Below are positions 1 through 64,000 of a stretch of 64,000 bases of DNA, in pieces. The stretch is taken from positions 160,001 to 224,000 of the forward strand of contig CBDCNP010000002.1 in assembly GCA_965219415.1 (NCBI GenBank), in the 5' to 3' direction. The notes under the pieces are model-generated. The model was given only the letters and a program-made list of their open reading frames with translations, was not told the origin of the DNA and did no database searches. The DNA comes from Candidatus Marinacidobacterales bacterium (GTDB lineage: Bacteria; Acidobacteriota; Vicinamibacteria; Marinacidobacterales; DATDRI01). The first letter of the stretch is position 1. Each line of letters starts with the position of its first letter. The translations under genes and the position numbers were made by a program.

Positions 1-1368
1 CTCGGCATGTGTCAGAGCCGGCTCGAAGAGCACAAGCTGGCGGATCGGGTTGAGCTCGTAACCGTGGCGCCCGGGGAGAGCCAGACTATCGGACCGTTTC
101 AGATCGATTTCATACGCGTCTCACACAGCTTGGCAGACAGTATGGCGCTCGCTATCGAGACTCCTTACGGCCGCGTCATCCACACTGGTGACTTCAAGTT
201 CGATCAGTCTCCGGTCGTCGGTGAGCCTATCGACATGCACCGTTTGGCAGCCTATGGAGAAAAAGGGGTGATGGCGCTGCTCTCCGACTCGACCAACAGC
301 GAAGTGTCCGGTCACACCGGCTCGGAGAAAGACGTCACCGATGCTTTCGAAGAAATTATCAGCCGAACGCCTTTCCGCGTCTTCGTCGCGTGTTTCACCT
401 CGAGCACTCACCGGATCCAGCTAGCCATCGACCTGGCCGCGAAATACGGACGCAAGGTTGCGCTGCTCGGGCGGAGCATGTCACAGAACGTGAACACCGC
501 GATGGATCTCGGCTACATGCGCGTACCGGGCGAACTTCTCATTCGCCCTGCCGACATCCCGAAGATCCCCCGGAACAAACTTCTCGTCCTTACCGCCGGC
601 AGCCAGGGCGAGCCTTTTTCGGCGCTTTCCCAAATCGCCATCGATAACCACAAACACGCGGCCATCGAACCCGGAGATGCGGTGATCCTTTCGGCACGCG
701 TCATTCCTGGAAACACCCGTGCGGTCTCTCGAGTTATCAATCACTTGTACCGTCGCGGAGCGGAAGTCATCCAACCCTCCTCGGCCCGTGTACACGTGTC
801 TGGCCACGGAAGTGCCGAGGAGCTCAAGCTCATGTTGAACTTGGTGCGTCCACGCTACTTCATCCCGATTCACGGCGAGTTTCGGCAATTGGTTTCGCAC
901 GCCCGCATCGCCGCAGGCCTAGGCCTTCCAAACGAGCGAATTCTCTTGGCCGAGGACGGTGACGTCATCGCCTTCGATGAGCAAGGGGGGCGCATTACTC
1001 GCAAGGAGGAAACGGGCAGGGTTTTCGTCGACGGAAGCGGGCTCGGCGATGTCGGCGATATCGTCCTCCGGGATCGGCAACATCTGTCTGAAGGAGGCAT
1101 CGTCATTCCCGTAGTTTCCATCAACAAACAAACCGGTCGGGTCGAGACCCCGCCGGAGATCATCACCCGCGGTTTTCTGGCGGGAGAAGATGACTCGCTC
1201 CTCGACGAGGTCAGGGATTTGGTTATCGCAACGGTAGAAGACTCCCCCCCCGAAGAGGTCGCGGACTGGGGCCTCATTAAGGACAAGATTCAAACCGCGC
1301 TCCGACGGTTCTTCCGGAAGCGCACGCAGCGTCGCCCGATGATCCTTCCGGTGGTGATGGAGGGTTAG
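1..1368 (+). CDS. rnj: Ribonuclease J (5'-truncated by window edge)
   Basis: Metallo-beta-lactamase/beta-CASP motifs VSHS, HTGDFK, LLSDSTN, HVSGH, PIHGE; C-terminal RRPMILPV. Confidence 0.95.
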   Translation, partial: LGMCQSRLEEHKLADRVELVTVAPGESQTIGPFQIDFIRVSHSLADSMALAIETPYGRVIHTGDFKFDQSPVVGEPIDMHRLAAYGEKGVMALLSDSTNSEVSGHTGSEKDVTDAFEEIISRTPFRVFVACFTSSTHRIQLAIDLAAKYGRKVALLGRSMSQNVNTAMDLGYMRVPGELLIRPADIPKIPRNKLLVLTAGSQGEPFSALSQIAIDNHKHAAIEPGDAVILSARVIPGNTRAVSRVINHLYRRGAEVIQPSSARVHVSGHGSAEELKLMLNLVRPRYFIPIHGEFRQLVSHARIAAGLGLPNERILLAEDGDVIAFDEQGGRITRKEETGRVFVDGSGLGDVGDIVLRDRQHLSEGGIVIPVVSINKQTGRVETPPEIITRGFLAGEDDSLLDEVRDLVIATVEDSPPEEVADWGLIKDKIQTALRRFFRKRTQRRPMILPVVMEG

Positions 1369-1369
1369 C

Positions 1370-2167
1370 TTGAGCCTCTACACCGCCATTTTGCTCGGGC
1401 TTATTCAGGGACTCACCGAGTTCCTCCCCATTTCCAGCTCAGGCCATCTTGCTGTTGCGCAGCACTTCGTACAGGGTTTCAGCCAGCCGGTGATTTTTGA
1501 TATCGTGTTGCATCTGGGAACACTACTCGCGGTACTGATTTACTTCCGGAGGGAGGTTGCTCTGCTCGTGCGGTCTCTCGCCCCGGGCGACAGCGGCACC
1601 GTGTGGCGCCGCCTGTGGATCATGCTGATAGTGGGGACGACACCCGCGGTCATGGTGGGCTTCCTACTGGGCGGCTTAGTGGAGCGAAGTTTCGAGCAAC
1701 TTTGGGTTGTGGGTCTCGGCCTCATCGTAACCGGAACGCTCCTGCTCAGCTCCCGGGCGCTTACGCGCGAGGGGCGGGACCTCGCCCAACTCGACGTCCG
1801 GGACGCGCTGACGGTCGGTTTGTTTCAAGGCGCTGCGTTGTTGCCGGGAATCTCTCGCTCCGGTTCGACGATCGTTGGAGGGTTGATGCGGGGCCTCTCC
1901 CATGACGCGGCGGCACGGTTTTCCTTTCTTCTTTCCATACCCGCGATACTCGGGGCGGCGGTCTTGAAACTTCCCGGAGCGCGCCTGGCCGAGGCGGGAG
2001 CGGTGGCCGGTTATGTCGCCGGTTTTGCCACTGCCTTCGTGGTCGGCTACATTTGCATCGGCGTCGTCTTGCGGCTTTTAGCAGTCAAGCGTTTCCATCT
2101 CTTGGGCTACTACTGCTTGACGGCAGGAGGGGCGATTCTTGTCTACGTCGCGTTCACTCTATCGTAA
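1370..2167 (+). CDS. uppP: Undecaprenyl-diphosphate phosphatase (BacA)
   Basis: QGLTEFLPISSSGH and PGISRSGST motifs; multiple TM segments. Confidence 0.95.
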   Translation: MSLYTAILLGLIQGLTEFLPISSSGHLAVAQHFVQGFSQPVIFDIVLHLGTLLAVLIYFRREVALLVRSLAPGDSGTVWRRLWIMLIVGTTPAVMVGFLLGGLVERSFEQLWVVGLGLIVTGTLLLSSRALTREGRDLAQLDVRDALTVGLFQGAALLPGISRSGSTIVGGLMRGLSHDAAARFSFLLSIPAILGAAVLKLPGARLAEAGAVAGYVAGFATAFVVGYICIGVVLRLLAVKRFHLLGYYCLTAGGAILVYVAFTLS

Positions 2168-4394
2168 AGCAGCCGAAATAGAGCGTTCGGCACACCGCGA
2201 ACGTCTTTCGGAAGTCGTTGGGGTTGGCCTGCTCGCCCTTTCATTGATGGTGATGGTCAGCCTCATGTCGTACTCCCCGGGAGATCCCGCGTGGTACTTC
2301 AAGGAGACTTCCCGGCTTGCGACCGAGAACTTGATCGGACCGGCCGGAGCGTTCTTATCGGAAGCGCTCTTTCAACTGCTGGGTCTTGCCGCCTATAGTG
2401 TGGTGGTACTCTTGGCCGTGACGGGGTGGAACAGGTTCTGGTGCCACAAGACCGACGCGGGCTGGTCGAAGAACGTCGGACTGGTGAGCACGGTGCTGAG
2501 CCTCGCGGGTCTTCTCGCCCTCTCGCTCCAGGAGGTGCCTCTCAAAGGCGTCCTTATGCCAGCCGGGGGTGCGATCGGACATCTCCTGGCGGCCTACCTC
2601 TCGTATGGGCTCGGTGAAGCCGGTGCGTTCATTCTTCTCGTCACGACACTCTTCGCCGCGATCATGGTGGCCACTCGTTGGTCGCTCAGTCAGGGTGTGA
2701 AGCGTTTATCCACATGGCAGCACGCCAAAGCGGCGGACTTGATCACCGCGTTCGCCCATTTTCGTGAGCGCCGACGCAAGGAGAAACTTCGCGATCGGGT
2801 CGTCAAAAAACATGCTCGGCGCGTTGTCGATACCGCGAAGAGCAAAGCCAAGCTCAAAGACGATGCGGTCGCTCGCGTCGAACAAACCAAGGCCAAGCCG
2901 AACAAACAAGAGATGCTGCCCTTCACGCCCAAGAAGGGTCGTTGGAGCATGCCTCCGTTTACGATCCTCGAGGCGCGTCCAGAAGAAGAAAAGCTGGATG
3001 ACAAGGAGCTCATGGAGCGGGCGAAACTACTCCAAGAGCGTTGTCGCGAGTTCTCCGTCGACGGACAAGTCCTTCAGATACATCCCGGCCCGGTCGTCAC
3101 GACGTTCGAGTTCAAACCGGACGCCGGGATCAAGTACAACAAGATCACCGCCCTCGCCGATGACCTCTGCCTCGCGCTGCAAGCCGAGTCGGTCCGCATC
3201 GATCGCATCTCTGGAAAATCTACGGTCGGAATCGAGATCCCCAACCCCAATCGGGAGGTCATCGGTCTGCGAGAACTTCTGGAGTCCGAGGTCTTTCAGT
3301 CGAGCGCTTCACGCCTCACGGTTGCGCTGGGCAAGGGAATCGACGGAGCCTCCAACGTCACTGATCTCACTCGCATGCCACATCTTCTCATCGCCGGGGC
3401 AACCGGCAGTGGCAAGTCGATCCTGCTGAACGCCTTGATCTGCTCGGTCCTCTACAAATCGACGCCGGACGAGGTGAAGTTGATCTTGATCGATCCTAAA
3501 CGGCTCGAGCTGGGGTCGTACCAGGATATCCCCCATTTGCTGACTCCCGTGGTGACCGATCCCAAGCAAGCCAGTGAGGTCCTCAAGTGGGCCGTCTTCG
3601 AAATGGAAAATCGGATCAAGATGCTCGCCTCGGAAGGCGTGCGAAACATCGACCAATACAACAATATCCTGAAGGGAGCCATCGAGGCCGGCGAGATCAA
3701 GGAAGACCAGGACGGTGACCCGCTTCGCCCACTGCCCTACATAATGCTGATCATCGATGAGCTGGCCGACCTCATGATGGTCTCGTCTTCGGACGTGGAA
3801 GACTCCATCACCCGTCTCGCTCAGATGGCGCGGGCGGTTGGGATCCACCTGGTATTGGCCACGCAGCGTCCTTCGGTGGACGTGATTACCGGAATCATTA
3901 AAGCCAACTTCCCGTCTCGGATCGCCTTCCGGATGCCTTCACGAGTCGACTCACGGACGATTCTCGATGCCAATGGCGCCGAGCAGCTTCTCGGAAAGGG
4001 CGACTTGCTCTTCTTGCCCCCCGGCTCGGCCCGCCTGAGTCGTCTGCACGGCGCGTACGTATCGGAGGCCGAGGTCGGTCGACTCGTCTCCTTCTGGAGA
4101 AAAGCAGGCAAGCCCGAGTACAATCTCACCATATTGCAGGAACAGGAAAGGGCCGCGCTGGGCGACAGCCAGAGAGACGAGCTCTTCGATCAGGCGGCTA
4201 GGCTGGTCGTAGACTCCGGCGTCGCCTCGGTATCCCACCTGCAACGTAGGCTTCGGCTGGGCTACAGCCGGGCAGCTCGAATCGTCGATATGCTCGAAGC
4301 GGACGGGATCGTGGGCCCGCCCGAAGGGTCGAAAGCACGGGAGATCTTGGTTCCCAAGGATTACTTCGATGAGGTGGATCGACAACTCCGCTAG
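2139..4394 (+). CDS. ftsK: DNA translocase FtsK/SpoIIIE (start uncertain)
   Basis: N-terminal TM domain, Walker A GATGSGKS, IIDELADLM, LATQRPS, gamma domain LQRRLRLGYSRAARIVD. Confidence 0.95.
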   Translation: MSTSRSLYRKAAEIERSAHRERLSEVVGVGLLALSLMVMVSLMSYSPGDPAWYFKETSRLATENLIGPAGAFLSEALFQLLGLAAYSVVVLLAVTGWNRFWCHKTDAGWSKNVGLVSTVLSLAGLLALSLQEVPLKGVLMPAGGAIGHLLAAYLSYGLGEAGAFILLVTTLFAAIMVATRWSLSQGVKRLSTWQHAKAADLITAFAHFRERRRKEKLRDRVVKKHARRVVDTAKSKAKLKDDAVARVEQTKAKPNKQEMLPFTPKKGRWSMPPFTILEARPEEEKLDDKELMERAKLLQERCREFSVDGQVLQIHPGPVVTTFEFKPDAGIKYNKITALADDLCLALQAESVRIDRISGKSTVGIEIPNPNREVIGLRELLESEVFQSSASRLTVALGKGIDGASNVTDLTRMPHLLIAGATGSGKSILLNALICSVLYKSTPDEVKLILIDPKRLELGSYQDIPHLLTPVVTDPKQASEVLKWAVFEMENRIKMLASEGVRNIDQYNNILKGAIEAGEIKEDQDGDPLRPLPYIMLIIDELADLMMVSSSDVEDSITRLAQMARAVGIHLVLATQRPSVDVITGIIKANFPSRIAFRMPSRVDSRTILDANGAEQLLGKGDLLFLPPGSARLSRLHGAYVSEAEVGRLVSFWRKAGKPEYNLTILQEQERAALGDSQRDELFDQAARLVVDSGVASVSHLQRRLRLGYSRAARIVDMLEADGIVGPPEGSKAREILVPKDYFDEVDRQLR

Positions 4395-6216
4395 ACACAC
4401 CCTGATCATCGCCGTCGTTCTCCTGATCGTAGTGTCTGTTGTTGGCGCCTTACCGGCAACGGCCACCGCCGAGAAGTCCGCCGGCAGCCTCTACGACGAA
4501 GCTGTCGCCGCAGAAAAGAAGCTCGCCTCTTCCAAGAGCCTGCAAGGGCAAAAAGATGTCTGGCTCAGGGTCGCGCGACGGTACCACCAAGTAGTACTGA
4601 CCCACCCACGCAGCGGCTATTGTGACGATGCGCTCTACCGCGAGGGCGAGCTCTATCGAAAAGCTGGCAGCCGTTTTCGAGATCGAGATGCTACGCGCCG
4701 GGCCTTGGATGCCTACCTTCTTTTGGTAGACGGCTACCCCAAGAGCAAATGGTGCCCCGCGGCGCGACTGGCGCGCGCCGACATCTATCTCAATCAGCTC
4801 TCGAACGAGAAGGCGGCCCGCAAAGAGATTGGGGAGGTTCTCGATGAGTGGCCGAAGAGCAACGAGGCCGCGGAAGCCAGGCGCATCTTGGCCAAGCTCG
4901 ACAAGAAAAATGCGCCTCCCACCAAACGTGCGTCCGGCTCGGGCCGCGTCGAAGTTCGGAACATCCGGCAATGGTCGGGAAAGGAATATACCCGGATCGT
5001 CATCGACACTTCCGACGAAGTGAAGTTCAAGCGCGCGCGTCTGACTAATCCCGACCGAATCTACTTCGACCTCTTGAATACTCGCCTATCCGAGAGCCTC
5101 GCTTCCGAGACGTTTCCAGTGGGAGACGGTTTCCTTCAACGGATTCGTGTCGGACAGAACAAGCCAGACGTGGTTCGCGTGGTCTTGGACTTCGAAAGCA
5201 TCAGCCGCTACAACGCCTTCTCGCTTCCGGACCCCCATCGTCTGGTGGTCGATATCTTGGGGATGAAGCCCGAGAGGCCTGCGAAAGCCGCGCCCACTCC
5301 GACCGTGGCCTCCAAACCACCAGCGCCGTCCCCGACTTCGACCGGCCGCGAGACTGCCGAGGCTAGCGATACTTCCAAGGAGTCGATAGCCGTCGCCGCC
5401 GACGCGACGCCGCCCGAAACCACCACTCTACCGTTACCGCCGCAGCCAACCTCCGAGGGTCGCTTTCCCCTATCGAGGCAATTGGGACTCGAGGCGCGGA
5501 GGGTGATCATCGATCCGGGTCACGGCGGGCGCGACCCGGGCGCGATGAAAAACGGCTTGCGCGAAAAAGAGCTCGTATTAGACATCTCCCGCCGAGTCGC
5601 TAAGTTCTTGGAAGCGGACGGGAGCTACGAAGTGATCTTGACGCGCAACACCGACGTCTTCGTTCCCCTCGAGGAGCGTACGGCGATCGCCAACTCCCGC
5701 GGGGCTGACCTCTTCATCTCCATACACGCGAACTCCAGCCGGAACCGCCGGGCTCGAGGCCTAGAAACCTACTATCTCAACCTCGCGACTTCCCCCGAGG
5801 CCGAAGAAACTGCGGCGCGCGAGAACGCCATCAGCACCCGACGGATGACGGAGCTCCAAGAGCTCTTGAGTCGGATCATGAACAACAGCAAGATCGCGGA
5901 GTCGAGGGAGTTCGCCCACTACGTTCAGGATTCAATGGTGGACAACGTGGTGAAGAACGGAAAACAGCGAACGCGCGACTTGGGGGTCAAGACCGCGCCG
6001 TTTTACGTCTTGCTCGGCGCCAACATGCCTAGCGTGCTGGTAGAGGTATCCTTCGTCTCCAACCCGGATGACGCGAAGCTGCTGTCATCGGGTGACTTTC
6101 GACACCAGATCGCGGAGTCGATCGTAAAGGGAATCCGCGGCTATACGACGTCGCTGAAGGGGGTAGCTCACGTTTCAGCGACCCCACCCACCGAAAGTTT
6201 CGCCCAACCCCGCTAG
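4369..6216 (+). CDS. N-acetylmuramoyl-L-alanine amidase with N-terminal TPR and AMIN domains
   Basis: Signal peptide, TPR-like helices, AMIN (RIVID...PDRIYFD; RVVLD...PHRLVVD), Amidase_3 motifs IDPGHGG, SIHANS, VLVEVSFVSN. Confidence 0.92.
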   Translation: MRWIDNSARHTLIIAVVLLIVVSVVGALPATATAEKSAGSLYDEAVAAEKKLASSKSLQGQKDVWLRVARRYHQVVLTHPRSGYCDDALYREGELYRKAGSRFRDRDATRRALDAYLLLVDGYPKSKWCPAARLARADIYLNQLSNEKAARKEIGEVLDEWPKSNEAAEARRILAKLDKKNAPPTKRASGSGRVEVRNIRQWSGKEYTRIVIDTSDEVKFKRARLTNPDRIYFDLLNTRLSESLASETFPVGDGFLQRIRVGQNKPDVVRVVLDFESISRYNAFSLPDPHRLVVDILGMKPERPAKAAPTPTVASKPPAPSPTSTGRETAEASDTSKESIAVAADATPPETTTLPLPPQPTSEGRFPLSRQLGLEARRVIIDPGHGGRDPGAMKNGLREKELVLDISRRVAKFLEADGSYEVILTRNTDVFVPLEERTAIANSRGADLFISIHANSSRNRRARGLETYYLNLATSPEAEETAARENAISTRRMTELQELLSRIMNNSKIAESREFAHYVQDSMVDNVVKNGKQRTRDLGVKTAPFYVLLGANMPSVLVEVSFVSNPDDAKLLSSGDFRHQIAESIVKGIRGYTTSLKGVAHVSATPPTESFAQPR

Positions 6217-6219
6217 CAA

Positions 6220-6465
6220 TCAAGCCATCAACTTGAGAGCGATGTACGGCACGAGATTGAGTACGAGGATTGCGATTTTGTATTGCCCTAGATACTGAAA
6301 ATATGCGCGTGACATATCTTCGTCGCTTAACTCGAACATTTTCCCATGAATTTTTGACATTCCACCGCGCACGAAGGCTAGCATCATCGTTGCAACGAGC
6401 AGCATTCCGAAGTTGATGGCAGTGCACCATCCCAAAAATGCGGTGAGTGTTTCCAAAAAGTTCAT
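6220..6465 (-). CDS. Small membrane protein (DUF6868-like)
   Basis: ATG at 6465 after GGAGG; FLGWCTAINFG...HGKMF...YKIAILVLNLVPYIAL pattern; more AT-rich than its neighbours. Confidence 0.7.
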   Translation of the reverse strand: MNFLETLTAFLGWCTAINFGMLLVATMMLAFVRGGMSKIHGKMFELSDEDMSRAYFQYLGQYKIAILVLNLVPYIALKLMA

Positions 6466-6593
6466 TCTAGATTTCCTCCGTCCGCAATGTACCACCAAAA
6501 CCGCGCCGAAATCTCGTCCGGACGAGCAAGGCCGCCGGCTGAGGCCGGCCCTATCAGGCGAGAAACTACCTGAGCTTGATAAAAGGGTTGTCG

Positions 6594-6754
6594 GTGAAGG
6601 CCCCGGCAGCTAAACCCCGTAGCACCACTGGTGCACTAATGCCCCAGGACGAGCTTGGGTCCGATCCGGCTCCCTATCATTGGCGAGGCTTTGAACGGAA
6701 GCACTCCCCAGGGTCAGAATCCTAACAATCGCCATCTCGGGCCGGAGCCTTCAC
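6594..6754 (+). ncRNA. Putative bridge/seek RNA of the IS110 element
   Basis: Closed by GTGAAGGCCCCGGC/GCCGGAGCCTTCAC (13/14 bp); contains CCCTATCA identical to the left flank and GGGTCAG identical to the right end. Confidence 0.7.
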
Positions 6755-6780
6755 TCACAAAAATACATGTGAGGTCAGTG

Positions 6781-8181
6781 ATGCACAAGCGCATGAAAAA
6801 GAGTGGTAGGAAGTCGAAGAATCTGTCGCCGCAATCGCTGCCGGTGACAAGGTCGAAGGTAGCAGGCATCGATATTGGCAGTCGTGAGCATTGGGTATGT
6901 GGGCCGGCCTTGTCGGACGGTAAAGTGAACGTGCGGGTGTTTTCCCCAACGACACCGTCTTTGAATCAAATGGGGGATTGGCTCATCGAGCAAGGAGTCG
7001 AATCGGTTGCGATGGAAAGCACTTACGTCTATTGGATTCCGATTTATGAGTTGCTTGAATCGCGGGGTCTTGAAGTGGTGCTGGTAAATGCTCGACAGTT
7101 AAAAAACGTCCCCGGGCGTAAAACCGATATGCATGACTGTCAGTGGCTGCAGCTGTTACACAGCTGTGGTCTGTTGCGAGGCTCGTTTCGTCCTGGTGAG
7201 TCGATCTGCCGCCTACGCTCGCTTCACCGACAGCGTTGCAGCCTCATCGAGCAGTGTAGTCGAGCTATTCAATGGATACAGAAATCTCTGGACCAAATGA
7301 ACGTTCAGGTCCATCGTGCAGTGACCGACATCACCGGCGTCACAGGCATGCTCATCGTGCGCGCCATCGTTGATGGTGAGCGTGACCCGTCAAAGCTGGC
7401 TGCATTTCGTGACCAACGCTGCAAGAAGAGCGAAGAGGAGATCGCCGAGCATCTTACCGGCACTTGGCGTGACGAGCATCTTTTCAACCTCGCATCGGCT
7501 CTGCGTCTCTACGATGCGCTACAAGCCGAAGTCGAACTGTTCGACCAGCGTATCCTTGAAGTGCTCATCGAAGTGCTCATCGAACTCCAGCCGCCACAAC
7601 GCAGACACCACAACGTGCCAGCTCATCCAAATCCGCAAAAACGATACGACATGCAGCATCGGGGCGAGAGCGAACTGCGCAACGAGCTGTGGCGTTTTGC
7701 TGGATGCGACCTCACCAGGATCGACGGAATCAGTCCAACCACCGCCGCCATTGTCCTCACCGAGATCGGATTCGACCTCTCTGATTTCCCCTTCGAAAAA
7801 TTCTTCGTCTCATGGCTACATCTCGCCCCACGTCGCCCTATCTCCGGCGGTAAACAACTCTCCAAACGCCGCAACGGCGCCGGCTCCAATCGCATCGCCG
7901 GTGCCTTACGTATGGCCGCTGTATCTCTCTCCCGCTCCAAGACCGCCCTAGGCGCTTACTATCGCCGCACTGCTCGCCGTAAAGATGGCAAAACCGCCGT
8001 CTTTGCTACAGCACGCAAGCTCGCCCAGCTCGTCTTCCGCATGCTCAAATATGGCCACGATTACATCGATATCGGCGAACGCGCCTTCGAAGACCGTTTT
8101 CGCCAAAACCACATCAACGGTTTACAAAAGGCAGCCGAAGCTCTCGGATACACCCTCACTCCCCAGGCTTCCGGAGGGTAG
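6781..8181 (+). CDS. IS110-family recombinase/transposase
   Basis: RuvC-like DEDD residues (GIDIG, AMEST, KTDMHD) and C-terminal ISGGK serine motif; start at ATG 6781 or 6793. Confidence 0.95.
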   Translation: MHKRMKKSGRKSKNLSPQSLPVTRSKVAGIDIGSREHWVCGPALSDGKVNVRVFSPTTPSLNQMGDWLIEQGVESVAMESTYVYWIPIYELLESRGLEVVLVNARQLKNVPGRKTDMHDCQWLQLLHSCGLLRGSFRPGESICRLRSLHRQRCSLIEQCSRAIQWIQKSLDQMNVQVHRAVTDITGVTGMLIVRAIVDGERDPSKLAAFRDQRCKKSEEEIAEHLTGTWRDEHLFNLASALRLYDALQAEVELFDQRILEVLIEVLIELQPPQRRHHNVPAHPNPQKRYDMQHRGESELRNELWRFAGCDLTRIDGISPTTAAIVLTEIGFDLSDFPFEKFFVSWLHLAPRRPISGGKQLSKRRNGAGSNRIAGALRMAAVSLSRSKTALGAYYRRTARRKDGKTAVFATARKLAQLVFRMLKYGHDYIDIGERAFEDRFRQNHINGLQKAAEALGYTLTPQASGG

Positions 8182-8264
8182 TTTCGGGTCAGGTTTTTTC
8201 CTGGGAGTTCGCGGTTGGGGGCCCGCGCGCACTAAGTTTGACCCGCTGACAAGACGGCGTTAGC

Positions 8265-8567
8265 ATGAATGTGATGACCTCCTACCTGTTCAATCTCACC
8301 GTATGGCTTCAACAGAAACAAGGCGGCGTCACGTTCATCGACCTGAAGGACCCGAACCCAGACCCGAATTTGGCCTGGGTCATACTGACCACTTTTGTCG
8401 CGATCGGCGTGGCGCTTGCCGTGGCGATCGGAGTCGGTGCAGGATTCGGCCTCCTGCGCATCTGGGTCCGCAAGCGATTTCCCAACAATCGGCTGAACGG
8501 CACCGCGGCCGAGCCGATAACATTTCTCCACCTCGGTCAGGAAGAGCCGGAAGACGACGGTTCATAG
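8265..8567 (+). CDS. Small single-pass membrane hypothetical protein
   Basis: 100-aa ORF with one long hydrophobic helix followed by basic residues. Confidence 0.6.
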   Translation: MNVMTSYLFNLTVWLQQKQGGVTFIDLKDPNPDPNLAWVILTTFVAIGVALAVAIGVGAGFGLLRIWVRKRFPNNRLNGTAAEPITFLHLGQEEPEDDGS

Positions 8568-8646
8568 AGGATCGAAGCCAATCATTCTCCGTCACCCAGG
8601 CCCTCTCCCATAGGGAGAGGGATTACAGTATGGAAGCCAACTTCTT

Positions 8647-9246
8647 TTAGGCTTGCGAGATGAAGACGCGGGCGCGGAGGTCGCGAAGCCCAGGGCCAAG
8701 GGAAGTGCTCAACGTGGCTCCGTGCTCCACCCCGGCCGGAATTGAAAAGCCGACTCGACGGTAGCGCTTTACTTCACCCGTTCCATCGCAGTCCCAGCAC
8801 CAAACCATGAAGCCCTGGCCGGTCCCCTCGCAGGCGTCGCAATCCTCCCCAACCCGGACTTCGAAGCTGAGCGTCCCTCCCTGCCGCGCCTCCTCCGGAG
8901 AGAGCACGATCTCCGCGACAGAATCGGTGGCGCGGCTCCGGCGTCCCCATCGCGGGCGCTTCGGTGTCGAAAGAGGCTCTAACCAGAGCTCGGTCACCGA
9001 ACCCGCCTCTCCACCGTAGGCGACCGGGATTTCAACCCCGAAGGTGAGATCGTAGGCCCGCTTTTTGTGGGGACTGGCCAAAATCTCGTAGGCTTCTTGG
9101 ATGTCGCGAAACCGCTCGACGTCGGCAGTACCCTCGACGTCGGGATGGAACTGTCGAGCCAGACCGCGGTAGGCGCTCTTGATGTCCTCTAGAGAGGCCG
9201 CGGCGGTCACGCCCAGAATGACGTAGTAGTTCTTGGGTGTGCTCAT
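8647..9246 (-). CDS. J-domain (DnaJ-like) protein with partial zinc finger
   Basis: NYYVILGV, HPD motif, EAYEIL; CDACEGTG and CWDCDGTG repeats. Confidence 0.9.
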   Translation of the reverse strand: MSTPKNYYVILGVTAAASLEDIKSAYRGLARQFHPDVEGTADVERFRDIQEAYEILASPHKKRAYDLTFGVEIPVAYGGEAGSVTELWLEPLSTPKRPRWGRRSRATDSVAEIVLSPEEARQGGTLSFEVRVGEDCDACEGTGQGFMVWCWDCDGTGEVKRYRRVGFSIPAGVEHGATLSTSLGPGLRDLRARVFISQA

Positions 9247-11375
9247 CCAGACCCTACGCCGGCTCGAACGAGATGGTATCCCGCCACTTTGTTCCGGCCG
9301 GTTTCCTTGGCGAAATATAGAGCTCGGTCGGCGTTCTCGACCAGACTCTCTGCCGTCTCGGCATCGTCGGGCAGGAGCGCCCAGCCGACGCTCGCGGTGA
9401 CGCGATGCGAACCGCCCCCGGGATGAATCCGCGCCGAACCGATCGCTTTCCAGATGCGTTGAGCGAACTCCTGCGCACCGTCGTAGGTGGCGTGGGAGAG
9501 CAACACCACGAACTCCTCACCACCATAGCGTGCTAAGACGTCCCCCTTGCGTAAGGTCCCCTGAAGGACGTCGGCAATTTTTTTCAGCACCGCGTCACCC
9601 AAGGCATGCCCATATGTGTCGTTCAAGTCCTTGAAGTGGTCGATGTCCAAGAGCATCAATGCGATGCTGCTGGCGCCGCGGTCCGCACGCGACATCTCCC
9701 GCTCCAGAGCCTGCTGGAAGTAACGGCGATTGAAGAGACCGGTCAAGGCATCGGTGGCCGCCATTTGCTCCACTCGTCCGTAAACGCGCGCATTCTCTAG
9801 CGCAATCGCAGCCTGGTTGCAGAGAACGCGCACCAACCTCACTTCGTTCGAGGAAAACGGCCTTCGTTTGCGAGTGAGCAAGAGGGCACCGGAAACGCGA
9901 TTCTTGGCTAGAAGCGGCATGCCCAGGAAACCCGCTCCTAAATGGATGCCCTCGCCGGGGTATAAGACCGGCATCCCGGTGCGAAGCTGAAAGCGTATCG
10001 TCTGCGGCTCTTCCTGAGCTCTCAGGATCCAACCCGCCCAGGTGCGTGCACTCAAAGGAAACTGCGACCCTCGAACCTTTTGAGGATAGCCCTCCGCGAC
10101 CGGCACCGAGAAGGCATCTTCTCCCTCTTCGCACAGGCAGATCGCACAGGTCTCGAACTCGGTCACCTCGCCGCAGAAGCTCACGATCTCTTCGAGGGTT
10201 TGCTCTACCCGAAGTCCTTGCGCCAGCGACGCGCTCGCCTGGTAGAGCCGACGTAATTCGTTCGAGAGGATATCGAGCTCGGACAGGTGCCGGGTCGACG
10301 ACAGCCATTGGCGCATTTGTTCCGCAAACTCTCGGGCGAGCTGCTGGCGTCCTTCGTCGAAATGACCGGGCTCGTCGTGATCCATGACGAGGATCCATTG
10401 CGGTCCGTCGTGATCGCGAAAGGGAACGGCGATCAAAGAGTGAAGTTGTGGTTGCGCGGCGGGTCCGGATTTGTGGAAGTACCAAGGAAGAGAAGGTAGC
10501 GGCCGTCTCTTCTCCGTCATCGAAAGCACTCGCTCTTCACGGAGAACATCGCTCAGGAGACCTCCCACGAGAGAAACGCGTTGACCGGTCTTCTCCGCGG
10601 CCGGCCCCGATGCCAATCGAACAATGAACCCCGTCGTGCCGGGATCGGCTCGCAAGAGAAACGCACTGTACGACTCGGTCGTTTTCCGGACCAGTTCCAA
10701 GAGCGCACCCAATCGGCTATCGAGGGCCCGCACGTACTCCACCCGCCCGAGTCGTTTGCCCAGCTCCGAAAGAGGCGAGGTGGTCTCCACTTCCTCGTCC
10801 CGATCATCTCCCTCGTCTCGCTCGAGCTCTTGAAGTCCTTGATTGAGCCGCATGAGCTCTTCTTCTACTCGCCGTGACTTTCGTCGTTTGGTCCACTCTA
10901 GAAAACCAATCCCGGCCGCAGCGACAAAGGCCAAGCCGAGCAGACGAATCAAATCCAGGAGCCCGGCAGCGGGATGGACCGCCCAGTTCGAGATCTCCAA
11001 CAAGAAGACAACCCCGACCAGGGCGGCGACGGAGCGCGGCGAATAGGCAACCGCGGTGAAGCCCGCCAAAATGAGGTAGAGCGCCTGCCACGGTGAGTGG
11101 AGGCCGCCGGTGAGCTGAACCACGAAGTTCACGGCGATGGCCAAGACCGCCAAGAGCACGAACTCGTTCCATGCGCCGGTGCGTTTGGACGCGAAGCGAA
11201 GCGATGTAACCGCGAGACCGGTGAGGAGGAACACTAGGAACAAGGCGCGCCACAGTCCGCCACCGCTCCGGGGGTCGAGTAGTGTCCAAGATAGAGTCTG
11301 ATCCGAGAACAGACCGGCCGCCCCCAAAGCGAGGAGCGCCACCAGCATCGCTACGGTCAGTGTCGCTCGACGCAC
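9243..11375 (-). CDS. Membrane diguanylate cyclase with two GAF domains
   Basis: N-terminal TM segments, GAF-like segments, TDALTGLFNRR, DIDHFKDLND, RKGD I-site, GGEEF. Confidence 0.93.
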   Translation of the reverse strand: MRRATLTVAMLVALLALGAAGLFSDQTLSWTLLDPRSGGGLWRALFLVFLLTGLAVTSLRFASKRTGAWNEFVLLAVLAIAVNFVVQLTGGLHSPWQALYLILAGFTAVAYSPRSVAALVGVVFLLEISNWAVHPAAGLLDLIRLLGLAFVAAAGIGFLEWTKRRKSRRVEEELMRLNQGLQELERDEGDDRDEEVETTSPLSELGKRLGRVEYVRALDSRLGALLELVRKTTESYSAFLLRADPGTTGFIVRLASGPAAEKTGQRVSLVGGLLSDVLREERVLSMTEKRRPLPSLPWYFHKSGPAAQPQLHSLIAVPFRDHDGPQWILVMDHDEPGHFDEGRQQLAREFAEQMRQWLSSTRHLSELDILSNELRRLYQASASLAQGLRVEQTLEEIVSFCGEVTEFETCAICLCEEGEDAFSVPVAEGYPQKVRGSQFPLSARTWAGWILRAQEEPQTIRFQLRTGMPVLYPGEGIHLGAGFLGMPLLAKNRVSGALLLTRKRRPFSSNEVRLVRVLCNQAAIALENARVYGRVEQMAATDALTGLFNRRYFQQALEREMSRADRGASSIALMLLDIDHFKDLNDTYGHALGDAVLKKIADVLQGTLRKGDVLARYGGEEFVVLLSHATYDGAQEFAQRIWKAIGSARIHPGGGSHRVTASVGWALLPDDAETAESLVENADRALYFAKETGRNKVAGYHLVRAGVGSG

Positions 11376-11381
11376 GATCGC

Positions 11382-12200
11382 TCAGGACCTCCGCTCTCTA
11401 TCTGACGACGGCGCGGACACGGCATCTAAACAAAAGGATAGCGAGCTCGCCAAAGAGCGCGCGAGTCGATTGACGAGCGGTAGAGTGTCGAACGCCATCG
11501 CTCGTTCCACCTCCTCGCGAACTACCTCCGCATCATCCAACCGCAGAAAAAACGGGGGATAGCGATCCGCGAATGCGAAGAAACTCAAGAGAAGGTGTCC
11601 GGTTCGGAAGTTACCATGCTCAAACGGCGAGATTTCCAACAACCGCGCGAATGCGAGGGCCGCCCTTTCGGGAGAATGCATGCCTCGCCCGCTGTCGACG
11701 CTGAGCCAGTCGCAAAGATTCCCGATTTTGTCTGAAATGAGATCCGGGCGCGAAGGTGGAGAACCGGCGAACTGCGCCGGAGCCGGCTCCGTGCGATAGT
11801 CTCCGTTGGAGTCAGGGGTGGAGAGGCGATGGACCTCGCGGAGGAGACTCTCGGTCAGCTCAGGGGTCGACTCGGCCCTCTCCCGAATGGCGCCGAGCGC
11901 CCGGAGCTGCCCCCGAATGAGGTCGGCGCTGTCGCTCCGTCCCGGGTCCCCTTCGGTGCCCCCGGCCTGCACGTCCGCGATCGCTTGTCTCGCCACGGGT
12001 GCCCCGGTCAAACGAAGGGTCTCGAAAACACACTCTCCAAGCAGCTTTTCGAGGCTATCCGCAAATTTCTCTGGCCGCTCGGCGGCTCGGCGCAGCAGCG
12101 TGTCTCTTTGACGTCCCAAGGCAAGGCCGTGAGTATCGCTCCGATCGGGGTACAGCGGTAGGTTCTGCATGACGCCGCGGGTCCGCTCCAATTCAGTCAC
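11382..12200 (-). CDS. Fic-family protein with degenerate active site
   Basis: LLREVHR...GDYRT; ISPFEHGNFRTGH in place of HPFxxGNGRxxR. Confidence 0.75.
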   Translation of the reverse strand: MTELERTRGVMQNLPLYPDRSDTHGLALGRQRDTLLRRAAERPEKFADSLEKLLGECVFETLRLTGAPVARQAIADVQAGGTEGDPGRSDSADLIRGQLRALGAIRERAESTPELTESLLREVHRLSTPDSNGDYRTEPAPAQFAGSPPSRPDLISDKIGNLCDWLSVDSGRGMHSPERAALAFARLLEISPFEHGNFRTGHLLLSFFAFADRYPPFFLRLDDAEVVREEVERAMAFDTLPLVNRLARSLASSLSFCLDAVSAPSSDRERRS

Positions 12201-12448
12201 CGATACCGATTGCTTTGTCCGTGATTGTACCTCACAGTTGGCGCGGAAACCACACGGAGCAGGCGAGATAGGGGGATATTCGAGACGAGAGCCCGCCCGA
12301 GGCCGCGTCTTGCGACGGGATGAGGAAGGGATTGCGGAGTAGCCTGGCTTGGGTATTTAGCCAGTTAGTACATCTCTCGGTTAGGGCGACGAGCTCTCAT
12401 CCCGAATGAATCCTACGCCACGAACGATATCGAATTCTGTAAGGTGGC

Positions 12449-12770
12449 TCACGGAGCGACCGGAAACACGAGCAGCAGGTCTTCGAAGTGTTCGATCACG
12501 TGCAGGCGCTCGTCTTCCGCAACCTCTTCGTGCTCTAGCTAGCGTGTCACGCAACGACCTCGCAAAACATTGTGAGCCGTACCCGTAGAGCGGAACGTTC
12601 TTCCTCTCTACCGCGGTCAGGTGCTGCCGCGCCGGTTTCTTGCCGACCCCTCGCGCTTCGACGAGCTCCAGGAAGCGATCCGTCGCCTTTTCGTAGAAAA
12701 TGTTGTTCTCCCAAAGGGTGTCGTCGGTATCGATAATGAGCGTTTCGTCTTTGGCGGGCTTCAATTCCAA
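12449..12770 (-). pseudogene. Truncated/frameshifted HAD-family hydrolase
   Basis: N-terminal motif IIDTDDTLWENN and YGYG; frameshift near 12540; alternate frame (LEHEEVAEDERLHVIEHFEDLLLVFPVAP*) stops before HAD motifs II-IV. Confidence 0.65.
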
Positions 12771-12791
12771 TGTCTTTCCTCAGTAGTCTTG

Positions 12792-13646
12792 TCAGTGTTC
12801 CGGCTGGCCACCGTCGGATGGTTTTGCAGCCGCGTCGATCGCATTACGAGCCGCCTCGAAATGGCTTCCCATCTTGGCATGGGCTAGATCGGCGCGCGCT
12901 TCTTTGAGACGGCGCTCCATCTCGACCACGGCTTCCATCAACATGTCGGCGTTGCTCGAGAAGATGTCGTCCCAGATAGCGGCGGAGCTCCCCGCGAGGC
13001 GAGACAAGCTACGAAAGACGGGTCCACCGAGCTCGGTGCCTCGCTCGACCGACGCTGCCTGCTCGCACAGGACGAGAGCGAGGATCTGCGGTAACTGACT
13101 GACCACCGCGACCGCCCGATCATGTGTAGCGGCATCCACCGTAATCGGTTCGCCTCCCACCGCTCGAACGATCTCGCGGAGATCGGAGAGGCCTGATGAT
13201 TCATTGGACATCCTTGGGACGAGCGCCCAGGCCGCGCCTCGAAACAAATCGGGCTCGGCCGCCTGCAGTCCGGAGGTCGCCTTCCCCGCCATCGGGTGGC
13301 CTCCGACGAAGTTGACTTCGTCCGCGAGCGTTTCCGCGGCCGCCATGACGTTTCTCTTGGTGCTCCCCAAATCCGTCACCAAGGAGCCAGGTCGAAATGT
13401 CGACGCGAGCTCACCTATTTGTTCGACGATCGTCGCAACCTGGGCTCCCAAGACGACGACGTCGGCATCTCGAACCGCCCTTTCCGCGTCCACCTCCGTC
13501 TCGTCGACGAGCGAACGCCTACGAGCCTCTTCCAGGACGTCGGGTGCATCATTACCCACCAAGACCCAGTCCGGCCGAGCACGCTTCAACGCCATGGCCA
13601 GGGAGCCACCCATGAGCCCGAGTCCAACAAAGGCGACGCGCTTCAT
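12792..13646 (-). CDS. tyrA: Prephenate/arogenate dehydrogenase
   Basis: GLGLMGGS Rossmann motif, TDLGSTK, GGHPMAG, HDRAVAVVSQLPQ. Confidence 0.92.
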   Translation of the reverse strand: MKRVAFVGLGLMGGSLAMALKRARPDWVLVGNDAPDVLEEARRRSLVDETEVDAERAVRDADVVVLGAQVATIVEQIGELASTFRPGSLVTDLGSTKRNVMAAAETLADEVNFVGGHPMAGKATSGLQAAEPDLFRGAAWALVPRMSNESSGLSDLREIVRAVGGEPITVDAATHDRAVAVVSQLPQILALVLCEQAASVERGTELGGPVFRSLSRLAGSSAAIWDDIFSSNADMLMEAVVEMERRLKEARADLAHAKMGSHFEAARNAIDAAAKPSDGGQPEH

Positions 13647-13653
13647 CGATCCA

Positions 13654-14712
13654 TCATTCGGCGGGTCGACGCTCGCTCGAATGCTCCACCGGTGACGTCA
13701 CGGAACGTCCAATAGCGGTGGCGATGATGCGTATCTCTTCCATGAGCCCTTGGAATTGCTCGGGGTACAGAGATTGCGCGCCATCCGAGAGGGCCTGGTC
13801 CGGATGATTGTGGACTTCAATGAGTAGCCCGTCGGCACCGGCGGCCACCGCGGCGCGCGCCATCGGCACCACCTTTTCCCTTCGGCCGGTGCCGTGGCTC
13901 GGATCGACGATGATCGGCAAGTGCGAAAGTTTCTCGATGATAGGGATGGCAGATAGATCGAGTGTATTCCGGGTGTATCTTTCGAAGGTGCGAATACCTC
14001 GCTCGCAGAGGATCACCTGATGGTTGCCTCCAACCATCACATACTCTGCAGAGAGAAGCCATTCTTCGATGGTCGCGGAGAGGCCACGCTTGAGCAATAC
14101 CGGTTTGTCCACTTTCCCCAGTTCCTTGAGCATGATGAAGTTTTGCATGTTGCGGGCGCCCACCTGAAGAATGTCAACGTATTGGGCGACCAACGGGATG
14201 TGCGTCGTATCCATGACCTCGGAGATCATGAGCATCCCGTTCTCGTCCGCCGCCTCACGTAGGTACTTCAAGCCCTCTTCCCCCAGGCCCTGAAAACTAT
14301 AAGGCGACGTCCGCGGCTTGAAGGCTCCCCCCCGGAGGAAGGTCGCTCCCATTTCCCGCACGCTCGCCGCGATCTCCCTGATTTGATCGCGACTCTCGAC
14401 CGAGCACGGGCCGGCCATGGCCACGACCTCCTCCCCGCCGATGGTCACGTCCCCGATGCGCACGATGGTGTCTTCGCGTTTGAAGGTGCGCCCGGCGAGC
14501 TTGTAGGGCTCGCTGATCCGCACCACCTCCCGCACTCCCACTAGCACCTCGAGGTCGCGGGGGTCCGCCGCGGTTTTCGGAATACCGACAGCCCCTAGAA
14601 CCGTGCGCGTCTCACCGGTCGAACGATGGATGTCATAGCCCCATTCGGTCAGACGCTCGATGACGTTTTGGATGTCTTTCTCTTTAGCGCTGTGCTCCAT
14701 TATGATGACCAT
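13654..14712 (-). CDS. aroF: DAHP synthase, type I-beta, with N-terminal regulatory domain
   Basis: AGPCSVES, GGAFKPRTSPYSFQG, GARNMQNF, CERGIRTF, DPSHG. Confidence 0.95.
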   Translation of the reverse strand: MVIIMEHSAKEKDIQNVIERLTEWGYDIHRSTGETRTVLGAVGIPKTAADPRDLEVLVGVREVVRISEPYKLAGRTFKREDTIVRIGDVTIGGEEVVAMAGPCSVESRDQIREIAASVREMGATFLRGGAFKPRTSPYSFQGLGEEGLKYLREAADENGMLMISEVMDTTHIPLVAQYVDILQVGARNMQNFIMLKELGKVDKPVLLKRGLSATIEEWLLSAEYVMVGGNHQVILCERGIRTFERYTRNTLDLSAIPIIEKLSHLPIIVDPSHGTGRREKVVPMARAAVAAGADGLLIEVHNHPDQALSDGAQSLYPEQFQGLMEEIRIIATAIGRSVTSPVEHSSERRPAE

Positions 14713-14727
14713 GATCTTCCCTACCTC

Positions 14728-15102
14728 CTACTTCTTAACCTTCTTGCGGCTGGGCCTTTTCTTTTTTCGTGCGCGGGTAGGCCTCTTCGTTGGTTTACTT
14801 CCCTCCGGCCTGGGACCCGCACTGCAAACAACTCGCTCCGTGCTCCGCGACTCGTCGATGATCCGCTCGAATAGACGGCGAACCGACTCTTCGTTCAAGG
14901 GCCCATCGTTCGCACTCGTGACTCGCTTGAGGATCTGAACCTCGCGACTCGGCACGTAAATCTCCATATCGTGGGCTCGCTTGATCCAACCGATCTCGAT
15001 CGAGCAGTTCGCCCGCTCGTTCAACAGAACCAGCAGCCGGTCGTCTAGCGCATCGATCCGTTGGCGCCAACTGCCGACCGCAGCCTTGACTTTGCTTCCC
15101 AT
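14728..15102 (-). CDS. Chorismate mutase (AroQ type) with basic C-terminal tail
   Basis: RQRIDALDDRLLVLLNERA...IK...REVQIL...FERIIDESR; ATG at 15102 just after the hisIE stop. Confidence 0.9.
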   Translation of the reverse strand: MGSKVKAAVGSWRQRIDALDDRLLVLLNERANCSIEIGWIKRAHDMEIYVPSREVQILKRVTSANDGPLNEESVRRLFERIIDESRSTERVVCSAGPRPEGSKPTKRPTRARKKKRPSRKKVKK

Positions 15103-15104
15103 CT

Positions 15105-15743
15105 TCAACGCCTTCGCCGCTTCAGCTCTTGCCCCACAGCTGCCGGGGACACCCCGGCTTGCTCCCACAGCACCAGAAGGTGATAAAGAAGATCTGCCGA
15201 CTCTCGGCATAGCTCATCAGGGTCGTTGTTCTTTCCGGCGATGATCACTTCGGCCGCTTCTTCGCCGACCTTCTTCGCAATGCGGTCCACTCCCCCCTCG
15301 AAGAGGCGGGTGGTATAGGAGCCCTCGGGGCGCTTTTTCCGTCGGTCGCGAATCAGCGCCGCCAGCTCGCCTATCGTCTCCGAGAAAACCGTCTCACCCG
15401 GATTCTCAGAGTCGGACACCAATGGAGTGAAGAAGCAGCTGGTCTCCCCGGTGTGGCACGCCGGGCCCTCGAGCTGGACGCGCACCAGCAAAGAGTCCTG
15501 ATCACAATCGGCTATCACTTCGATCACCTTCATCACGTGACCCGACGTCGCTCCTTTTCGCCACAGCTCGTTACGACTTCGTGACCAAAAGTGCACCGCA
15601 CCGGTCTCGAGGGTCTCGTCGAGGCTTTCTTGGTTCATGCAAGCCACCATCAACACGCGGCCACTAGTAGCGTTTTGAACCACGGCGGGTATGAGCCCCT
15701 TGTCATCGAACTTAAGGCTTTCGACCTTGGTCTTTTTCGACAT
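15105..15743 (-). CDS. hisIE: Bifunctional phosphoribosyl-AMP cyclohydrolase/phosphoribosyl-ATP diphosphatase
   Basis: SRSRNELWRKGATSG, DCDQD, ACHTGETSCF, KKVGEEAAE, ADLLYH. Confidence 0.96.
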   Translation of the reverse strand: MSKKTKVESLKFDDKGLIPAVVQNATSGRVLMVACMNQESLDETLETGAVHFWSRSRNELWRKGATSGHVMKVIEVIADCDQDSLLVRVQLEGPACHTGETSCFFTPLVSDSENPGETVFSETIGELAALIRDRRKKRPEGSYTTRLFEGGVDRIAKKVGEEAAEVIIAGKNNDPDELCRESADLLYHLLVLWEQAGVSPAAVGQELKRRRR

Positions 15744-15750
15744 GAGTTGC

Positions 15751-16533
15751 TCAGTTTCTCGCGGATCGGGACGATCTGGTTAGGCGGACCGGAACCCCGC
15801 GCTCGGCCAAGAAATGTTTTGCCTCGCGAACGCGATAGGTCCCGAAATGAAAAACGGAAGCGGCGAGGACAGCGCTCGCCTTGCCTTCGGTCAGTGCTTC
15901 TTCCAGGTGTTCGAGCCTCCCGCAGCCCCCGGATGCGATGACCGGAATGGAGACCTCTTCAGCGATCGCGCGCGTGAGTGGTATGTCGTAGCCCTCCTCC
16001 GTGCCGTCACGATCCATGCTGGTCAGGAGAATCTCACCCGCCCCCAATTCCTCCGCCCGTTTCGCCCAGGCCACCGCATCGATCCCGGTAGCGGTGCGGC
16101 CTCCGTTGACGAACACTTCGAACCCACCGTTTCCGCGTTTTGCGTCGATGGCAAGCACCATGCACTGTTTCCCGAACCTCTGAGCGCCTTCATTGAGTAG
16201 CTCGGGCTCTTTCACCGCCGCGGTATTGATGGCGACCTTATCCGCTCCTGCTTCTAGAATGGATTTCATGTCATCCACTGTTCGAATGCCGCCCCCCACG
16301 GTAAAGGGGATGGTCAACGTGTCTGCCATCCGCTCCACCATGCGACGCTTTGTGGCCCGCTGCTCGTGGGAGGCGGTGATATCCAAGAAGACGAGCTCGT
16401 CGGCCTCTTCTTCGTCGTAACGCGACCCCGCCTCTACCGGATCACCAGCATCCACGATATCAACAAAACGTACGCCCTTGACCACGCGTCCCTGGTCGAC
16501 GTCCAAGCAAGGGATGATCCGCTTTGCCAGCAT
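15751..16533 (-). CDS. hisF: Imidazole glycerol phosphate synthase cyclase subunit
   Basis: [34 protein letters not shown]; true start 16533. Confidence 0.97.
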
Positions 16534-16534
16534 G

Positions 16535-17266
16535 TCAACCCGAAACCGTTCCCGCTTCGATGGCGGCGGCCAATGTGAAGACTTTGTCGTAGAGCGCACG
16601 GCCGACGATGACCGCTTCCACCCCGTCTTCCCCTGCCGGCTGAAGACGACGGAGATCTTCCAGCGAGCCGATCCCACCCGAAGCGATGACCCGCGCCCCG
16701 GTTTCCTTCGCGAAGCGTTTGACCCCGTCCACGTTGGGTCCAGTGAGAACGCCGTCTCGCGAGATGTCGGTATAGATGAACCGGCTGGCGCCTCTATCCA
16801 CCCATTGCTTGCCGAGCTCGAGGGGTCCGAGCGCCGAGTCCTCTTCCCAACCGCGAATGGATACTTTGCCTTTCCGCACGTCGACCCCGATAGCGACCGC
16901 CTCCGGAGCAATCGCCAACGCCTGTTGCACGACCGACGGGGTTTCCACGGCCGCGGTGCCGAACACCGCCCGAGCTGCCCCCACCTGCATCAGCCATTCG
17001 AAGTCTGCGATGTCCCGAATCCCGCCTCCGACCTGAACCGAGGCTTGGACCGCGCTGAGTATTTCTTGAATGGCGGAGCGATTCCCCCGCTGGCGCTCGA
17101 AGGCGGCATCGAGATCAACGATGTGGAGCATCTCCGCTCCTTGCGCCTGCCAATCCCGAGCAACTTCCGCGGGATCGTCACCGTACACGGTTTCCGTTCC
17201 GCGCTCTCCGCGCACCAGACGCACACATCGTCCCCCTTCGATGTCGATCGCCGGGATGATGGTCAT
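16535..17266 (-). CDS. hisA: ProFAR isomerase
   Basis: [35 protein letters not shown]. Confidence 0.96.
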
Positions 17267-17278
17267 TGTGTCACCGCG

Positions 17279-17887
17279 TCAGGCCCGCCAGTAGTTCGTC
17301 AGGACTTTGAGGCCAAGCTGCTGACTCTTCTCCGGATGAAACTGGATCCCTGCCACGCGATCTTTGCTGGCTACCGAACAAAACGACACATCGTAATCCG
17401 TCTCGGCCTTGACCGCGTCGTCCCCGTCCGGATCGACGTAGTACGAATGCAGAAAATAGAAATAGTCGCCAGTCTCGACCCCTTCGAGAAGCCGGGCCGT
17501 TCCGTGGAGCTCGAGTTGGTTCCACCCAATATGGGGGACGGGGCGTTCGGTTGAGAAACGACGGACCTGCCCTGGAAGCAAACCGAGCCCCGAGACACCG
17601 GGGGCTTCCTCGCTGGCATCGAAGAGCATCTGGAACCCGACACAGATGCCGAGCAGTGAAGCGCCCTCCTCGATAGCCTCCCTCAACGGAGCCTCAAGGT
17701 CGCGGTCTCGAAGATTTCGCATTGCCGCTCCGAAATGTCCTACACCTGGCAGGACTAGTTGCTTCGCACGACGGATTTCCTCGCATTCTGCCGAAAGCTT
17801 GCTCGGCGCCCCGATGCGCTCGAAGGCACGCGCGACGCTCCCCAGGTTCCCGACGCCGTAATCGACGACGATCAGATTCTCCGGCAT
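17279..17887 (-). CDS. hisH: Imidazole glycerol phosphate synthase glutaminase subunit
   Basis: DYGVGNLGS, LPGVG, GICVG, PHIGWN, QFHPEKS. Confidence 0.96.
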   Translation of the reverse strand: MPENLIVVDYGVGNLGSVARAFERIGAPSKLSAECEEIRRAKQLVLPGVGHFGAAMRNLRDRDLEAPLREAIEEGASLLGICVGFQMLFDASEEAPGVSGLGLLPGQVRRFSTERPVPHIGWNQLELHGTARLLEGVETGDYFYFLHSYYVDPDGDDAVKAETDYDVSFCSVASKDRVAGIQFHPEKSQQLGLKVLTNYWRA

Positions 17888-17890
17888 GGG

Positions 17891-18481
17891 CTAGTCCTTG
17901 AGTGTCCCTTTGGTCGAAGGGACTTCGGAACCACCAGTTCGGCGGACCGCTTCGCGAAGTGACCGTGCGAAACCCTTGAAGACGGTTTCGATGATGTGGT
18001 GGTTGTTGCCCCCGTGAAGCGATTCCACGTGGAGCGTCAATCGAGCGCGGTCGGAGAGAGCGCGAAAGAAGTCCTCGAAGAGCTCGGTTGGAAAGTCTCC
18101 TACCCGATCGGAGGTGAAGCGAACTCTCCAGCTCAGGTAGGGACGGCCCGAAAGGTCGACCACGACTCGAGCCAACGCCTCGTCGAGGGGAACGAAAGCG
18201 ATTCCGAAACGGTTGACCCCCGACTTGTCTCCCAGGGCTTCCTCCAAACAATCACCAAAGACCAGCCCGATGTCTTCCACCGTATGGTGGAAGTCCACGT
18301 GCAGATCGCCCTTCGCCTTGACCGAGAGATCGAGATTTCCGTGGTGGGCTAGCAGCTCCAACATGTGATCGAGAAAACCGATTCCGGTGGACACATCGGC
18401 CTTGCCGCTACCGTCCACGGTCAGCTGAACTTCGACCTCGGTCTCTTTGGTCGAGCGTTTCTTCTGCGCGATTCTATTCAT
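17891..18481 (-). CDS. hisB: Imidazoleglycerol-phosphate dehydratase
   Basis: TGIGFLDHML, DFHHTVED, NNHHIIE, PSTKG. Confidence 0.97.
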   Translation of the reverse strand: MNRIAQKKRSTKETEVEVQLTVDGSGKADVSTGIGFLDHMLELLAHHGNLDLSVKAKGDLHVDFHHTVEDIGLVFGDCLEEALGDKSGVNRFGIAFVPLDEALARVVVDLSGRPYLSWRVRFTSDRVGDFPTELFEDFFRALSDRARLTLHVESLHGGNNHHIIETVFKGFARSLREAVRRTGGSEVPSTKGTLKD

Positions 18482-19578
18482 TGAAGCTCCTCCACCGTCT
18501 CGCGAAGAGCACCTAGGAACTTGACGTTCTCATCGGGCCGGCCCACCGTCACCCTCAGGGCCCGGCTCAATCTGGGGTTCGAGCTCAAGTTACGAACCAA
18601 GACGCCTCGGGCGAGCAAACCGTCGAACACTTGCGTTGCCCCGGCGCTGCATTCGAATAGGATGAAGTTGGCCGCCGACGGATAGGGGTGAATGCCGTCC
18701 AAGTCGCGCAGCTTCCGATACAGCGCATCCCTTTCCTCCACGATCACGTTGGCTTGTTTCCGAATGAGCTCGTAATGATCACAGACCGCGAGCCCGACGG
18801 CGCGCGAAAAACCGTTCAGCGCGTACGGCAGTTGTGCTTTCTCTACCTCTTCCGCGAGCGCAGGCGCCGCGAGCAGGTAGCCAATCCGGAGGTCGGCGAG
18901 TCCCACGGCCTTCGAAAAAGTGCGCGACAAAGCCATGTGCGGATACCGGGGGAGGAGCTCCCTCGCAACCGAACCGCCGAACTCGAAATAGGCCTCGTCT
19001 ACCACCAAGAGACCTGGGCATTCCTTCGCGATTCGTTCGATTTCTGCCGCACTGAGCGTCGAGCCAGTGGGATTGTTGGGAGAGCACAAGAATACTAGCG
19101 CAGGTTGGTTCTCCTTTATCGCCCGGACGAAAGCATCGACGTCGTAGCGGTAATCCGGCCTCATTGGGACTTCCACCCTGTCCGCGCCCAGCATGCGGCT
19201 GACGTAGCCGTACAAGACGAAGGACGGAGTCGGGTAGACGACGCTTCGGCCCCGCTCGAGCGTCGAGAGGGCCAGCATATGGAGCAGCTCGTTCGAGCCG
19301 TTCCCCACCAAGACACCCTCGGCGGGCCAGTCATTGAGACTACCCAAGGCGCTCTTGAGCTCAGCCGCTTGTACGGGTGGGTATCGGTTCAGGGCAAGCT
19401 CGGACAGCGCGTCTCGAATGGCTCGTCCGAGGGCCTCGGGCGGATCATAGCTGCTCTCGTTTTGGTCGAGCTTGACCGATGCCGCGTGTGGCTCGAGTCG
19501 GTAGGCTCGGATCGAGCGAACCTCGGGTCGCAAACGGCCGAGAAGAGGCTCCGCCAGATCTCTTTCGCGGCTTGTCAT
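18478..19578 (-). CDS. hisC: Histidinol-phosphate aminotransferase
   Basis: KLDQNE, GNGSNE, CSPNNPTG, VDEAYFEF, RTFSKAVGLA. Confidence 0.95.
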   Translation of the reverse strand: MTSRERDLAEPLLGRLRPEVRSIRAYRLEPHAASVKLDQNESSYDPPEALGRAIRDALSELALNRYPPVQAAELKSALGSLNDWPAEGVLVGNGSNELLHMLALSTLERGRSVVYPTPSFVLYGYVSRMLGADRVEVPMRPDYRYDVDAFVRAIKENQPALVFLCSPNNPTGSTLSAAEIERIAKECPGLLVVDEAYFEFGGSVARELLPRYPHMALSRTFSKAVGLADLRIGYLLAAPALAEEVEKAQLPYALNGFSRAVGLAVCDHYELIRKQANVIVEERDALYRKLRDLDGIHPYPSAANFILFECSAGATQVFDGLLARGVLVRNLSSNPRLSRALRVTVGRPDENVKFLGALRETVEELQ

Positions 19579-20867
19579 TCCGAGAACCTCGTTGCAATCG
19601 ATCGAGCGTGCGCCTCGAACCCCTCGGCGCGGGCGAAGGCTTCGATGTCGTTTCGGTCCCGTGACAATTTCTCGCGACTATAGCGAATGAGGCTCGATCG
19701 CTTGATGAAATCATAAACACCCAGCGGAGACGCGAATCGCGCCGTGCCTCCGGTCGGCAGAACATGGTTGGGACCCGCGTAGAAATCTCCGATCGGCACC
19801 GGGGAGCTCGCACCCATAAAGATCGCTCCTGCATTCCTAACGCGTTGCGCTAGTGCTTCGGCGCCGTCGGCCATGATCTCGAGATGCTCGGGAGCCAACT
19901 CGTCGACCAACGCCACTCCTTGATCCAGATCGCAGACCAAGATCGCGGCGCCGTGTTTCTCGAGTACGGTGCGGATCATGGGGGCGCGCGGGAGGCCTTC
20001 CATCTGTTTGAGTATCTCGACGGCGACGGCGTCGATGAGCTCACGGGATGTGCAGACCAGAATAGCTCGCTCGTCTCCCGAACCGTGCTCGGCCTGAGAC
20101 AGCAGGTCGGCCGCCACGTATGCTGGATCGGCCGCGCCGTCCGCAAGCACGACGATTTCGCTAGGGCCGGCGAGAGAATCGATTCCCACGACGCCGTAGA
20201 GGAGTTTTTTCGCGCTCGTGACGTAGGCATTGCCGGGCCCGACGATCTTATCGACGCGCGGGACCCTTGCCGTGCCGAAGGCCATGGCGGCGACCGCCTG
20301 TGCGCCACCGACGCGAAACACCTCGGTCAGCCCAAGATCTTCGATCGCCGCGGCAAGGGCAGGTGAACGCTCGATCGTGCCGGGGGGTGTGCAGACGACG
20401 ATTCGGCGCACACCAGCGATCTGCGCCGGTACCGTATTCATGATGAGAGTCGACGGGTAGACCGCCTCCCCTCCTGGCACATAGACACCGACCGTATCGA
20501 GGGCACAGATCTTTTGCCCCACCAGGCTGCCGTCTTCGAGCTCAATGCTCCAGCTGGCTTCCTTCTGCCGTTCGTGGAAGCGACGGACGTTGTCTGCGGC
20601 GTTCACCAGTACCGACCGAATTGCCTGGGTAGCATTGGCTGCTTCGGCTGCGATCTGCCGGGCATCCACGCGCAATTCGTTTGGTCCGAGGCGGACACCG
20701 TCTAGCCTCTCCGCGAGCTCGACCAACGCATCATCCCCTTCGAATCGTACGGAACGAATGATCTCTTCGACACGCGTCACAATCTCAGGAGGTGTCACGC
20801 CCGCACCGGAGAGGCCCTCTCCCCGTTCGGTGAGGAAATCGTCCGGATTTTCGAACACGCGAATCAT
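19575..20867 (-). CDS. hisD: Histidinol dehydrogenase
   Basis: GVYVPGG, GGAQA, GPGNAYV, AGPSE, QAEH, APEHLE, NHVLPT. Confidence 0.97.
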   Translation of the reverse strand: MIRVFENPDDFLTERGEGLSGAGVTPPEIVTRVEEIIRSVRFEGDDALVELAERLDGVRLGPNELRVDARQIAAEAANATQAIRSVLVNAADNVRRFHERQKEASWSIELEDGSLVGQKICALDTVGVYVPGGEAVYPSTLIMNTVPAQIAGVRRIVVCTPPGTIERSPALAAAIEDLGLTEVFRVGGAQAVAAMAFGTARVPRVDKIVGPGNAYVTSAKKLLYGVVGIDSLAGPSEIVVLADGAADPAYVAADLLSQAEHGSGDERAILVCTSRELIDAVAVEILKQMEGLPRAPMIRTVLEKHGAAILVCDLDQGVALVDELAPEHLEIMADGAEALAQRVRNAGAIFMGASSPVPIGDFYAGPNHVLPTGGTARFASPLGVYDFIKRSSLIRYSREKLSRDRNDIEAFARAEGFEAHARSIATRFSE

Positions 20868-21502
20868 TGCTCCACCTCGCGGGCCAAAGACGAAACGAAC
20901 TCACCCAAGACGCGCCCCTTGAGCCGAAAGCTGGCCCGGTTGATGATGAGCCTCGCCGTGCTCTCGAAGAGCACTTCATCGATTTCCAGCCCGTTGGCCG
21001 CCATGGTTTTACCGGTTTGCAGGAGGTCGACGATGCAATCCGCCAACCCCAGGACCGGGGCGAGCTCGACCGAGCCGGAAAGGAGAATGACTTCCACCGG
21101 AATTCCGTGACCGTGAAAGTAGCGAGACGCTACTTCGGGATACTTCGTCGCAACTCTCACCAATGGCAGATCCCGATAAGCCCCGGGTCGCTGATTCTGA
21201 TCACGAGCCACCACCATCTGACAGCGACCAATGCGTAAGTCGAGCGGCTGGTAGACGTCCGGGTTGATCTCGGAAAGAACATCGTTTCCGACGATGCCGG
21301 CATCGACGACGCCGTGCTCGACGTAAGTCGGCACGTCGCGATCCTTTACGAGCACCGACGACTGATCTCGCCTGTTCGAGACGTGCAACTTCCTGGCCTC
21401 GCGGACGTCGTTCGGAAGGGCGAAGCCCGAGCGCGTGAGAAGCGCCACCGTTTCGTCGAAGATCCTGCCGGTGGGAAGCGCCAGGCGTATGGCGGTCGTC
21501 AA
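20864..21502 (-). CDS. hisG: ATP phosphoribosyltransferase, short form
   Basis: DVPTYVEHG, VATKYP, GSVELAP, CIVDL; lacks C-terminal regulatory domain. Confidence 0.95.
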   Translation of the reverse strand: MTTAIRLALPTGRIFDETVALLTRSGFALPNDVREARKLHVSNRRDQSSVLVKDRDVPTYVEHGVVDAGIVGNDVLSEINPDVYQPLDLRIGRCQMVVARDQNQRPGAYRDLPLVRVATKYPEVASRYFHGHGIPVEVILLSGSVELAPVLGLADCIVDLLQTGKTMAANGLEIDEVLFESTARLIINRASFRLKGRVLGEFVSSLAREVEQ

Positions 21503-22584
21503 CCTAACCTCACCTTCTCGCCCTTTCGCCGGCGTTCCATGGCTTCCCCGAGAGCTCGCGCGGGTTCTTTCTCGAGGGTGATGGCTTTCGACGCTGGTTT
21601 GGGCGGGAGCTTTTTCTCGTCGACCTTGTGCGCCAAGCGATCGAGGGACAAGGAAAAACCAACCGCTGGATGCGGCATACCGAATTTCGTTAGGAGGGAG
21701 TCGTATCGACCTCCTCCACCAAGCTCCAGCCCAGTGCCCGGTGCGTGAAGCTCGAAGATCATTCCCGTGTAGTAATCAAAATCTCGAACCTCGCCGAGAT
21801 CAAATTGGATGCGGTCGCCGAAGCCGAGAGCATGAAGCTCTTTGGAAATGGCACCGAGCCGTTCCAACGCGGCTTGGCTCTCCGGCCGAGTGGCAACGGC
21901 CTGCGCTCGATCGAGGATCTCGAGGCCGCCGAACAAACGCATCGCTTCCAAGACCGCGGTCGGCACTACTCTTCCCAGAACGGCACCGGCGCGATCGGCA
22001 TTTCGAGCTCGCATCGCTTCTAGAAGTTCTGGCTGGACGCCCGGTGATACCTCCGAATCCTCGAGCACACCGACCAAGAAACCTGTATGCCCGAGCGTCA
22101 GGACCGCGTCGTTCACCCCCAGTCGCCCCAGTGCCTCGAAGGCCACGAGCAATACTTCCAAATCGGCGGCCAATCCGTTGCCGATGTGCTCTAGGCCGAT
22201 TTGAAAGAGCTCCTTTTGTTGTCCCGCCTGGGGCGGTTGGTACCTGAGCACTTCGCCGCTGTAGAAAAGTCGCAATGGCAGCGAGCGGTCTTGCATCCGG
22301 GAGGCAACGACTTTGGCCACCAGTGCGGTGAAGTCGGGCCGGAGCGCCAACAACTCCCCCGCCCGCCCGATGAAACGATAGATCTGCTCGGCGAAACTGG
22401 GCCCACCGGCACGCGCAAAGACCTCGTAGTAGTCGAAGAGAGGGACGATAATTTCTTCGTACGACCAGCCGGAAAAGACGTCACCGACCACCCGCTCCAC
22501 TTGCTTGCGGAGTCGCGCCTCGCGCCCGTAGAAGCATTGCACTCCTGAGGGTATCTGTAGGTTAGAGCGTTGATTCATAGCCAC
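21499..22584 (-). CDS. hisZ: ATP phosphoribosyltransferase regulatory subunit
   Basis: HisRS-like LRPDFT, YYTG, GGGRYD; no anticodon-binding domain; adjacent to short hisG. Confidence 0.92.
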   Translation of the reverse strand: MAMNQRSNLQIPSGVQCFYGREARLRKQVERVVGDVFSGWSYEEIIVPLFDYYEVFARAGGPSFAEQIYRFIGRAGELLALRPDFTALVAKVVASRMQDRSLPLRLFYSGEVLRYQPPQAGQQKELFQIGLEHIGNGLAADLEVLLVAFEALGRLGVNDAVLTLGHTGFLVGVLEDSEVSPGVQPELLEAMRARNADRAGAVLGRVVPTAVLEAMRLFGGLEILDRAQAVATRPESQAALERLGAISKELHALGFGDRIQFDLGEVRDFDYYTGMIFELHAPGTGLELGGGGRYDSLLTKFGMPHPAVGFSLSLDRLAHKVDEKKLPPKPASKAITLEKEPARALGEAMERRRKGEKVRLG

Positions 22585-22663
22585 TGCCGCTTTCGGGCGT
22601 CAAAGAAGGGCGGGAGGCAAACTGCGACCTCGCCACACGCCAGATCAGACCCCTGTGACATTA

Positions 22664-24184
22664 TTAGCTCTGACCCCAGCGTCGGTGCATTTCGGCTCGG
22701 GCCGCGCTTTCCATGACCCCCGCGTCTCCCGTCCTTCCGGTCCACAACTTCGACTGCCGCACCGCCTGGGCCACAAGCATCTCGAGACCCGGCACCGCGA
22801 AAGCCTTTCTATCTCTGGCCAACTCGAGGATCTCCGTTTTCTCCAGGTCGTAAATCATATCCAGAACAAGAGCACCGGGCCGGAACGCCTCGATCTGCTC
22901 CGCGGAGTCAACGTCGATCAGTCCTTCATATAAAGGAGTGGCGTTGACCAAGATATCCCATCGATGAGCGGCAAACTCGCCTATTTCGCCCGCATCTCCC
23001 CCTACGAGGTCGGCGACGCTGCGTGCTTGCTCCAACCTGCGCGCGAGAACCACGACCTCGGCCCCCGCCTGTCCCAATCCAACTGCGGCGGCGCGGGCCG
23101 CCCCACCACCACCAAGAACTAACGCGCGTTTCCCTTCGATACGGAGACGACGGGACACCGGATCCACGACCCCTTCCACGTCGGTATTGAACCCGCACCA
23201 CCGTCCGCCTCGAGCGACAACCGTGTTGACCGCCCCCGGCTCCTCGGCCGACCGATCCACGTCGCCTAGGAAGGGCAGGATAGATTCCTTGAACGGCCGG
23301 GTTACGGAAAAGCCGGCGACACCGAGCTCCTTGGCGGCTGGAACGAAGAGAGCGAGACTCTCTTCTTCAAAGGGAACGTAGATCGCGTTCAATCCGGCAT
23401 GGGCGAATTGGGCGTTGTGCATCGCCGGCGAGAGGCTACCGAGCGCCGGCCGCCCGAGTATCCCGTAGATTTTTGTTGTCGCGTCTACCGTCCGGAAACG
23501 GTAAGTGCTCAGGAGCTCGTCGAGATCGAGCTGTCCTGGACCCGTCGCAGGTAATCCGCGCGCCGCGGCATAGGTGAGGTTGCCGCCTAGCCGATTGGCG
23601 ATCACCCGACCGGCGGTCCCGGCGGGGCCCATAGGGATCGGAGCGAATCCGACGCCACGGCTTCGAGCAAGTCGACCCGCCTCGCCGAGCCGAACCACAT
23701 CGGCAAGCGAGCCTGCCCGCGCCGCCACCTTGACGATATCGGCGCCCGCTACCGCGGCGCGCTCAACGATCTCCGACAAATCGTCCGGCATCCCATCGAA
23801 TTTGTGGTGAGACAGAATCAGCCGTGAAGAAGTTTCCATCGTACGAAGCTCGTCGGAGAAGGAGTCCAGTTCGATGTCAACGAAGTCGAAGCCCAACCCC
23901 ATAGCCCGTCGCAAAATCTCGAGGCGCTCGCGCTCCGAGCCCTGGAACACTCCTCCCTCTCGCCGAGTGCGGCAGGTAAGGATTAGAGGCCTGGTGCCCG
24001 CCCTCCGTAGGCCTTCTAAATCGAGGTCTTGGAGAGCGTCAACGCGAAGCTCCACGAGGTCTGCACCCTCGCAGGCGTCCTCAGCAGCCCGCCGCATTTC
24101 CTCGGCGGTAGACGCCATAACCGCCGCCACTACGCGAGTCGCAGCCCCCGCCAAGATGGGGTCGGTTCCCCTCTTTGTATCCAA
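22664..24184 (-). CDS. aroE: Fused type I 3-dehydroquinate dehydratase/shikimate dehydrogenase (start uncertain)
   Basis: AroD part: DLVELRVD, TCR..EGG, VDIE, SHH, DIVK, GQL. AroE part: SLSPAMHN, SVTRPFK, AVNT, NTD, GGGGAA, NATP. Confidence 0.92.
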   Translation of the reverse strand: MDTKRGTDPILAGAATRVVAAVMASTAEEMRRAAEDACEGADLVELRVDALQDLDLEGLRRAGTRPLILTCRTRREGGVFQGSERERLEILRRAMGLGFDFVDIELDSFSDELRTMETSSRLILSHHKFDGMPDDLSEIVERAAVAGADIVKVAARAGSLADVVRLGEAGRLARSRGVGFAPIPMGPAGTAGRVIANRLGGNLTYAAARGLPATGPGQLDLDELLSTYRFRTVDATTKIYGILGRPALGSLSPAMHNAQFAHAGLNAIYVPFEEESLALFVPAAKELGVAGFSVTRPFKESILPFLGDVDRSAEEPGAVNTVVARGGRWCGFNTDVEGVVDPVSRRLRIEGKRALVLGGGGAARAAAVGLGQAGAEVVVLARRLEQARSVADLVGGDAGEIGEFAAHRWDILVNATPLYEGLIDVDSAEQIEAFRPGALVLDMIYDLEKTEILELARDRKAFAVPGLEMLVAQAVRQSKLWTGRTGDAGVMESAARAEMHRRWGQS

Positions 24185-24214
24185 AAAAAAACCTCTTCAG
24201 GCGACCTGAAGAGG
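24183..24214 (-). terminator. Intrinsic (attenuator) terminator upstream of the aro/his operon
   Basis: Minus strand CCTCTTCAGG-TCG-CCTGAAGAGG followed by T9; perfect 10-bp stem. Confidence 0.9.
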
Positions 24215-24304
24215 AAAATACCGTCCGGCATCTTACATCCCCAGGCTCCCTATTGTGGCCGGCGTGTCAACGTGTCAGCGTGACACGCCGGGCTAGGCGC
24301 CCAG

Positions 24305-24424
24305 CTAGGCCCCGTAATGGTACCGATGGTACGTAAGATGCGCGAAACTACCGTCTGTACAAGCCCCGAGACACGGAAACGCCTTCAACGCCGTCATCGC
24401 TAGCACTGTCACTCGTGGGCTCAT
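24305..24424 (-). CDS. Leader peptide of the his/aro operon (39 aa, His/Tyr/Phe-rich end)
   Basis: MSPRVTVLAMTALKAFPCLGACTDGSFAHLTYHRYHYGA*; AAGG upstream; alternative in-frame ATG at 24397; lies between promoter and terminator. Confidence 0.8.
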   Translation of the reverse strand: MSPRVTVLAMTALKAFPCLGACTDGSFAHLTYHRYHYGA

Positions 24425-24443
24425 TTTCGACCTTGCGCTTCAA

Positions 24444-24472
24444 ACGCTACACCCGCCACTTTTTCATGTCAA
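24444..24472 (-). promoter_or_regulatory. Sigma70-type promoter of the leader/operon
   Basis: TTGACA (24472-24467), 17 bp spacer, TAGCGT (24449-24444). Confidence 0.7.
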
Positions 24473-24614
24473 GTGACACTCCAGTTCCATGAGTCGCACC
24501 ACCCGCAATTTTCTGAGTTGGCGAGCACTCTTTTCTTGTAACGTCACCGCTCGGGTGCTATATAAAAAAGGTTCTCGATTTCATCGTGGACCCGAATCGA
24601 GGCGCGCCGTGAAT

Positions 24615-25136
24615 ATGAACCGGATCTTGAGATCCGTCGTTTTCTTTAAACACGTCAGCGACCGTCATGTCCATCAACTGGTGGACATGGCGCGACTGCA
24701 AACCGTAGAGAACGGAGAGGTCGTCTTCTCCGAAGGTGAGGCCGAGAACCACCTCTACCTGATCGAGAGCGGCCGTATTCAGATCTCTCGCGATGGGCCT
24801 CACTTTGGCCGCCAAACCTTCGCGCTCCTCGGCCCCGGAGATCACTTCGGCACCTTGTCGCTCTTCTACCCCGATCCCCACTTCGCGTCGGCCATCGCTG
24901 TCGAGTCGACGCGCCTTTGGATCATCCGCCACGACGACTTCCAGGCCTGCCTCCGGAAACAACCGAAGCTTGCCTTCGCAGTCCTCAAGGGAATGGTGCT
25001 CGGCATCCGAACCGCCAACGGCGAAATCCGACGGCTGACGACACTCTTCGATCAACGATCTCGCTCGGCAATCGAGCTGCCCACAAAAGGACGCTCGACT
25101 CACCCATCGGTCCCACTCCCACCCCCGACGAATTGA
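24615..25136 (+). CDS. Cyclic-nucleotide-binding (Crp/Fnr-like) domain protein without evident HTH
   Basis: VFSEGE..LYLIESGRI, LGPGDHFG, ASAIA. Confidence 0.85.
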   Translation: MNRILRSVVFFKHVSDRHVHQLVDMARLQTVENGEVVFSEGEAENHLYLIESGRIQISRDGPHFGRQTFALLGPGDHFGTLSLFYPDPHFASAIAVESTRLWIIRHDDFQACLRKQPKLAFAVLKGMVLGIRTANGEIRRLTTLFDQRSRSAIELPTKGRSTHPSVPLPPPTN

Positions 25137-25219
25137 CCCCGGCGGAACCTTCCGGAGTAACAGACCCCGGAAAACCTTGATTCGTCTCTGTTTAAGGGAA
25201 CACATCAGACGAGAGGGTT

Positions 25220-25248
25220 TTGACGGTGCCCTTCCTTTGAACTATCAT
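25220..25248 (+). promoter_or_regulatory. Sigma70-type promoter of the S55 peptidase operon
   Basis: TTGACG, 17 bp spacer, TATCAT. Confidence 0.6.
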
Positions 25249-25256
25249 TAGGGTCG

Positions 25257-27218
25257 GTGAGTCATTCGCCCACAACTTCTTCCGTGTTGCCGACGCGGAT
25301 TCTCGAGGTTCACTTAGGAATGCCCATATCCAGCAGTCGAAAGCTGAAGAGGCGTCTGCCGCTCGTCATTCTCTGGCTCTGGCTTTTCACCGTTTCCTTG
25401 CTTCCCACGCTCGGTGCGGCCTCCCAGGGTGTCGAGACCATTTCGATCGATGCGGTCGAGCCCGGCATGGTAGGTGAAGGTCGCACCGTCTTTTCCGCCG
25501 AGCAGATCGAGACGTTCAAGGTCACGATCATGGGTGTGCTGCGGAACTATGGCCCCAACCAAAACATGATTTTGGCCAAGCTCGAAGGCGGCCCCCTCGC
25601 CGAGACCGGGGTGATCGCCGGAATGAGCGGCAGCCCGGTCTACATTGACGGGAAACTGCTCGGAGCGGTGGCCTACTCCTTCCCGTTCTCCAAGGAACCT
25701 ATCACGGGAATCACCCCCATCTCAGAAATGATCGAAGCCACCGCGACGCCCATTTCACGACGCAAGGTGGCGAAGCTCGACTTTCCGCTCACACCGGAGC
25801 GACTGCGGACCGTCGCACCTCATCGGGTGCGGCCGGTCGCAATCCAGGGCGCGTCGCTCAGCGGAGTCGACCAACTCCGGCCGTATCTGGGGAAACTCCT
25901 TTCTCCTATTGCCACGCCCGCATCACTCAACGGCTTTCTCCCGGAGACCTACGACATTGCGGCCCCTTTGCTGCGGGCGCTCGGGATGGAACCCTTGCTC
26001 GGCGGCGCGATGGTGCCAGGGCTCCAGACCGGCAGCGAGATCGCGGAAATCACCACGCCCAACTCCGAGCTCACGCTGCAGCCGGGCGATGCCGTCGGAG
26101 TAGGACTCATCACGGGAGACATGGATATAAGCGCCACTGGCACCGTGACCCATGTCGACTCATTAACCGGAAGCGTTTACGCGTTCGGCCATCCTCTCTT
26201 CAACCTCGGCCCCATCGAATACCCGATGACCAGAGCCAAGGTGCACTTGGTCCTACCGAGCCTCTACAGCTCCTTCAAGCTGGCGAGCTCCGGCCCTACG
26301 GTGGGAACCTGGCTGCAGGATCGCCACACCGCCATCAAAGGAGCACTTGGTAGCCGGCCGAAGATGATTCCCCTGTCGGTCCGGGTAAAGACCAGTCGAG
26401 AACTAGAGAGATCCTATAACCTCAAGATCGTCAACGACGAGCTCTTCTCACCGGTGCTGGCCTACGTGTCGCTGATGTCCATTCTTCAGTCCACCGAAAG
26501 ACAATTCGGAACTGCAACGGTGAAGGTCTCGGCCTGGATTTCTCTGGTGGACGAGCGACGGGTGCACATCGAGGACATCTTCGCGGACCAGCAACCCGCG
26601 TTGTCTGCATCCGCCATGGCGGCAGCCCCCCTATCCTTCCTCATGACCAACGACTTCCAGAAAGTCGAAGTGGAATCAATGGAGGTCTCGATCGAGGCCA
26701 CCGAGAGCCCGCAAACCGCACGCTTGGTTCGCGCGTGGCTGGACACCGATCGCGTCGCCCCGGGCGGCACCATCTCGTTGAAGCTTTTGCTGCGCTCCTA
26801 TCGTGGTGAGGACGTACTGAAGACGGTCGACGTCGCCATTCCAACCAACGTCGGCGAAGGCAAGCTCAAGCTCCTGGTTGCCGATGCGACCACCATTTCA
26901 GCAATGGAACGTCGCGAGGCGCACAATCGCTTCGAGCCGCGCAATCTGGATCAGCTCATTCGCGCGCTCAACGCACTGCGAAAGAACAATCGCCTTTATG
27001 TGAAGTTGACCAGTCCCGATCGCGAAGGGGCCATCGTCGCGGGAGAGTACCTCTCCTCCCTGCCCCCGAGTGTAATGAACGTCTTGAAAGCAGACCGCTC
27101 GAGCGCGAGCTATATTCCTATCAACAGCTCGACCCTATGGGAGTACGAGCTGGTCACCGATTACAGCCTCAGCGGCGCGCGCGTTCTCGAGATCACGGTG
27201 GGCAACCTTCAAAACTAG
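25257..27218 (+). CDS. SpoIVB-like peptidase S55 domain protein, exported (start probably 25320)
   Basis: GVIAGMSGSPVYIDGKLLGAV, ATGTVT, AFGHP. Confidence 0.88.
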   Translation: MSHSPTTSSVLPTRILEVHLGMPISSSRKLKRRLPLVILWLWLFTVSLLPTLGAASQGVETISIDAVEPGMVGEGRTVFSAEQIETFKVTIMGVLRNYGPNQNMILAKLEGGPLAETGVIAGMSGSPVYIDGKLLGAVAYSFPFSKEPITGITPISEMIEATATPISRRKVAKLDFPLTPERLRTVAPHRVRPVAIQGASLSGVDQLRPYLGKLLSPIATPASLNGFLPETYDIAAPLLRALGMEPLLGGAMVPGLQTGSEIAEITTPNSELTLQPGDAVGVGLITGDMDISATGTVTHVDSLTGSVYAFGHPLFNLGPIEYPMTRAKVHLVLPSLYSSFKLASSGPTVGTWLQDRHTAIKGALGSRPKMIPLSVRVKTSRELERSYNLKIVNDELFSPVLAYVSLMSILQSTERQFGTATVKVSAWISLVDERRVHIEDIFADQQPALSASAMAAAPLSFLMTNDFQKVEVESMEVSIEATESPQTARLVRAWLDTDRVAPGGTISLKLLLRSYRGEDVLKTVDVAIPTNVGEGKLKLLVADATTISAMERREAHNRFEPRNLDQLIRALNALRKNNRLYVKLTSPDREGAIVAGEYLSSLPPSVMNVLKADRSSASYIPINSSTLWEYELVTDYSLSGARVLEITVGNLQN

Positions 27219-27268
27219 TGTAGTCCCGAGCTCGCACTCGAACCCCTCAGTCGAAAGGATAGAGATAG

Positions 27269-29521
27269 ATGCACCCCCACCACCGCCCCCTAGTTGTTGC
27301 TTTCTTGTCGGTCTGCGCATTCGCGACTTGGGTAATGGCAGGTCTGCCGACCTTCTGGACGCTAGAAGGCCAACCGGAGTTCCTGACCGGAGAGGTGGAC
27401 GGACTGTCGATCGCCAGCGACGGCGTCATGAGCCTCGCCCCCGCGACCCAAAACCTCTACGAGTCGACCGACCCGTTCTTTTGGAGCTTAGTTTCCGATC
27501 GAGAGGGCAATCTTTACGCCGGAAGCGGCAACAACGGGAAGGTCTACAAGGTGGACCGGGAAGGAAAAGCCACTGTGCTCGTGGACACCAACGAGCTCGA
27601 AGTCCACGGCTTGGCTCTCGACCGTCAAGGGCAAGTGTACGTTGCCACCTCACCGCGCGGCCGCGTGTACAAGGTTAACCGGGACGGAGAGCAACAGGTC
27701 TTCTTCGATCCTGACGATCGCTACATTTGGGCGCTCGCTTTCGACCCTGTCGGGAATCTTCTGGTCGCTACCGGCGACAAAGGCAATCTCTACCGCGTCA
27801 GCCCCTCCGGTGACAGCGAGGTCTTGTTTGCCAGCCAGGAAACGCATCTCATCTGTTTGACCACCGATGCCGACGGAAATATATACGCGGGGAGCGATTC
27901 CAATGGTCTGGTCTTCAAGATCGACTCCCGCGATCGTGTCTCTGTTCTTTTCGATACTCCGTTCCGAGAAGTTCGTGCACTCGTCGTCGACACCGCGGGC
28001 AACGTCTTTGCCGCCACTATCAGCGACACCAAGGGACCGGTGACGCCGACCACCGCGTCGCCGCTCCCCGGAGCGCCCCCTGCCGCGACGCCCCCTCAAG
28101 CCGCACCGGCGGAGGGTGCAACCGAGTCGGTCACGGTTACGGTTTCCGCTTCCCCGATGCCCGCCATGACTTCGACAACCGGAGTCGCCGGATTGCAAGG
28201 AGCGGTTTATCGCATCGGCCCCGAGGGCTCCGCCGAGAGACTCTGGGGGTCCTCTGAAGACCTCCCGCTTTCGCTCAAACTCGAGCGAGACGACCGGGTC
28301 ATGGTCGGAACCGGAAAGAAAGGTCGTATTTTCCTAGTCCGGCAAGACAAGACTAGCTCTTTGCTCCTTCGTGCCGAAGCCGATCAGGTCACGTCCATTT
28401 ATTCCAGCGATGGGCGCAATGTCTTCTTCGCGACCTCGAACCCCGCGAAGATCTATCGATTCGGCACCCGTCGCCGTTCTGAAGGCGAGTACCGCTCGCC
28501 CATCAAGGACACCGCGACCGTTTCTTCGTGGGGAAGGGTCCAGTGGGAAGGCCGCTCGCCGACCGGCACCGGTCTGGGTGTTCAAACGAGAACAGGCAAC
28601 TCCTCGAAACCCGACAATACGTGGAGCGACTGGTCCGCGCCATACACCAACTCCGGTGGCGAGCAGATCACCAGCCCCAAGGGCCGCTTTCTCCAATGGC
28701 GAGCAATCATGAAGACCTCCGACAGTGGCGCAACACCGGAGCTGCTGAAGCTCACTACGGTATACCTGCAACAAAACTTGAGTCCCGAGGTAACGGACAT
28801 CACCCTCCATCCCCCAGGCCTAACGTTCCAGAAACCCCTGGTAACCACCGGCGACATCGAAATTCTGGGTCTCGACGCCCCGCCCGATGCTCCAGGAACG
28901 TCGGACTCGGGAACCGCGAGTACCAACCCGTTTGGCGCTTCTAACCTTCCTCTGACCGCATATAGTCGGAACTTTCACCGAAAGGGTTACCAGACCGTGG
29001 TCTGGACAGCCATCGATCCCAACAATGACACGTTGAGCTACTGCGTTTCATACCGTGCGGAAGGCGAGAGCTCGTGGAAGCCCCTTCGCAAGAACCTACA
29101 TGAAGCGGTGATCGCTTGGGATACCGTGGCCATGCCAGACGGACGATACATGCTTAAGATCGTCGCCAGCGACGCTCCCAGCAACCCCCAAGCCTCTTCT
29201 CTCGCTGGAGAACGAGAGAGCAAACCGTTCGACGTCGATAACACCCCCCCAAGCGTGTCGGATCTGGTGGTGGTGCCGGCCGACGGTGGACATCGCCTGA
29301 CCTTCGTGGCCCTCGACGGCTCCAGCGCGGTACGGAAAGTCGAGTATGCTGTCGACTCCGGCCGGTGGCAGATGATCTATCCCGTCGACGGGATCGCAGA
29401 CTCCCAACGGGAAGAGTTCGACGTTACCGTCACGGGTTATTCCTGGGGGATGCATACGCTCGTTCTCAAGGTGACCGATCTACTTGGGAATGTGGTAACG
29501 GCGCGAGCCGAGCTCCGCTAA
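27269..29521 (+). CDS. Exported beta-propeller protein with C-terminal Ig-like domains
   Basis: Signal peptide; repeated D.xGNLYAG/GxVYxV blades; WSDWS; DNTPP. Confidence 0.75.
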   Translation: MHPHHRPLVVAFLSVCAFATWVMAGLPTFWTLEGQPEFLTGEVDGLSIASDGVMSLAPATQNLYESTDPFFWSLVSDREGNLYAGSGNNGKVYKVDREGKATVLVDTNELEVHGLALDRQGQVYVATSPRGRVYKVNRDGEQQVFFDPDDRYIWALAFDPVGNLLVATGDKGNLYRVSPSGDSEVLFASQETHLICLTTDADGNIYAGSDSNGLVFKIDSRDRVSVLFDTPFREVRALVVDTAGNVFAATISDTKGPVTPTTASPLPGAPPAATPPQAAPAEGATESVTVTVSASPMPAMTSTTGVAGLQGAVYRIGPEGSAERLWGSSEDLPLSLKLERDDRVMVGTGKKGRIFLVRQDKTSSLLLRAEADQVTSIYSSDGRNVFFATSNPAKIYRFGTRRRSEGEYRSPIKDTATVSSWGRVQWEGRSPTGTGLGVQTRTGNSSKPDNTWSDWSAPYTNSGGEQITSPKGRFLQWRAIMKTSDSGATPELLKLTTVYLQQNLSPEVTDITLHPPGLTFQKPLVTTGDIEILGLDAPPDAPGTSDSGTASTNPFGASNLPLTAYSRNFHRKGYQTVVWTAIDPNNDTLSYCVSYRAEGESSWKPLRKNLHEAVIAWDTVAMPDGRYMLKIVASDAPSNPQASSLAGERESKPFDVDNTPPSVSDLVVVPADGGHRLTFVALDGSSAVRKVEYAVDSGRWQMIYPVDGIADSQREEFDVTVTGYSWGMHTLVLKVTDLLGNVVTARAELR

Positions 29522-29532
29522 GAAGAGCTCTT

Positions 29533-30243
29533 TCAAATATTGCGTTTGGACCGTACTTCTTTGGTCGTAAAAAGATAAAGGAAGTGCACGGCGACTGCCT
29601 GGTCGCCCAAACGCGCCGGCTCGAAACCAGAGGCCCGGACTACCTCGAGCGTTCTCGCCAACATCTTCTCATCGCCACTGCGGTGGATCACTCGCAAATC
29701 ACGTACGTCTCCGTTCTGGTCGATCGACGCCAACGTGAGGAGAGTACCCTCCTTGCCCCGCTCCACTTCGGTGAACGGAAGCATATTCACCGAGCGATCA
29801 CGGAAGCGAGGAGTCGTCATCTGCGTGTGCAGGGTTCACCGCCGGTAGCGGACCGGGATCCCAGCGGGACATCAACGCGCTTTGCGCGGATCCCCTCGAT
29901 AAGTCGAGAAAAAGGACCAACGCCAACAGGCTTAACACGGCTCCCAAACTCACCGCGGGAAAGAGAACCGGTCGTCGCCGACAGCTCAAGAGCTCGTCGC
30001 GGAGGATAGGCACCATGCCCGCAGCTCTTCGTCGACCCTCTGGCGAATCACCTCGGCGAGAGAGGCAGGCGCATCGATGTGAGGAAAGTGTCGTACCGCA
30101 TTGGCGATGTTCGCCAAGCGTCCATACTCGTCTCGACATCGAGGGCATTCGCCCAAGTGCTGTTCGACGAGCTCGCTGGTGTCGGCGGAAACCTCACCGT
30201 CGTGATAGGCCGAAAGCGTTTTGCGATCTGGGGTGTGAAGCAT
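29533..30243 (-). pseudogene. zf-HC2 anti-sigma factor with TM and TonB C-terminal-like domain (two frameshifts)
   Basis: LSAYHDGE...HLGECPRC; TM LGAVLSLLALVLFL in a second frame; IDQNGDV..LRV..SGD...FEPARLG in a third frame. Confidence 0.7.
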
Positions 30244-30247
30244 TCGT

Positions 30248-30943
30248 CTACTCCCTCGAGAGCTCTCGAACCCCAGGGTCCAACCGCTCGCGCAAGGTTG
30301 CGCGAGCGCGCGCCAAACGAGACTTCACCGTCCCGATAGCCAGATTCAAGGTTCGGGAGATCTCTTCGTAAGAGAGCCCCTCTATTTCTTTCAATAGAGG
30401 TACCGTCCTTTGCTGGAACGGCAGGGTCGCAATGGCGTCCTGCAAAATCCTACCGAGCTCCTTCCGCTCGAGCGCGCGGTCCGGCAAGAGTGCGGCACTT
30501 ACTCCCACCGAGGTGCTCAATTCCATCGAGCCTTGCCGCTCGGCATCCTCTACCGTCACCGCGGTCATTTCACCTTCTCTACGGCGCCACCATCGCTGGC
30601 GGTTCTTGGCCCGGTTCAAGACGATCCGGTAAATCCACGTGCGGAGCGAGGCCTCGCGGCGGAATGTCCCCAACTTCTTCTAAACCTGAAGGAAGACCTC
30701 TTGGGACAGATCATGCGCTTCGTCGCGGCGGCCGAGCAGTCGCACGGACAAGTTGAACACCAAATCCTGGAACCGCTCCACGATTTGATCGAACGCCGTT
30801 TCGTCGCCCGACAAGAAGCGCTCAACGAGCGCGGTCTCGTCCAAGCTGAGACTAGCCGCTTCGCGCTCCGCCTTGAGCCCAAAGAGCTCTTCAACCCGAA
30901 CCGCGGAGGTGGGTTGAAGCACGGACGCTGGGTCGCTACTCAT
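30248..30943 (-). pseudogene. ECF RNA polymerase sigma factor with in-frame TAG at 30680-30682
   Basis: DETAFDQIV, AHDLSQEVFLQV*KKLGTF, LRTWIYRIVLN, EGLSYEEI, GTVKSRLARAR; both halves in the same frame. Confidence 0.85.
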
Positions 30944-31099
30944 GCTTTCCCACGAACGGCGCATTGTCCCCCAACCCCTTTGGCCCATCGTAGCACAGGC
31001 TGTCACAGGCCGACCGATGGTGTGACAGCTGGACCATGGGCTCCATTTCTTTAGACACCGCAAGTCGTCCCCAGGTTCCCTTCTGCAATGACTTGGACA

Positions 31100-31128
31100 T
31101 TGACTCGATAGTCCCATTTTGCTAACCT
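31100..31128 (+). promoter_or_regulatory. Sigma70-type promoter (extended -10) for the TPR gene
   Basis: TTGACT, 17 bp spacer, TAACCT preceded by TGn. Confidence 0.55.
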
Positions 31129-31156
31129 GCTGTTGGCGAGGTACTTAGAGCACTCC

Positions 31157-32554
31157 ATGAGGAATTTGGTCTTACCCATCGTGGTCTTGACGGCCACAGT
31201 GGGCTTTTTCGTAGCCGCCTTCCAAGGCTTTTCCCGCGACTATCGGTATGTGCAGCTGGTGAAGCTCGGAGACCAGCTGATGGAGGAGAAGCTGCCGTAT
31301 CAGGCGTCGCGCACCTACGGCTCGGCCATCGGTCTCCGCCCCGACAAACCGCTTGCCTATGTGAAACGGGCGGAAGCGCTGCAGCAGCAGGGCAACTTGG
31401 CAACCGCGCTCGAGGATCTTTCCGAGGCCTCGACGCGAGGCGCCGACGCGATGACGGTCTCATTGCATCAAGCCGACATTTACTATGACCGGGGCAACTT
31501 CGACGAGGCGGTCACCTTCTATTCCGAGGTCCTAGCTCTCGATCCGAACTCTCCCTCTCTCTTGTACAAGCTCGGATTGTCGTGTTTCCGCGCGGGCCAG
31601 GAGGACACGGCCATCGACGTGCTGACCCGTGCGACAGAGGCACAGGACGAATTCGCCGAGGCGTACTACCTGCGGGCAAGCGTTTTTCACGCCGTCGGAC
31701 GCGATGCCGAGGCGGAGGCGGATCTCCTGAAGACGCTAACATTACGGCCCGAAGCTGGCGAGGCTCGCTTGGCGCTTGTCGAGCTTTACATGGATACCGG
31801 CAAGACGACCAGGGCACTCCGCGTGGCGCGGGAAGAGATCGACCGGCAGCCGCAGGCCCCCTCCTCTTACCTCCTGGTCGCAGAGATCCAACGACGGCGC
31901 GGTCACAACGATCAAGCCATCGAGGCCGTCGGGCTCGCCCTCGAACAGGATCCGAACCTCCCCGGTGCCTATTTGCGTCTAGGCCAGTTGTGGTTAGAGG
32001 AAGGGATCTCTCGTAATGATAGGGTCGCTTTGGAGAAGGCTGTCGCCGCGCTCGAGTCGGTATCGCAATTGGAGAACGAGAATGGCCCCGCTTCGCTGGC
32101 ATTGGGACAGGCCTATCTAGCGCTCGGTGACGAAGACCGTGCGTTCGACGAGCTCCAGCGGGCGGCGGAAGCAACCCCTATCCAAGCGGAGGCGCACCGA
32201 GAGTTAGGAGACCTTTACCTAGGTCGCGAGAACTTTGCCGAGGCGGCGACCGCGTATCACGTGTACCTAAAGCTTGGCGAGCAGAGCCCAAGGGTGTTGG
32301 AGCGGCTGGGAGATGCCTACATCGGGATGAACAACCAGTCTTCAGCGGCGGAGACCTACCTGCAGTCGGCAGCCTATAGCCTGAACCGCGTCGGGCCTTT
32401 GGCCAAGGCGGCTCGCGCTTATTTGGCTGCCGGAGAGCCCCGTCTGGCCGTTCAGGTTTGCGAGCAAGGACTGGCCGCCGACGCAGAGAACGAAACGCTG
32501 CGCAATTTGTTGGCTAGAGCGAGTAACGCGGTGCCTGCCGTCGCGAATCCCTAG
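31157..32554 (+). CDS. Tetratricopeptide-repeat protein with N-terminal anchor
   Basis: N-terminal hydrophobic segment; many TPR repeats (A...P, LG..Y...G). Confidence 0.88.
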   Translation: MRNLVLPIVVLTATVGFFVAAFQGFSRDYRYVQLVKLGDQLMEEKLPYQASRTYGSAIGLRPDKPLAYVKRAEALQQQGNLATALEDLSEASTRGADAMTVSLHQADIYYDRGNFDEAVTFYSEVLALDPNSPSLLYKLGLSCFRAGQEDTAIDVLTRATEAQDEFAEAYYLRASVFHAVGRDAEAEADLLKTLTLRPEAGEARLALVELYMDTGKTTRALRVAREEIDRQPQAPSSYLLVAEIQRRRGHNDQAIEAVGLALEQDPNLPGAYLRLGQLWLEEGISRNDRVALEKAVAALESVSQLENENGPASLALGQAYLALGDEDRAFDELQRAAEATPIQAEAHRELGDLYLGRENFAEAATAYHVYLKLGEQSPRVLERLGDAYIGMNNQSSAAETYLQSAAYSLNRVGPLAKAARAYLAAGEPRLAVQVCEQGLAADAENETLRNLLARASNAVPAVANP

Positions 32555-32631
32555 TTTCTAACCACCGGTAATGTAGGTGGCAGTGGCGGACGGTCCGGTA
32601 AGAATCAACCCGAGAGATGGAGAGATAAACC

Positions 32632-32940
32632 ATGAACCGAATGCTTAGGACGAGCCTTCTTGTCTTGCTGGGCACGACGGTCACCTCTTTTTCGATTCCC
32701 TACGTTTTGGACAGCGGGCACGCTCGAACCGCCACCGCGCTAAAAGTTGTCCGGGTGGCTTGCACCGACAACGTCTGCGGTGGCTGCGACGGCCGGTGCC
32801 ATGACCGCGAGGGTGTGCAATACGATCACCTGACGGTGCGCAAGAACGGCCACTGTTCCTGCGCTCCGAAGAAAGGTGGCGAGCTCGACCGCGTCACGCG
32901 TGAAGCCTACAGCCGCTGGGTTGGCTCGAACACCCGCTAA
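32632..32940 (+). CDS. Small Cys-rich exported hypothetical protein
   Basis: GGAG SD, N-terminal hydrophobic segment, CTDNVCGGCDGRCH...HCSC. Confidence 0.65.
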   Translation: MNRMLRTSLLVLLGTTVTSFSIPYVLDSGHARTATALKVVRVACTDNVCGGCDGRCHDREGVQYDHLTVRKNGHCSCAPKKGGELDRVTREAYSRWVGSNTR

Positions 32941-32960
32941 AGGGGGGCGAGGATCTCTTC

Positions 32961-33617
32961 TTGTCCCGGGACCGACTCGTCGTCTTCGCTCGTGCCCCAA
33001 TTTTGGGCGCCGTCAAGACGAGACTGGTCCCACCTCTGTCCAATGAACAAGCACTCGCCTTGCACCGAGCTTTGGTCGAGGACACCTTAGAGAGACTCAC
33101 GCGAGTCGGGGGGAACGCACTCGAACACTGGCTCTATCTGAGCGAGCCCTTGGCCAGCCAAGACGCATTAGAAATCCCATCCGACTGGACCATGGCGCTT
33201 CAAAGCGGCGACGACCTCGGCGGTCGAATGGAAAACGCCTTTCGCGACGCACTCCACGAGGAGCCAGGGAAAATGATCCTCTTGGGAAGCGACAGTCCAA
33301 CTGTACCGCTGGAGTACGTGGGGCAAGCGTTCAAGGAGATGGTCGACCGAGAAGTCGTCCTAGGTCCGGCCGAAGATGGAGGCTACTATCTTATCGGGTG
33401 CTCCACCTTGGTGCCTGAGCTATTCCAAAGCATCGATTGGGGCACCGACCGTGTGTTGTCTCAGTCGAAGGACGCCCTGGCGAACGCCAACCGTGAGTTC
33501 GCGCTTCTCCCCGCTTGGTACGACGTAGATTCGGAAAAGGACTTGGCACGACTTCGAACTGAATTGAAGGCCAATGTGCTGCCGCATCTCGCGTCTACGC
33601 TCGCAGAGATACCCTAA
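32961..33617 (+). CDS. DUF2064/TIGR04282-like GT-A fold transferase
   Basis: VFARAP..G.VKTRL, QSGDDLGGRM, GSDSP, GPAEDGGYYLIG, WYDVD. Confidence 0.88.
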   Translation: MSRDRLVVFARAPILGAVKTRLVPPLSNEQALALHRALVEDTLERLTRVGGNALEHWLYLSEPLASQDALEIPSDWTMALQSGDDLGGRMENAFRDALHEEPGKMILLGSDSPTVPLEYVGQAFKEMVDREVVLGPAEDGGYYLIGCSTLVPELFQSIDWGTDRVLSQSKDALANANREFALLPAWYDVDSEKDLARLRTELKANVLPHLASTLAEIP

Positions 33618-33721
33618 AGGGTTGGTTTCTTCGTCTTTTACTCCCTCTCCCTCAGGGCCTTGCGGGCGTCAAAAAATGACGTTGCCAGCCTCAAGGAAGT
33701 CAGACGCCGGGTGAGGGTGGC

Positions 33722-35003
33722 TCACCCGAACGGTTCTTCAATCGACGGGCTCTGTGGTGTGAAGAGCTTCGCCCCATCCTCGGTGATGTACATGCAGTCC
33801 TCGAGGCGAACACCGAACTCGCCGGACAAATAGATGCCCGGCTCGTCGCTGAAACACATGCCGGGTCGAAGCGGCGTTTTGTTTCCGCGGACCAAGCAAG
33901 TAGGTCCACTCGTGGCCGTCCAGCCCGATTCCGTGCCCAACCCTATGGGTAAAGTACTCGTAGTCGGGGCCGAAACCCCCGTCGGTGATGACGCGCCGCG
34001 CGGCTTCGTCGACCGCCTCGCAGGGAGCGCCGGGTTTGGCGGCCGCGAGGGCCGCGTCTTGCGCCTTTCTTTCGAGGTTCCACAGATCTCTTTGGCGATC
34101 GCTCGGCTTGCCGAAGACGAGCGTACGAGTGATGTCCGAGCGATATCCCTCGACACCACAACCGCCGTCGATCATCACGATCTCCCCTTCCTTCAATTTC
34201 TGCGGCTGACTGCTACCGTGTGGGAAGGCCGAGTACTTGCCGAACTGAACGCCCGCACCGCCTTGCACGCCTAAAGCCTGAAAGGCCGCTGCGCAATTGG
34301 CTCCGAACTCAAACTGCGTCATGCCCTCGACGAGGGTCTCGACCGACGCCCGATAAGCGGCAATGGTGATGTCGTTCGCGCGCTGCATCAAGGCGAGCTC
34401 CGCGGGAGACTTCGTCACCCGACAGCCGACGGTCACGACTTCGGCGCCGGCCAATTCGACCCCCGGAGACTCCTTTCGGACCCCATCGAAAAGAAAAAAC
34501 CGCGCCCTCTCCTCGATCCCCATCCTTCCACTCGCGATTCCGCGATCCGTCAGAATCTCCGCAACTCTCCGGTAAGGGCTTTCGTCTTCCTGCCAGGTCC
34601 GGATGTCGTCGCCGAATCGGATCAGCTCGCGTGCGCGCTCCTCTTCGAACGCCGGGCATACAAACGCCGGCTCGCCGCGGGCGGGGAGGACCATCGCAAA
34701 CATTCTCTCGCTGCGGCCCCAGCGAATGCCGGTGAAGTAAAAGAGGCTCGACCCGGACTCGACAAAGATCGCGTCAAGGTGGTTCTCGGTCATGAGGCGC
34801 CGAGCTTTTTCCATCCGAGCGCGGCGCTCCTCCTCAGAAATCGGTGAGATGCCCCCGGTCATGGGCTTCAACTGCCGTATCCACCCCGGAACCTCGGGCG
34901 CTACCCGTTTTCCTTGTTTGGCAAAGCCGAGAGTTGGTGCAAGTAACGTGGCGCCTGCCGCCCCCGCGGCCGACTGAAGAAAACCCCTTCTATCTATGCA
35001 CAA
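33722..35003 (-). CDS. Tat-exported Xaa-Pro peptidase (M24), frameshift near 33900
   Basis: RRGFL Tat motif; DGG..YRSDITRT; HRVGHGIGLDGHE; FSDEPGIY, VRLED in the shifted frame. Confidence 0.9.
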
Positions 35004-35192
35004 TTTTGTTACCTCCCCCAGTGCCCTAGACGCCGCTCATTCTAAGCCGGAATGCCGGGGCCGTCGATAGGAAGTGAGGTCGGCCTTCTTAAGGAGGGAC
35101 TCAGGACCCGGCGGAAGGTGGAAAAAAATCGCTTTTCGGAATTTTACCCCCTTGACGAGCACGGGGTGTTTGTCATACCGTGTATGAACCGC

Positions 35193-35340
35193 ACAGCCAA
35201 TAGGCGATCCTGAGGGCCACGGCTGAGCTTTCGAGTTTCGGCTCTGCTACTGTGTAGCGGGGACGGGGCCGGGAAGGAGCCGTGCGCCGGGTTTCCTTTT
35301 CCAGGTTGGGATTCCGTCCCCGCTGCTCCGCTATTGGTGT
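35193..35340 (+). ncRNA. Candidate structured ncRNA of unknown family
   Basis: Possible promoter TTGACG-18-TACCGT (35152-35181); closing stem CCAATAG/CTATTGG; UUCG hairpin; 15-bp stem with inner rod. Confidence 0.45.
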
Positions 35341-35502
35341 ACCTAATCCGCCGCGCACTATGTGCTAGAGATCACGCAATTGCAAGCGCGGTCCTCTGAA
35401 GCAATTACGGGCGCCTGACTGGGTATCGCATCGCAACTCCCTGATTTGGCGCCAATCCCGATGTGCGAGAGCACAAAAAACCGGGGGCGCCACCCTATAG
35501 CG

Positions 35503-35603
35503 CGCCAAAATAAGTGGTTACCAGGCTCAGTTTGGCCAGGCGCTTCTGTCGTCCTCTGCTGGACGCCAAAATAAGTGGTTGCCAAGCTCAGTTTGGCCAG
35601 GCG
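35503..35603. repeat. Two 40-bp direct repeats (38/40 identical) separated by 21 bp
   Basis: CGCCAAAATAAGTGGTT(A/G)CCA(G/A)GCTCAGTTTGGCCAGGCG at 35503-35542 and 35564-35603. Confidence 0.9.
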
Positions 35604-35868
35604 TCGGGCGTTTTTCCCCACGGCACTCCGTCGAGTTTTACCCACACTTTCGGGAACGTCATACCCTTGCGCCCGCGGCGCCTTGAGTTAAGTGCCTGTG
35701 TCTAAAGAGGGTACAGAAAGTTGTTCGGCGAGGTCAAACTGGTCCGGAATTTGCCCCTAAGGACCTTGAGCGGGGAGGGGGCGAGTGTGGAATGGCCCCC
35801 GATAAGACGCACTCTGATCGGGGTTTTGTCCACCCTTTGGTTGGGGCTCCTTCTCCGCTCACCGATCT

Positions 35869-36546
35869 CTACTCCGTCTTCCCGGGCGGAGGGAGCGTCA
35901 CGACGTCTTCTGGATTTTCCAACCAATAGTCCGGTTCGTGAAGCTCGAGAACCTCCCTTTCGATCGGCCCCCAAAGTGCCGCTCCGGTGGAGACGCCGGC
36001 CGCTCTCCCGGCAGCCAGGTCGTGGGCCGAGTCGCCGATAAAAACAGTCTCCGAGGGCTCTACGCCCAGTTGCTCGATGGCATGAAGGACGGGTGCCGGG
36101 TCGGGCTTGGGGCGCTCGACGTCATCGACTCCCACCAAGACAGGAAACAAGTCACCGAAACCGCCGATTCTTAACCCCCGTTGGGCGCCCGATCTCGCCT
36201 TGCTGGTAACAACAGCTAGCTTCACACCCCGGGAGCTCAACGTCCTAACCGCTTCCAAGGCTCCGGGAAACACCGCCACCATGTCGTCGTGATGCTGGTT
36301 GTTGTATTCGCGGTAGGTCACGAGCATCGCCTCAACGACGTCGGGATCGTCCGAGAACTCGCCGAGTTGCTTGCGGAGGGGCGTCCCCATGCCCGCGAGC
36401 CACAGCTCGTCGGGTGGCACGCTGCCGAGATGCGTTTGAATCGTGTGGCGGTACGACCGAAGGATCAACTCCACCGAATCGATAAGCGTCCCATCAAGGT
36501 CGAAAAGGTAAGCCTTGAACGGTAGGTCAGCCACGAAGCTCCGCAC
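35869..36546 (-). CDS. HAD-superfamily hydrolase (PpaX/phosphoglycolate phosphatase-like)
   Basis: FDLDGTL, VVTSK, KPDP, IGDS..D. Confidence 0.9.
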   Translation of the reverse strand: MRSFVADLPFKAYLFDLDGTLIDSVELILRSYRHTIQTHLGSVPPDELWLAGMGTPLRKQLGEFSDDPDVVEAMLVTYREYNNQHHDDMVAVFPGALEAVRTLSSRGVKLAVVTSKARSGAQRGLRIGGFGDLFPVLVGVDDVERPKPDPAPVLHAIEQLGVEPSETVFIGDSAHDLAAGRAAGVSTGAALWGPIEREVLELHEPDYWLENPEDVVTLPPPGKTE

Positions 36547-38929
36547 TCAAGTCTTTTCGGAGACGCCCCAGGATTCGGTCGCGGGCCTTCGCCACATCCT
36601 TCTCGGTCAAGGTCCGGTCGCGGGCTTGGTACGAAACCGAAAAGGCGAGGGACTTCTTCCCTTCTGCAACCTGTTCTCCCACATACTCGTCGAACAGCTC
36701 GACCGAGGAGACTAGAGGGTGTCCCAGAATGACACCGCGCACGCGCGACGCAGGTACATCCCCACCGACGACCACCGCCAGATCCTCCACCACGGGCGGA
36801 AACCGCGGTATGGGCTGGTAGCGTGGGATCGGCGTGACCAGCGGCAATAAATCGTCCAGCGCAACCTCGTACAAGTAGACGTCCCGCTCCACACCAAAGT
36901 AGGCGGCGGTGGTGGGGTGAACCTGTCCGAGATAGCCGAGCTCCCTTTCTTCTGCGCGTATCCGGCTAGACCGGCCTGGAATCATCCCGTACTCCTCGAC
37001 CGCTTCATATTCAACGGTAACCCCAAGCCGGTCGAACAATCGCTCCACGGTCGCCTTCGCCTCGAAGAACCCGACACCCTCTTCCGTCGCCCGCCCCCAG
37101 CGATCCAAACGCCGACCGGTTACCGCACCGACCAAATGCTCGACCTCGTTCGGCAGTTTTTCCTTAGTGGGAAGGTACACCCGAGAAGTCTCGAAAACAC
37201 CGAAGACCTCGTTTTGCAGGCGCTGATTCGCCGCCACCGTGCTGAGCACGGAGCCCCGGAGGCTGGTCCGTAGTCGTTCTTGTCCCGCGTTGAGTGGATT
37301 CAAGACAGCCAAAGGCTCCTCGAGCGCAAACCGGTCCGGAGGGATGACTCGCTCCAGCGCCTCGCGACTCGTCAAGGGGTAAGTCACGATTTCCTGCATG
37401 CCGGCACTCGCGAGTACGTCGCGCACCTTCTCTCGTAGCTCACGCCTCGGCTGAGGTACGCGAGGAGGTACTCGCCCGGCCAGCGGTTCGATGGGAATCA
37501 ACTCGTAACCGACGATTCGCGCCACCTCCTCGGCCACATCGTCTGGGATACGAACATCTCGCCGCCAGTAGGGTGGCTCCACTTGCCAACCGTCCGGGGG
37601 CTTCGGTGTGACTTCGAATCCGAGCAGTCCGAGCGTGCTCTCGACCTGCTCGTCGGGAACATCTATACCGAGGACTTGAGCTAAACGCTGGCGCCTTACG
37701 TCGATGCGAATCTTCGTCGGTTTGCCAGGGTAAGCATCGACGATTCCCGCCGCGGCCTTACCACCGCCGAGCTCGACCAGCAGTTTGGTCGCGCGCTGAG
37801 AAGCAAGGAGCGCGAGCTGGGTGGGAAGACCCCAAGCGAACCTCCGCGACGCTTCACTCGGAACCTTGAGAGCCAGTGCGGTTCGCCGGATGCTGAGCTG
37901 GTCGAACGTCGCGACCTCCAAAAGGATGGTCTTGGTTTTTTCCGTGACTTCCGTGTCCAAGCCTCCCATTACCCCCGCCACCGCTACCGGCCCCTTGGGA
38001 TCGGTAATGAGCAAGTGCTCGGGTCCGAAAGTGTGAGCCACGCCGTCGAGCGTGGTCAGCTTCTCACCTTTTCGTGCCCGACGAACGATGATGGTGTGCT
38101 CGGCCAGCGTGTCGTAGTCGAAAGCGTGGATCGGTTGACCCGTCTCGAGCATCACGTAGTTCGTGACGTCGACGACGTTGTTGATCGGACGCATGCCCGC
38201 AGCGCTCAATCGTTCTTGCATCCAAGATGGAGAGGGACCGATCTTGACACCCTCGATCACGGTGGCGGTGTAACGCGGGCAAAGGTCGGCGTCCTCGATG
38301 ACCACTTTCGCGAGCTTGTCCACCGGCTCGCCCTCGGCCTGGTAGCCCAGATCGGGCTCCCGCACCGCCTCACCGGTCAAAGCGGCGACGTCCCGCGCCA
38401 CTCCGAGCACCGAGAGGCCGTCCGCCCGGTTGGGCTTCATGTCGATCTCGAACACCGTCTCCCCGTAGTAGTCCGCGAACAGTGTTCCGAGGGGCGCATC
38501 GTCTGACAGGACCAGTATGCCCTCGTGCTCCTCCGACAGGCCCAACTCCCTCTCGGAGCAAACCATGCCGGCCGATTCCACGCCGCGAATCTTCACCGCC
38601 TTCAGCTTCATCGGCTTGCCAGTGTGTCCATCGCTGAGCTGGGCCCCGAGGGTCGCGAAAGCGATCTTCTGGCCCGCCGCCACGTTCGGCGCTCCACACA
38701 CGACGGTGTGCTGCTCGTCTCCAAGCGTCACCGTCGCGAGGCGCAGGCGATCCGCGTTTGGATGCGGGGACACGTCGGTCACTTCCCCGACGAAGACGTT
38801 TTCCCAAGACTCGCCTATCCGTTCGATAGACGTCACCTCGAGCCCGGCCATCGTCAAGCGGTGGGCGAGGTCTTTCGGCGGCAGACGTAGGGTGACGTAG
38901 TCGCTCAGCCACTTCAGAGGTACGCGCAT
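36527..38929 (-). CDS. pheT: Phenylalanine--tRNA ligase beta subunit
   Basis: HPNADRL, VCGAPN, NRADGLS, INNVVDVTNYV, DVAEEVARIVGY, FDX-ACB domain. Confidence 0.97.
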   Translation of the reverse strand: MRVPLKWLSDYVTLRLPPKDLAHRLTMAGLEVTSIERIGESWENVFVGEVTDVSPHPNADRLRLATVTLGDEQHTVVCGAPNVAAGQKIAFATLGAQLSDGHTGKPMKLKAVKIRGVESAGMVCSERELGLSEEHEGILVLSDDAPLGTLFADYYGETVFEIDMKPNRADGLSVLGVARDVAALTGEAVREPDLGYQAEGEPVDKLAKVVIEDADLCPRYTATVIEGVKIGPSPSWMQERLSAAGMRPINNVVDVTNYVMLETGQPIHAFDYDTLAEHTIIVRRARKGEKLTTLDGVAHTFGPEHLLITDPKGPVAVAGVMGGLDTEVTEKTKTILLEVATFDQLSIRRTALALKVPSEASRRFAWGLPTQLALLASQRATKLLVELGGGKAAAGIVDAYPGKPTKIRIDVRRQRLAQVLGIDVPDEQVESTLGLLGFEVTPKPPDGWQVEPPYWRRDVRIPDDVAEEVARIVGYELIPIEPLAGRVPPRVPQPRRELREKVRDVLASAGMQEIVTYPLTSREALERVIPPDRFALEEPLAVLNPLNAGQERLRTSLRGSVLSTVAANQRLQNEVFGVFETSRVYLPTKEKLPNEVEHLVGAVTGRRLDRWGRATEEGVGFFEAKATVERLFDRLGVTVEYEAVEEYGMIPGRSSRIRAEERELGYLGQVHPTTAAYFGVERDVYLYEVALDDLLPLVTPIPRYQPIPRFPPVVEDLAVVVGGDVPASRVRGVILGHPLVSSVELFDEYVGEQVAEGKKSLAFSVSYQARDRTLTEKDVAKARDRILGRLRKDLSAELRG

Positions 38930-38934
38930 AGTGA

Positions 38935-39978
38935 CTAAAACTGCCTTAGGAAACGTAGGTCGTTGCTGTAGAAATGACGGATATCATCGACGCCATAGCG
39001 AAGCATCGCGATCCGCTCGGCACCGAGGCCGGCTGCGAAACCGGTATAGACGTCGGCGTCGTAGCCCATTTTCGTCAAGATCTCGGGATGCACCATCCCC
39101 GCACCCAAGATCTCGATCCAGCCCTCGTTCTTACAGATGCGACACCCCTTGCCCTCACACAAGAAGCAATCAATGGCCATATCGACACCGGGCTCGACGA
39201 ACGGGAAGTAATCACATCGGAATCGAATCTTTCGTTCTTGTCCGAAGAGTCGCTTGGCGAACTCGAAAAGAGTCCCTTTCAGATGTGCCAAGGTGATGCC
39301 CTTGTCCACGGCCAACACCTCGATCTGCGTGATCATCCACTCGTGCGTAGGGTCGGTCGCCTCGTTCCGATATGTCTTGCCGGGTACCACGATACGGATC
39401 GGCGGCTGGTTCTGCTCCATGAAACGTACCTGATTCGGGGAGGTGTGGGTGCGAAGAAGGAGTCTCGCATCCGATTCGTCGGCGCGATCGATGTAAAACG
39501 TATCCATTAACTCCCGGGCCGGATGCTCCTTGGGAATCCGTAGCGCCTCGAAGTTGTAGTAGTCGAGCTCCACCTCGGGTCCTTCGACGACCGAAAAACC
39601 CTGAGACTCGAAGGCATCGAGAATGTCCCGCAGCGTCTGCGTGATGGGGTGAAGCCGCCCGTACGGGAGGGGACGGCCGGGGAGGCTAACATCGACCCCT
39701 CCGGTCTCTACGGTTTTCTCGATGCGCGCCATCTGGAGAGCGGTACGTCGCTCGGCCAGCGCCTCATCGAGCTCCTTCTTGAGGCGGTTGGCTGCTTCCC
39801 CGGCACTGCGTCGCTCATCCGCCGGCAACTCGCCCAGCGAGCGCAGGAATGCCGTGAGCGCTGCCTTGCGCCCGAGGTGGGCGATACGCCAGGACTCGAG
39901 CGACGCCTCGTCCGACGCACCGGCCAAATCGCGGCGTGCATCCTCGGCGATTTTTTGTATGTTCTTGCTAGCCGTCAT
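38935..39978 (-). CDS. pheS: Phenylalanine--tRNA ligase alpha subunit
   Basis: HPAR, LLRTHTSPNQ, YFPFVEP, CxxC..CxxC insert, GAGMVHP, DLRFLRQF; ATG 39978 preferred. Confidence 0.97.
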   Translation of the reverse strand: MTASKNIQKIAEDARRDLAGASDEASLESWRIAHLGRKAALTAFLRSLGELPADERRSAGEAANRLKKELDEALAERRTALQMARIEKTVETGGVDVSLPGRPLPYGRLHPITQTLRDILDAFESQGFSVVEGPEVELDYYNFEALRIPKEHPARELMDTFYIDRADESDARLLLRTHTSPNQVRFMEQNQPPIRIVVPGKTYRNEATDPTHEWMITQIEVLAVDKGITLAHLKGTLFEFAKRLFGQERKIRFRCDYFPFVEPGVDMAIDCFLCEGKGCRICKNEGWIEILGAGMVHPEILTKMGYDADVYTGFAAGLGAERIAMLRYGVDDIRHFYSNDLRFLRQF

Positions 39979-40414
39979 AACCGAAAACGAAACACGGCCG
40001 GGATCCCGCCTTTCCGGCCCCGGCCGCTCAGAAAAGTGCACTACAATTATATAGCCGCCTGGCCAGGTTTCGTACTACCACTTACCTAGCTTGGCGGCCA
40101 ACAGGGTCCAGCAGCCAGAACCGTTACACCCTGCATTGTCATCGAGACTACAAGTATGTGCCCATGCTTCCTGAGGGACCACCCCCGGTCCCAAGAAAAA
40201 ACCATTGAACTTTTCTCTTGACAAGATTCTGCAACAAGTTTTACAGACCTCGCTAACACCTTCGTGGTACCACATCTAGCGCGTACGTTGACGCTCTAGT
40301 CAACGTTTACCCGCTTCGAGACAAAAAACTTCGTCGAAGCACGATCGTTCCTCCTCACGTCGCCTGACGGCCGAAAAAGGTGCGTTGTTATATTAGTCTT
40401 GAAGGAGGGACGAC

Positions 40415-41502
40415 ATGTTTAGCAAGTTATTGAAATCGATTTCGGATGATGATCTGCTCCGTCGCTTGTCGGGGCTGGTGCAAGAATCACGACGCGTCGA
40501 GTCGGACCTCGTCGCACACATCGCCGAAGTGGACGAGCGGCGTCTCTACGCACGTGAAGCTTGCTCCTCGATGTTCACGTATTGCACCGAGGTGTTGCAT
40601 CTGTCGGAGGCCGAAGCTTATCTCCGCATTCGAGTCGCGCGCGCCTCGCTAAAACATCCGGAGCTTCTCATGATGCTGGAGGATGGTCGTATTCACCTGA
40701 CCGGTGCCGCCAAGCTTTCGCCATACCTCACCGAAGCGAATCGGGATACCGTTTTGCCGCGCGCGGCGCACAAGTCCAGGGCAAAGATCGAAGAGCTTGT
40801 GGCGGAGGTCGCGCCGAAGCCTGATGTTGCGCCCAAGATACGCAAGCTTCCGGCGCCAGCCCAACTGCGTCCGGACGCAGTTGTGTCGCCGAGGCCCGCC
40901 GGGCCGAGGCCGATGACGCCGCTCGCACCCGCTCGCTACAAGATCCAGTTCACAGCCAGCGCCGAGCTCAAAGACAAGATCGAACGCCTGCGCGCGCTCA
41001 TGCCGAACAGCGATCTAGCTGTCATCATCGACGAGGCCGTGACGGAAAAGCTGGAGAGGTTGGAGTCGAGGCGCTACGGTAAGACGCGGGCGCCCAGACC
41101 GGGATCTCAAAGAACACCGACACATCGCCGTCTTCACGCTACATCCCTGCCCCGGTGAGGCGGGAGGTCAGCGAGCGAGACGGGAACCAATGCACCTTCG
41201 TGGACGGGCAGGGTAAGCGTTGTGGTGAGCGCTCCCAACTCCAGTTTCATCATAGGGACCCCTTTGCCCGCGGCGGAGACCACAGCCCAGAGAACATCCA
41301 GATGATGTGTCCCACGCACAACCAGTATCTGGCGGATTGCGAGTACGGAACCGAAGTGATGGAGCGTCATCGCGGTGGAGCGGACCAGGCGCGCGAGCCT
41401 GCGCCCGCGTACTCATTGACTTTTCAGGCTGTGCAAGGCTATTTTCATCCGCAAAGGGCGGGCCATGTCATTAACTCCCGGCACGAAGCTAGGACCCTAT
41501 GA
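40415..41502 (+). CDS. DUF222-like/HNH endonuclease protein, frameshift near 41100
   Basis: LVAHIAEVDERRLY...SMFTYC; RYIPAPVRREV..RD..QCTF..C...QFHH....GG....NIQMMCPTHN. Confidence 0.8.
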
Positions 41503-44124
41503 AATCCTGGCACCTCTCGGTGCAGGTGGCATGGGTGAGGTCTACAAGGCCAAAGACGCTCGCCTCGATCGCACTGTCGCCATCAAAGTCCTCCCGGCTC
41601 ACGTAGCCAGCCATCCCGAAGTCCGCCAGAGATTCGAGCGCGAAGCCCGCGCCGTATCGAGCCTGAACCATCCCCACATCTGCACGCTTCACGACATCGG
41701 CAGCGAGAACGGCATCGACTTCATGGTCATGGAGCACATCGAAGGAGACACCCTCGCCGACCGACTGAAGAAAGGCGCACTGCCTCTCGACCAAGCTCTG
41801 CGGTACGGAATCGAAATCGCCGACGCGTTAGACAAAGCGCACCGGCAAGGCGTCGTGCACCGAGACTTGAAGCCCGGCAACATCATGCTGACCAAGTCCG
41901 GTGCGAAGCTTCTGGACTTCGGGCTTGCCAAGTTGCAGCACGGACCTCAGGAGGGTGCGCCGGATCTCTCATCCCTGGCCACGGAAGCAAAGTCGCTCAC
42001 TGAAAAAGGCGCCATTCTAGGCACATTCCAATACATGGCACCCGAGCAGTTGGAAGGCAATGAGGTCGACGCACGGACAGATATTTTCGCGTTCGGAGCG
42101 GTCCTTTACGAAATGGTGACCGGCAGAAAGGCCTTCGAAGGCAAGAGCCAGGCGAGCCTGATTGGCGCCATAATGAACTCCGAACCCCAGCCCATGTCGG
42201 AGCTCCAGCCGGTGTCACCGCGCTCGCTGGATTGGTCCGTCAAGAGATGTTTGAGCAAGGATCCGGACGACCGCTGGCAGTCGGCGCGCGACCTGATGGC
42301 AGAGCTCGGGCGGATCGCGGAAGGCGGCTCAGAGGCAGGCTTGTCTGCGCCTATAACAGATAAGGGACCTCGCGGTCGTCTCTTGTGGGGCGTCGCTGGC
42401 CTCTTACTGGGGGCGCTCGTAGCCGGCCTCGCCTCCTGGAAACTCTCGACGGATCCTTTTGGCTCGGAACGCCAAATCATGCGTTTTCAGATTCCGCTCG
42501 CTCCCAACCAGGACTGGGGACAGTCGGGGCTCGATATCTCTCCCGATGGCTCGCGCATCGCGTACGTTGTTTCGACTGACGACCGCCTTCAACTCTACGT
42601 TCGTTCGCATGGATCAGCCGGAGCCTACGCCGATGGCGGGCACCGAGGGGGCGCTCGGTCCTTTCTTCTCGCCAGACGGACAGTGGGTGGGTTTTTGGGC
42701 GGCCGGCAACCTAAAGAAAGTATCCGTCGCCGGCGGACTTCCACTAAAGCTCTGCAACAGCGAACCGACGCGAGGGGCAAGTTGGGGAGCCGATGATGTC
42801 ATCGTGTTTGGAACTTCGGCAAAAGGACTGTTTCAAGTACCCGCAGGCGGAGGCACGCCCGCGGCGCTCACCACGCCGAACCAAGACGAGGGTAGGTTAG
42901 CCCATCGCTGGCCACAACTCCTACCAGGTGGGGAAGCCGTGCTCTTTACGATTTCGGATGCAGGGGCTCCGAGCGTCGCGGTTCTCTCTCGCGAAACGCG
43001 CGAGGTGCGCATACTCATCGAGTCCGGCGCTGATGCCCGGTACGTCCCGACCGGCCATCTTATCTATGGACTGAGAGGGCAGGTGTTGGGGGGTGCCGTT
43101 TGACGTCCGTCGGCTTCAGATTGAGGGTGCCCCAGTCCCGCTCATCGATGAGGTGGTGGCGGTTGGCAACTTGGCCGTTTCCGCCAGAGACACTCTGGTC
43201 TATGCAACGACAACGGCGTTCGTACCCAACAGCACCTTGGTGTGGGTGGATCGTGAAGGGCGCGAGAGTCCATTGATGGACAAGCCGAGACAGTATGTCG
43301 AGCCTCGCGTCTCCCCCGATGGCCGGCGTTTGGCGGTTACCCTCGGTCCTGACTACGATGTTTGGATTCAAGAGCTCGACCGGGGGACGTTGACCCGCCT
43401 GACGTTTGGCGAGGGTAATGACAGCTTGCCGATCTGGACACCGGACGGCGAACGGGTGACCTTTTCTTCTAGCAGCTCGGGACCATGGAACATTTTCTCC
43501 GTGCCCGCGGACGGTAGCGGCGAACCGGTCCAGCTCACCTCTAGTGAAAACCTTTCAACGGCCTCCTCCTGGTCGCCCGACGGCAAGATTCTCGCCTTCA
43601 CACATGTGGGGCAGGAAACCGGAGTGGACATCGGGATCCTCACAATGGACGACGAGCCGAAGACCGAGGTGTTCCTGGGGACGCCTTTCAATGAATACCA
43701 TCCGATGTTTTCACCGGACGGTCGCTGGCTGGCGTATACCTCTGACGAGTCGGGTCGGGCTGAGGTCTATGTGCGGGCCTTTCCGGGCCCGGGCGGAAAA
43801 TGGCAGGTTTCGACGGACGGTGGGGTCTACCCCTTGTGGGCTCCCAGCGGCCGGGAGCTCTTCTATCGGAGCGGCGACAAGATGATGGTGGTTCCCATCT
43901 CCACGGCTCCCGAGCTCAGACCGGGCACGCCGGTGGTGCTGTTTGAGGAGCCTTATCACAAGCTTGGCTTGGCGGTTAACAACTATCACTCCTACGACGT
44001 GAGCCGCGACGGCCAACAAAGGTTCGTCATGATCAAGCCAGTCGAGGAAGAGTCCGCCCCAACGCAACTGAACGTCGTCCTGAACTGGTCCGAAGAGCTG
44101 AAACGCCGTGTCCCCACAAACTAG
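41465..44124 (+). CDS. Ser/Thr protein kinase with TM and TolB/PD40 beta-propeller (frameshifts near 42607 and 43093)
   Basis: LGAGGMGEVY, VAIK, HRDLKPGN, DFGLA, YMAPEQ; repeated SPDG motifs across three frames. Confidence 0.92.
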
Positions 44125-44295
44125 GGAAGCCCTCGGGCAACCTCACGGACCACCGGCCTAACGCACCAAAGCGGCATCGCTAAAGCTAGCCGTCGGGACC
44201 CACCGTTGCTGGAACCGTGAGCTGGTGCATTGCGACGGCGGACTAGTCCCTGTACGATCGTGGGCCAGATCTGCAGCAAGTAAGGAGCTAGTTAA

Positions 44296-45315
44296 ATGCA
44301 GCTAGGAATGATCGGTCTCGGGAGGATGGGTGCCGGCATGGTCAGGCGCCTCATGAAGGACGGGCACGACTGCGTCGTCTATGACATTCACGACAAAGCG
44401 GTGAAGCAACTGGCCGAGGACGGGGCGCAGGGCGCGTTTTCGATGGAAGAGTTTGCACAAAAGCTCGACAAGCCTCGTGCCGCTTGGATGATGGTACCAG
44501 CCGCCGTCGTGGACCAGACGATCGAATCCCTGGTTCCGCATTTGGAAAAGGACGACATCGTCATCGATGGGGGCAACTCTTACTACCACGACGACATACG
44601 AAGGGCCGCCGCGCTCGAGAAGAAGGGCCTTCACTACGTCGACGTGGGCACCAGCGGCGGGGTCTGGGGTTTCGAACGCGGTTTTTGCCAGATGATCGGA
44701 GGAGAAAAAGACGTCGTCCAACATCTCGACCCGATATTCGTGACCCTCTCACCTCCGGTCGAGGCGGCGCCCCGGACGCCCGGTCGTGAAAAAGTGAGCG
44801 GTACCGCCGAGCATGGCTATCTGCACTGCGGCCCCAGCGGAGCCGGCCACTTCGTCAAGATGGTCCACAACGGCATCGAGTACGGTGTCATGGCTGCTTA
44901 TGCGGAGGGGTTCAATATTCTCAAGAATGCCAACATAGGAAAGCGGGACCGCACGGTGGACGCGGAGACGACACCGCTCCGGCACCCGGAGCACTATCAA
45001 TACGATCTCAACCTGACCGACATCTCCGAACTCTGGCGGCGTGGGAGTGTGATCACATCTTGGTTACTGGATCTCACCGCAAGCGCGCTGCTACAGAACC
45101 CGGATCTGTCGAACTTCGCTGGGCGAGTCTCGGATTCCGGTGAGGGGCGTTGGACGATCCAGGCCGCCATCGACGAGGCCGTTCCTGCCCATGTCCTCAC
45201 CGCGTCCCTCTACGATCGCTTCAGCTCGCGCGACAAGGCCGACTTCGCGAACAAAATACTCTCCGCCATGCGCTATGGGTTCGGCGGCCATCACGAGAAG
45301 AAAGCGGAGAGCTAG
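44296..45315 (+). CDS. gnd: 6-phosphogluconate dehydrogenase, decarboxylating (short type)
   Basis: [38 protein letters not shown]. Confidence 0.95.
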
Positions 45316-45324
45316 CCGCTCGCG

Positions 45325-46020
45325 ATGGAAGTCGAGATACTCGACGACGCTGACGCGGTGGCGAAGCGGGCCGCGGGCTTCGTGGTTGCCGTGGCCCGTC
45401 AATCGGTTGCCGAGCGGAATCGCTTCGTCTTTGCAGTCAGCGGCGGGCGCACTCCATGGAAGATGCTCCGGGCCCTCGCCGACGAAGACGTTCCATGGGA
45501 GCAGGTCCGTGTCGGGCAGGTCGATGAACGCGTCGCACCGGAAGGACACTCCGAGCGCAATCTGACCCATTTGCGGGAGAGCCTTCTCCCCCACGCTCCC
45601 CTATCGCCGGAACACATCTACTCTATGCCGGTTGGCGAGGCCGACTTGACCACCGCGGCCTCGAGCTACGCCGATCTTCTCCAGGACCTTGCCGGTTCAC
45701 CCCCGGTGTTGGACCTGATCCATCTCGGCCTCGGCCCCGATGGACACACTGCCTCCTTGGTACCAGAGGACCCGGTGCTCGAGGTCGGCGATCGGGACGT
45801 CTCGGTGACGCAGATTTACCAAGGCCGGCGCCGCATGACGCTCACGTACCCCGCGCTGAACCGTGCCCGGCAATTGCTTTGGCTGGTGACAGGAGCGGAC
45901 AAAGCAGAAATGCTTCCTCGCCTGTGCAACGGTGACAAAGGGATCCCAGCGGGACGGGTGGCAAGCGACAAAGCAACCGTGATTGCCGACCGGGCCGCTG
46001 CCCAACGATGGGGTTCTTAG
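45325..46020 (+). CDS. pgl: 6-phosphogluconolactonase
   Basis: SGGRTP, VDER, LGLGPDGHTASL, RMTLT. Confidence 0.93.
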   Translation: MEVEILDDADAVAKRAAGFVVAVARQSVAERNRFVFAVSGGRTPWKMLRALADEDVPWEQVRVGQVDERVAPEGHSERNLTHLRESLLPHAPLSPEHIYSMPVGEADLTTAASSYADLLQDLAGSPPVLDLIHLGLGPDGHTASLVPEDPVLEVGDRDVSVTQIYQGRRRMTLTYPALNRARQLLWLVTGADKAEMLPRLCNGDKGIPAGRVASDKATVIADRAAAQRWGS

Positions 46021-47383
46021 CGAGACACGGCGACCAAGTGCCCTCGCGTGCGGAAGAAGAGAACTCCTTCGGAGATGGCCGGCGTCGCCATGGCGGTCTC
46101 CCCCATCGGGTTGGTCGCCAGAACTTCGAAGTCCGGGGCCGCCTTGAGGACGTAAACGTCGCCGTCCTCACTGGTGAAGTAAAGCTTGCCGTCCGCAGCC
46201 ACCGGTGAGGCGCTGAATCCTCCTCCTTTGCCCAGTCGTTTACGTTCCACGATCTCGCCGGTCTTCGCCTGGTAGACGGTCATGACGCCGCCATCTTGGC
46301 ACGTGACGAGGTACTCCTGATGGACGAGCACCGTTTGCATGTAGTTGCCGCGATTTCGACGACTCCAAGTGATATAGCGGTTCGTGCTTTCCCCCTCCGC
46401 CAACGAAATATCCCCGACGGCGTCGACCTTGATCGCGTAAATGGGGGCGGCCGGTCCGTGGGCATTGGTGATGAAAATGAGCCCGTCCGACACGACGGGT
46501 GTCGGCACCGGAATGTCACCCCCACCGGTCAATCTCCACAGCTCTTCGCCACTACTCAGCTCGTAAGCTCCAATGTGCTTGTACCCGTTCACGATCAAAC
46601 TTGCCGGCGTCCATTCCCCTCGTGCACGGTTGGCGTGCTCCAGGTCGGTACGTCCTCGCGCGGCGTACGCCACACCTCCTCGCCATCTTCGATCCGCAAA
46701 GCGGTAATGAAAGAATTCTCCCGAACGCCGCACTGCACGATGACCAAGTCGCCATGAATCACGGGAGAGCTGGCAAAACCCCATTGCACGTCCGGAACTT
46801 TGAAGAACACGGAGTCCAGAGTACCTAGATCTTTTTTCCAGAGGAGGTTTCCTTCGAAGTCGTAGCAGTAGAGCCCCTCGGAGCCGAAGAAAGCGATGAC
46901 ATGCTTGCCGTCGGTCGCCGGCGTCGAATTAGCGTGCGTCGACTTCGGATGTCGTTTCGTCCGCGGCACACCCCGGTGAGCCGTTCGCTCCCAGAGAATC
47001 TCGCCGCTGGTCTTGTCGATGCCGTAGAGCTTCCAACTAAGGACTCCCTCGTCCTCGACCGGAGCGATGTCGCCGTACAGACCAACCTTCAGTTCCGCCT
47101 CGTCCTTATCCCTGACCGCGGTAGTGACGAAGAGTCGATCACCCCAAACGACCGGGCTCGAATGGGCAAGACCGGGGATGGCGGTTTTCCATTTGATATT
47201 GGTTCCGCGCTCAACATCCCACTCGGTTGCGGTCGCGTACCCTTCGGCGATACCTCCCGCCCCGGCTCCTCTAAAAGAAGGCCAATGAATGTCGGACGGT
47301 GACTGCCCGGGGAGGTCGATGGGCACAATGAGAAGGCCGAAAGCGACTATTGCATGACGGATCATCGAGAGCCTCCGCGCCAA
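46017..47383 (-). CDS. PQQ-like beta-propeller exported protein, frameshift near 46610
   Basis: WPSFRG, SSPVVWGD, STPATDG, WSTP, VPTPV, ASPV, ATPA repeats. Confidence 0.85.
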
Positions 47384-47439
47384 AGATTACGTCCGGGCTC
47401 GGGGTTTGGCAAACACAAGGGCTAATAATAGGGCGTGCG

Positions 47440-47952
47440 ATGAAGTGGTTCGATCGCGAGTTCGCATTTCGAACGCCGGTGGAGCTGTACCCCCAGTTCG
47501 TCATCCGACTCCGCGGCACCGCCGCCCGGCTGGACGAGTTGACGCGTCATCTTTCCCAACCCGTCTTGGCCCAGAAGCCGGAGGGCAAGTGGTCGGTCCA
47601 GGAGAATGTCGGGCATTTGCTAGACCTGGAGGAGCTCTGGGAGGCACGCCTCACGGATTTCCTCGAGGGAAAAGACGTCCTGACCCCAGCGGACCTCGAG
47701 AACCGCAAGACCCACGAGGCGCGTCACAATGACACGCCGCCCGGCATACTCTTGAAGGGATTCCGCCAGGCGCGGGACGGCTTCCTCGATCGCCTCGACC
47801 GGCTTGCGCCCGCAGATTTCGCGAAGACCTCTCGCCACCCGCGGCTCGACACGCCCATGCGACTCATCGACATGTTGGAGTTCGCTGCCGAGCACGACGA
47901 TCACCATTTGGCGCGAATCTGGGAGCTCTGCAGCGAAGCCTACGCGCGCTAG
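47440..47952 (+). CDS. DinB-family protein
   Basis: WSVQENVGHL...HDDHHL metal-binding histidines. Confidence 0.88.
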   Translation: MKWFDREFAFRTPVELYPQFVIRLRGTAARLDELTRHLSQPVLAQKPEGKWSVQENVGHLLDLEELWEARLTDFLEGKDVLTPADLENRKTHEARHNDTPPGILLKGFRQARDGFLDRLDRLAPADFAKTSRHPRLDTPMRLIDMLEFAAEHDDHHLARIWELCSEAYAR

Positions 47953-48029
47953 TGTCCCGAGTGCTCGTCTGCGTTGATCCCGAATAGGTTTACACTCGAT
48001 CTCACGCTGTGACATCATCGTTGGACCTC

Positions 48030-48956
48030 ATGGTGGCCAGTCCTCCTGTCCAAGTCCGCGGCCTGGTAAAGAGCTACGGCAGCTTTCAAGCCGTACGCGG
48101 CATCGATTTCGACGTTCACGCGGGCGAAGTCTTCGCGCTTCTTGGTCCGAACGGAGCCGGAAAAACCACGACCGTCGAAGTCCTGGAGGGACTCCGCCCC
48201 CGAAACGGTGGCGATGTTGCGGTCCTAGGCTTCGATCCGGGCGAGCAGAGCAAGCCTCTCAAAGACCGCATCGGTGTCTGCCTGCAAGCCACCAACCTTC
48301 CCGACCGAATCAAAGTAAGCGAAGCCCTCGAGCTATTTTCCGACCTCTACTCGCACCACCAGGACAGCAAGATCCTCCTCCAGCGCCTCGAGCTAGAGGA
48401 CAAACGAAACGAGTTCTACTCCGAGCTTTCGGGTGGACAGAAGCAACGTCTAGCTCTAGCCCTAGCCCTCGTCAACGACCCCCAGGTTCTTTTTCTGGAC
48501 GAGCCCACAGCCGGATTGGATCCTCAAGCACGGCACGAGATTCATGGGCTCATCCAGGACCTTCGCAATGACAACCGAACGATTCTCCTCACCACGCATT
48601 ACATCGAGGAAGCCGAAAAACTCTGCGATCGGGTCGCGATCATCGACGAGGGGCGCATCATCGCCATGGGGACCCCCAAGGAGATCCGAAGTCAAACCAT
48701 GGGGCACTCCTACATCGAGATCCATAGCGAGCGCGATCTGCCGAAGAACCTACCGAGCTTCGACTCCGCGGAGAAGATCAGCGTGGGTGCGGACAAACGC
48801 AGTCTCACCGTTCACTCCACTCAGCCCGCGCGCGCCTTGGTGGAGCTCGTTAAATGGCTAGATCAACATGAAGTCGAGCTCGCTGACGTCCATCTCAAGC
48901 AACCGACGCTTGAAGACGTCTTCATCGAGATGACCGGCAGGAGACTCAGAGATTGA
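48030..48956 (+). CDS. ABC-2 type transporter ATP-binding protein
   Basis: GPNGAGKTT, LSGGQ, LDEPT, TTHY, LEDVF. Confidence 0.95.
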   Translation: MVASPPVQVRGLVKSYGSFQAVRGIDFDVHAGEVFALLGPNGAGKTTTVEVLEGLRPRNGGDVAVLGFDPGEQSKPLKDRIGVCLQATNLPDRIKVSEALELFSDLYSHHQDSKILLQRLELEDKRNEFYSELSGGQKQRLALALALVNDPQVLFLDEPTAGLDPQARHEIHGLIQDLRNDNRTILLTTHYIEEAEKLCDRVAIIDEGRIIAMGTPKEIRSQTMGHSYIEIHSERDLPKNLPSFDSAEKISVGADKRSLTVHSTQPARALVELVKWLDQHEVELADVHLKQPTLEDVFIEMTGRRLRD

Positions 48957-51142
48957 GACCGTACCTGGCGCTCATTAATATCGACCTCAAGCTCGCGCTT
49001 CGTAACAAGTCGGTCCTCTTTTTCAACTACCTGTTTCCCCTCATCTTCTTCTTCACGTTCGCCCAGTTCCTGGGCGACGGCCTGGGCGGCAATATTTCGT
49101 ACATCGTGAGCATGGTCCTGGTTCTTGGCATTCTCGGCAACGGCCTATTCGGCGCAGGGATGCGGGCGGTCCAGGAACGAGAGGCCAACATTCTCCGCCG
49201 ATTCAAAGTCGCGCCGATCTCGCCCGTCCCCATCCTCGTTGCCTCGATGGTTACCGGATGGGTGCTGTATCTACCGTCGGTGCTATTGGTTCTTGGATTG
49301 GCTCACTATCTGTACGGAATGGAGATCCCGGAGCGTTGGTTCGCTCTTTTCGCGTTGATTTCGATCGGTGTCATCGCCTTCCGAGCGGTTGGATTGATCC
49401 TGGCGGCGGTGGCGAACTCGATACAAGAAAGCAACATTCTGATCCAGACGCTGTACATGCCGATGCTCTTCCTGAGCGGTGCGACATTTCCGATGACCAT
49501 GCTTCCCGTTTGGGCCCAAGTCACCGCGCAGTATCTTCCGGCAACCTACTTGGTCACCGGTTTCCAAGGGGTGTTCTATCGACAAGAAAGCTTGTTCGAA
49601 AACTGGCCCGCCGTCCTGGCCCTCACCGCCACCATCGTCCTTGCCACATTCGTCTCCGCGCAGCTCTTTCGCTGGGAGAAAGAAGAGAAGATCGCGGGCT
49701 CGGCCAAACTCTGGGTCCTTGGGGTGCTTCTACCATTCTTCGCCCTCGGCAGCTATGAGGTATCGAGTCGAGACAACATACGTAAGGCGGAAGCGTTGTG
49801 GCGCGATCTAGACCGCCGGGAGCTCCTTCTCATACACAACGCTCGAGTCTTCGTCGGCGACGGACGTGTGATCGAGTCGGGAACGGTCCTGGTCGAAAAC
49901 GGCAAGATACAGAGTGTATTCGATTCCAACCCTCCAGATTCCTCTCGTTGGCAGGGAGAAGTCATCGAAGCGGCCGGAAAAACACTTCTCCCCGGGCTGA
50001 TCGACGTTCACGTGCACCTGGCCGCACCGGGAGGGGTTTACCCACCGGAGACCGAGTACGACTTCGAAGGCGCGATGGAGCGAGCACTCGCCGCGTACCT
50101 CTATAGTGGTGTCACCACGGTCAAGAGCGTCGGTGACCCTGTTCAGGCCACTCTTCGACTGCGAGAGCGCGAGCGATCCCGAGAAGTTCAAGGAGCGGAG
50201 CTCTTCGTGTGCGGTCCCATGTTTACAACCGAGGGAGGCCACGGAACCGAGTATTTCGAGAAGCTGCCGGAAGCGATCCGAAAATTGGCCGCCCAGCAGT
50301 GGGTTCGCACGCCTTCGTCACCCGACGAGGCCAGCCGGCAGGTCCGCGAGCTCAAAGCGGATGGTATCGATAGCATCAAAGCCATTCTCGAGACGGGGCG
50401 CGCGGGAATGCTATTCAACCGCATGGATACGTCCATCCTCGAGGCTATCGCGGAGGAAGCGCGCACCCAGGGGCTTCCCCTGACAGTCCATACCGGCGAC
50501 AGCCAGGACATTCTGGCCGCCATCGAGGCTCGAGCCGCTGGTATCGAGCACGGTTCGTCGCTCGACGAGATCCCACACGCAACGCTGAGCCGCATGGCCA
50601 AAGACGGAGTGGCTTACGACCCAACGCTGGCCGTTCGCGAGGCCCTCGTTCATCTATCGGTGGGTGACAGGAAGTCGCTCGAACGCTCGTTGATCCAACA
50701 GGTCGGTCCATTGGAGCTCTTGATGCAAACCCGGGAGGCTCTGGAATCGGGACAGATGGGGAAACACCTGAACGAAACGAGTCTCCAAGATGAGCTCGAA
50801 CGTGCGAAGGCCAACCTCCTTCGCGCTCATCGCGCTGGGGTCACCCTCGTGACCGGAACCGATTCCGGTAATCCACTCGTGTTCCACGGACCCGCCATCC
50901 ACAGAGAGCTGCAGCTTTGGGTCGACGCAGGAGTGCCGCCCGAGGTCGCCCTCCAAGCGGCAACCAGAAACGCCGCCGCTTTTCTCGGAGCGGGCGATCG
51001 CTTGGGTCTCATCCAGCCAGGCTACGAAGCCAACCTGCTGCTGGTCGACGGGAATCCGCTTGAAGACATCGCGAGCACAGAGCGGATATCGTTAGTTATC
51101 TACAAAGGCGGCCGAGTGGAAAGAAGTCGGCTGTTTGACTAA
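48953..51142 (+). CDS. ABC-2 permease fused to a metal-dependent amidohydrolase
   Basis: Residues ~1-240 ABC-2 permease (LSGATFP, FRWE), one extra TM, then PGLIDVHVH, SIK, VHTG, IEHG, GTDSG, ANLLLVDGNP. Confidence 0.88.
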   Translation: MRPYLALINIDLKLALRNKSVLFFNYLFPLIFFFTFAQFLGDGLGGNISYIVSMVLVLGILGNGLFGAGMRAVQEREANILRRFKVAPISPVPILVASMVTGWVLYLPSVLLVLGLAHYLYGMEIPERWFALFALISIGVIAFRAVGLILAAVANSIQESNILIQTLYMPMLFLSGATFPMTMLPVWAQVTAQYLPATYLVTGFQGVFYRQESLFENWPAVLALTATIVLATFVSAQLFRWEKEEKIAGSAKLWVLGVLLPFFALGSYEVSSRDNIRKAEALWRDLDRRELLLIHNARVFVGDGRVIESGTVLVENGKIQSVFDSNPPDSSRWQGEVIEAAGKTLLPGLIDVHVHLAAPGGVYPPETEYDFEGAMERALAAYLYSGVTTVKSVGDPVQATLRLRERERSREVQGAELFVCGPMFTTEGGHGTEYFEKLPEAIRKLAAQQWVRTPSSPDEASRQVRELKADGIDSIKAILETGRAGMLFNRMDTSILEAIAEEARTQGLPLTVHTGDSQDILAAIEARAAGIEHGSSLDEIPHATLSRMAKDGVAYDPTLAVREALVHLSVGDRKSLERSLIQQVGPLELLMQTREALESGQMGKHLNETSLQDELERAKANLLRAHRAGVTLVTGTDSGNPLVFHGPAIHRELQLWVDAGVPPEVALQAATRNAAAFLGAGDRLGLIQPGYEANLLLVDGNPLEDIASTERISLVIYKGGRVERSRLFD

Positions 51143-51166
51143 GAAGTTGCCAAAGGGAGCCCAAAA

Positions 51167-52063
51167 ATGCTGAAACCAATTCTAACTAATGTTCTTCTAT
51201 TCTCATTTGTCGTAGTGACTACCGGTGCCCAGGAGTCTTTGAAGGTCTACATCTCTGCAGATATGGAAGGGGTGGTCGGCGCGGTGACCGACGCCCAGCT
51301 TGGACCGTCGGGGTTCGAGTACCAGAGATTTCGGGAGTTCATGACCCAAGAGGTTCTCGCGGCGATCGAAGGCGCGCGTGCTGCCGGTGCCACCGAATTC
51401 CTCGTCAGCGACTCTCACGGCAATGGTCAAAACTTGCTCATCGAGAGATTTCCCAAAGACATTCAAATCGTGCGCTCGTGGCCTCGGCACTTGGGCATGA
51501 TGACCGGAATCGACGAAAGCTTCGACGCTGCTTTTTTCATCGGATATCACTCGGCGACTTCGAATTTGGAAGGCGTTCGCGCGCACACGATGTCCAGCGC
51601 CCGGCTGACGGACATTCGGCTCAACGGTACCTCGATGCCTGAAGCGGGAATCAATGCGGCCATCGCGGGAGAGTTTGGCGTTCCGATTGCAATGATCTCC
51701 GGTGACGACGCCATCGTGGCGGAGGCGGGAGCGCTTCTAGGCCACATCGAAGCAGCGACCGTCAAGTGGGCTTACAGCTTTCATTCCGCTCGCACCCTGA
51801 CCCCGGAGGCGAGTTACGAGCTCATTCATGAGACTGCCCGAAAGGCGCTCTCTAACCTCGGCGCGTTCAAACCGTACCGCTTGCCTACCCCGATCACGAC
51901 CGAGGTCGCGTTCAAAAACTACCGTGCCCCTCAGCTACTAGAGTATCTCCCCAATGTGAAGCGGGTCGACTCTCACACCATCCAATTCACCGGCCAGAAC
52001 ATGCGGGAGGTATCGGACATGTTGGTGTTCCTCAACAGCTATAGTACGTCCCTGACGCCCTGA
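51167..52063 (+). CDS. M55-family D-aminopeptidase (DppA-like) with signal peptide
   Basis: YISADMEG, VSDSHG, IGYH, AHT, SGDD. Confidence 0.92.
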   Translation: MLKPILTNVLLFSFVVVTTGAQESLKVYISADMEGVVGAVTDAQLGPSGFEYQRFREFMTQEVLAAIEGARAAGATEFLVSDSHGNGQNLLIERFPKDIQIVRSWPRHLGMMTGIDESFDAAFFIGYHSATSNLEGVRAHTMSSARLTDIRLNGTSMPEAGINAAIAGEFGVPIAMISGDDAIVAEAGALLGHIEAATVKWAYSFHSARTLTPEASYELIHETARKALSNLGAFKPYRLPTPITTEVAFKNYRAPQLLEYLPNVKRVDSHTIQFTGQNMREVSDMLVFLNSYSTSLTP

Positions 52064-52145
52064 CAGAATGACAAACTGATGGTTTCCGTCGCTACTTGGG
52101 CTTTCGCAAGCCCTTCGGCATAACTTCCTGTAGCTTTTTCTCGAG

Positions 52146-53574
52146 TCAAGCCCATTCTTAGTTGAAACTCTCCACGGCTCACGTTTAAGCGACCTTCTTC
52201 TTCGATACGGTTGATGTCTTCGCCTCGATCTTCAGTTCCCGCTTGAGAGCTTCGCGAAGCTTGGGAAGATGGCGGTAGCCCACCACCTTCCTCAAGCGCG
52301 GTTCGATGTCTACGAGCGCCGTTGCCAACCAGCGCTGGCGTTGGCTCGAGTTCTTCCAGTGGTCGACCTTCGCGCAGCGTTCCTCGACGAGAGCATTGAC
52401 GGACTCAAGGCAGTTCGTCGTCTTGAACGAACGGCCCAGCACCGCGTGCACGCCGAGTCGATGCAACGTCAGCGTCTCCTCGAGGCCTTCCTCCAGGCTG
52501 CCAGCTGCGGATTGGTTCCGCTCTTCTAACTCACCGTGGAGTTGCTCGAGCGCAGTGAGGGCCTCTTCGTACTCCGGCCTGTTGTAGGCCCACTGGAGCC
52601 GCTTGCGCCATGACGCCTGCTCGCCCTTGGACAGGTAGCTCACTACGTTTTCACGTTTGTGCCACTGGCAGCGTTGTATCAGGGCCCGCTTACGGAATGC
52701 CTTCTTGACTGCCGCTTGGAGACCCTTGCCGCCGTCGATGATCACCAGCAGACCCTGGGAGATATCGAGTCCCCGCTCGAGCAGTGAACGCAGGAACGGC
52801 GTCAACACCTGCGCGTTCTCCGTGTCCGTCTCCACGAAGCCCAAGAAGCGTTTTTCCCCGCAAAGCGTGATGCCCAGAGCCACGACCATCGTTGCCTCGG
52901 CGAATGTCTTCCCATCCAGAAACAGCGCCACCACATCCTCGCCGGTCAGATCCCGTTCCTGCATCTCCCGCAGCTTCGCAGCGCTCGCTTGCACGAACCC
53001 TCGGGACACCGTTGAGCTCGACAGCCCGATGGCGCCCGGAATCGCTTCCACTGCCGCCTCGTAGTTGCGACAAGAGATTCCGTAGAGAACTCGTTTCAGC
53101 AGAAGATCATTCACCTCACCGCCGTGGCTCACCGCCTCGTAGCAGCGAAGCGGAATCTCTCCTCCCTCGATGCTCCGAACCCGTGGCACACGGATCGGTA
53201 CCCGCTGGCCGCCAAGCCCTACCGTGCCCGGGTTGCTTCCGGGACGGCGACCGCGCTCCAGCTCGTCCTTGCGAGAGTATCGCTCTCCCGCCAACGCCTT
53301 CACTTCGTCGTCGAGCAACTCGTGAACGTGCATTAGACCAAGGGGGACCAACCAACGGATCATCTCTACCTTGGCGTCCAGCGCGAGTTCCCCGTAATCC
53401 TCGTGCCTCACCATCTCGACCTCACCCAAACGACGCGACTTCTTGCGTTTCTTGACCGAACGTAGCAGACTTCCCATCTCGGCTCCTTTCTTCGCGGCTT
53501 GATTTTGTTTTGTCCAACGCCATCAAACCACGGGGTTTGGAGCCGTTTCAATTCCCAACTGCAGGCTCGGCGGG
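52146..53574 (-). mobile_element. IS256-like (mutator) insertion sequence
   Basis: Imperfect inverted ends AGTTG-N9-ACGGCTC on both sides; flanked by TCGAG direct repeat (52141-52145, 53575-53579); exact ends uncertain. Confidence 0.75.
52185..53477 (-). CDS. IS256/mutator-family transposase
   Basis: LFLDGK, IIDGGKGL, QRCQWHKREN, TTNCLESVN (DDE with CxxH). Confidence 0.92.
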   Translation of the reverse strand: MGSLLRSVKKRKKSRRLGEVEMVRHEDYGELALDAKVEMIRWLVPLGLMHVHELLDDEVKALAGERYSRKDELERGRRPGSNPGTVGLGGQRVPIRVPRVRSIEGGEIPLRCYEAVSHGGEVNDLLLKRVLYGISCRNYEAAVEAIPGAIGLSSSTVSRGFVQASAAKLREMQERDLTGEDVVALFLDGKTFAEATMVVALGITLCGEKRFLGFVETDTENAQVLTPFLRSLLERGLDISQGLLVIIDGGKGLQAAVKKAFRKRALIQRCQWHKRENVVSYLSKGEQASWRKRLQWAYNRPEYEEALTALEQLHGELEERNQSAAGSLEEGLEETLTLHRLGVHAVLGRSFKTTNCLESVNALVEERCAKVDHWKNSSQRQRWLATALVDIEPRLRKVVGYRHLPKLREALKRELKIEAKTSTVSKKKVA

Positions 53575-53575
53575 T

Positions 53576-54244
53576 CGAGATCCCGTTAGGAAGAGCTCCG
53601 AAGGAGTCGAGTACGGTGAGGCGACCGGTCGCGTTCCTAATCGAGATGGGCCCTGGAAGATGGTGTACGCCGTTTTCGATCTCGGGGGAAAAGAGAAGTT
53701 GGTGGCGCGCTACTTGGGTGAAGCAGAGCAAGTTGCTTTCAATCGAGGCGCGTTGCAGACGTCGCTGGTCAGCATGGAACCGCAGCGGCTCCTGGTAGAC
53801 GAGGTCAGGGCGGCACCGCGCGTCGTGTGGGAGGCCGCGTCCCTGCCCGGCGCGCGTTCGAGTGGGCTGGCGCGAGTCACGATGCCAACCGAGTGGATTC
53901 TAGAACCCGGAACGCCCTTCCCATGCCCAGGAGCTCCGCCTCTGGAGGCGGCGTTGGCGGCGTCGCCGCCAGGCGATTTCACGGTCTCGCTTCGTTCGGC
54001 CTGGTGGCCAACAAGGAAGGACACGCCCGAGACGGCGGCCTCTAGCTGTTCCAATCGCCGTGGGAGCCTAGGCGAGACCTCATACACGTTCGAAGAGGAT
54101 TGGCTCGGTATCCCTTACACGGTTCAGGGGAGCTTCGTGTCCGTCGGAGAGGGGCTGCTCCAGTTGGAAGTGGTCGCACCAGCCGAGAAGGCCGGGCACT
54201 TGACCGAGCTCTTTTCCACTTGGGTCCGAGAGAACTCCCCCTGA
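53576..54244 (+). pseudogene. 5'-truncated gene fragment, probably the C-terminal half of the protease at the window end
   Basis: Called ORF starts inside the IS; coding-like from RDPVRK; joins in frame with the 63554 fragment at TCGAG. Confidence 0.6.
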
Positions 54245-54417
54245 GTTGAAGACGCATCACCCTCACCCAGCGTCTGGCCACGTTGACAGTGGCACGTCGT
54301 TTTCTGACGCCGGAATCTCCCAACCCGCCTCCGTCCCAAGAACTCGGGTGGCTTCGGCGGGTCCGCCGAAGCTCTTCGCGAAGGCGGAAGGGAGAGAGAT
54401 TAAAGGAACAAGAGCTT

Positions 54418-55536
54418 CTAATGGGCGTAGTCGAGCGTCACGACATCCCACAGACTTCGATAGCGACCCTCGTCCACATTGTTCAAAAAAGTTGCCACGT
54501 TCTGAACGAGCGTTACCGTGATGTGATCACCGACCATCTGTGGGTGGGGGCGATGCAAGTTCGCGTAGGCACGAATAAAAACGCTTCGATCGTGGATTGG
54601 CAGTTGTTTCACGTTATCCACGAAATGCGGCCACTTGCGCTGGCGGAAGAGATAGAACTCCACGTTGGAGACATAGAAGGCGGAGACGGTATCCCCGCTT
54701 CCTCGAAGAAGTTTCCCCAGGCGGCGAAAAACCCCCTTGCCGGCGAAGTCGCCGACGAGAGGAACGATCAGGTTTGCCGTTTGCATACTGCGGACGACCT
54801 CGTAGGTTTCCGCCGTCGCCAGCCAGTTGCGCTGTACACCCTCCAGATCGGTCTCCACGAGGAATTCCTTCAGGGTAGGGAAGAAGAACGAGCGCCAGCT
54901 ATCGTACTTGATGTCCAGACCTTGTCTGGAGAACTCCTGATAGATGCGTTCGACGTCTTGGAAGTCGCTTGGAGTCAAGTTGAGATCGGGCCAGGCGCGG
55001 AGGGTTGCCATCATTTCGGAAGAAAGTTGGCGGGTGAACTCCGGATCAACGGCGGTGTTCTCTATGATCTCGACCAGTTCGATTAAGGAGAGGTCATGCG
55101 AAGGAGGCGGCCGATGGACGGGTCTGCCGGTCAGAAACGAAAGATATTCGAGCCTGGTCTCTGCCTTTTCGATCAGAAGCTTGAAAATGAGGTGCTCCAA
55201 CATGTTTTGGCGTCGGATGTCGACAAGAAAAGCCATCCGTGGCCGCAGCTCGGCAATGTAGGTGAAGTTTTGGTTGGGCCCCACACCGAGGTACACACCA
55301 CCGGATATGGCCATCGCGTCGAGCGGTTGAAGCGCGTGAAGATAGGATGTTTCATTGGAAATGAAATTGTTGCTCCAAAAATAACCGCCCTCCTCGGAGA
55401 GCTCGTTGATGAGGCGACCGAACTCGCTTCGTGAGAGCTTCGGGGGTTCGGGGATTGACGTGTCTGTGCACGACGAGGTGTACGGGGAAAGAAACAGCGG
55501 CACCGCCAGGATGAGCAGGAACGATCGATGCAACAT
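54418..55536 (-). CDS. Exported hypothetical protein (possible lipoprotein)
   Basis: Signal peptide; SEEGGYF.SNNFISNE, YLGVGPNQNFTYI, FYVSNVEFYL. Confidence 0.75.
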   Translation of the reverse strand: MLHRSFLLILAVPLFLSPYTSSCTDTSIPEPPKLSRSEFGRLINELSEEGGYFWSNNFISNETSYLHALQPLDAMAISGGVYLGVGPNQNFTYIAELRPRMAFLVDIRRQNMLEHLIFKLLIEKAETRLEYLSFLTGRPVHRPPPSHDLSLIELVEIIENTAVDPEFTRQLSSEMMATLRAWPDLNLTPSDFQDVERIYQEFSRQGLDIKYDSWRSFFFPTLKEFLVETDLEGVQRNWLATAETYEVVRSMQTANLIVPLVGDFAGKGVFRRLGKLLRGSGDTVSAFYVSNVEFYLFRQRKWPHFVDNVKQLPIHDRSVFIRAYANLHRPHPQMVGDHITVTLVQNVATFLNNVDEGRYRSLWDVVTLDYAH

Positions 55537-55553
55537 GGCGACTTAGGCGCTCC

Positions 55554-56522
55554 CTAGCCGTTGGTAGCTTTGCTCCGTCTGGTCGGGGGGGGAACGCAAC
55601 GTGCCCTCAAAAGGATCGGGACACGAAGTCGAGTGATTCCTCGACATGTGCCATGACGAGGGCCCACCCGTGCGGCTCGCCAGGATGTGTTTTGAATTCG
55701 TGCGGTACTCCCGCTTTGGGTGAGAGCTTGGTCTAGAGCTTCCAGACCTCGGCCGAGCTGGATGATACGGTTGTAGCGGTCGGCAGTGCCGTAGTCGAAG
55801 TAAATCGGTAGCCCATCGAGATCTGCGGATTTCGCGAGAACCAAAGGATTGTTAGAGTCATAGTACTCTTGGTTCAAGGGGTCACCGTAGACGGTTGTGA
55901 AGACCTCTTTGAAGAATCTGAACCGTCGGCTCGATTTCATTTCTGGGGAAACATCGAGCGGGTTTCGATTGAGGAACACGATCGGCGAGTGCGCGGCCAC
56001 AGCCCCGTACATGTCCGGATATTTCATCGCGATTTTCAAAGCTCCGAAGCCCCCCATCGAGGTTCCAGCGATACTTCGATTCCGCCTGCCCTTTCTGGCA
56101 CGATAAGTGGTCTCTACGTGCCCCACCAGCTCCTTCACCACGAAGTCTTCGTATTTCAGGTGTCCGTCGTAGTAGTTGGTATAGAAGCTGCGACCCCCGT
56201 TGGGATGGACTAAGAGCATCTCCGGGATCTTTTTCTCCAACATGAGCCGTTCGATTTTGGCGGGCAGGTTTCCGTGCTCGCTGTCGGTCCAGCTGGTGTG
56301 GTCGTTGAACAATCCGTGGAGGAAGTAGAGGACTGGGTACACGTCCTTGTTGCTGTCGTAGGAGGGTGGAAAGAAAATGGAATACTGCCCTTGCCCGCGC
56401 AGTGCCTGGCTATCGAGGCTCGCAAACTCTACCCTCGAACCACCGGGAAGTGCAATGCCGCCGCGAAGCGGTATGAATGCTGCGGAGCTCCGTCCGAAGC
56501 CAACCGAACCTCCGAGCAGCAA
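55554..56522 (-). CDS. Putative esterase (alpha/beta hydrolase), C-terminal frameshift
   Basis: YPVLYFLHG, GTSMGG nucleophile elbow; catalytic HGW lies in a shifted frame ending near 55607. Confidence 0.85.
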   Translation of the reverse strand: MLLGGSVGFGRSSAAFIPLRGGIALPGGSRVEFASLDSQALRGQGQYSIFFPPSYDSNKDVYPVLYFLHGLFNDHTSWTDSEHGNLPAKIERLMLEKKIPEMLLVHPNGGRSFYTNYYDGHLKYEDFVVKELVGHVETTYRARKGRRNRSIAGTSMGGFGALKIAMKYPDMYGAVAAHSPIVFLNRNPLDVSPEMKSSRRFRFFKEVFTTVYGDPLNQEYYDSNNPLVLAKSADLDGLPIYFDYGTADRYNRIIQLGRGLEALDQALTQSGSTARIQNTSWRAARVGPRHGTCRGITRLRVPILLRARCVPPPTRRSKATNG

Positions 56523-56693
56523 TCCGACGACACCTATCCCGAAAATCTGCCGGCTGGAAATCCGCAGCCTTTTTTTCGTCCTGTGCTTTCAATTTTTTTC
56601 CCTTTTGGGCAGCTTATCACAAGCGCCACAAGCGGAAAGACGCGCTTGGGGAGGCGCGGGGGCGGATCCCATATAATAGATTCGGACTAAGTC

Positions 56694-57623
56694 ATGGCCA
56701 CGCCCAGCTCGCTCGTTCGACTCATCGGTGTACCGCTCGATCTTGGAGCGGGCCGCCGCGGGGTCGACATGGGGCCGTCGGCAATGCGCATAGCTGGCGC
56801 CACCCAGACCCTCGAGCGTCTAGGCTATGAGGTCATCGATGACGGCGACATCGCGGTCGTCTGCCCCGAAGTGCAGGAAGTAAGCGACCCCAAGCTGCGG
56901 TACCTCCCGGAAATAATGCGCACCGTGGAGAATCTTAGCGGGAAGGTGGAGCGGACGATGGGCCGCGGCGAGTTTCCGGTCGTGCTCGGAGGCGACCACT
57001 CCATGGCCATCGGCACCATTTCCGGTGCCGCGTCTCACTACCGGGGCGAGGGCAAGAAGATGGGCTTCTTTGGTTCGATGCTCACGGTGACGCAAACACC
57101 CCGGAAACCTCGCCCTCCGGTAATATCCACGGGATGCCGCTGGCGGTGGTGTTGGGAAGGGGGGCCAAAGAGCTCGTCGAGGTCGGCGGCTTTGGTCCTG
57201 AGGAAGCGCGGCTCGATCCTGCGCATGCCGCATTGATCGGCGTGCGGAGCGTCGATGAATGCGAAAGAGGAGTGTTGAAAGAGCTCGGAATCACGGTATT
57301 CACGATGGAGAACATCGACCGAAGAGGGATCCACGCCGTCACCAAGGACGCCATCGCAATCGCCAGCGCCGGCACCGAATCCTTCCACGTGAGCTTCGAC
57401 GTTGATTCGATGGATCCAGCGGTGGCGGCGGGAGTCGGAACTCCAGCGAGAGGGGGGCTGACTTACCGCGAAGCGCACACCGTGATGGAGCTCGTGGCAG
57501 AAAGCGGAAAGCTGTGCTCGTTCGAATTGGCGGAAGTCAATCCAGTTCTCGGATATCCGAAACTCGGCCGCTGAGGTGGCCGTCGAAATCATGGCCTCCG
57601 CGCTCGGCAAGCGAATTATCTGA
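56694..57623 (+). CDS. rocF: Arginase (two frameshifts)
   Basis: GAGRRGVDMGP, LGGDHS, WFDAHGD, SGNIHGMP, SFDVD, EVNP across frames. Confidence 0.9.
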
Positions 57624-57628
57624 GGCGC

Positions 57629-59255
57629 TTAGAAACGCGAAGCGGGGAGCGCCACGTCGGCTCGCCCCCAGGCGTCTTCGAATTCCTCCTGCGTTTCAGC
57701 CGCTTCGGTCGTTTTCCCTTGCGCTCGCTGGGCCTGCAAAAGACCGTAGAGTGACCAGCCGTTATGGCGATTCCAATCGAGATCCTTGTGGTAGACGGCC
57801 TCCGCTTCCGCGGGGCGGCCCGCCTCTAGCAGCACCGCACCCAAGACCTGCCGCACCGGTTGATGCCACCGCGATGGCTCCGAATAACGCAGTCCCTCTT
57901 GAATAATGGCAGCCTCTTCGAGGGAGCGAATCGCCTCGTCGAACTCGCCTTTTTTGGCTGCGAGCTCTCCAGACAACGTCTGGGCCGCAACGCCAAGAAT
58001 GTCGTGGGCCGGGCTCTGGTTGATGACCAAGTCGTCCATAGACGAATCTCCGATGAGCTTCGAGAGCTCGGAACGCTCATGCTCGGCGCGGTCCATCTGG
58101 CCGGTCGCCGTGAAGGCCACTCCACGTCCGTAATGCCAAATCCCTTTGGTGAAAACCAGATCATCGGGCGGGGGCGGTTCGCTCAGCATTTCTTCCCACC
58201 TCCCGAATCGAGTGAACGCGTAGTACGGCGTCACCAAGAAGTCTTGAAGAGACGGGAAGTCGGACAGGTTGCTACGGGGAACTTTGTCCGCGAGCTTACG
58301 TGCGGAGTCGATGGCCATCTCACTGTTGCCTTCGAGAGTCGCCGCGGCCCACAGAAAGTGGATGTTGTGCGGGTAGTACCCAACGGGATAAAGACCCTGT
58401 GCCTGGCACTGGGCGATGTAGGACTCATCGGCGGCGATGGCACGAACGTTGGCCTCCGATGCGTCGGCATAGCGGCCCACGCGAATGTAGATGTGTGCGG
58501 GCATGTGCACCAGGTGCCCGGCACCCGGCATGAGATTCGCCAAGCGTTCCGCACTGGGCACGGCGCGGTCGGGAGTGGTCGAGGGCTCGACGATATGAAT
58601 GTAGTAATGATGGGCGCCGGGATGGTCCGGATGACTGGCCATGACGGATTCCAGCGTAGAAATGACTATCTTCGTCCCGGGTTTGGGTTGTAGATCTGCG
58701 GTCCAATAGTCCCATGGCATCGTGTTCATGATCGCCGCGGCATACAGCGTGGCGGCGTCGGGATCGTCCGGATACTTCTCGGCGAGTGCGCTCATAGCCT
58801 TGGCATAGGTGGCGTCGAGCGTCGCGCGGTCGGCGTCCGCTTTGTTGTAGTACCGGGTGGCGAGTGCGTCGATGTATGCGCGCTCCCTCTCACTGGAGGC
58901 AGATTTCAACGCCAGCGCTTTTTGTAGCGCCGCGTAGGCTTCTAGCTCCCGCTCGTGGGGCATGGGGTCGTTGATATTGGGCCCCAGTGCGAGCCCAAGC
59001 CCCCAGTACGCCATCGCGCAGTCAGGATCGAGTCGAGAGCAGCCTCCCTGAACGCGCGGGCCGCCTCGGCATGGTTGAACGCGTAGGTGAGCCTCAGGCC
59101 TTGATCGAAGAAGATCTGGGCGCGTTCCGAATCGGTGGTGACGGGATGATGGAGCGTGCCAAGGTCCTCGAGCAGGGGAGCGACAGGAGAGTCGCTTTGG
59201 CCGTACCGCCGATAGTAAGAAAGAGGACGGCAAAAAGAAAAGAAGCGAAGGGCAT
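57629..59255 (-). CDS. Exported TPR-containing hypothetical protein (N-terminal frameshifts)
   Basis: AQIFFDQGL..YAFNH, CAMAYWG, HPGAHHYYIH, GHLVHMPAHIY. Confidence 0.8.
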
Positions 59256-59354
59256 CGAGTTCCTCCTAGAAGAAAGGAGACCTTATCGTTCCGATGCCCC
59301 TCGCATCAAATGCTACGAGGTCCGATTTCAGTTCTTGCCGAAGACCCGTAGAGT

Positions 59355-60431
59355 CTATCGGCGGCCGATCTCGACGTTCGAGTAGACCACTCCCTGGATA
59401 GATTCCGCCCGCTCTGCGATCCCGAGCTCCACATAGTGCTTGCTGGGATTGTAGGCGCGGCTATAGGAAACCGTAATCATGCGATTGCCGTTCATAAAGA
59501 CGTCGGCAACGTTCCGGGCGCCAGCGGGGCCCCACTGGATACGCCACGTGTAGATCTTGAACGGATCCCAGTTGAGGAAGGAGTTACCCTCATCGTGCTG
59601 CTCGCCCTGCGCAATCCAGCGCAAGCGTAGGTAGGGGCCGTTGTGCCTCGGATCGAGCTTTTGAAGATGCACGCGGAACGGGTTCGCACGGTAGTCCCCC
59701 CGGCTGGGATCCCACATTCCGAACAGCATGAACTGGTCGAGGCTGGGATTGGAGCGTAGAAGACCCCAGGTGTCGAATTCCACGTATCCTGCCGAGACCG
59801 GGGGGATGCTATAACGAATGAAGTTATTCTTCGCTCTCACCTCCCAACCGCGGGACGTAAACGCACCGCCCGAGACCTGGCCTCTGGATCCGCCATTGGT
59901 GAGGGAATCGGAAAGAATGATCTGACCGTCGCCGAAAGTCTCCGGTTCGGGATCGTCGGGAACAGTGAAGTCGGAGACTTCTGATGTGAGCCGCGCCGTG
60001 CCCAGGTCCGCGTAGGCCCTCCAGAAATACTTTCTTGCGTCCAGCGACTTCCCGACCTTCCACGAGGTCTCTCCATCGGAGTCCTCCCGCACGCCCCCTT
60101 CTCTGGCCACGATGTCGCCAAAGCTCCGATCGCTCGCGACCTGGAACGTGTAGGTCGGCGTACCTTCCGTCGTCGTGGCGTTTTTCACCGTCAGCGTTGG
60201 GGATTGACTGCTGACTTCTTCGCCTGGTTTGGGGCTGACAATCGCCGGCGGTGCGGTACCGGGCGCAGCCGGGGGAGCCGTCGGAGCCGGTTGGCCTTCA
60301 CTGCTGCCGACGCCCGTGGGAGTGCTCGAAGTCGGCGAGCTTCCTTCTTCCAGTGCGCAAGCTCCGAAAAGGAGGACAAGCCCGAGGAGGGGCCCGGCTA
60401 AAGTCAACCGTTTATGTCGGTTGGGGTACAT
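59355..60431 (-). CDS. Hypothetical lipoprotein with Ig-like and beta-sandwich domains
   Basis: Lipobox FGAC, Pro/Ser/Thr linker, YTFQVA...YFWRA. Confidence 0.75.
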   Translation of the reverse strand: MYPNRHKRLTLAGPLLGLVLLFGACALEEGSSPTSSTPTGVGSSEGQPAPTAPPAAPGTAPPAIVSPKPGEEVSSQSPTLTVKNATTTEGTPTYTFQVASDRSFGDIVAREGGVREDSDGETSWKVGKSLDARKYFWRAYADLGTARLTSEVSDFTVPDDPEPETFGDGQIILSDSLTNGGSRGQVSGGAFTSRGWEVRAKNNFIRYSIPPVSAGYVEFDTWGLLRSNPSLDQFMLFGMWDPSRGDYRANPFRVHLQKLDPRHNGPYLRLRWIAQGEQHDEGNSFLNWDPFKIYTWRIQWGPAGARNVADVFMNGNRMITVSYSRAYNPSKHYVELGIAERAESIQGVVYSNVEIGRR

Positions 60432-60667
60432 GCACGCTCCTTCGTCTCTGTCTGAGCCCTCTAATGGGGTCCGTAGGCAGATGTTGGCAAATCTCTAACG
60501 TCCAGGGGTGATGAGAGCGGGCTGATAGTACCACTGGAAACAGGAGAAAGGCAAATGTTTTTGGAGACTTGGACACAAGACCTCAAGTAAAACCTTAAAC
60601 CCATTGAACCAACCCAGAATCGGCGGGCTAATCTGAATTTTGATAACAGCTTGGAGCGAGTGTGGGG

Positions 60668-62559
60668 TTATTCTACCACAGGGAGTTCCAAAAACGAGGC
60701 GAAATCTGCATTTCGTTCCGAAATTACCGGATCGCCGATCTTTGGGATCCGAGCGAAGAGTCCGCCATCGTGGCCAGCGAGGGCGAGACGGATCCGGTGC
60801 CCCTTCTTGAACAGAACGGTGGTCGGTTGGAGGCCGATTTTGAACTCCGCGACCTCGCCTGGGACGATCGGGGCGCCGTCTGCGGTTTTGAAGGTGTGGT
60901 AGGGGCCGAAGACTCGGTAGGGTGGTTCTTCGCCGGAGACGGTGCGAGTTAGGGCGCGAAGCTCCCCTTCGGTGACGTACGTGATCCTTCCATCGGGGTG
61001 CACGTCCTCGAGATAGGCATAGATCGCCCCGTCTTCGTGGGTCGAGCCAACGTGGAGAGAAACCAAGGGATAGCCGGTGACTTCGAGGTCCGACTCGAGC
61101 GAAGGGCTGGTGTAGGTCAGCAGCTTTTCATCATCATTGGCGCGATCACCATAGATGACATCTTCGCCTCCCATCTCTGTATGCCAGCGAGTTGCGGTCC
61201 CGGTCATCGCCTCGAAGTCGATCTCGTAGCGGTCGCTACCGGCGGGGGCGCTCGGTGCCTCGGTTACCAGACTTTGGTCTTCACCTAAGTACCAACGTTC
61301 GCGTGTGACACCGGGAACCGGCCAGGTCGTGGTTCGCTTCCACTTAGCCTCGCCCATCGTGTAGTAAATGATCACCTTCTCGTTCATGATGCCGGTGTCG
61401 ACATCCTTGAGGTGGTAGTCGAAAAACCGGAGATCCTCGTGCCACTGCGCCTTCCGACTCGGATCGGTGGGAGAATCATCGGGCAGGTATTGACTCGTGT
61501 GGAGGCTCCTCCGTGGTTCCACGGGCCGATGACTCCGCGCTGAGGATTGCTCAGGGTCATGAACCGCCTTATGACCGCGTCCGCGGTTCCCGCATCGTTC
61601 CAGCTTCCCCAACCGTAGATGGCAACGCCGGAGCGCTCGATCTCATCCAAGTACGTGTGGACACTGAGGTCATCCCAAGTGGTCTCCAACCCCGGTGCGG
61701 GCTCATCCCGGAAGGAGACTTCCATCAATGGACGAATGTCGGGGCTGTTTCGGTGCTCGGCAAGAGCTTCTGCCAGAAGCGCCCCCTCGGCATCCGCGTC
61801 GACCGGCTTTACTTTGCGATTGCCGCCTCCGGGAGCTTCGTTTCGATCGAGCTGCCGCACCACGTTGAGCCAAGTGCCGATCATCCATTCGAGCGGAATT
61901 CCACCGGGAAGACCGATGTCGGTATAGACGTCCAATTCCATGAACTTCGGGACGACGGCTTTTACCGCGGGATGATTGGGAACGGCAAGGAGCTGTGCCG
62001 TCGTACCGACGTAGGAGACGCCAATGCCGCCGACCGTACCGTTGGACCATGGTTGGGACGCGATCCATTCGGCGGTCTCACCATAGTCGGCGATGGCATC
62101 GGGAGGCCACAAGTGCTGCCAGGTGCCAAACGACGCGCCGGTCCCGCGCTCGTCGGCGCGAATCACCGCATAGCCGTGCCCGGTGAAGAAGCGGTCGTAG
62201 TCACGTGGCTCCTGTCCCTGCCGAGCGCGCCAGTATCGAGTCGTCATCAAGATGGCGGGGAGCTTTGCGTTCGGAGCGAGCGGTGACGGCAGGGTCACAT
62301 CGATGGCGATGCGGACGCCGTCTCGCATCGTGATGTAGAGCGCCTCGTTGGTGAGCGCGTCGTATTGTGGGGGTGTGTAGTTGTTGAAGATGCCGAAAAC
62401 CGCCTCGTGCTCGGCAAGAATCGGATCGCTGGGTACGGCCGCCTCACAACCGGTCAGCAGCAGCACGGCGATGACCAGCGCCGTCATTGCTGTCACTGCT
62501 GCCATTGTTCTTGGCTTCCTGCGAAGCATCGCACGTCTCCTTTCGACGGGGTGCAGCAT
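60668..62559 (-). CDS. CocE/NonD-family hydrolase lipoprotein, frameshift near 61500
   Basis: LTGC lipobox, MRDGVRIA, DERGTGASFG, QPWSNG, GVSY, GPWNH, C-terminal GHRIRLA. Confidence 0.9.
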
Positions 62560-62592
62560 AACTCATCTACCTATTTCGGCGTAGAATAATGC

Positions 62593-63269
62593 ATGGCGGA
62601 TTCCCAAGAGACCCTTTACAAGGTAGACGTGGTTCACGAGGGCAACGTTCTCGGGGAGGTATCGGTTGCGGTCGCTCGGCCCAATAACTTCCAGGCAGTG
62701 GCGATTATGGCCCATGGCGCCGGCGGGGACATGAACGCGAAGCTACTCGTTCAGCTACGGGACGGTCTCGCCGCTCGATCGGCGGCCGTGGTGCGATTCA
62801 ACTTTCTCTACAGCGAAAAGGGAAAACGGGCGCCTGATCGGCGGCCGCTGCTCGAAGCCGCCTGGCGCTCGGTCGCCGACTGGTCGCGAAAAGAGCTCCA
62901 GTCGGACGCGATTTTTCTTGGCGGGAAGTCCATGGGCGGACGGATGGCTTCTTACTTGGCGGCGGCGTCTTCTTTCTCGGCTACCCGCTTCATCCTCCGG
63001 GAAAGACCGACAAGCAGAGAAGGGATCGCTTGCCCAGAATTCCTGTTCCCGCCCTTTTCATACAAGGCACGCGGGACTCTTTCGGCAAGCCCGATTTGCT
63101 TCAGGGGGTGGTAGATGAGATGGGAGGGCGAGCAATGCTTCACGTCATTGACGAGGGGGATCATTCCTTCAAAGTTCCCAAGCGGCTCGGACGGATCGAG
63201 GGTGAAGTGACGCAAGAGATCCTCGATGTGTTGGATGGGTGGATGCGTAGGGTCGGAGAGAAAAGATGA
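62593..63269 (+). CDS. Alpha/beta hydrolase (Tex30/KANL3-like), frameshift near 62960
   Basis: AHGAGG, RFNF, GGKSMGGR, LGYPLHPPG, QGTRD, GDHSF. Confidence 0.85.
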
Positions 63270-63622
63270 GTGATAGCCGCATCGAGGCCCTCCGCCAAAT
63301 GATCGAGAAAGATCCGAACGATACGTTGGCTCGCTTCATGTTGGCAAATGAGCTCTACCAGGCGGGGGATTACGCGGCGACGGTGCAGGAGCTAGAAGCT
63401 TACCTGAAGCTCAAGGAGGACGAGGGAGCCGCTTATCGTACCCTCGGGGACGCCTTGGTTCAGTTGGGAAAGAAAAAAGAGGCTCGCTGGGCGTTTCGGC
63501 ACGGAGCCGAAGCGGCTCGCGCTCACAACCACTTGGCCATGGCCGACGAGCTCGAGAAAACGAAAGTGTGCCAAAAGACTCGAAGGCTTGACCAGACAAA
63601 AGGAGCTCGGCGAGATCGCTGA
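63266..63622 (+). CDS. Small TPR protein; C-terminus after ELEK appears foreign
   Basis: RIEAL...DPND.LARF.LA.E, AYRTLG; see inversion finding. Confidence 0.8.
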   Translation: MSDSRIEALRQMIEKDPNDTLARFMLANELYQAGDYAATVQELEAYLKLKEDEGAAYRTLGDALVQLGKKKEARWAFRHGAEAARAHNHLAMADELEKTKVCQKTRRLDQTKGARRDR

Positions 63623-64000
63623 TGTTCCACGGCGAGAACACGCGGTCCAGGCGGAACCTCACCCCTTCGAGGCTTTGCCCACTGTCTGCCAATAACCGTT
63701 GCGGAGAAACGTCCTCCAGCCGTTGGGGCAACTGCAAACGCAATCCCTTCCCATCTAGCTCCTGGGCCGGACTCAACCGCAATCTTTGTGCAGAGAGAAG
63801 TGAGTCCAGCCCGTGCGACTCGAGAAAATCCTTCACCACATCGATGGAGACGGCGAATCCCACATCTTCAGCCTCGGATAGTTTCATGCGGACCACCCCC
63901 AGAGCGTAGCCTTCCTGGCCGACCAACGGACCGCCGCTATTGCCAGGGTTCATCGTGGCGTTGGTTTGGATGTAACGTCCGCGACCCTCTTCATCGGTCC
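63551..64000 (-). CDS. Trypsin-like (S1C/HtrA-type) serine protease, partial and apparently broken near 63551
   Basis: YIQTNATMNPGNSGGPLV...GFAVS; extends beyond the window. Confidence 0.85.

Follow-up and report, generated by a model that had tools for sequence, protein, structure and literature searches.

A putative leader-peptide attenuator with interleaved histidine and tyrosine codons in front of a composite aroDE-his-tyrosine branch operon of an acidobacterium

Background

Which amino acids are sensed by an operon that carries the genes of histidine biosynthesis together with genes of the aromatic pathway, and can a single leader peptide report on the supply of both? The question is raised by a 64,000 nt stretch of DNA (the window) from Candidatus Marinacidobacterales bacterium (assembly GCA_965219415.1, contig CBDCNP010000002.1, positions 160,001-224,000, forward strand). 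The source names of homologues point to the phylum Acidobacteriota, class Vicinamibacteria.

In the classical four-segment scheme of attenuation the leader transcript can form the helices 1:2, 2:3 and 3:4, and region 2 becomes free when a ribosome stalls on region 1. The general mechanism of leader-peptide attenuation is summarised in passages of PMC9413887 and PMC11802643. The analysis described below, performed in silico, makes it very likely that a ribosome-mediated (leader-peptide) transcription attenuator of this classical type lies upstream of aroDE.

Results

Composition of the operon

Thirteen genes on the minus strand, from aroDE to the prephenate dehydrogenase gene, are spaced in a way that suggests a single transcript (Table 1). 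Neither a second leader nor a terminator was visible in the 79 nt gap between aroDE and hisZ. The mixed histidine and aromatic content claimed for this operon by an initial annotation was borne out by Pfam and NCBIfam, and in a more pointed form: the order is aroDE-hisZGDCBHAF-IE-CM-DAHPS-prephenate dehydrogenase, and because its aromatic part consists of chorismate mutase (CM), DAHP synthase (DAHPS) and prephenate dehydrogenase, it represents the tyrosine branch, in agreement with the Tyr codons of the leader.

Translation of aroDE most likely starts at a TTG codon overlapping the end of the T run that precedes the gene; the protein read from this codon aligns with the homologue P0002 from residue 1 (52 of 70 residues identical). 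As in the Trp/Tyr leaders of Vicinamibacterales described below, the leader lies between a divergent S55-peptidase gene and aroDE. In the window a gene for a cNMP-binding protein (24489-25136, Pfam) is located between the S55-peptidase gene and the leader. A Phe-rich leader was looked for upstream of pheST, and none was found.

Table 1. Positions of the operon genes and of the leader elements in the window
Feature	Position	Strand	Basis or details
Predicted regulated operon, 13 genes	12792..24184	-	Pfam, NCBIfam
aroDE	22664-24184	-	Pfam; first operon gene
hisZ	21499-22584	-	Pfam; NCBIfam above curated cut-off
hisG	20864-21502	-	Pfam; NCBIfam above curated cut-off
hisD	19575-20867	-	Pfam
hisC	18478-19578	-	Pfam; NCBIfam above curated cut-off
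hisB	17891-18481	-	Pfam
hisH	17279-17887	-	Pfam
hisA	16535-17266	-	Pfam
hisF	about 15751-16530	-	Pfam
hisIE	15105-15743	-	Pfam
Chorismate mutase	about 14728-15100	-	Pfam; NCBIfam above curated cut-off
DAHP synthase	13654-14712	-	Pfam; NCBIfam above curated cut-off
Prephenate dehydrogenase	12792-13646	-	Pfam; NCBIfam models are the best match, below cut-off
Promoter	24444..24472	-	-35 TTGACA 24472-24467, 17-nt spacer, -10 TAGCGT 24449-24444; sequence
Leader ORF with Shine-Dalgarno-like AAGG	24305..24434	-	AAGG 24434-24431, ATG 24424, 39 codons, TAG 24307-24305
Control codons	24314..24346	-	Phe27 UUC, His29 CAU, Tyr32 UAC, His33 CAU, Tyr35 UAC, His36 CAU, Tyr37 UAC
Region 1	24328..24341	-	GCAUCUUACGUACC; inside control codons; pairs with region 2 (MFE folds)
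Perfect 11-bp hairpin	24259..24291	-	stem 24291-24281 with 24269-24259; nested inside 1:2 helix
Region 2	24226..24245	-	CCUGGGGAUGUAAGAUGCCG; pairs with region 1 or terminator 5' arm
Antiterminator 2:3	24205..24245	-	outer helix CCUGGGGA (24245-24238)/UCUUCAGG (24212-24205), inner helix AAGAUGCC/GGUAUUUU
Intrinsic terminator 3:4	24183..24214	-	CCUCUUCAGG-UCG-CCUGAAGAGG then U9; stem-loop 24214-24192, U9 24191-24183
aroDE ribosome-binding site and start	24182..24195	-	GAGG 24195-24192, inside terminator 3' arm; TTG 24184-24182

Promoter, leader peptide and RNA elements

The promoter, the AAGG with the 39-codon ORF, the 11-bp middle hairpin and the 10-bp terminator with U9 directly before aroDE had all been described in the initial annotation, and each of them is present as listed in Table 1. 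The promoter is omitted by a consensus promoter scan because its -10 hexamer agrees with TATAAT at only three of six positions; in an alignment, identical -35 and -10 hexamers occur at the corresponding place in two of the related loci described below (L015 and L005). Transcription probably starts near position 24437. AAGG is located 6 nt upstream of the leader ATG. The ORF, which follows the promoter and precedes the first structural gene, encodes MSPRVTVLAMTALKAFPCLGACTDGSFAHLTYHRYHYGA and is presumably translated.

The peptide contains three His and three Tyr residues within nine codons. HLTYHRYHY was the sole nine-codon segment with at least three His and at least three Tyr among the 104,988 stop-free segments in the six frames of the 64 kb, and also the sole one with a combined His and Tyr count of at least six. 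In the operon His and Tyr account for 1.75% and 1.83%, respectively, of 3,774 codons. The cluster matches the pathways encoded by the operon, the histidine pathway and the tyrosine branch. Of the earlier proposal that His and Tyr/Phe codons exert control, the His and Tyr part is supported by this cluster and its match to the operon; the Phe part depends on a single codon.

The 271-nt leader folded better than all of 200 dinucleotide shuffles (z = -3.29). In the computed fold a segment of the control codons (24341-24328) pairs with the antiterminator strand (24242-24228). This 1:2 duplex has an energy of -25.8 kcal/mol. Shuffling region 2 gave as good a value in 7 of 5000 cases and shuffling the control segment in 42 of 5000, and among 3000 random genomic 38-mers 24 paired with region 2 equally well. 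The duplex is only moderately unusual. The 11-bp hairpin is also present in the computed fold and belongs to a segment of about 60 nt that is absent from the relatives; it might be a spacer or a pause hairpin, but this is a guess.

The terminator, with ten pairs (six of them G-C), a loop of three and nine T, ranked as the strongest of 12 terminator-like sites between 20000 and 30000, where shuffled sequences had a mean of 8.4 sites. An antiterminator exclusive with it had been claimed, and both structures do use the same terminator 5' arm; folded in isolation, the antiterminator reached -20.7 and the terminator -16.0 kcal/mol. Since the 1:2, 2:3 and 3:4 helices share bases, they are mutually exclusive. 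The terminator hairpin would also hide the ribosome-binding site of aroDE.

An Rfam scan of window positions 22000-27000 and 24150-24500, with E up to 10, yielded no family at its gathering threshold; the sub-threshold scores (in bits, with the threshold after the slash) were 19.6/42 for wcaG, 19.3/34 for Fluoride, 19.9/49.5 for anti-hemB and 15.7/50 for TtnuCD6.

Folding with a masked ribosome

At equilibrium and without a ribosome, the terminator state was favoured by 9.6 kcal/mol (-107.4 versus -97.8), and with a ribosome at the stop codon by 8.1-9.4 kcal/mol. When the A site was placed on codons 27-35, the difference between the two states shrank to between -1.9 and +2.3 kcal/mol. For a stall at Tyr35, His36 or Tyr37 the terminator was still favoured under some footprint settings, thus the case for these last three control codons depends on a kinetic snapshot, that is on masked folds of the transcript ending before the 3' arm of the terminator emerges. 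In the snapshot, region 2 was paired to region 1 (13-15 nt) when there was no ribosome or when the ribosome was at the stop, and to the terminator 5' arm (16 nt) with the A site at all eight codons tested from 27 to 37. In these models the position of the ribosome appears to decide which structure forms, for codons 27-35 at equilibrium and for codons 36 and 37 by the kinetic snapshot only.

The switching logic, which the initial annotation had not fully resolved by eye, can be resolved by these folds: the previously unseen 1:2 helix sequesters the antiterminator strand unless a ribosome covers the control codons. The check it had proposed, folding with the ribosome masked at the control codons as compared with the stop, gave the expected change of state in silico.

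Homologous leader peptides

An exhaustive HMMER search with the leader peptide gave four matches (P0122-P0125), of which P0125 was retained. The other three, P0122, P0123 and P0124, were discarded as chance matches, being long and repetitive or else unrelated. In a word-indexed protein set no candidate was found with the leader peptide plus one upstream codon as query, and only P0125 itself with P0125 as query.

P0125 and a further homologue, P0126, are leader peptides of 52 amino acids from other organisms. They share with the window leader the N-terminal MS.R.T and the C-terminal GHLTYHRYHYGA, which is kept unchanged across an in-frame 13-codon indel while the remaining peptide diverges. Between the window peptide and P0125, 27 of 52 aligned positions agree; the last 11 residues are identical, and the two differ by a 13-residue in-frame gap. 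P0126 differs from P0125 at five positions, none of them within the conserved segment. Loss of the ORF or of its His and Tyr codons in relatives had been named as a finding that would count against the attenuator, and these peptides speak in its favour. The His/Tyr type of leader was seen in one genomic context, that of the window, P0125 and P0126 being compared as peptides. P0125 and P0003, an AroDE homologue with 81% identity to the AroDE of the window, are both from a 2,394-nt contig, and their genes probably adjoin each other.

A family of Trp/Tyr leaders in Vicinamibacterales

A profile search of genome contigs with an alignment of 25 AroDE sequences gave at least 80 loci, with AroDE identities up to 44% among the matches listed; the AroDE homologues of 62-99% identity known from the protein search, including P0002-P0012 (62-82%), are absent among these loci. 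A divergent S55-peptidase gene was found upstream of aroDE in 23 of the 80 loci listed. The leader-ORF scan covered the 47 of 80 loci in which the match reached the AroD N-terminus and used a threshold of four aromatic residues; two leaders below this threshold (L019 and L029) were recognised by eye.

All 23 syntenic loci listed have a Trp/Tyr leader before aroDE (e.g. SYWWWY), in the form of a short ORF with at least two (2-4) Trp codons, usually flanked by Tyr, and all 23 have a terminator of -15.6 to -31.4 kcal/mol. In 20 of them trpE directly follows aroDE, the other three ending too early; the whole trpEGDCFBA block is present in 16 of the 23, and his genes in none. The operon content of locus L008 is supported by Pfam, and Rfam gave nothing near threshold at this locus. 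No clear leader was found at L003, L014, L017, L027, L037 and L048, which are loci without the S55 neighbour. L027 has a possible ...VYYTRTWFAGG... ORF.

For the terminator of the family, 95% of the cells of the alignment are paired, compensatory changes occur in 9 of 14 pairs and none of 500 shuffles was as good; for the antiterminator 84% are paired, compared to 41-60% with a slid partner. In masked folds of the relatives, a stall at the first Trp codon allowed the antiterminator to form in 19 of 23. It failed to form, however, in no more than 14 of the 23 when the ribosome was at the stop, and in no more than 7 when there was none; at equilibrium the terminator won in all 23. Modelling by masked folds is not clean in the relatives. 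The top match in the window of a covariance model built from the 23 loci covered the terminator only (model positions 89-128) and was weak (13.5 bits, E about 0.02 by rough calibration). A second match, at 27192-27294 on the minus strand, contained UGGUGG and CUGAGGGG but lacked a terminator; it was regarded as a chance match.

The window leader resembles these leaders in its S55-peptidase neighbour, its position before aroDE and its terminator sequence (CCUCUUCAG...CUGAAGAGG); it further shares its promoter hexamers with L015 and L005, and an ORF ending in ...G-A-stop with L007. It contains no Trp codons, in contrast to the 2-4 found in each of the 23 listed relatives. The antiterminator strand begins 61 nt downstream of the stop codon in the window, but 1-62 nt upstream of it in the 19 relatives measured. 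In the relatives this strand is inside the 3' end of the ORF and there is no region 1 (a two-hairpin design), whereas the window adds the 1:2 helix and the 11-bp hairpin; region 2 of the window is the counterpart of their G-rich CUGrGGGGC segment. Where the relatives have the trp block the window has hisZGDCBHAF-IE, and where they have Trp codons it has His codons. Taking into account that Trp/Tyr leaders precede trp genes and the His/Tyr leader precedes his genes, the control codons follow the content of the operon.

Which codons are effective

An attenuator in which histidine is the only effective signal, the Tyr codons being ancestral relics or kept as part of region 1, is unlikely, although it is the best of the alternatives. 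At least one Tyr is present in 22 of the 23 listed leaders of the relatives, mostly flanking the Trp run, therefore the Tyr codons of the window can be inherited. Moreover, the his genes make up 9-10 of the 13 operon genes, all three leader His codons are the rarer CAT (CAT 23, CAC 43 in the operon), and according to a passage of PMC11802643 the Tyr codon of the aroR leader of Corynebacterium glutamicum gave no tyrosine response. On the other hand, P0125 and P0126 retain all three Tyr codons even though only Tyr32 is inside the 1:2 helix, and the operon ends with the tyrosine branch.

The opposite possibility, that the attenuator senses aromatics only (Tyr, perhaps Phe) and that its His codons are structural or arose from Tyr by neutral C/U drift, seems improbable. 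A single transition separates CAU from UAC-type codons, so some of the His codons could be drift, and His codons are found beside the Trp run in 5 of the 23 listed trp-type leaders (L005, L010, L021, L026 and L034) with no his genes following. However, Trp codons are missing in the one locus in which the trp genes are missing and his genes take their place, and the three His in nine codons, unique in the window, are unchanged in two diverged homologues.

We consider it slightly more improbable still that the leader acts without a ribosome, either as a structured RNA that a protein, a tRNA or a small molecule recognises or as a leaky terminator and RBS-hiding hairpin, the ORF being incidental. 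In favour of this are a weak -10 box, a short AAGG and the location of the N-terminal half of the ORF in a long hairpin, so that the conservation of this half could be due to the RNA. Arguments to the contrary are the ORF, which stays open through the 13-codon indel, the tandem-Trp ORF at the same place in all 23 listed relatives, and the lack of any riboswitch, T-box or other Rfam match except far sub-threshold chance ones (E up to 10).

Least probable of all is control mainly on the translation of aroDE, as in the RBS-sequestering attenuators described in a passage of PMC9413887: the 3' arm contains the GAGG, the TTG start shares bases with the U run and in many relatives aroDE starts about 8-12 nt past the 3' arm, but the perfect 10-bp stem with nine U is a canonical intrinsic terminator, and hiding the GAGG complements termination without excluding it.

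Discussion

Mechanism and origin

Of the readings weighed above we prefer, as reasonably probable, a classical four-segment attenuator that controls the composite aroDE-his-CM-DAHPS-tyrA operon and turns it on when His or Tyr is scarce. That both amino acids are effective signals we regard as slightly favoured. Transcription would start about 13 nt upstream of the 39-codon leader ORF. With plentiful His-tRNA and Tyr-tRNA, the ribosome would pass codons 27-37 and reach the UAG, leaving region 1 bare to pair with region 2; the terminator would then form, transcription would end just before aroDE, and the GAGG of aroDE would also be buried. If either charged tRNA were scarce, the ribosome would be expected to stall on H-L-T-Y-H-R-Y-H-Y and to cover region 1. 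Region 2 would then pair with the 5' arm of the terminator, allowing the polymerase to read on and leaving the ribosome-binding site free. Stalling at both the His and the Tyr codons and a response of read-through to stalling are what this scheme predicts.

By parsimony, the ancestor may have been a simpler two-hairpin Trp/Tyr attenuator such as precedes aroDE-trpEGDCFBA-CM-DAHPS in other Vicinamibacterales. In the lineage of the window the Trp codons would have given way to His codons and the Tyr codons would have been retained, with the his block coming to stand at the place of the trp block; the antiterminator strand would have shifted about 60 nt downstream, under the control of a new region 1. 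The combined proposal, that one leader integrates the charging of tRNA-His and tRNA-Tyr and was re-coded from a Trp/Tyr leader as his replaced the trp block, with a rebuild from two hairpins to four segments, has in our estimate an even chance of being right. If true, this is a natural attenuator that was re-programmed codon by codon to track a change of cargo.

The comparison provided by nature, Trp/Tyr codons with trp genes and His/Tyr codons with his genes at the same locus and with the same terminator, suggests that control codons are re-tuned as the cargo changes. It offers a directly testable case of the evolution of cis-regulatory specificity and, for synthetic biology, a compact sensor with two inputs.

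Comparison with known attenuators

To our knowledge, almost all leader-peptide attenuators described so far belong to Proteobacteria, Actinobacteria or a small number of Firmicutes, and what each of them senses is either a single amino acid or several whose pathways are connected. A literature search found no description of a leader-peptide attenuator family in Acidobacteriota, including the aroDE-trp leaders of Vicinamibacterales, and no paper combining a leader peptide, histidine codons and tyrosine codons. What appears to be new is thus a family of leader-peptide attenuators in Acidobacteriota, and within it a member that mixes His and Tyr control codons to match an operon fusing the histidine pathway with the tyrosine branch.

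The window leader shares with hisL and trpL of E. coli and Salmonella a short ORF with clustered cognate codons and a 3:4 helix that is an intrinsic terminator. It differs from them in belonging to Acidobacteriota, in having no sequence or covariance-model similarity to them, in the interleaving of three His with three Tyr instead of a run of a single residue, in the joining of two pathways in one operon, and in a terminator 3' arm that also carries the ribosome-binding site of the first gene. Multivalent leaders are known from enterobacteria, where thrL senses Thr and Ile, and ilvL/ivbL sense Ile, Leu and Val. Like these, the window leader as read here would integrate the supply of several amino acids, but theirs have a pathway or precursors in common, which is not the case for His and Tyr except for the link through HisC, an aminotransferase that connects the two pathways in Bacillus subtilis. 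A literature search for HisC as aromatic aminotransferase found no paper.

Mixed control codons in the attenuation of a shikimate-pathway operon are also known from the aroR leader (Phe-Tyr-Phe) upstream of aroF, the gene for DAHP synthase, in C. glutamicum, where, according to a passage of PMC11802643 (citing Neshat et al. 2014), attenuation responds to the availability of Phe but not of Tyr. No homology to aroR was detected, and while aroR has aromatic codons only, the leader of the window interleaves them with His codons, which belong to an unrelated pathway.

Leader elements and the operon downstream

The leader elements fill 300 nt of the minus strand between a divergent cNMP-binding gene and aroDE (see the table). 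On re-reading of this strand all element coordinates of the initial annotation (promoter, AAGG, ORF, hairpin and terminator) proved to be right. The promoter is missing from the list obtained in a consensus promoter scan because its -10 hexamer fits TATAAT at only three of six positions; in an alignment with two related loci both hexamers recur at the equivalent position. The clustering of His and Tyr codons is not due to chance: among 104,988 stop-free nine-codon windows (six frames, 64 kb) a single one contained at least three His and at least three Tyr codons.

Features of the leader and its surroundings, and related leaders
Feature	Position	Strand	Basis or remark
Promoter	TTGACA 24472-24467, 17 nt, TAGCGT 24449-24444	-	sequence reading
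AAGG	24434-24431	-	sequence reading
Leader ORF, 39 codons, MSPRVTVLAMTALKAFPCLGACTDGSFAHLTYHRYHYGA	ATG 24424 to TAG 24305	-	translation
Hairpin, perfect 11 bp	24291-24281 with 24269-24259	-	sequence reading
Terminator, 10 bp, then nine U	24214-24192	-	terminator scan
cNMP-binding, Crp/Fnr-like gene	24489-25136	+	Pfam
S55-peptidase gene	25257-27218		on the far side of the cNMP-binding gene from the leader
pheS-pheT	36527-40041	-	upstream region 40042-40414, 373 nt
Trp/Tyr-leader loci (23) of relatives	L001, L002, L004-L013, L015, L016, L018, L019, L021, L022, L026, L028, L029, L032, L034		about 150 nt upstream of aroDE match

The mixed histidine and aromatic content proposed for the putative operon is borne out by the gene order, which is aroDE, hisZ, hisG, hisD, hisC, hisB, hisH, hisA, hisF, hisIE, chorismate mutase, DAHP synthase and prephenate dehydrogenase, all tightly spaced on one strand. 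Because the aromatic genes are aroDE and the last three, the aromatic part covers the common pathway and the tyrosine branch. Neither a trp gene nor a prephenate dehydratase gene was found in the operon or among the other larger ORFs of the window (≥150-200 aa, Pfam), and the region upstream of pheS-pheT showed neither a leader ORF rich in Phe nor an obvious terminator.

The start codon of aroDE is most likely TTG 24184-24182, overlapping the end of the U run; the protein translated from it aligns with an AroDE homologue (P0002) from residue 1, with 52 of 70 residues identical. With this start the ribosome-binding site GAGG (24195-24192) lies within the 3' arm of the terminator, and therefore the hairpin should also block aroDE translation, so that one hairpin could gate both transcription and translation. 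In many relatives aroDE starts 8-12 nt past the 3' arm.

The cNMP-binding gene, whose start is 17 nt from the -35 box of the leader, lies between the S55-peptidase gene and the leader, and looks like an insertion because the relatives have the S55 gene right next to the leader (e.g. 5884-7761 in L008). The window also carries IS110-family (6655-8181, plus strand) and Mutator-family (52185-53477, minus strand) transposase genes, and a Fic/DOC-domain gene (11382-12200, minus strand) about 600 nt beyond the operon end.

Predicted switch mechanism

The terminator and the mutually exclusive antiterminator of the initial annotation were both upheld. The antiterminator consists of CCUGGGGA (24245-24238) and UCUUCAGG (24212-24205) around an inner AAGAUGCC/GGUAUUUU helix, and region 2 pairs with the terminator 5' arm in masked folds. 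The switching logic, which could not be resolved by eye, closes through a helix that the first reading had not seen: in the minimum-energy fold region 1 (GCAUCUUACGUACC, 24341-24328), spanning codons His29-His33, pairs with the antiterminator strand itself (GGGGAUGUAAGAUGC, 24242-24228). These pairings would add up to the classical 1:2 / 2:3 / 3:4 scheme, in which the 1:2 helix would sequester region 2, and the 2:3 and 3:4 helices would be antiterminator and terminator, respectively. The attenuation mechanism itself is ordinary.

For comparison, the terminator and antiterminator states were each forced in folds in which a mask of 30 nt stood for the ribosome. The terminator state was ahead by 9.6 kcal/mol with no ribosome and by 8.1-9.4 kcal/mol with the ribosome at the stop codon; the difference between the states was within about 2 kcal/mol when codons 27-35 occupied the A site. 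In the deciding state, i.e. with the transcript out as far as the terminator loop and lacking the 3' arm, region 2 was bound to region 1 if there was no ribosome or if the ribosome was at the stop, whereas with the A site on any tested codon from 27 to 37 it was bound to the terminator 5' arm. Masking the ribosome footprint, a check proposed in the initial annotation, gave in this state opposite partners for region 2. A duplex as strong as the 1:2 helix (-25.8 kcal/mol) arose 7 times when region 2 was shuffled 5000 times, 42 times in 5000 shuffles of the control segment and for 24 out of 3000 genomic segments drawn at random; the 1:2 helix is unusual, if not overwhelmingly so.

Homologues of the leader peptide

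An exhaustive HMMER search through 1.84 billion representative sequences yielded four matches to the leader peptide, among them P0125, a 52-residue homologue from another organism, whose cluster holds a second variant, P0126. A word-indexed protein search found no homologue beyond P0125 as its own query. Both variants have the N-terminus MSLR.TIL and the C-terminus GHLTYHRYHYGA. Aligned to the 52-residue form, the window peptide has 27 of 52 residues identical, a 13-residue in-frame gap and an identical stretch of the last 11 residues. Loss of the ORF or of its His/Tyr codons in relatives would have spoken against the leader; at the protein level the control peptide is identical in P0125 and P0126, an outcome in favour of the initial annotation. 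The comparison covered protein sequences, in which constraint on the RNA and on the codons is not separable. P0125 comes from a single 2,394-nt contig, as does P0003, an AroDE homologue 81% identical to that of the window, and the two genes are probably neighbours.

In its N-terminal half (about 24360-24424, minus strand) the leader ORF folds into a long hairpin of AGCCCACGAG with CUCGGGGCUU that includes the start-codon region and may be a gate on leader initiation or a pause site. The residues coded by its arms (S-.-R, C-L-G-A) are among those kept in P0125 and P0126.

Trp/Tyr leaders in relatives

An AroDE profile search of genome contigs gave at least 80 loci, with a best AroDE identity of about 44% among the matches listed, where 23 of 80 loci share with the window the divergent S55-peptidase neighbour of aroDE. 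All but one of the 23 are labelled Vicinamibacterales or Acidobacteriota; the exception, L010, labelled 'uncultured Bifidobacteriaceae' yet carrying a Vicinamibacterales-type locus and leader, is probably mis-binned. Just upstream of aroDE each of the 23 has a short ORF with two to four, mostly Tyr-flanked, Trp codons (e.g. SYWWWYASAEGA, LYWYWYYPF, RWHYWF, RWWQV), followed by a terminator (-15.6 to -31.4 kcal/mol) with a U-rich tail. The next gene after aroDE is trpE in 20 loci, three ending too early to tell; 16 loci show the complete trpEGDCFBA block (by Pfam for L008), 13 have chorismate mutase and DAHP synthase behind it, and in two more only DAHP synthase was detected. None of the 23 has his genes after aroDE.

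The family terminator sequence is conserved (GCCUCUUCAG...CUGAAGAGGC). Its helix is paired at 95%, compensatory changes affect 9 of the 14 pairs, and none of 500 shuffles did as well. The terminator 5' arm is complementary to a G-rich stretch close to the end of the ORF (consensus GCUGgGGGGC), with 84% pairing as against 41-60% when the partner was slid. Because this G-rich antiterminator strand begins inside the ORF (19 of 19 loci measured), the relatives would have a two-hairpin design: once at the stop codon, the ribosome would sit on the strand. Simple masked folding reproduced this behaviour only in part: the antiterminator formed in 19 of 23 leaders with the ribosome stalled at the first Trp codon, and 14 of 23 leaders lacked it when the ribosome was at the stop; equilibrium folds favoured the terminator in all 23.

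Five of the 23 leaders (L005, L010, L021, L026 and L034) have one or two His codons beside the Trp run (e.g. WWYHWF, WHYWF, WWWHSH, HGWWWW) with no his gene downstream; these may represent drift from Tyr codons or hint at an older His input. An ORF upstream of aroDE-trpE in L027 (7635-7778, ...FTVYYTRTWFAGGQGG...), which has no S55 neighbour, may be a diverged leader.

Codon content and sensing

All evidence for the His/Tyr leader is computational, and the analysis covered one genomic context of this type. A single transition separates His from Tyr codons, and since His also occurs in five of the 23 trp-type leaders, drift is possible for single His codons. The HisC aminotransferase links His and Tyr synthesis in Bacillus subtilis; the literature search returned no paper supporting HisC as such a link. 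The presence of a codon is no proof of sensing, since the Corynebacterium glutamicum aroR leader (Phe-Tyr-Phe) responds, according to a review (PMC11802643), to Phe and not to Tyr.

Comparison with known leaders

Rfam contains no family matching the window leader, the L008 leader or the Trp/Tyr leaders preceding aroDE-trpEGDCFBA-CM-DAHPS. A fluoride riboswitch match inside the aroDE coding region (24065-24131, minus strand) scored 19.3 bits, below the gathering score of 34, and was attributed to chance. The full-text literature, with most subscription journals outside the search, held no paper on the Trp/Tyr family, nothing relevant on a 'Vicinamibacter' attenuator or leader, and no leader peptide with both His and Tyr codons, of which the initial annotation had likewise known none. 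In their available parts, a statistical survey of leader genes describes no such element in Acidobacteria (PMC4833913), a survey of his regulation has His-only leaders (PMC9413887) and a survey of actinobacteria reports neither a His leader nor a Tyr leader (PMC1262725).

The window and the Trp/Tyr family have in common the gene neighbourhood (divergent S55 peptidase, aroDE), the promoter hexamers (in two family loci) and the terminator sequence, and the leaders of the window and L007 both end in ...G-A-stop. The top match of a 23-locus covariance model in the whole window is 24217-24183 (13.5 bits, terminator part only); a weak second match between the S55 gene and the next gene (27192-27294, minus strand; UGGUGG, CUGAGGGG, no terminator) was ascribed to chance.

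Around the leader stop, GGGGCCUAGCUGGGCGCCUAGCCC (24296-24321, minus strand) holds a short direct repeat, GCCUAGC, and in a MAFFT alignment CUGGGCGCC of the window lies opposite the relatives' antiterminator strand CUGGGGGGGC; this segment may be what is left, in decayed form, of the original strand next to an insertion of ~60 nt.

The window has a his block where the family has the trp block, and its leader has three His and no Trp codons, with Tyr kept, whereas the family leaders have Trp; the two replacements go together as the attenuation model predicts. The window element can be read as a Trp/Tyr attenuator re-tuned to His/Tyr, the direction being suggested by parsimony only (23 species versus one lineage, no rooted tree). 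The interest of the leader lies in its two-pathway codon mix, its phylum and this natural re-coding parallel to the change of cargo. The antiterminator strand, inside the ORF in the family, is 61 nt past the stop in the window, which in addition has a nested 11-bp hairpin and a region 1 that overlaps with the control codons; the moved strand and region 1 go together because a strand beyond the reach of the ribosome needs region 1.
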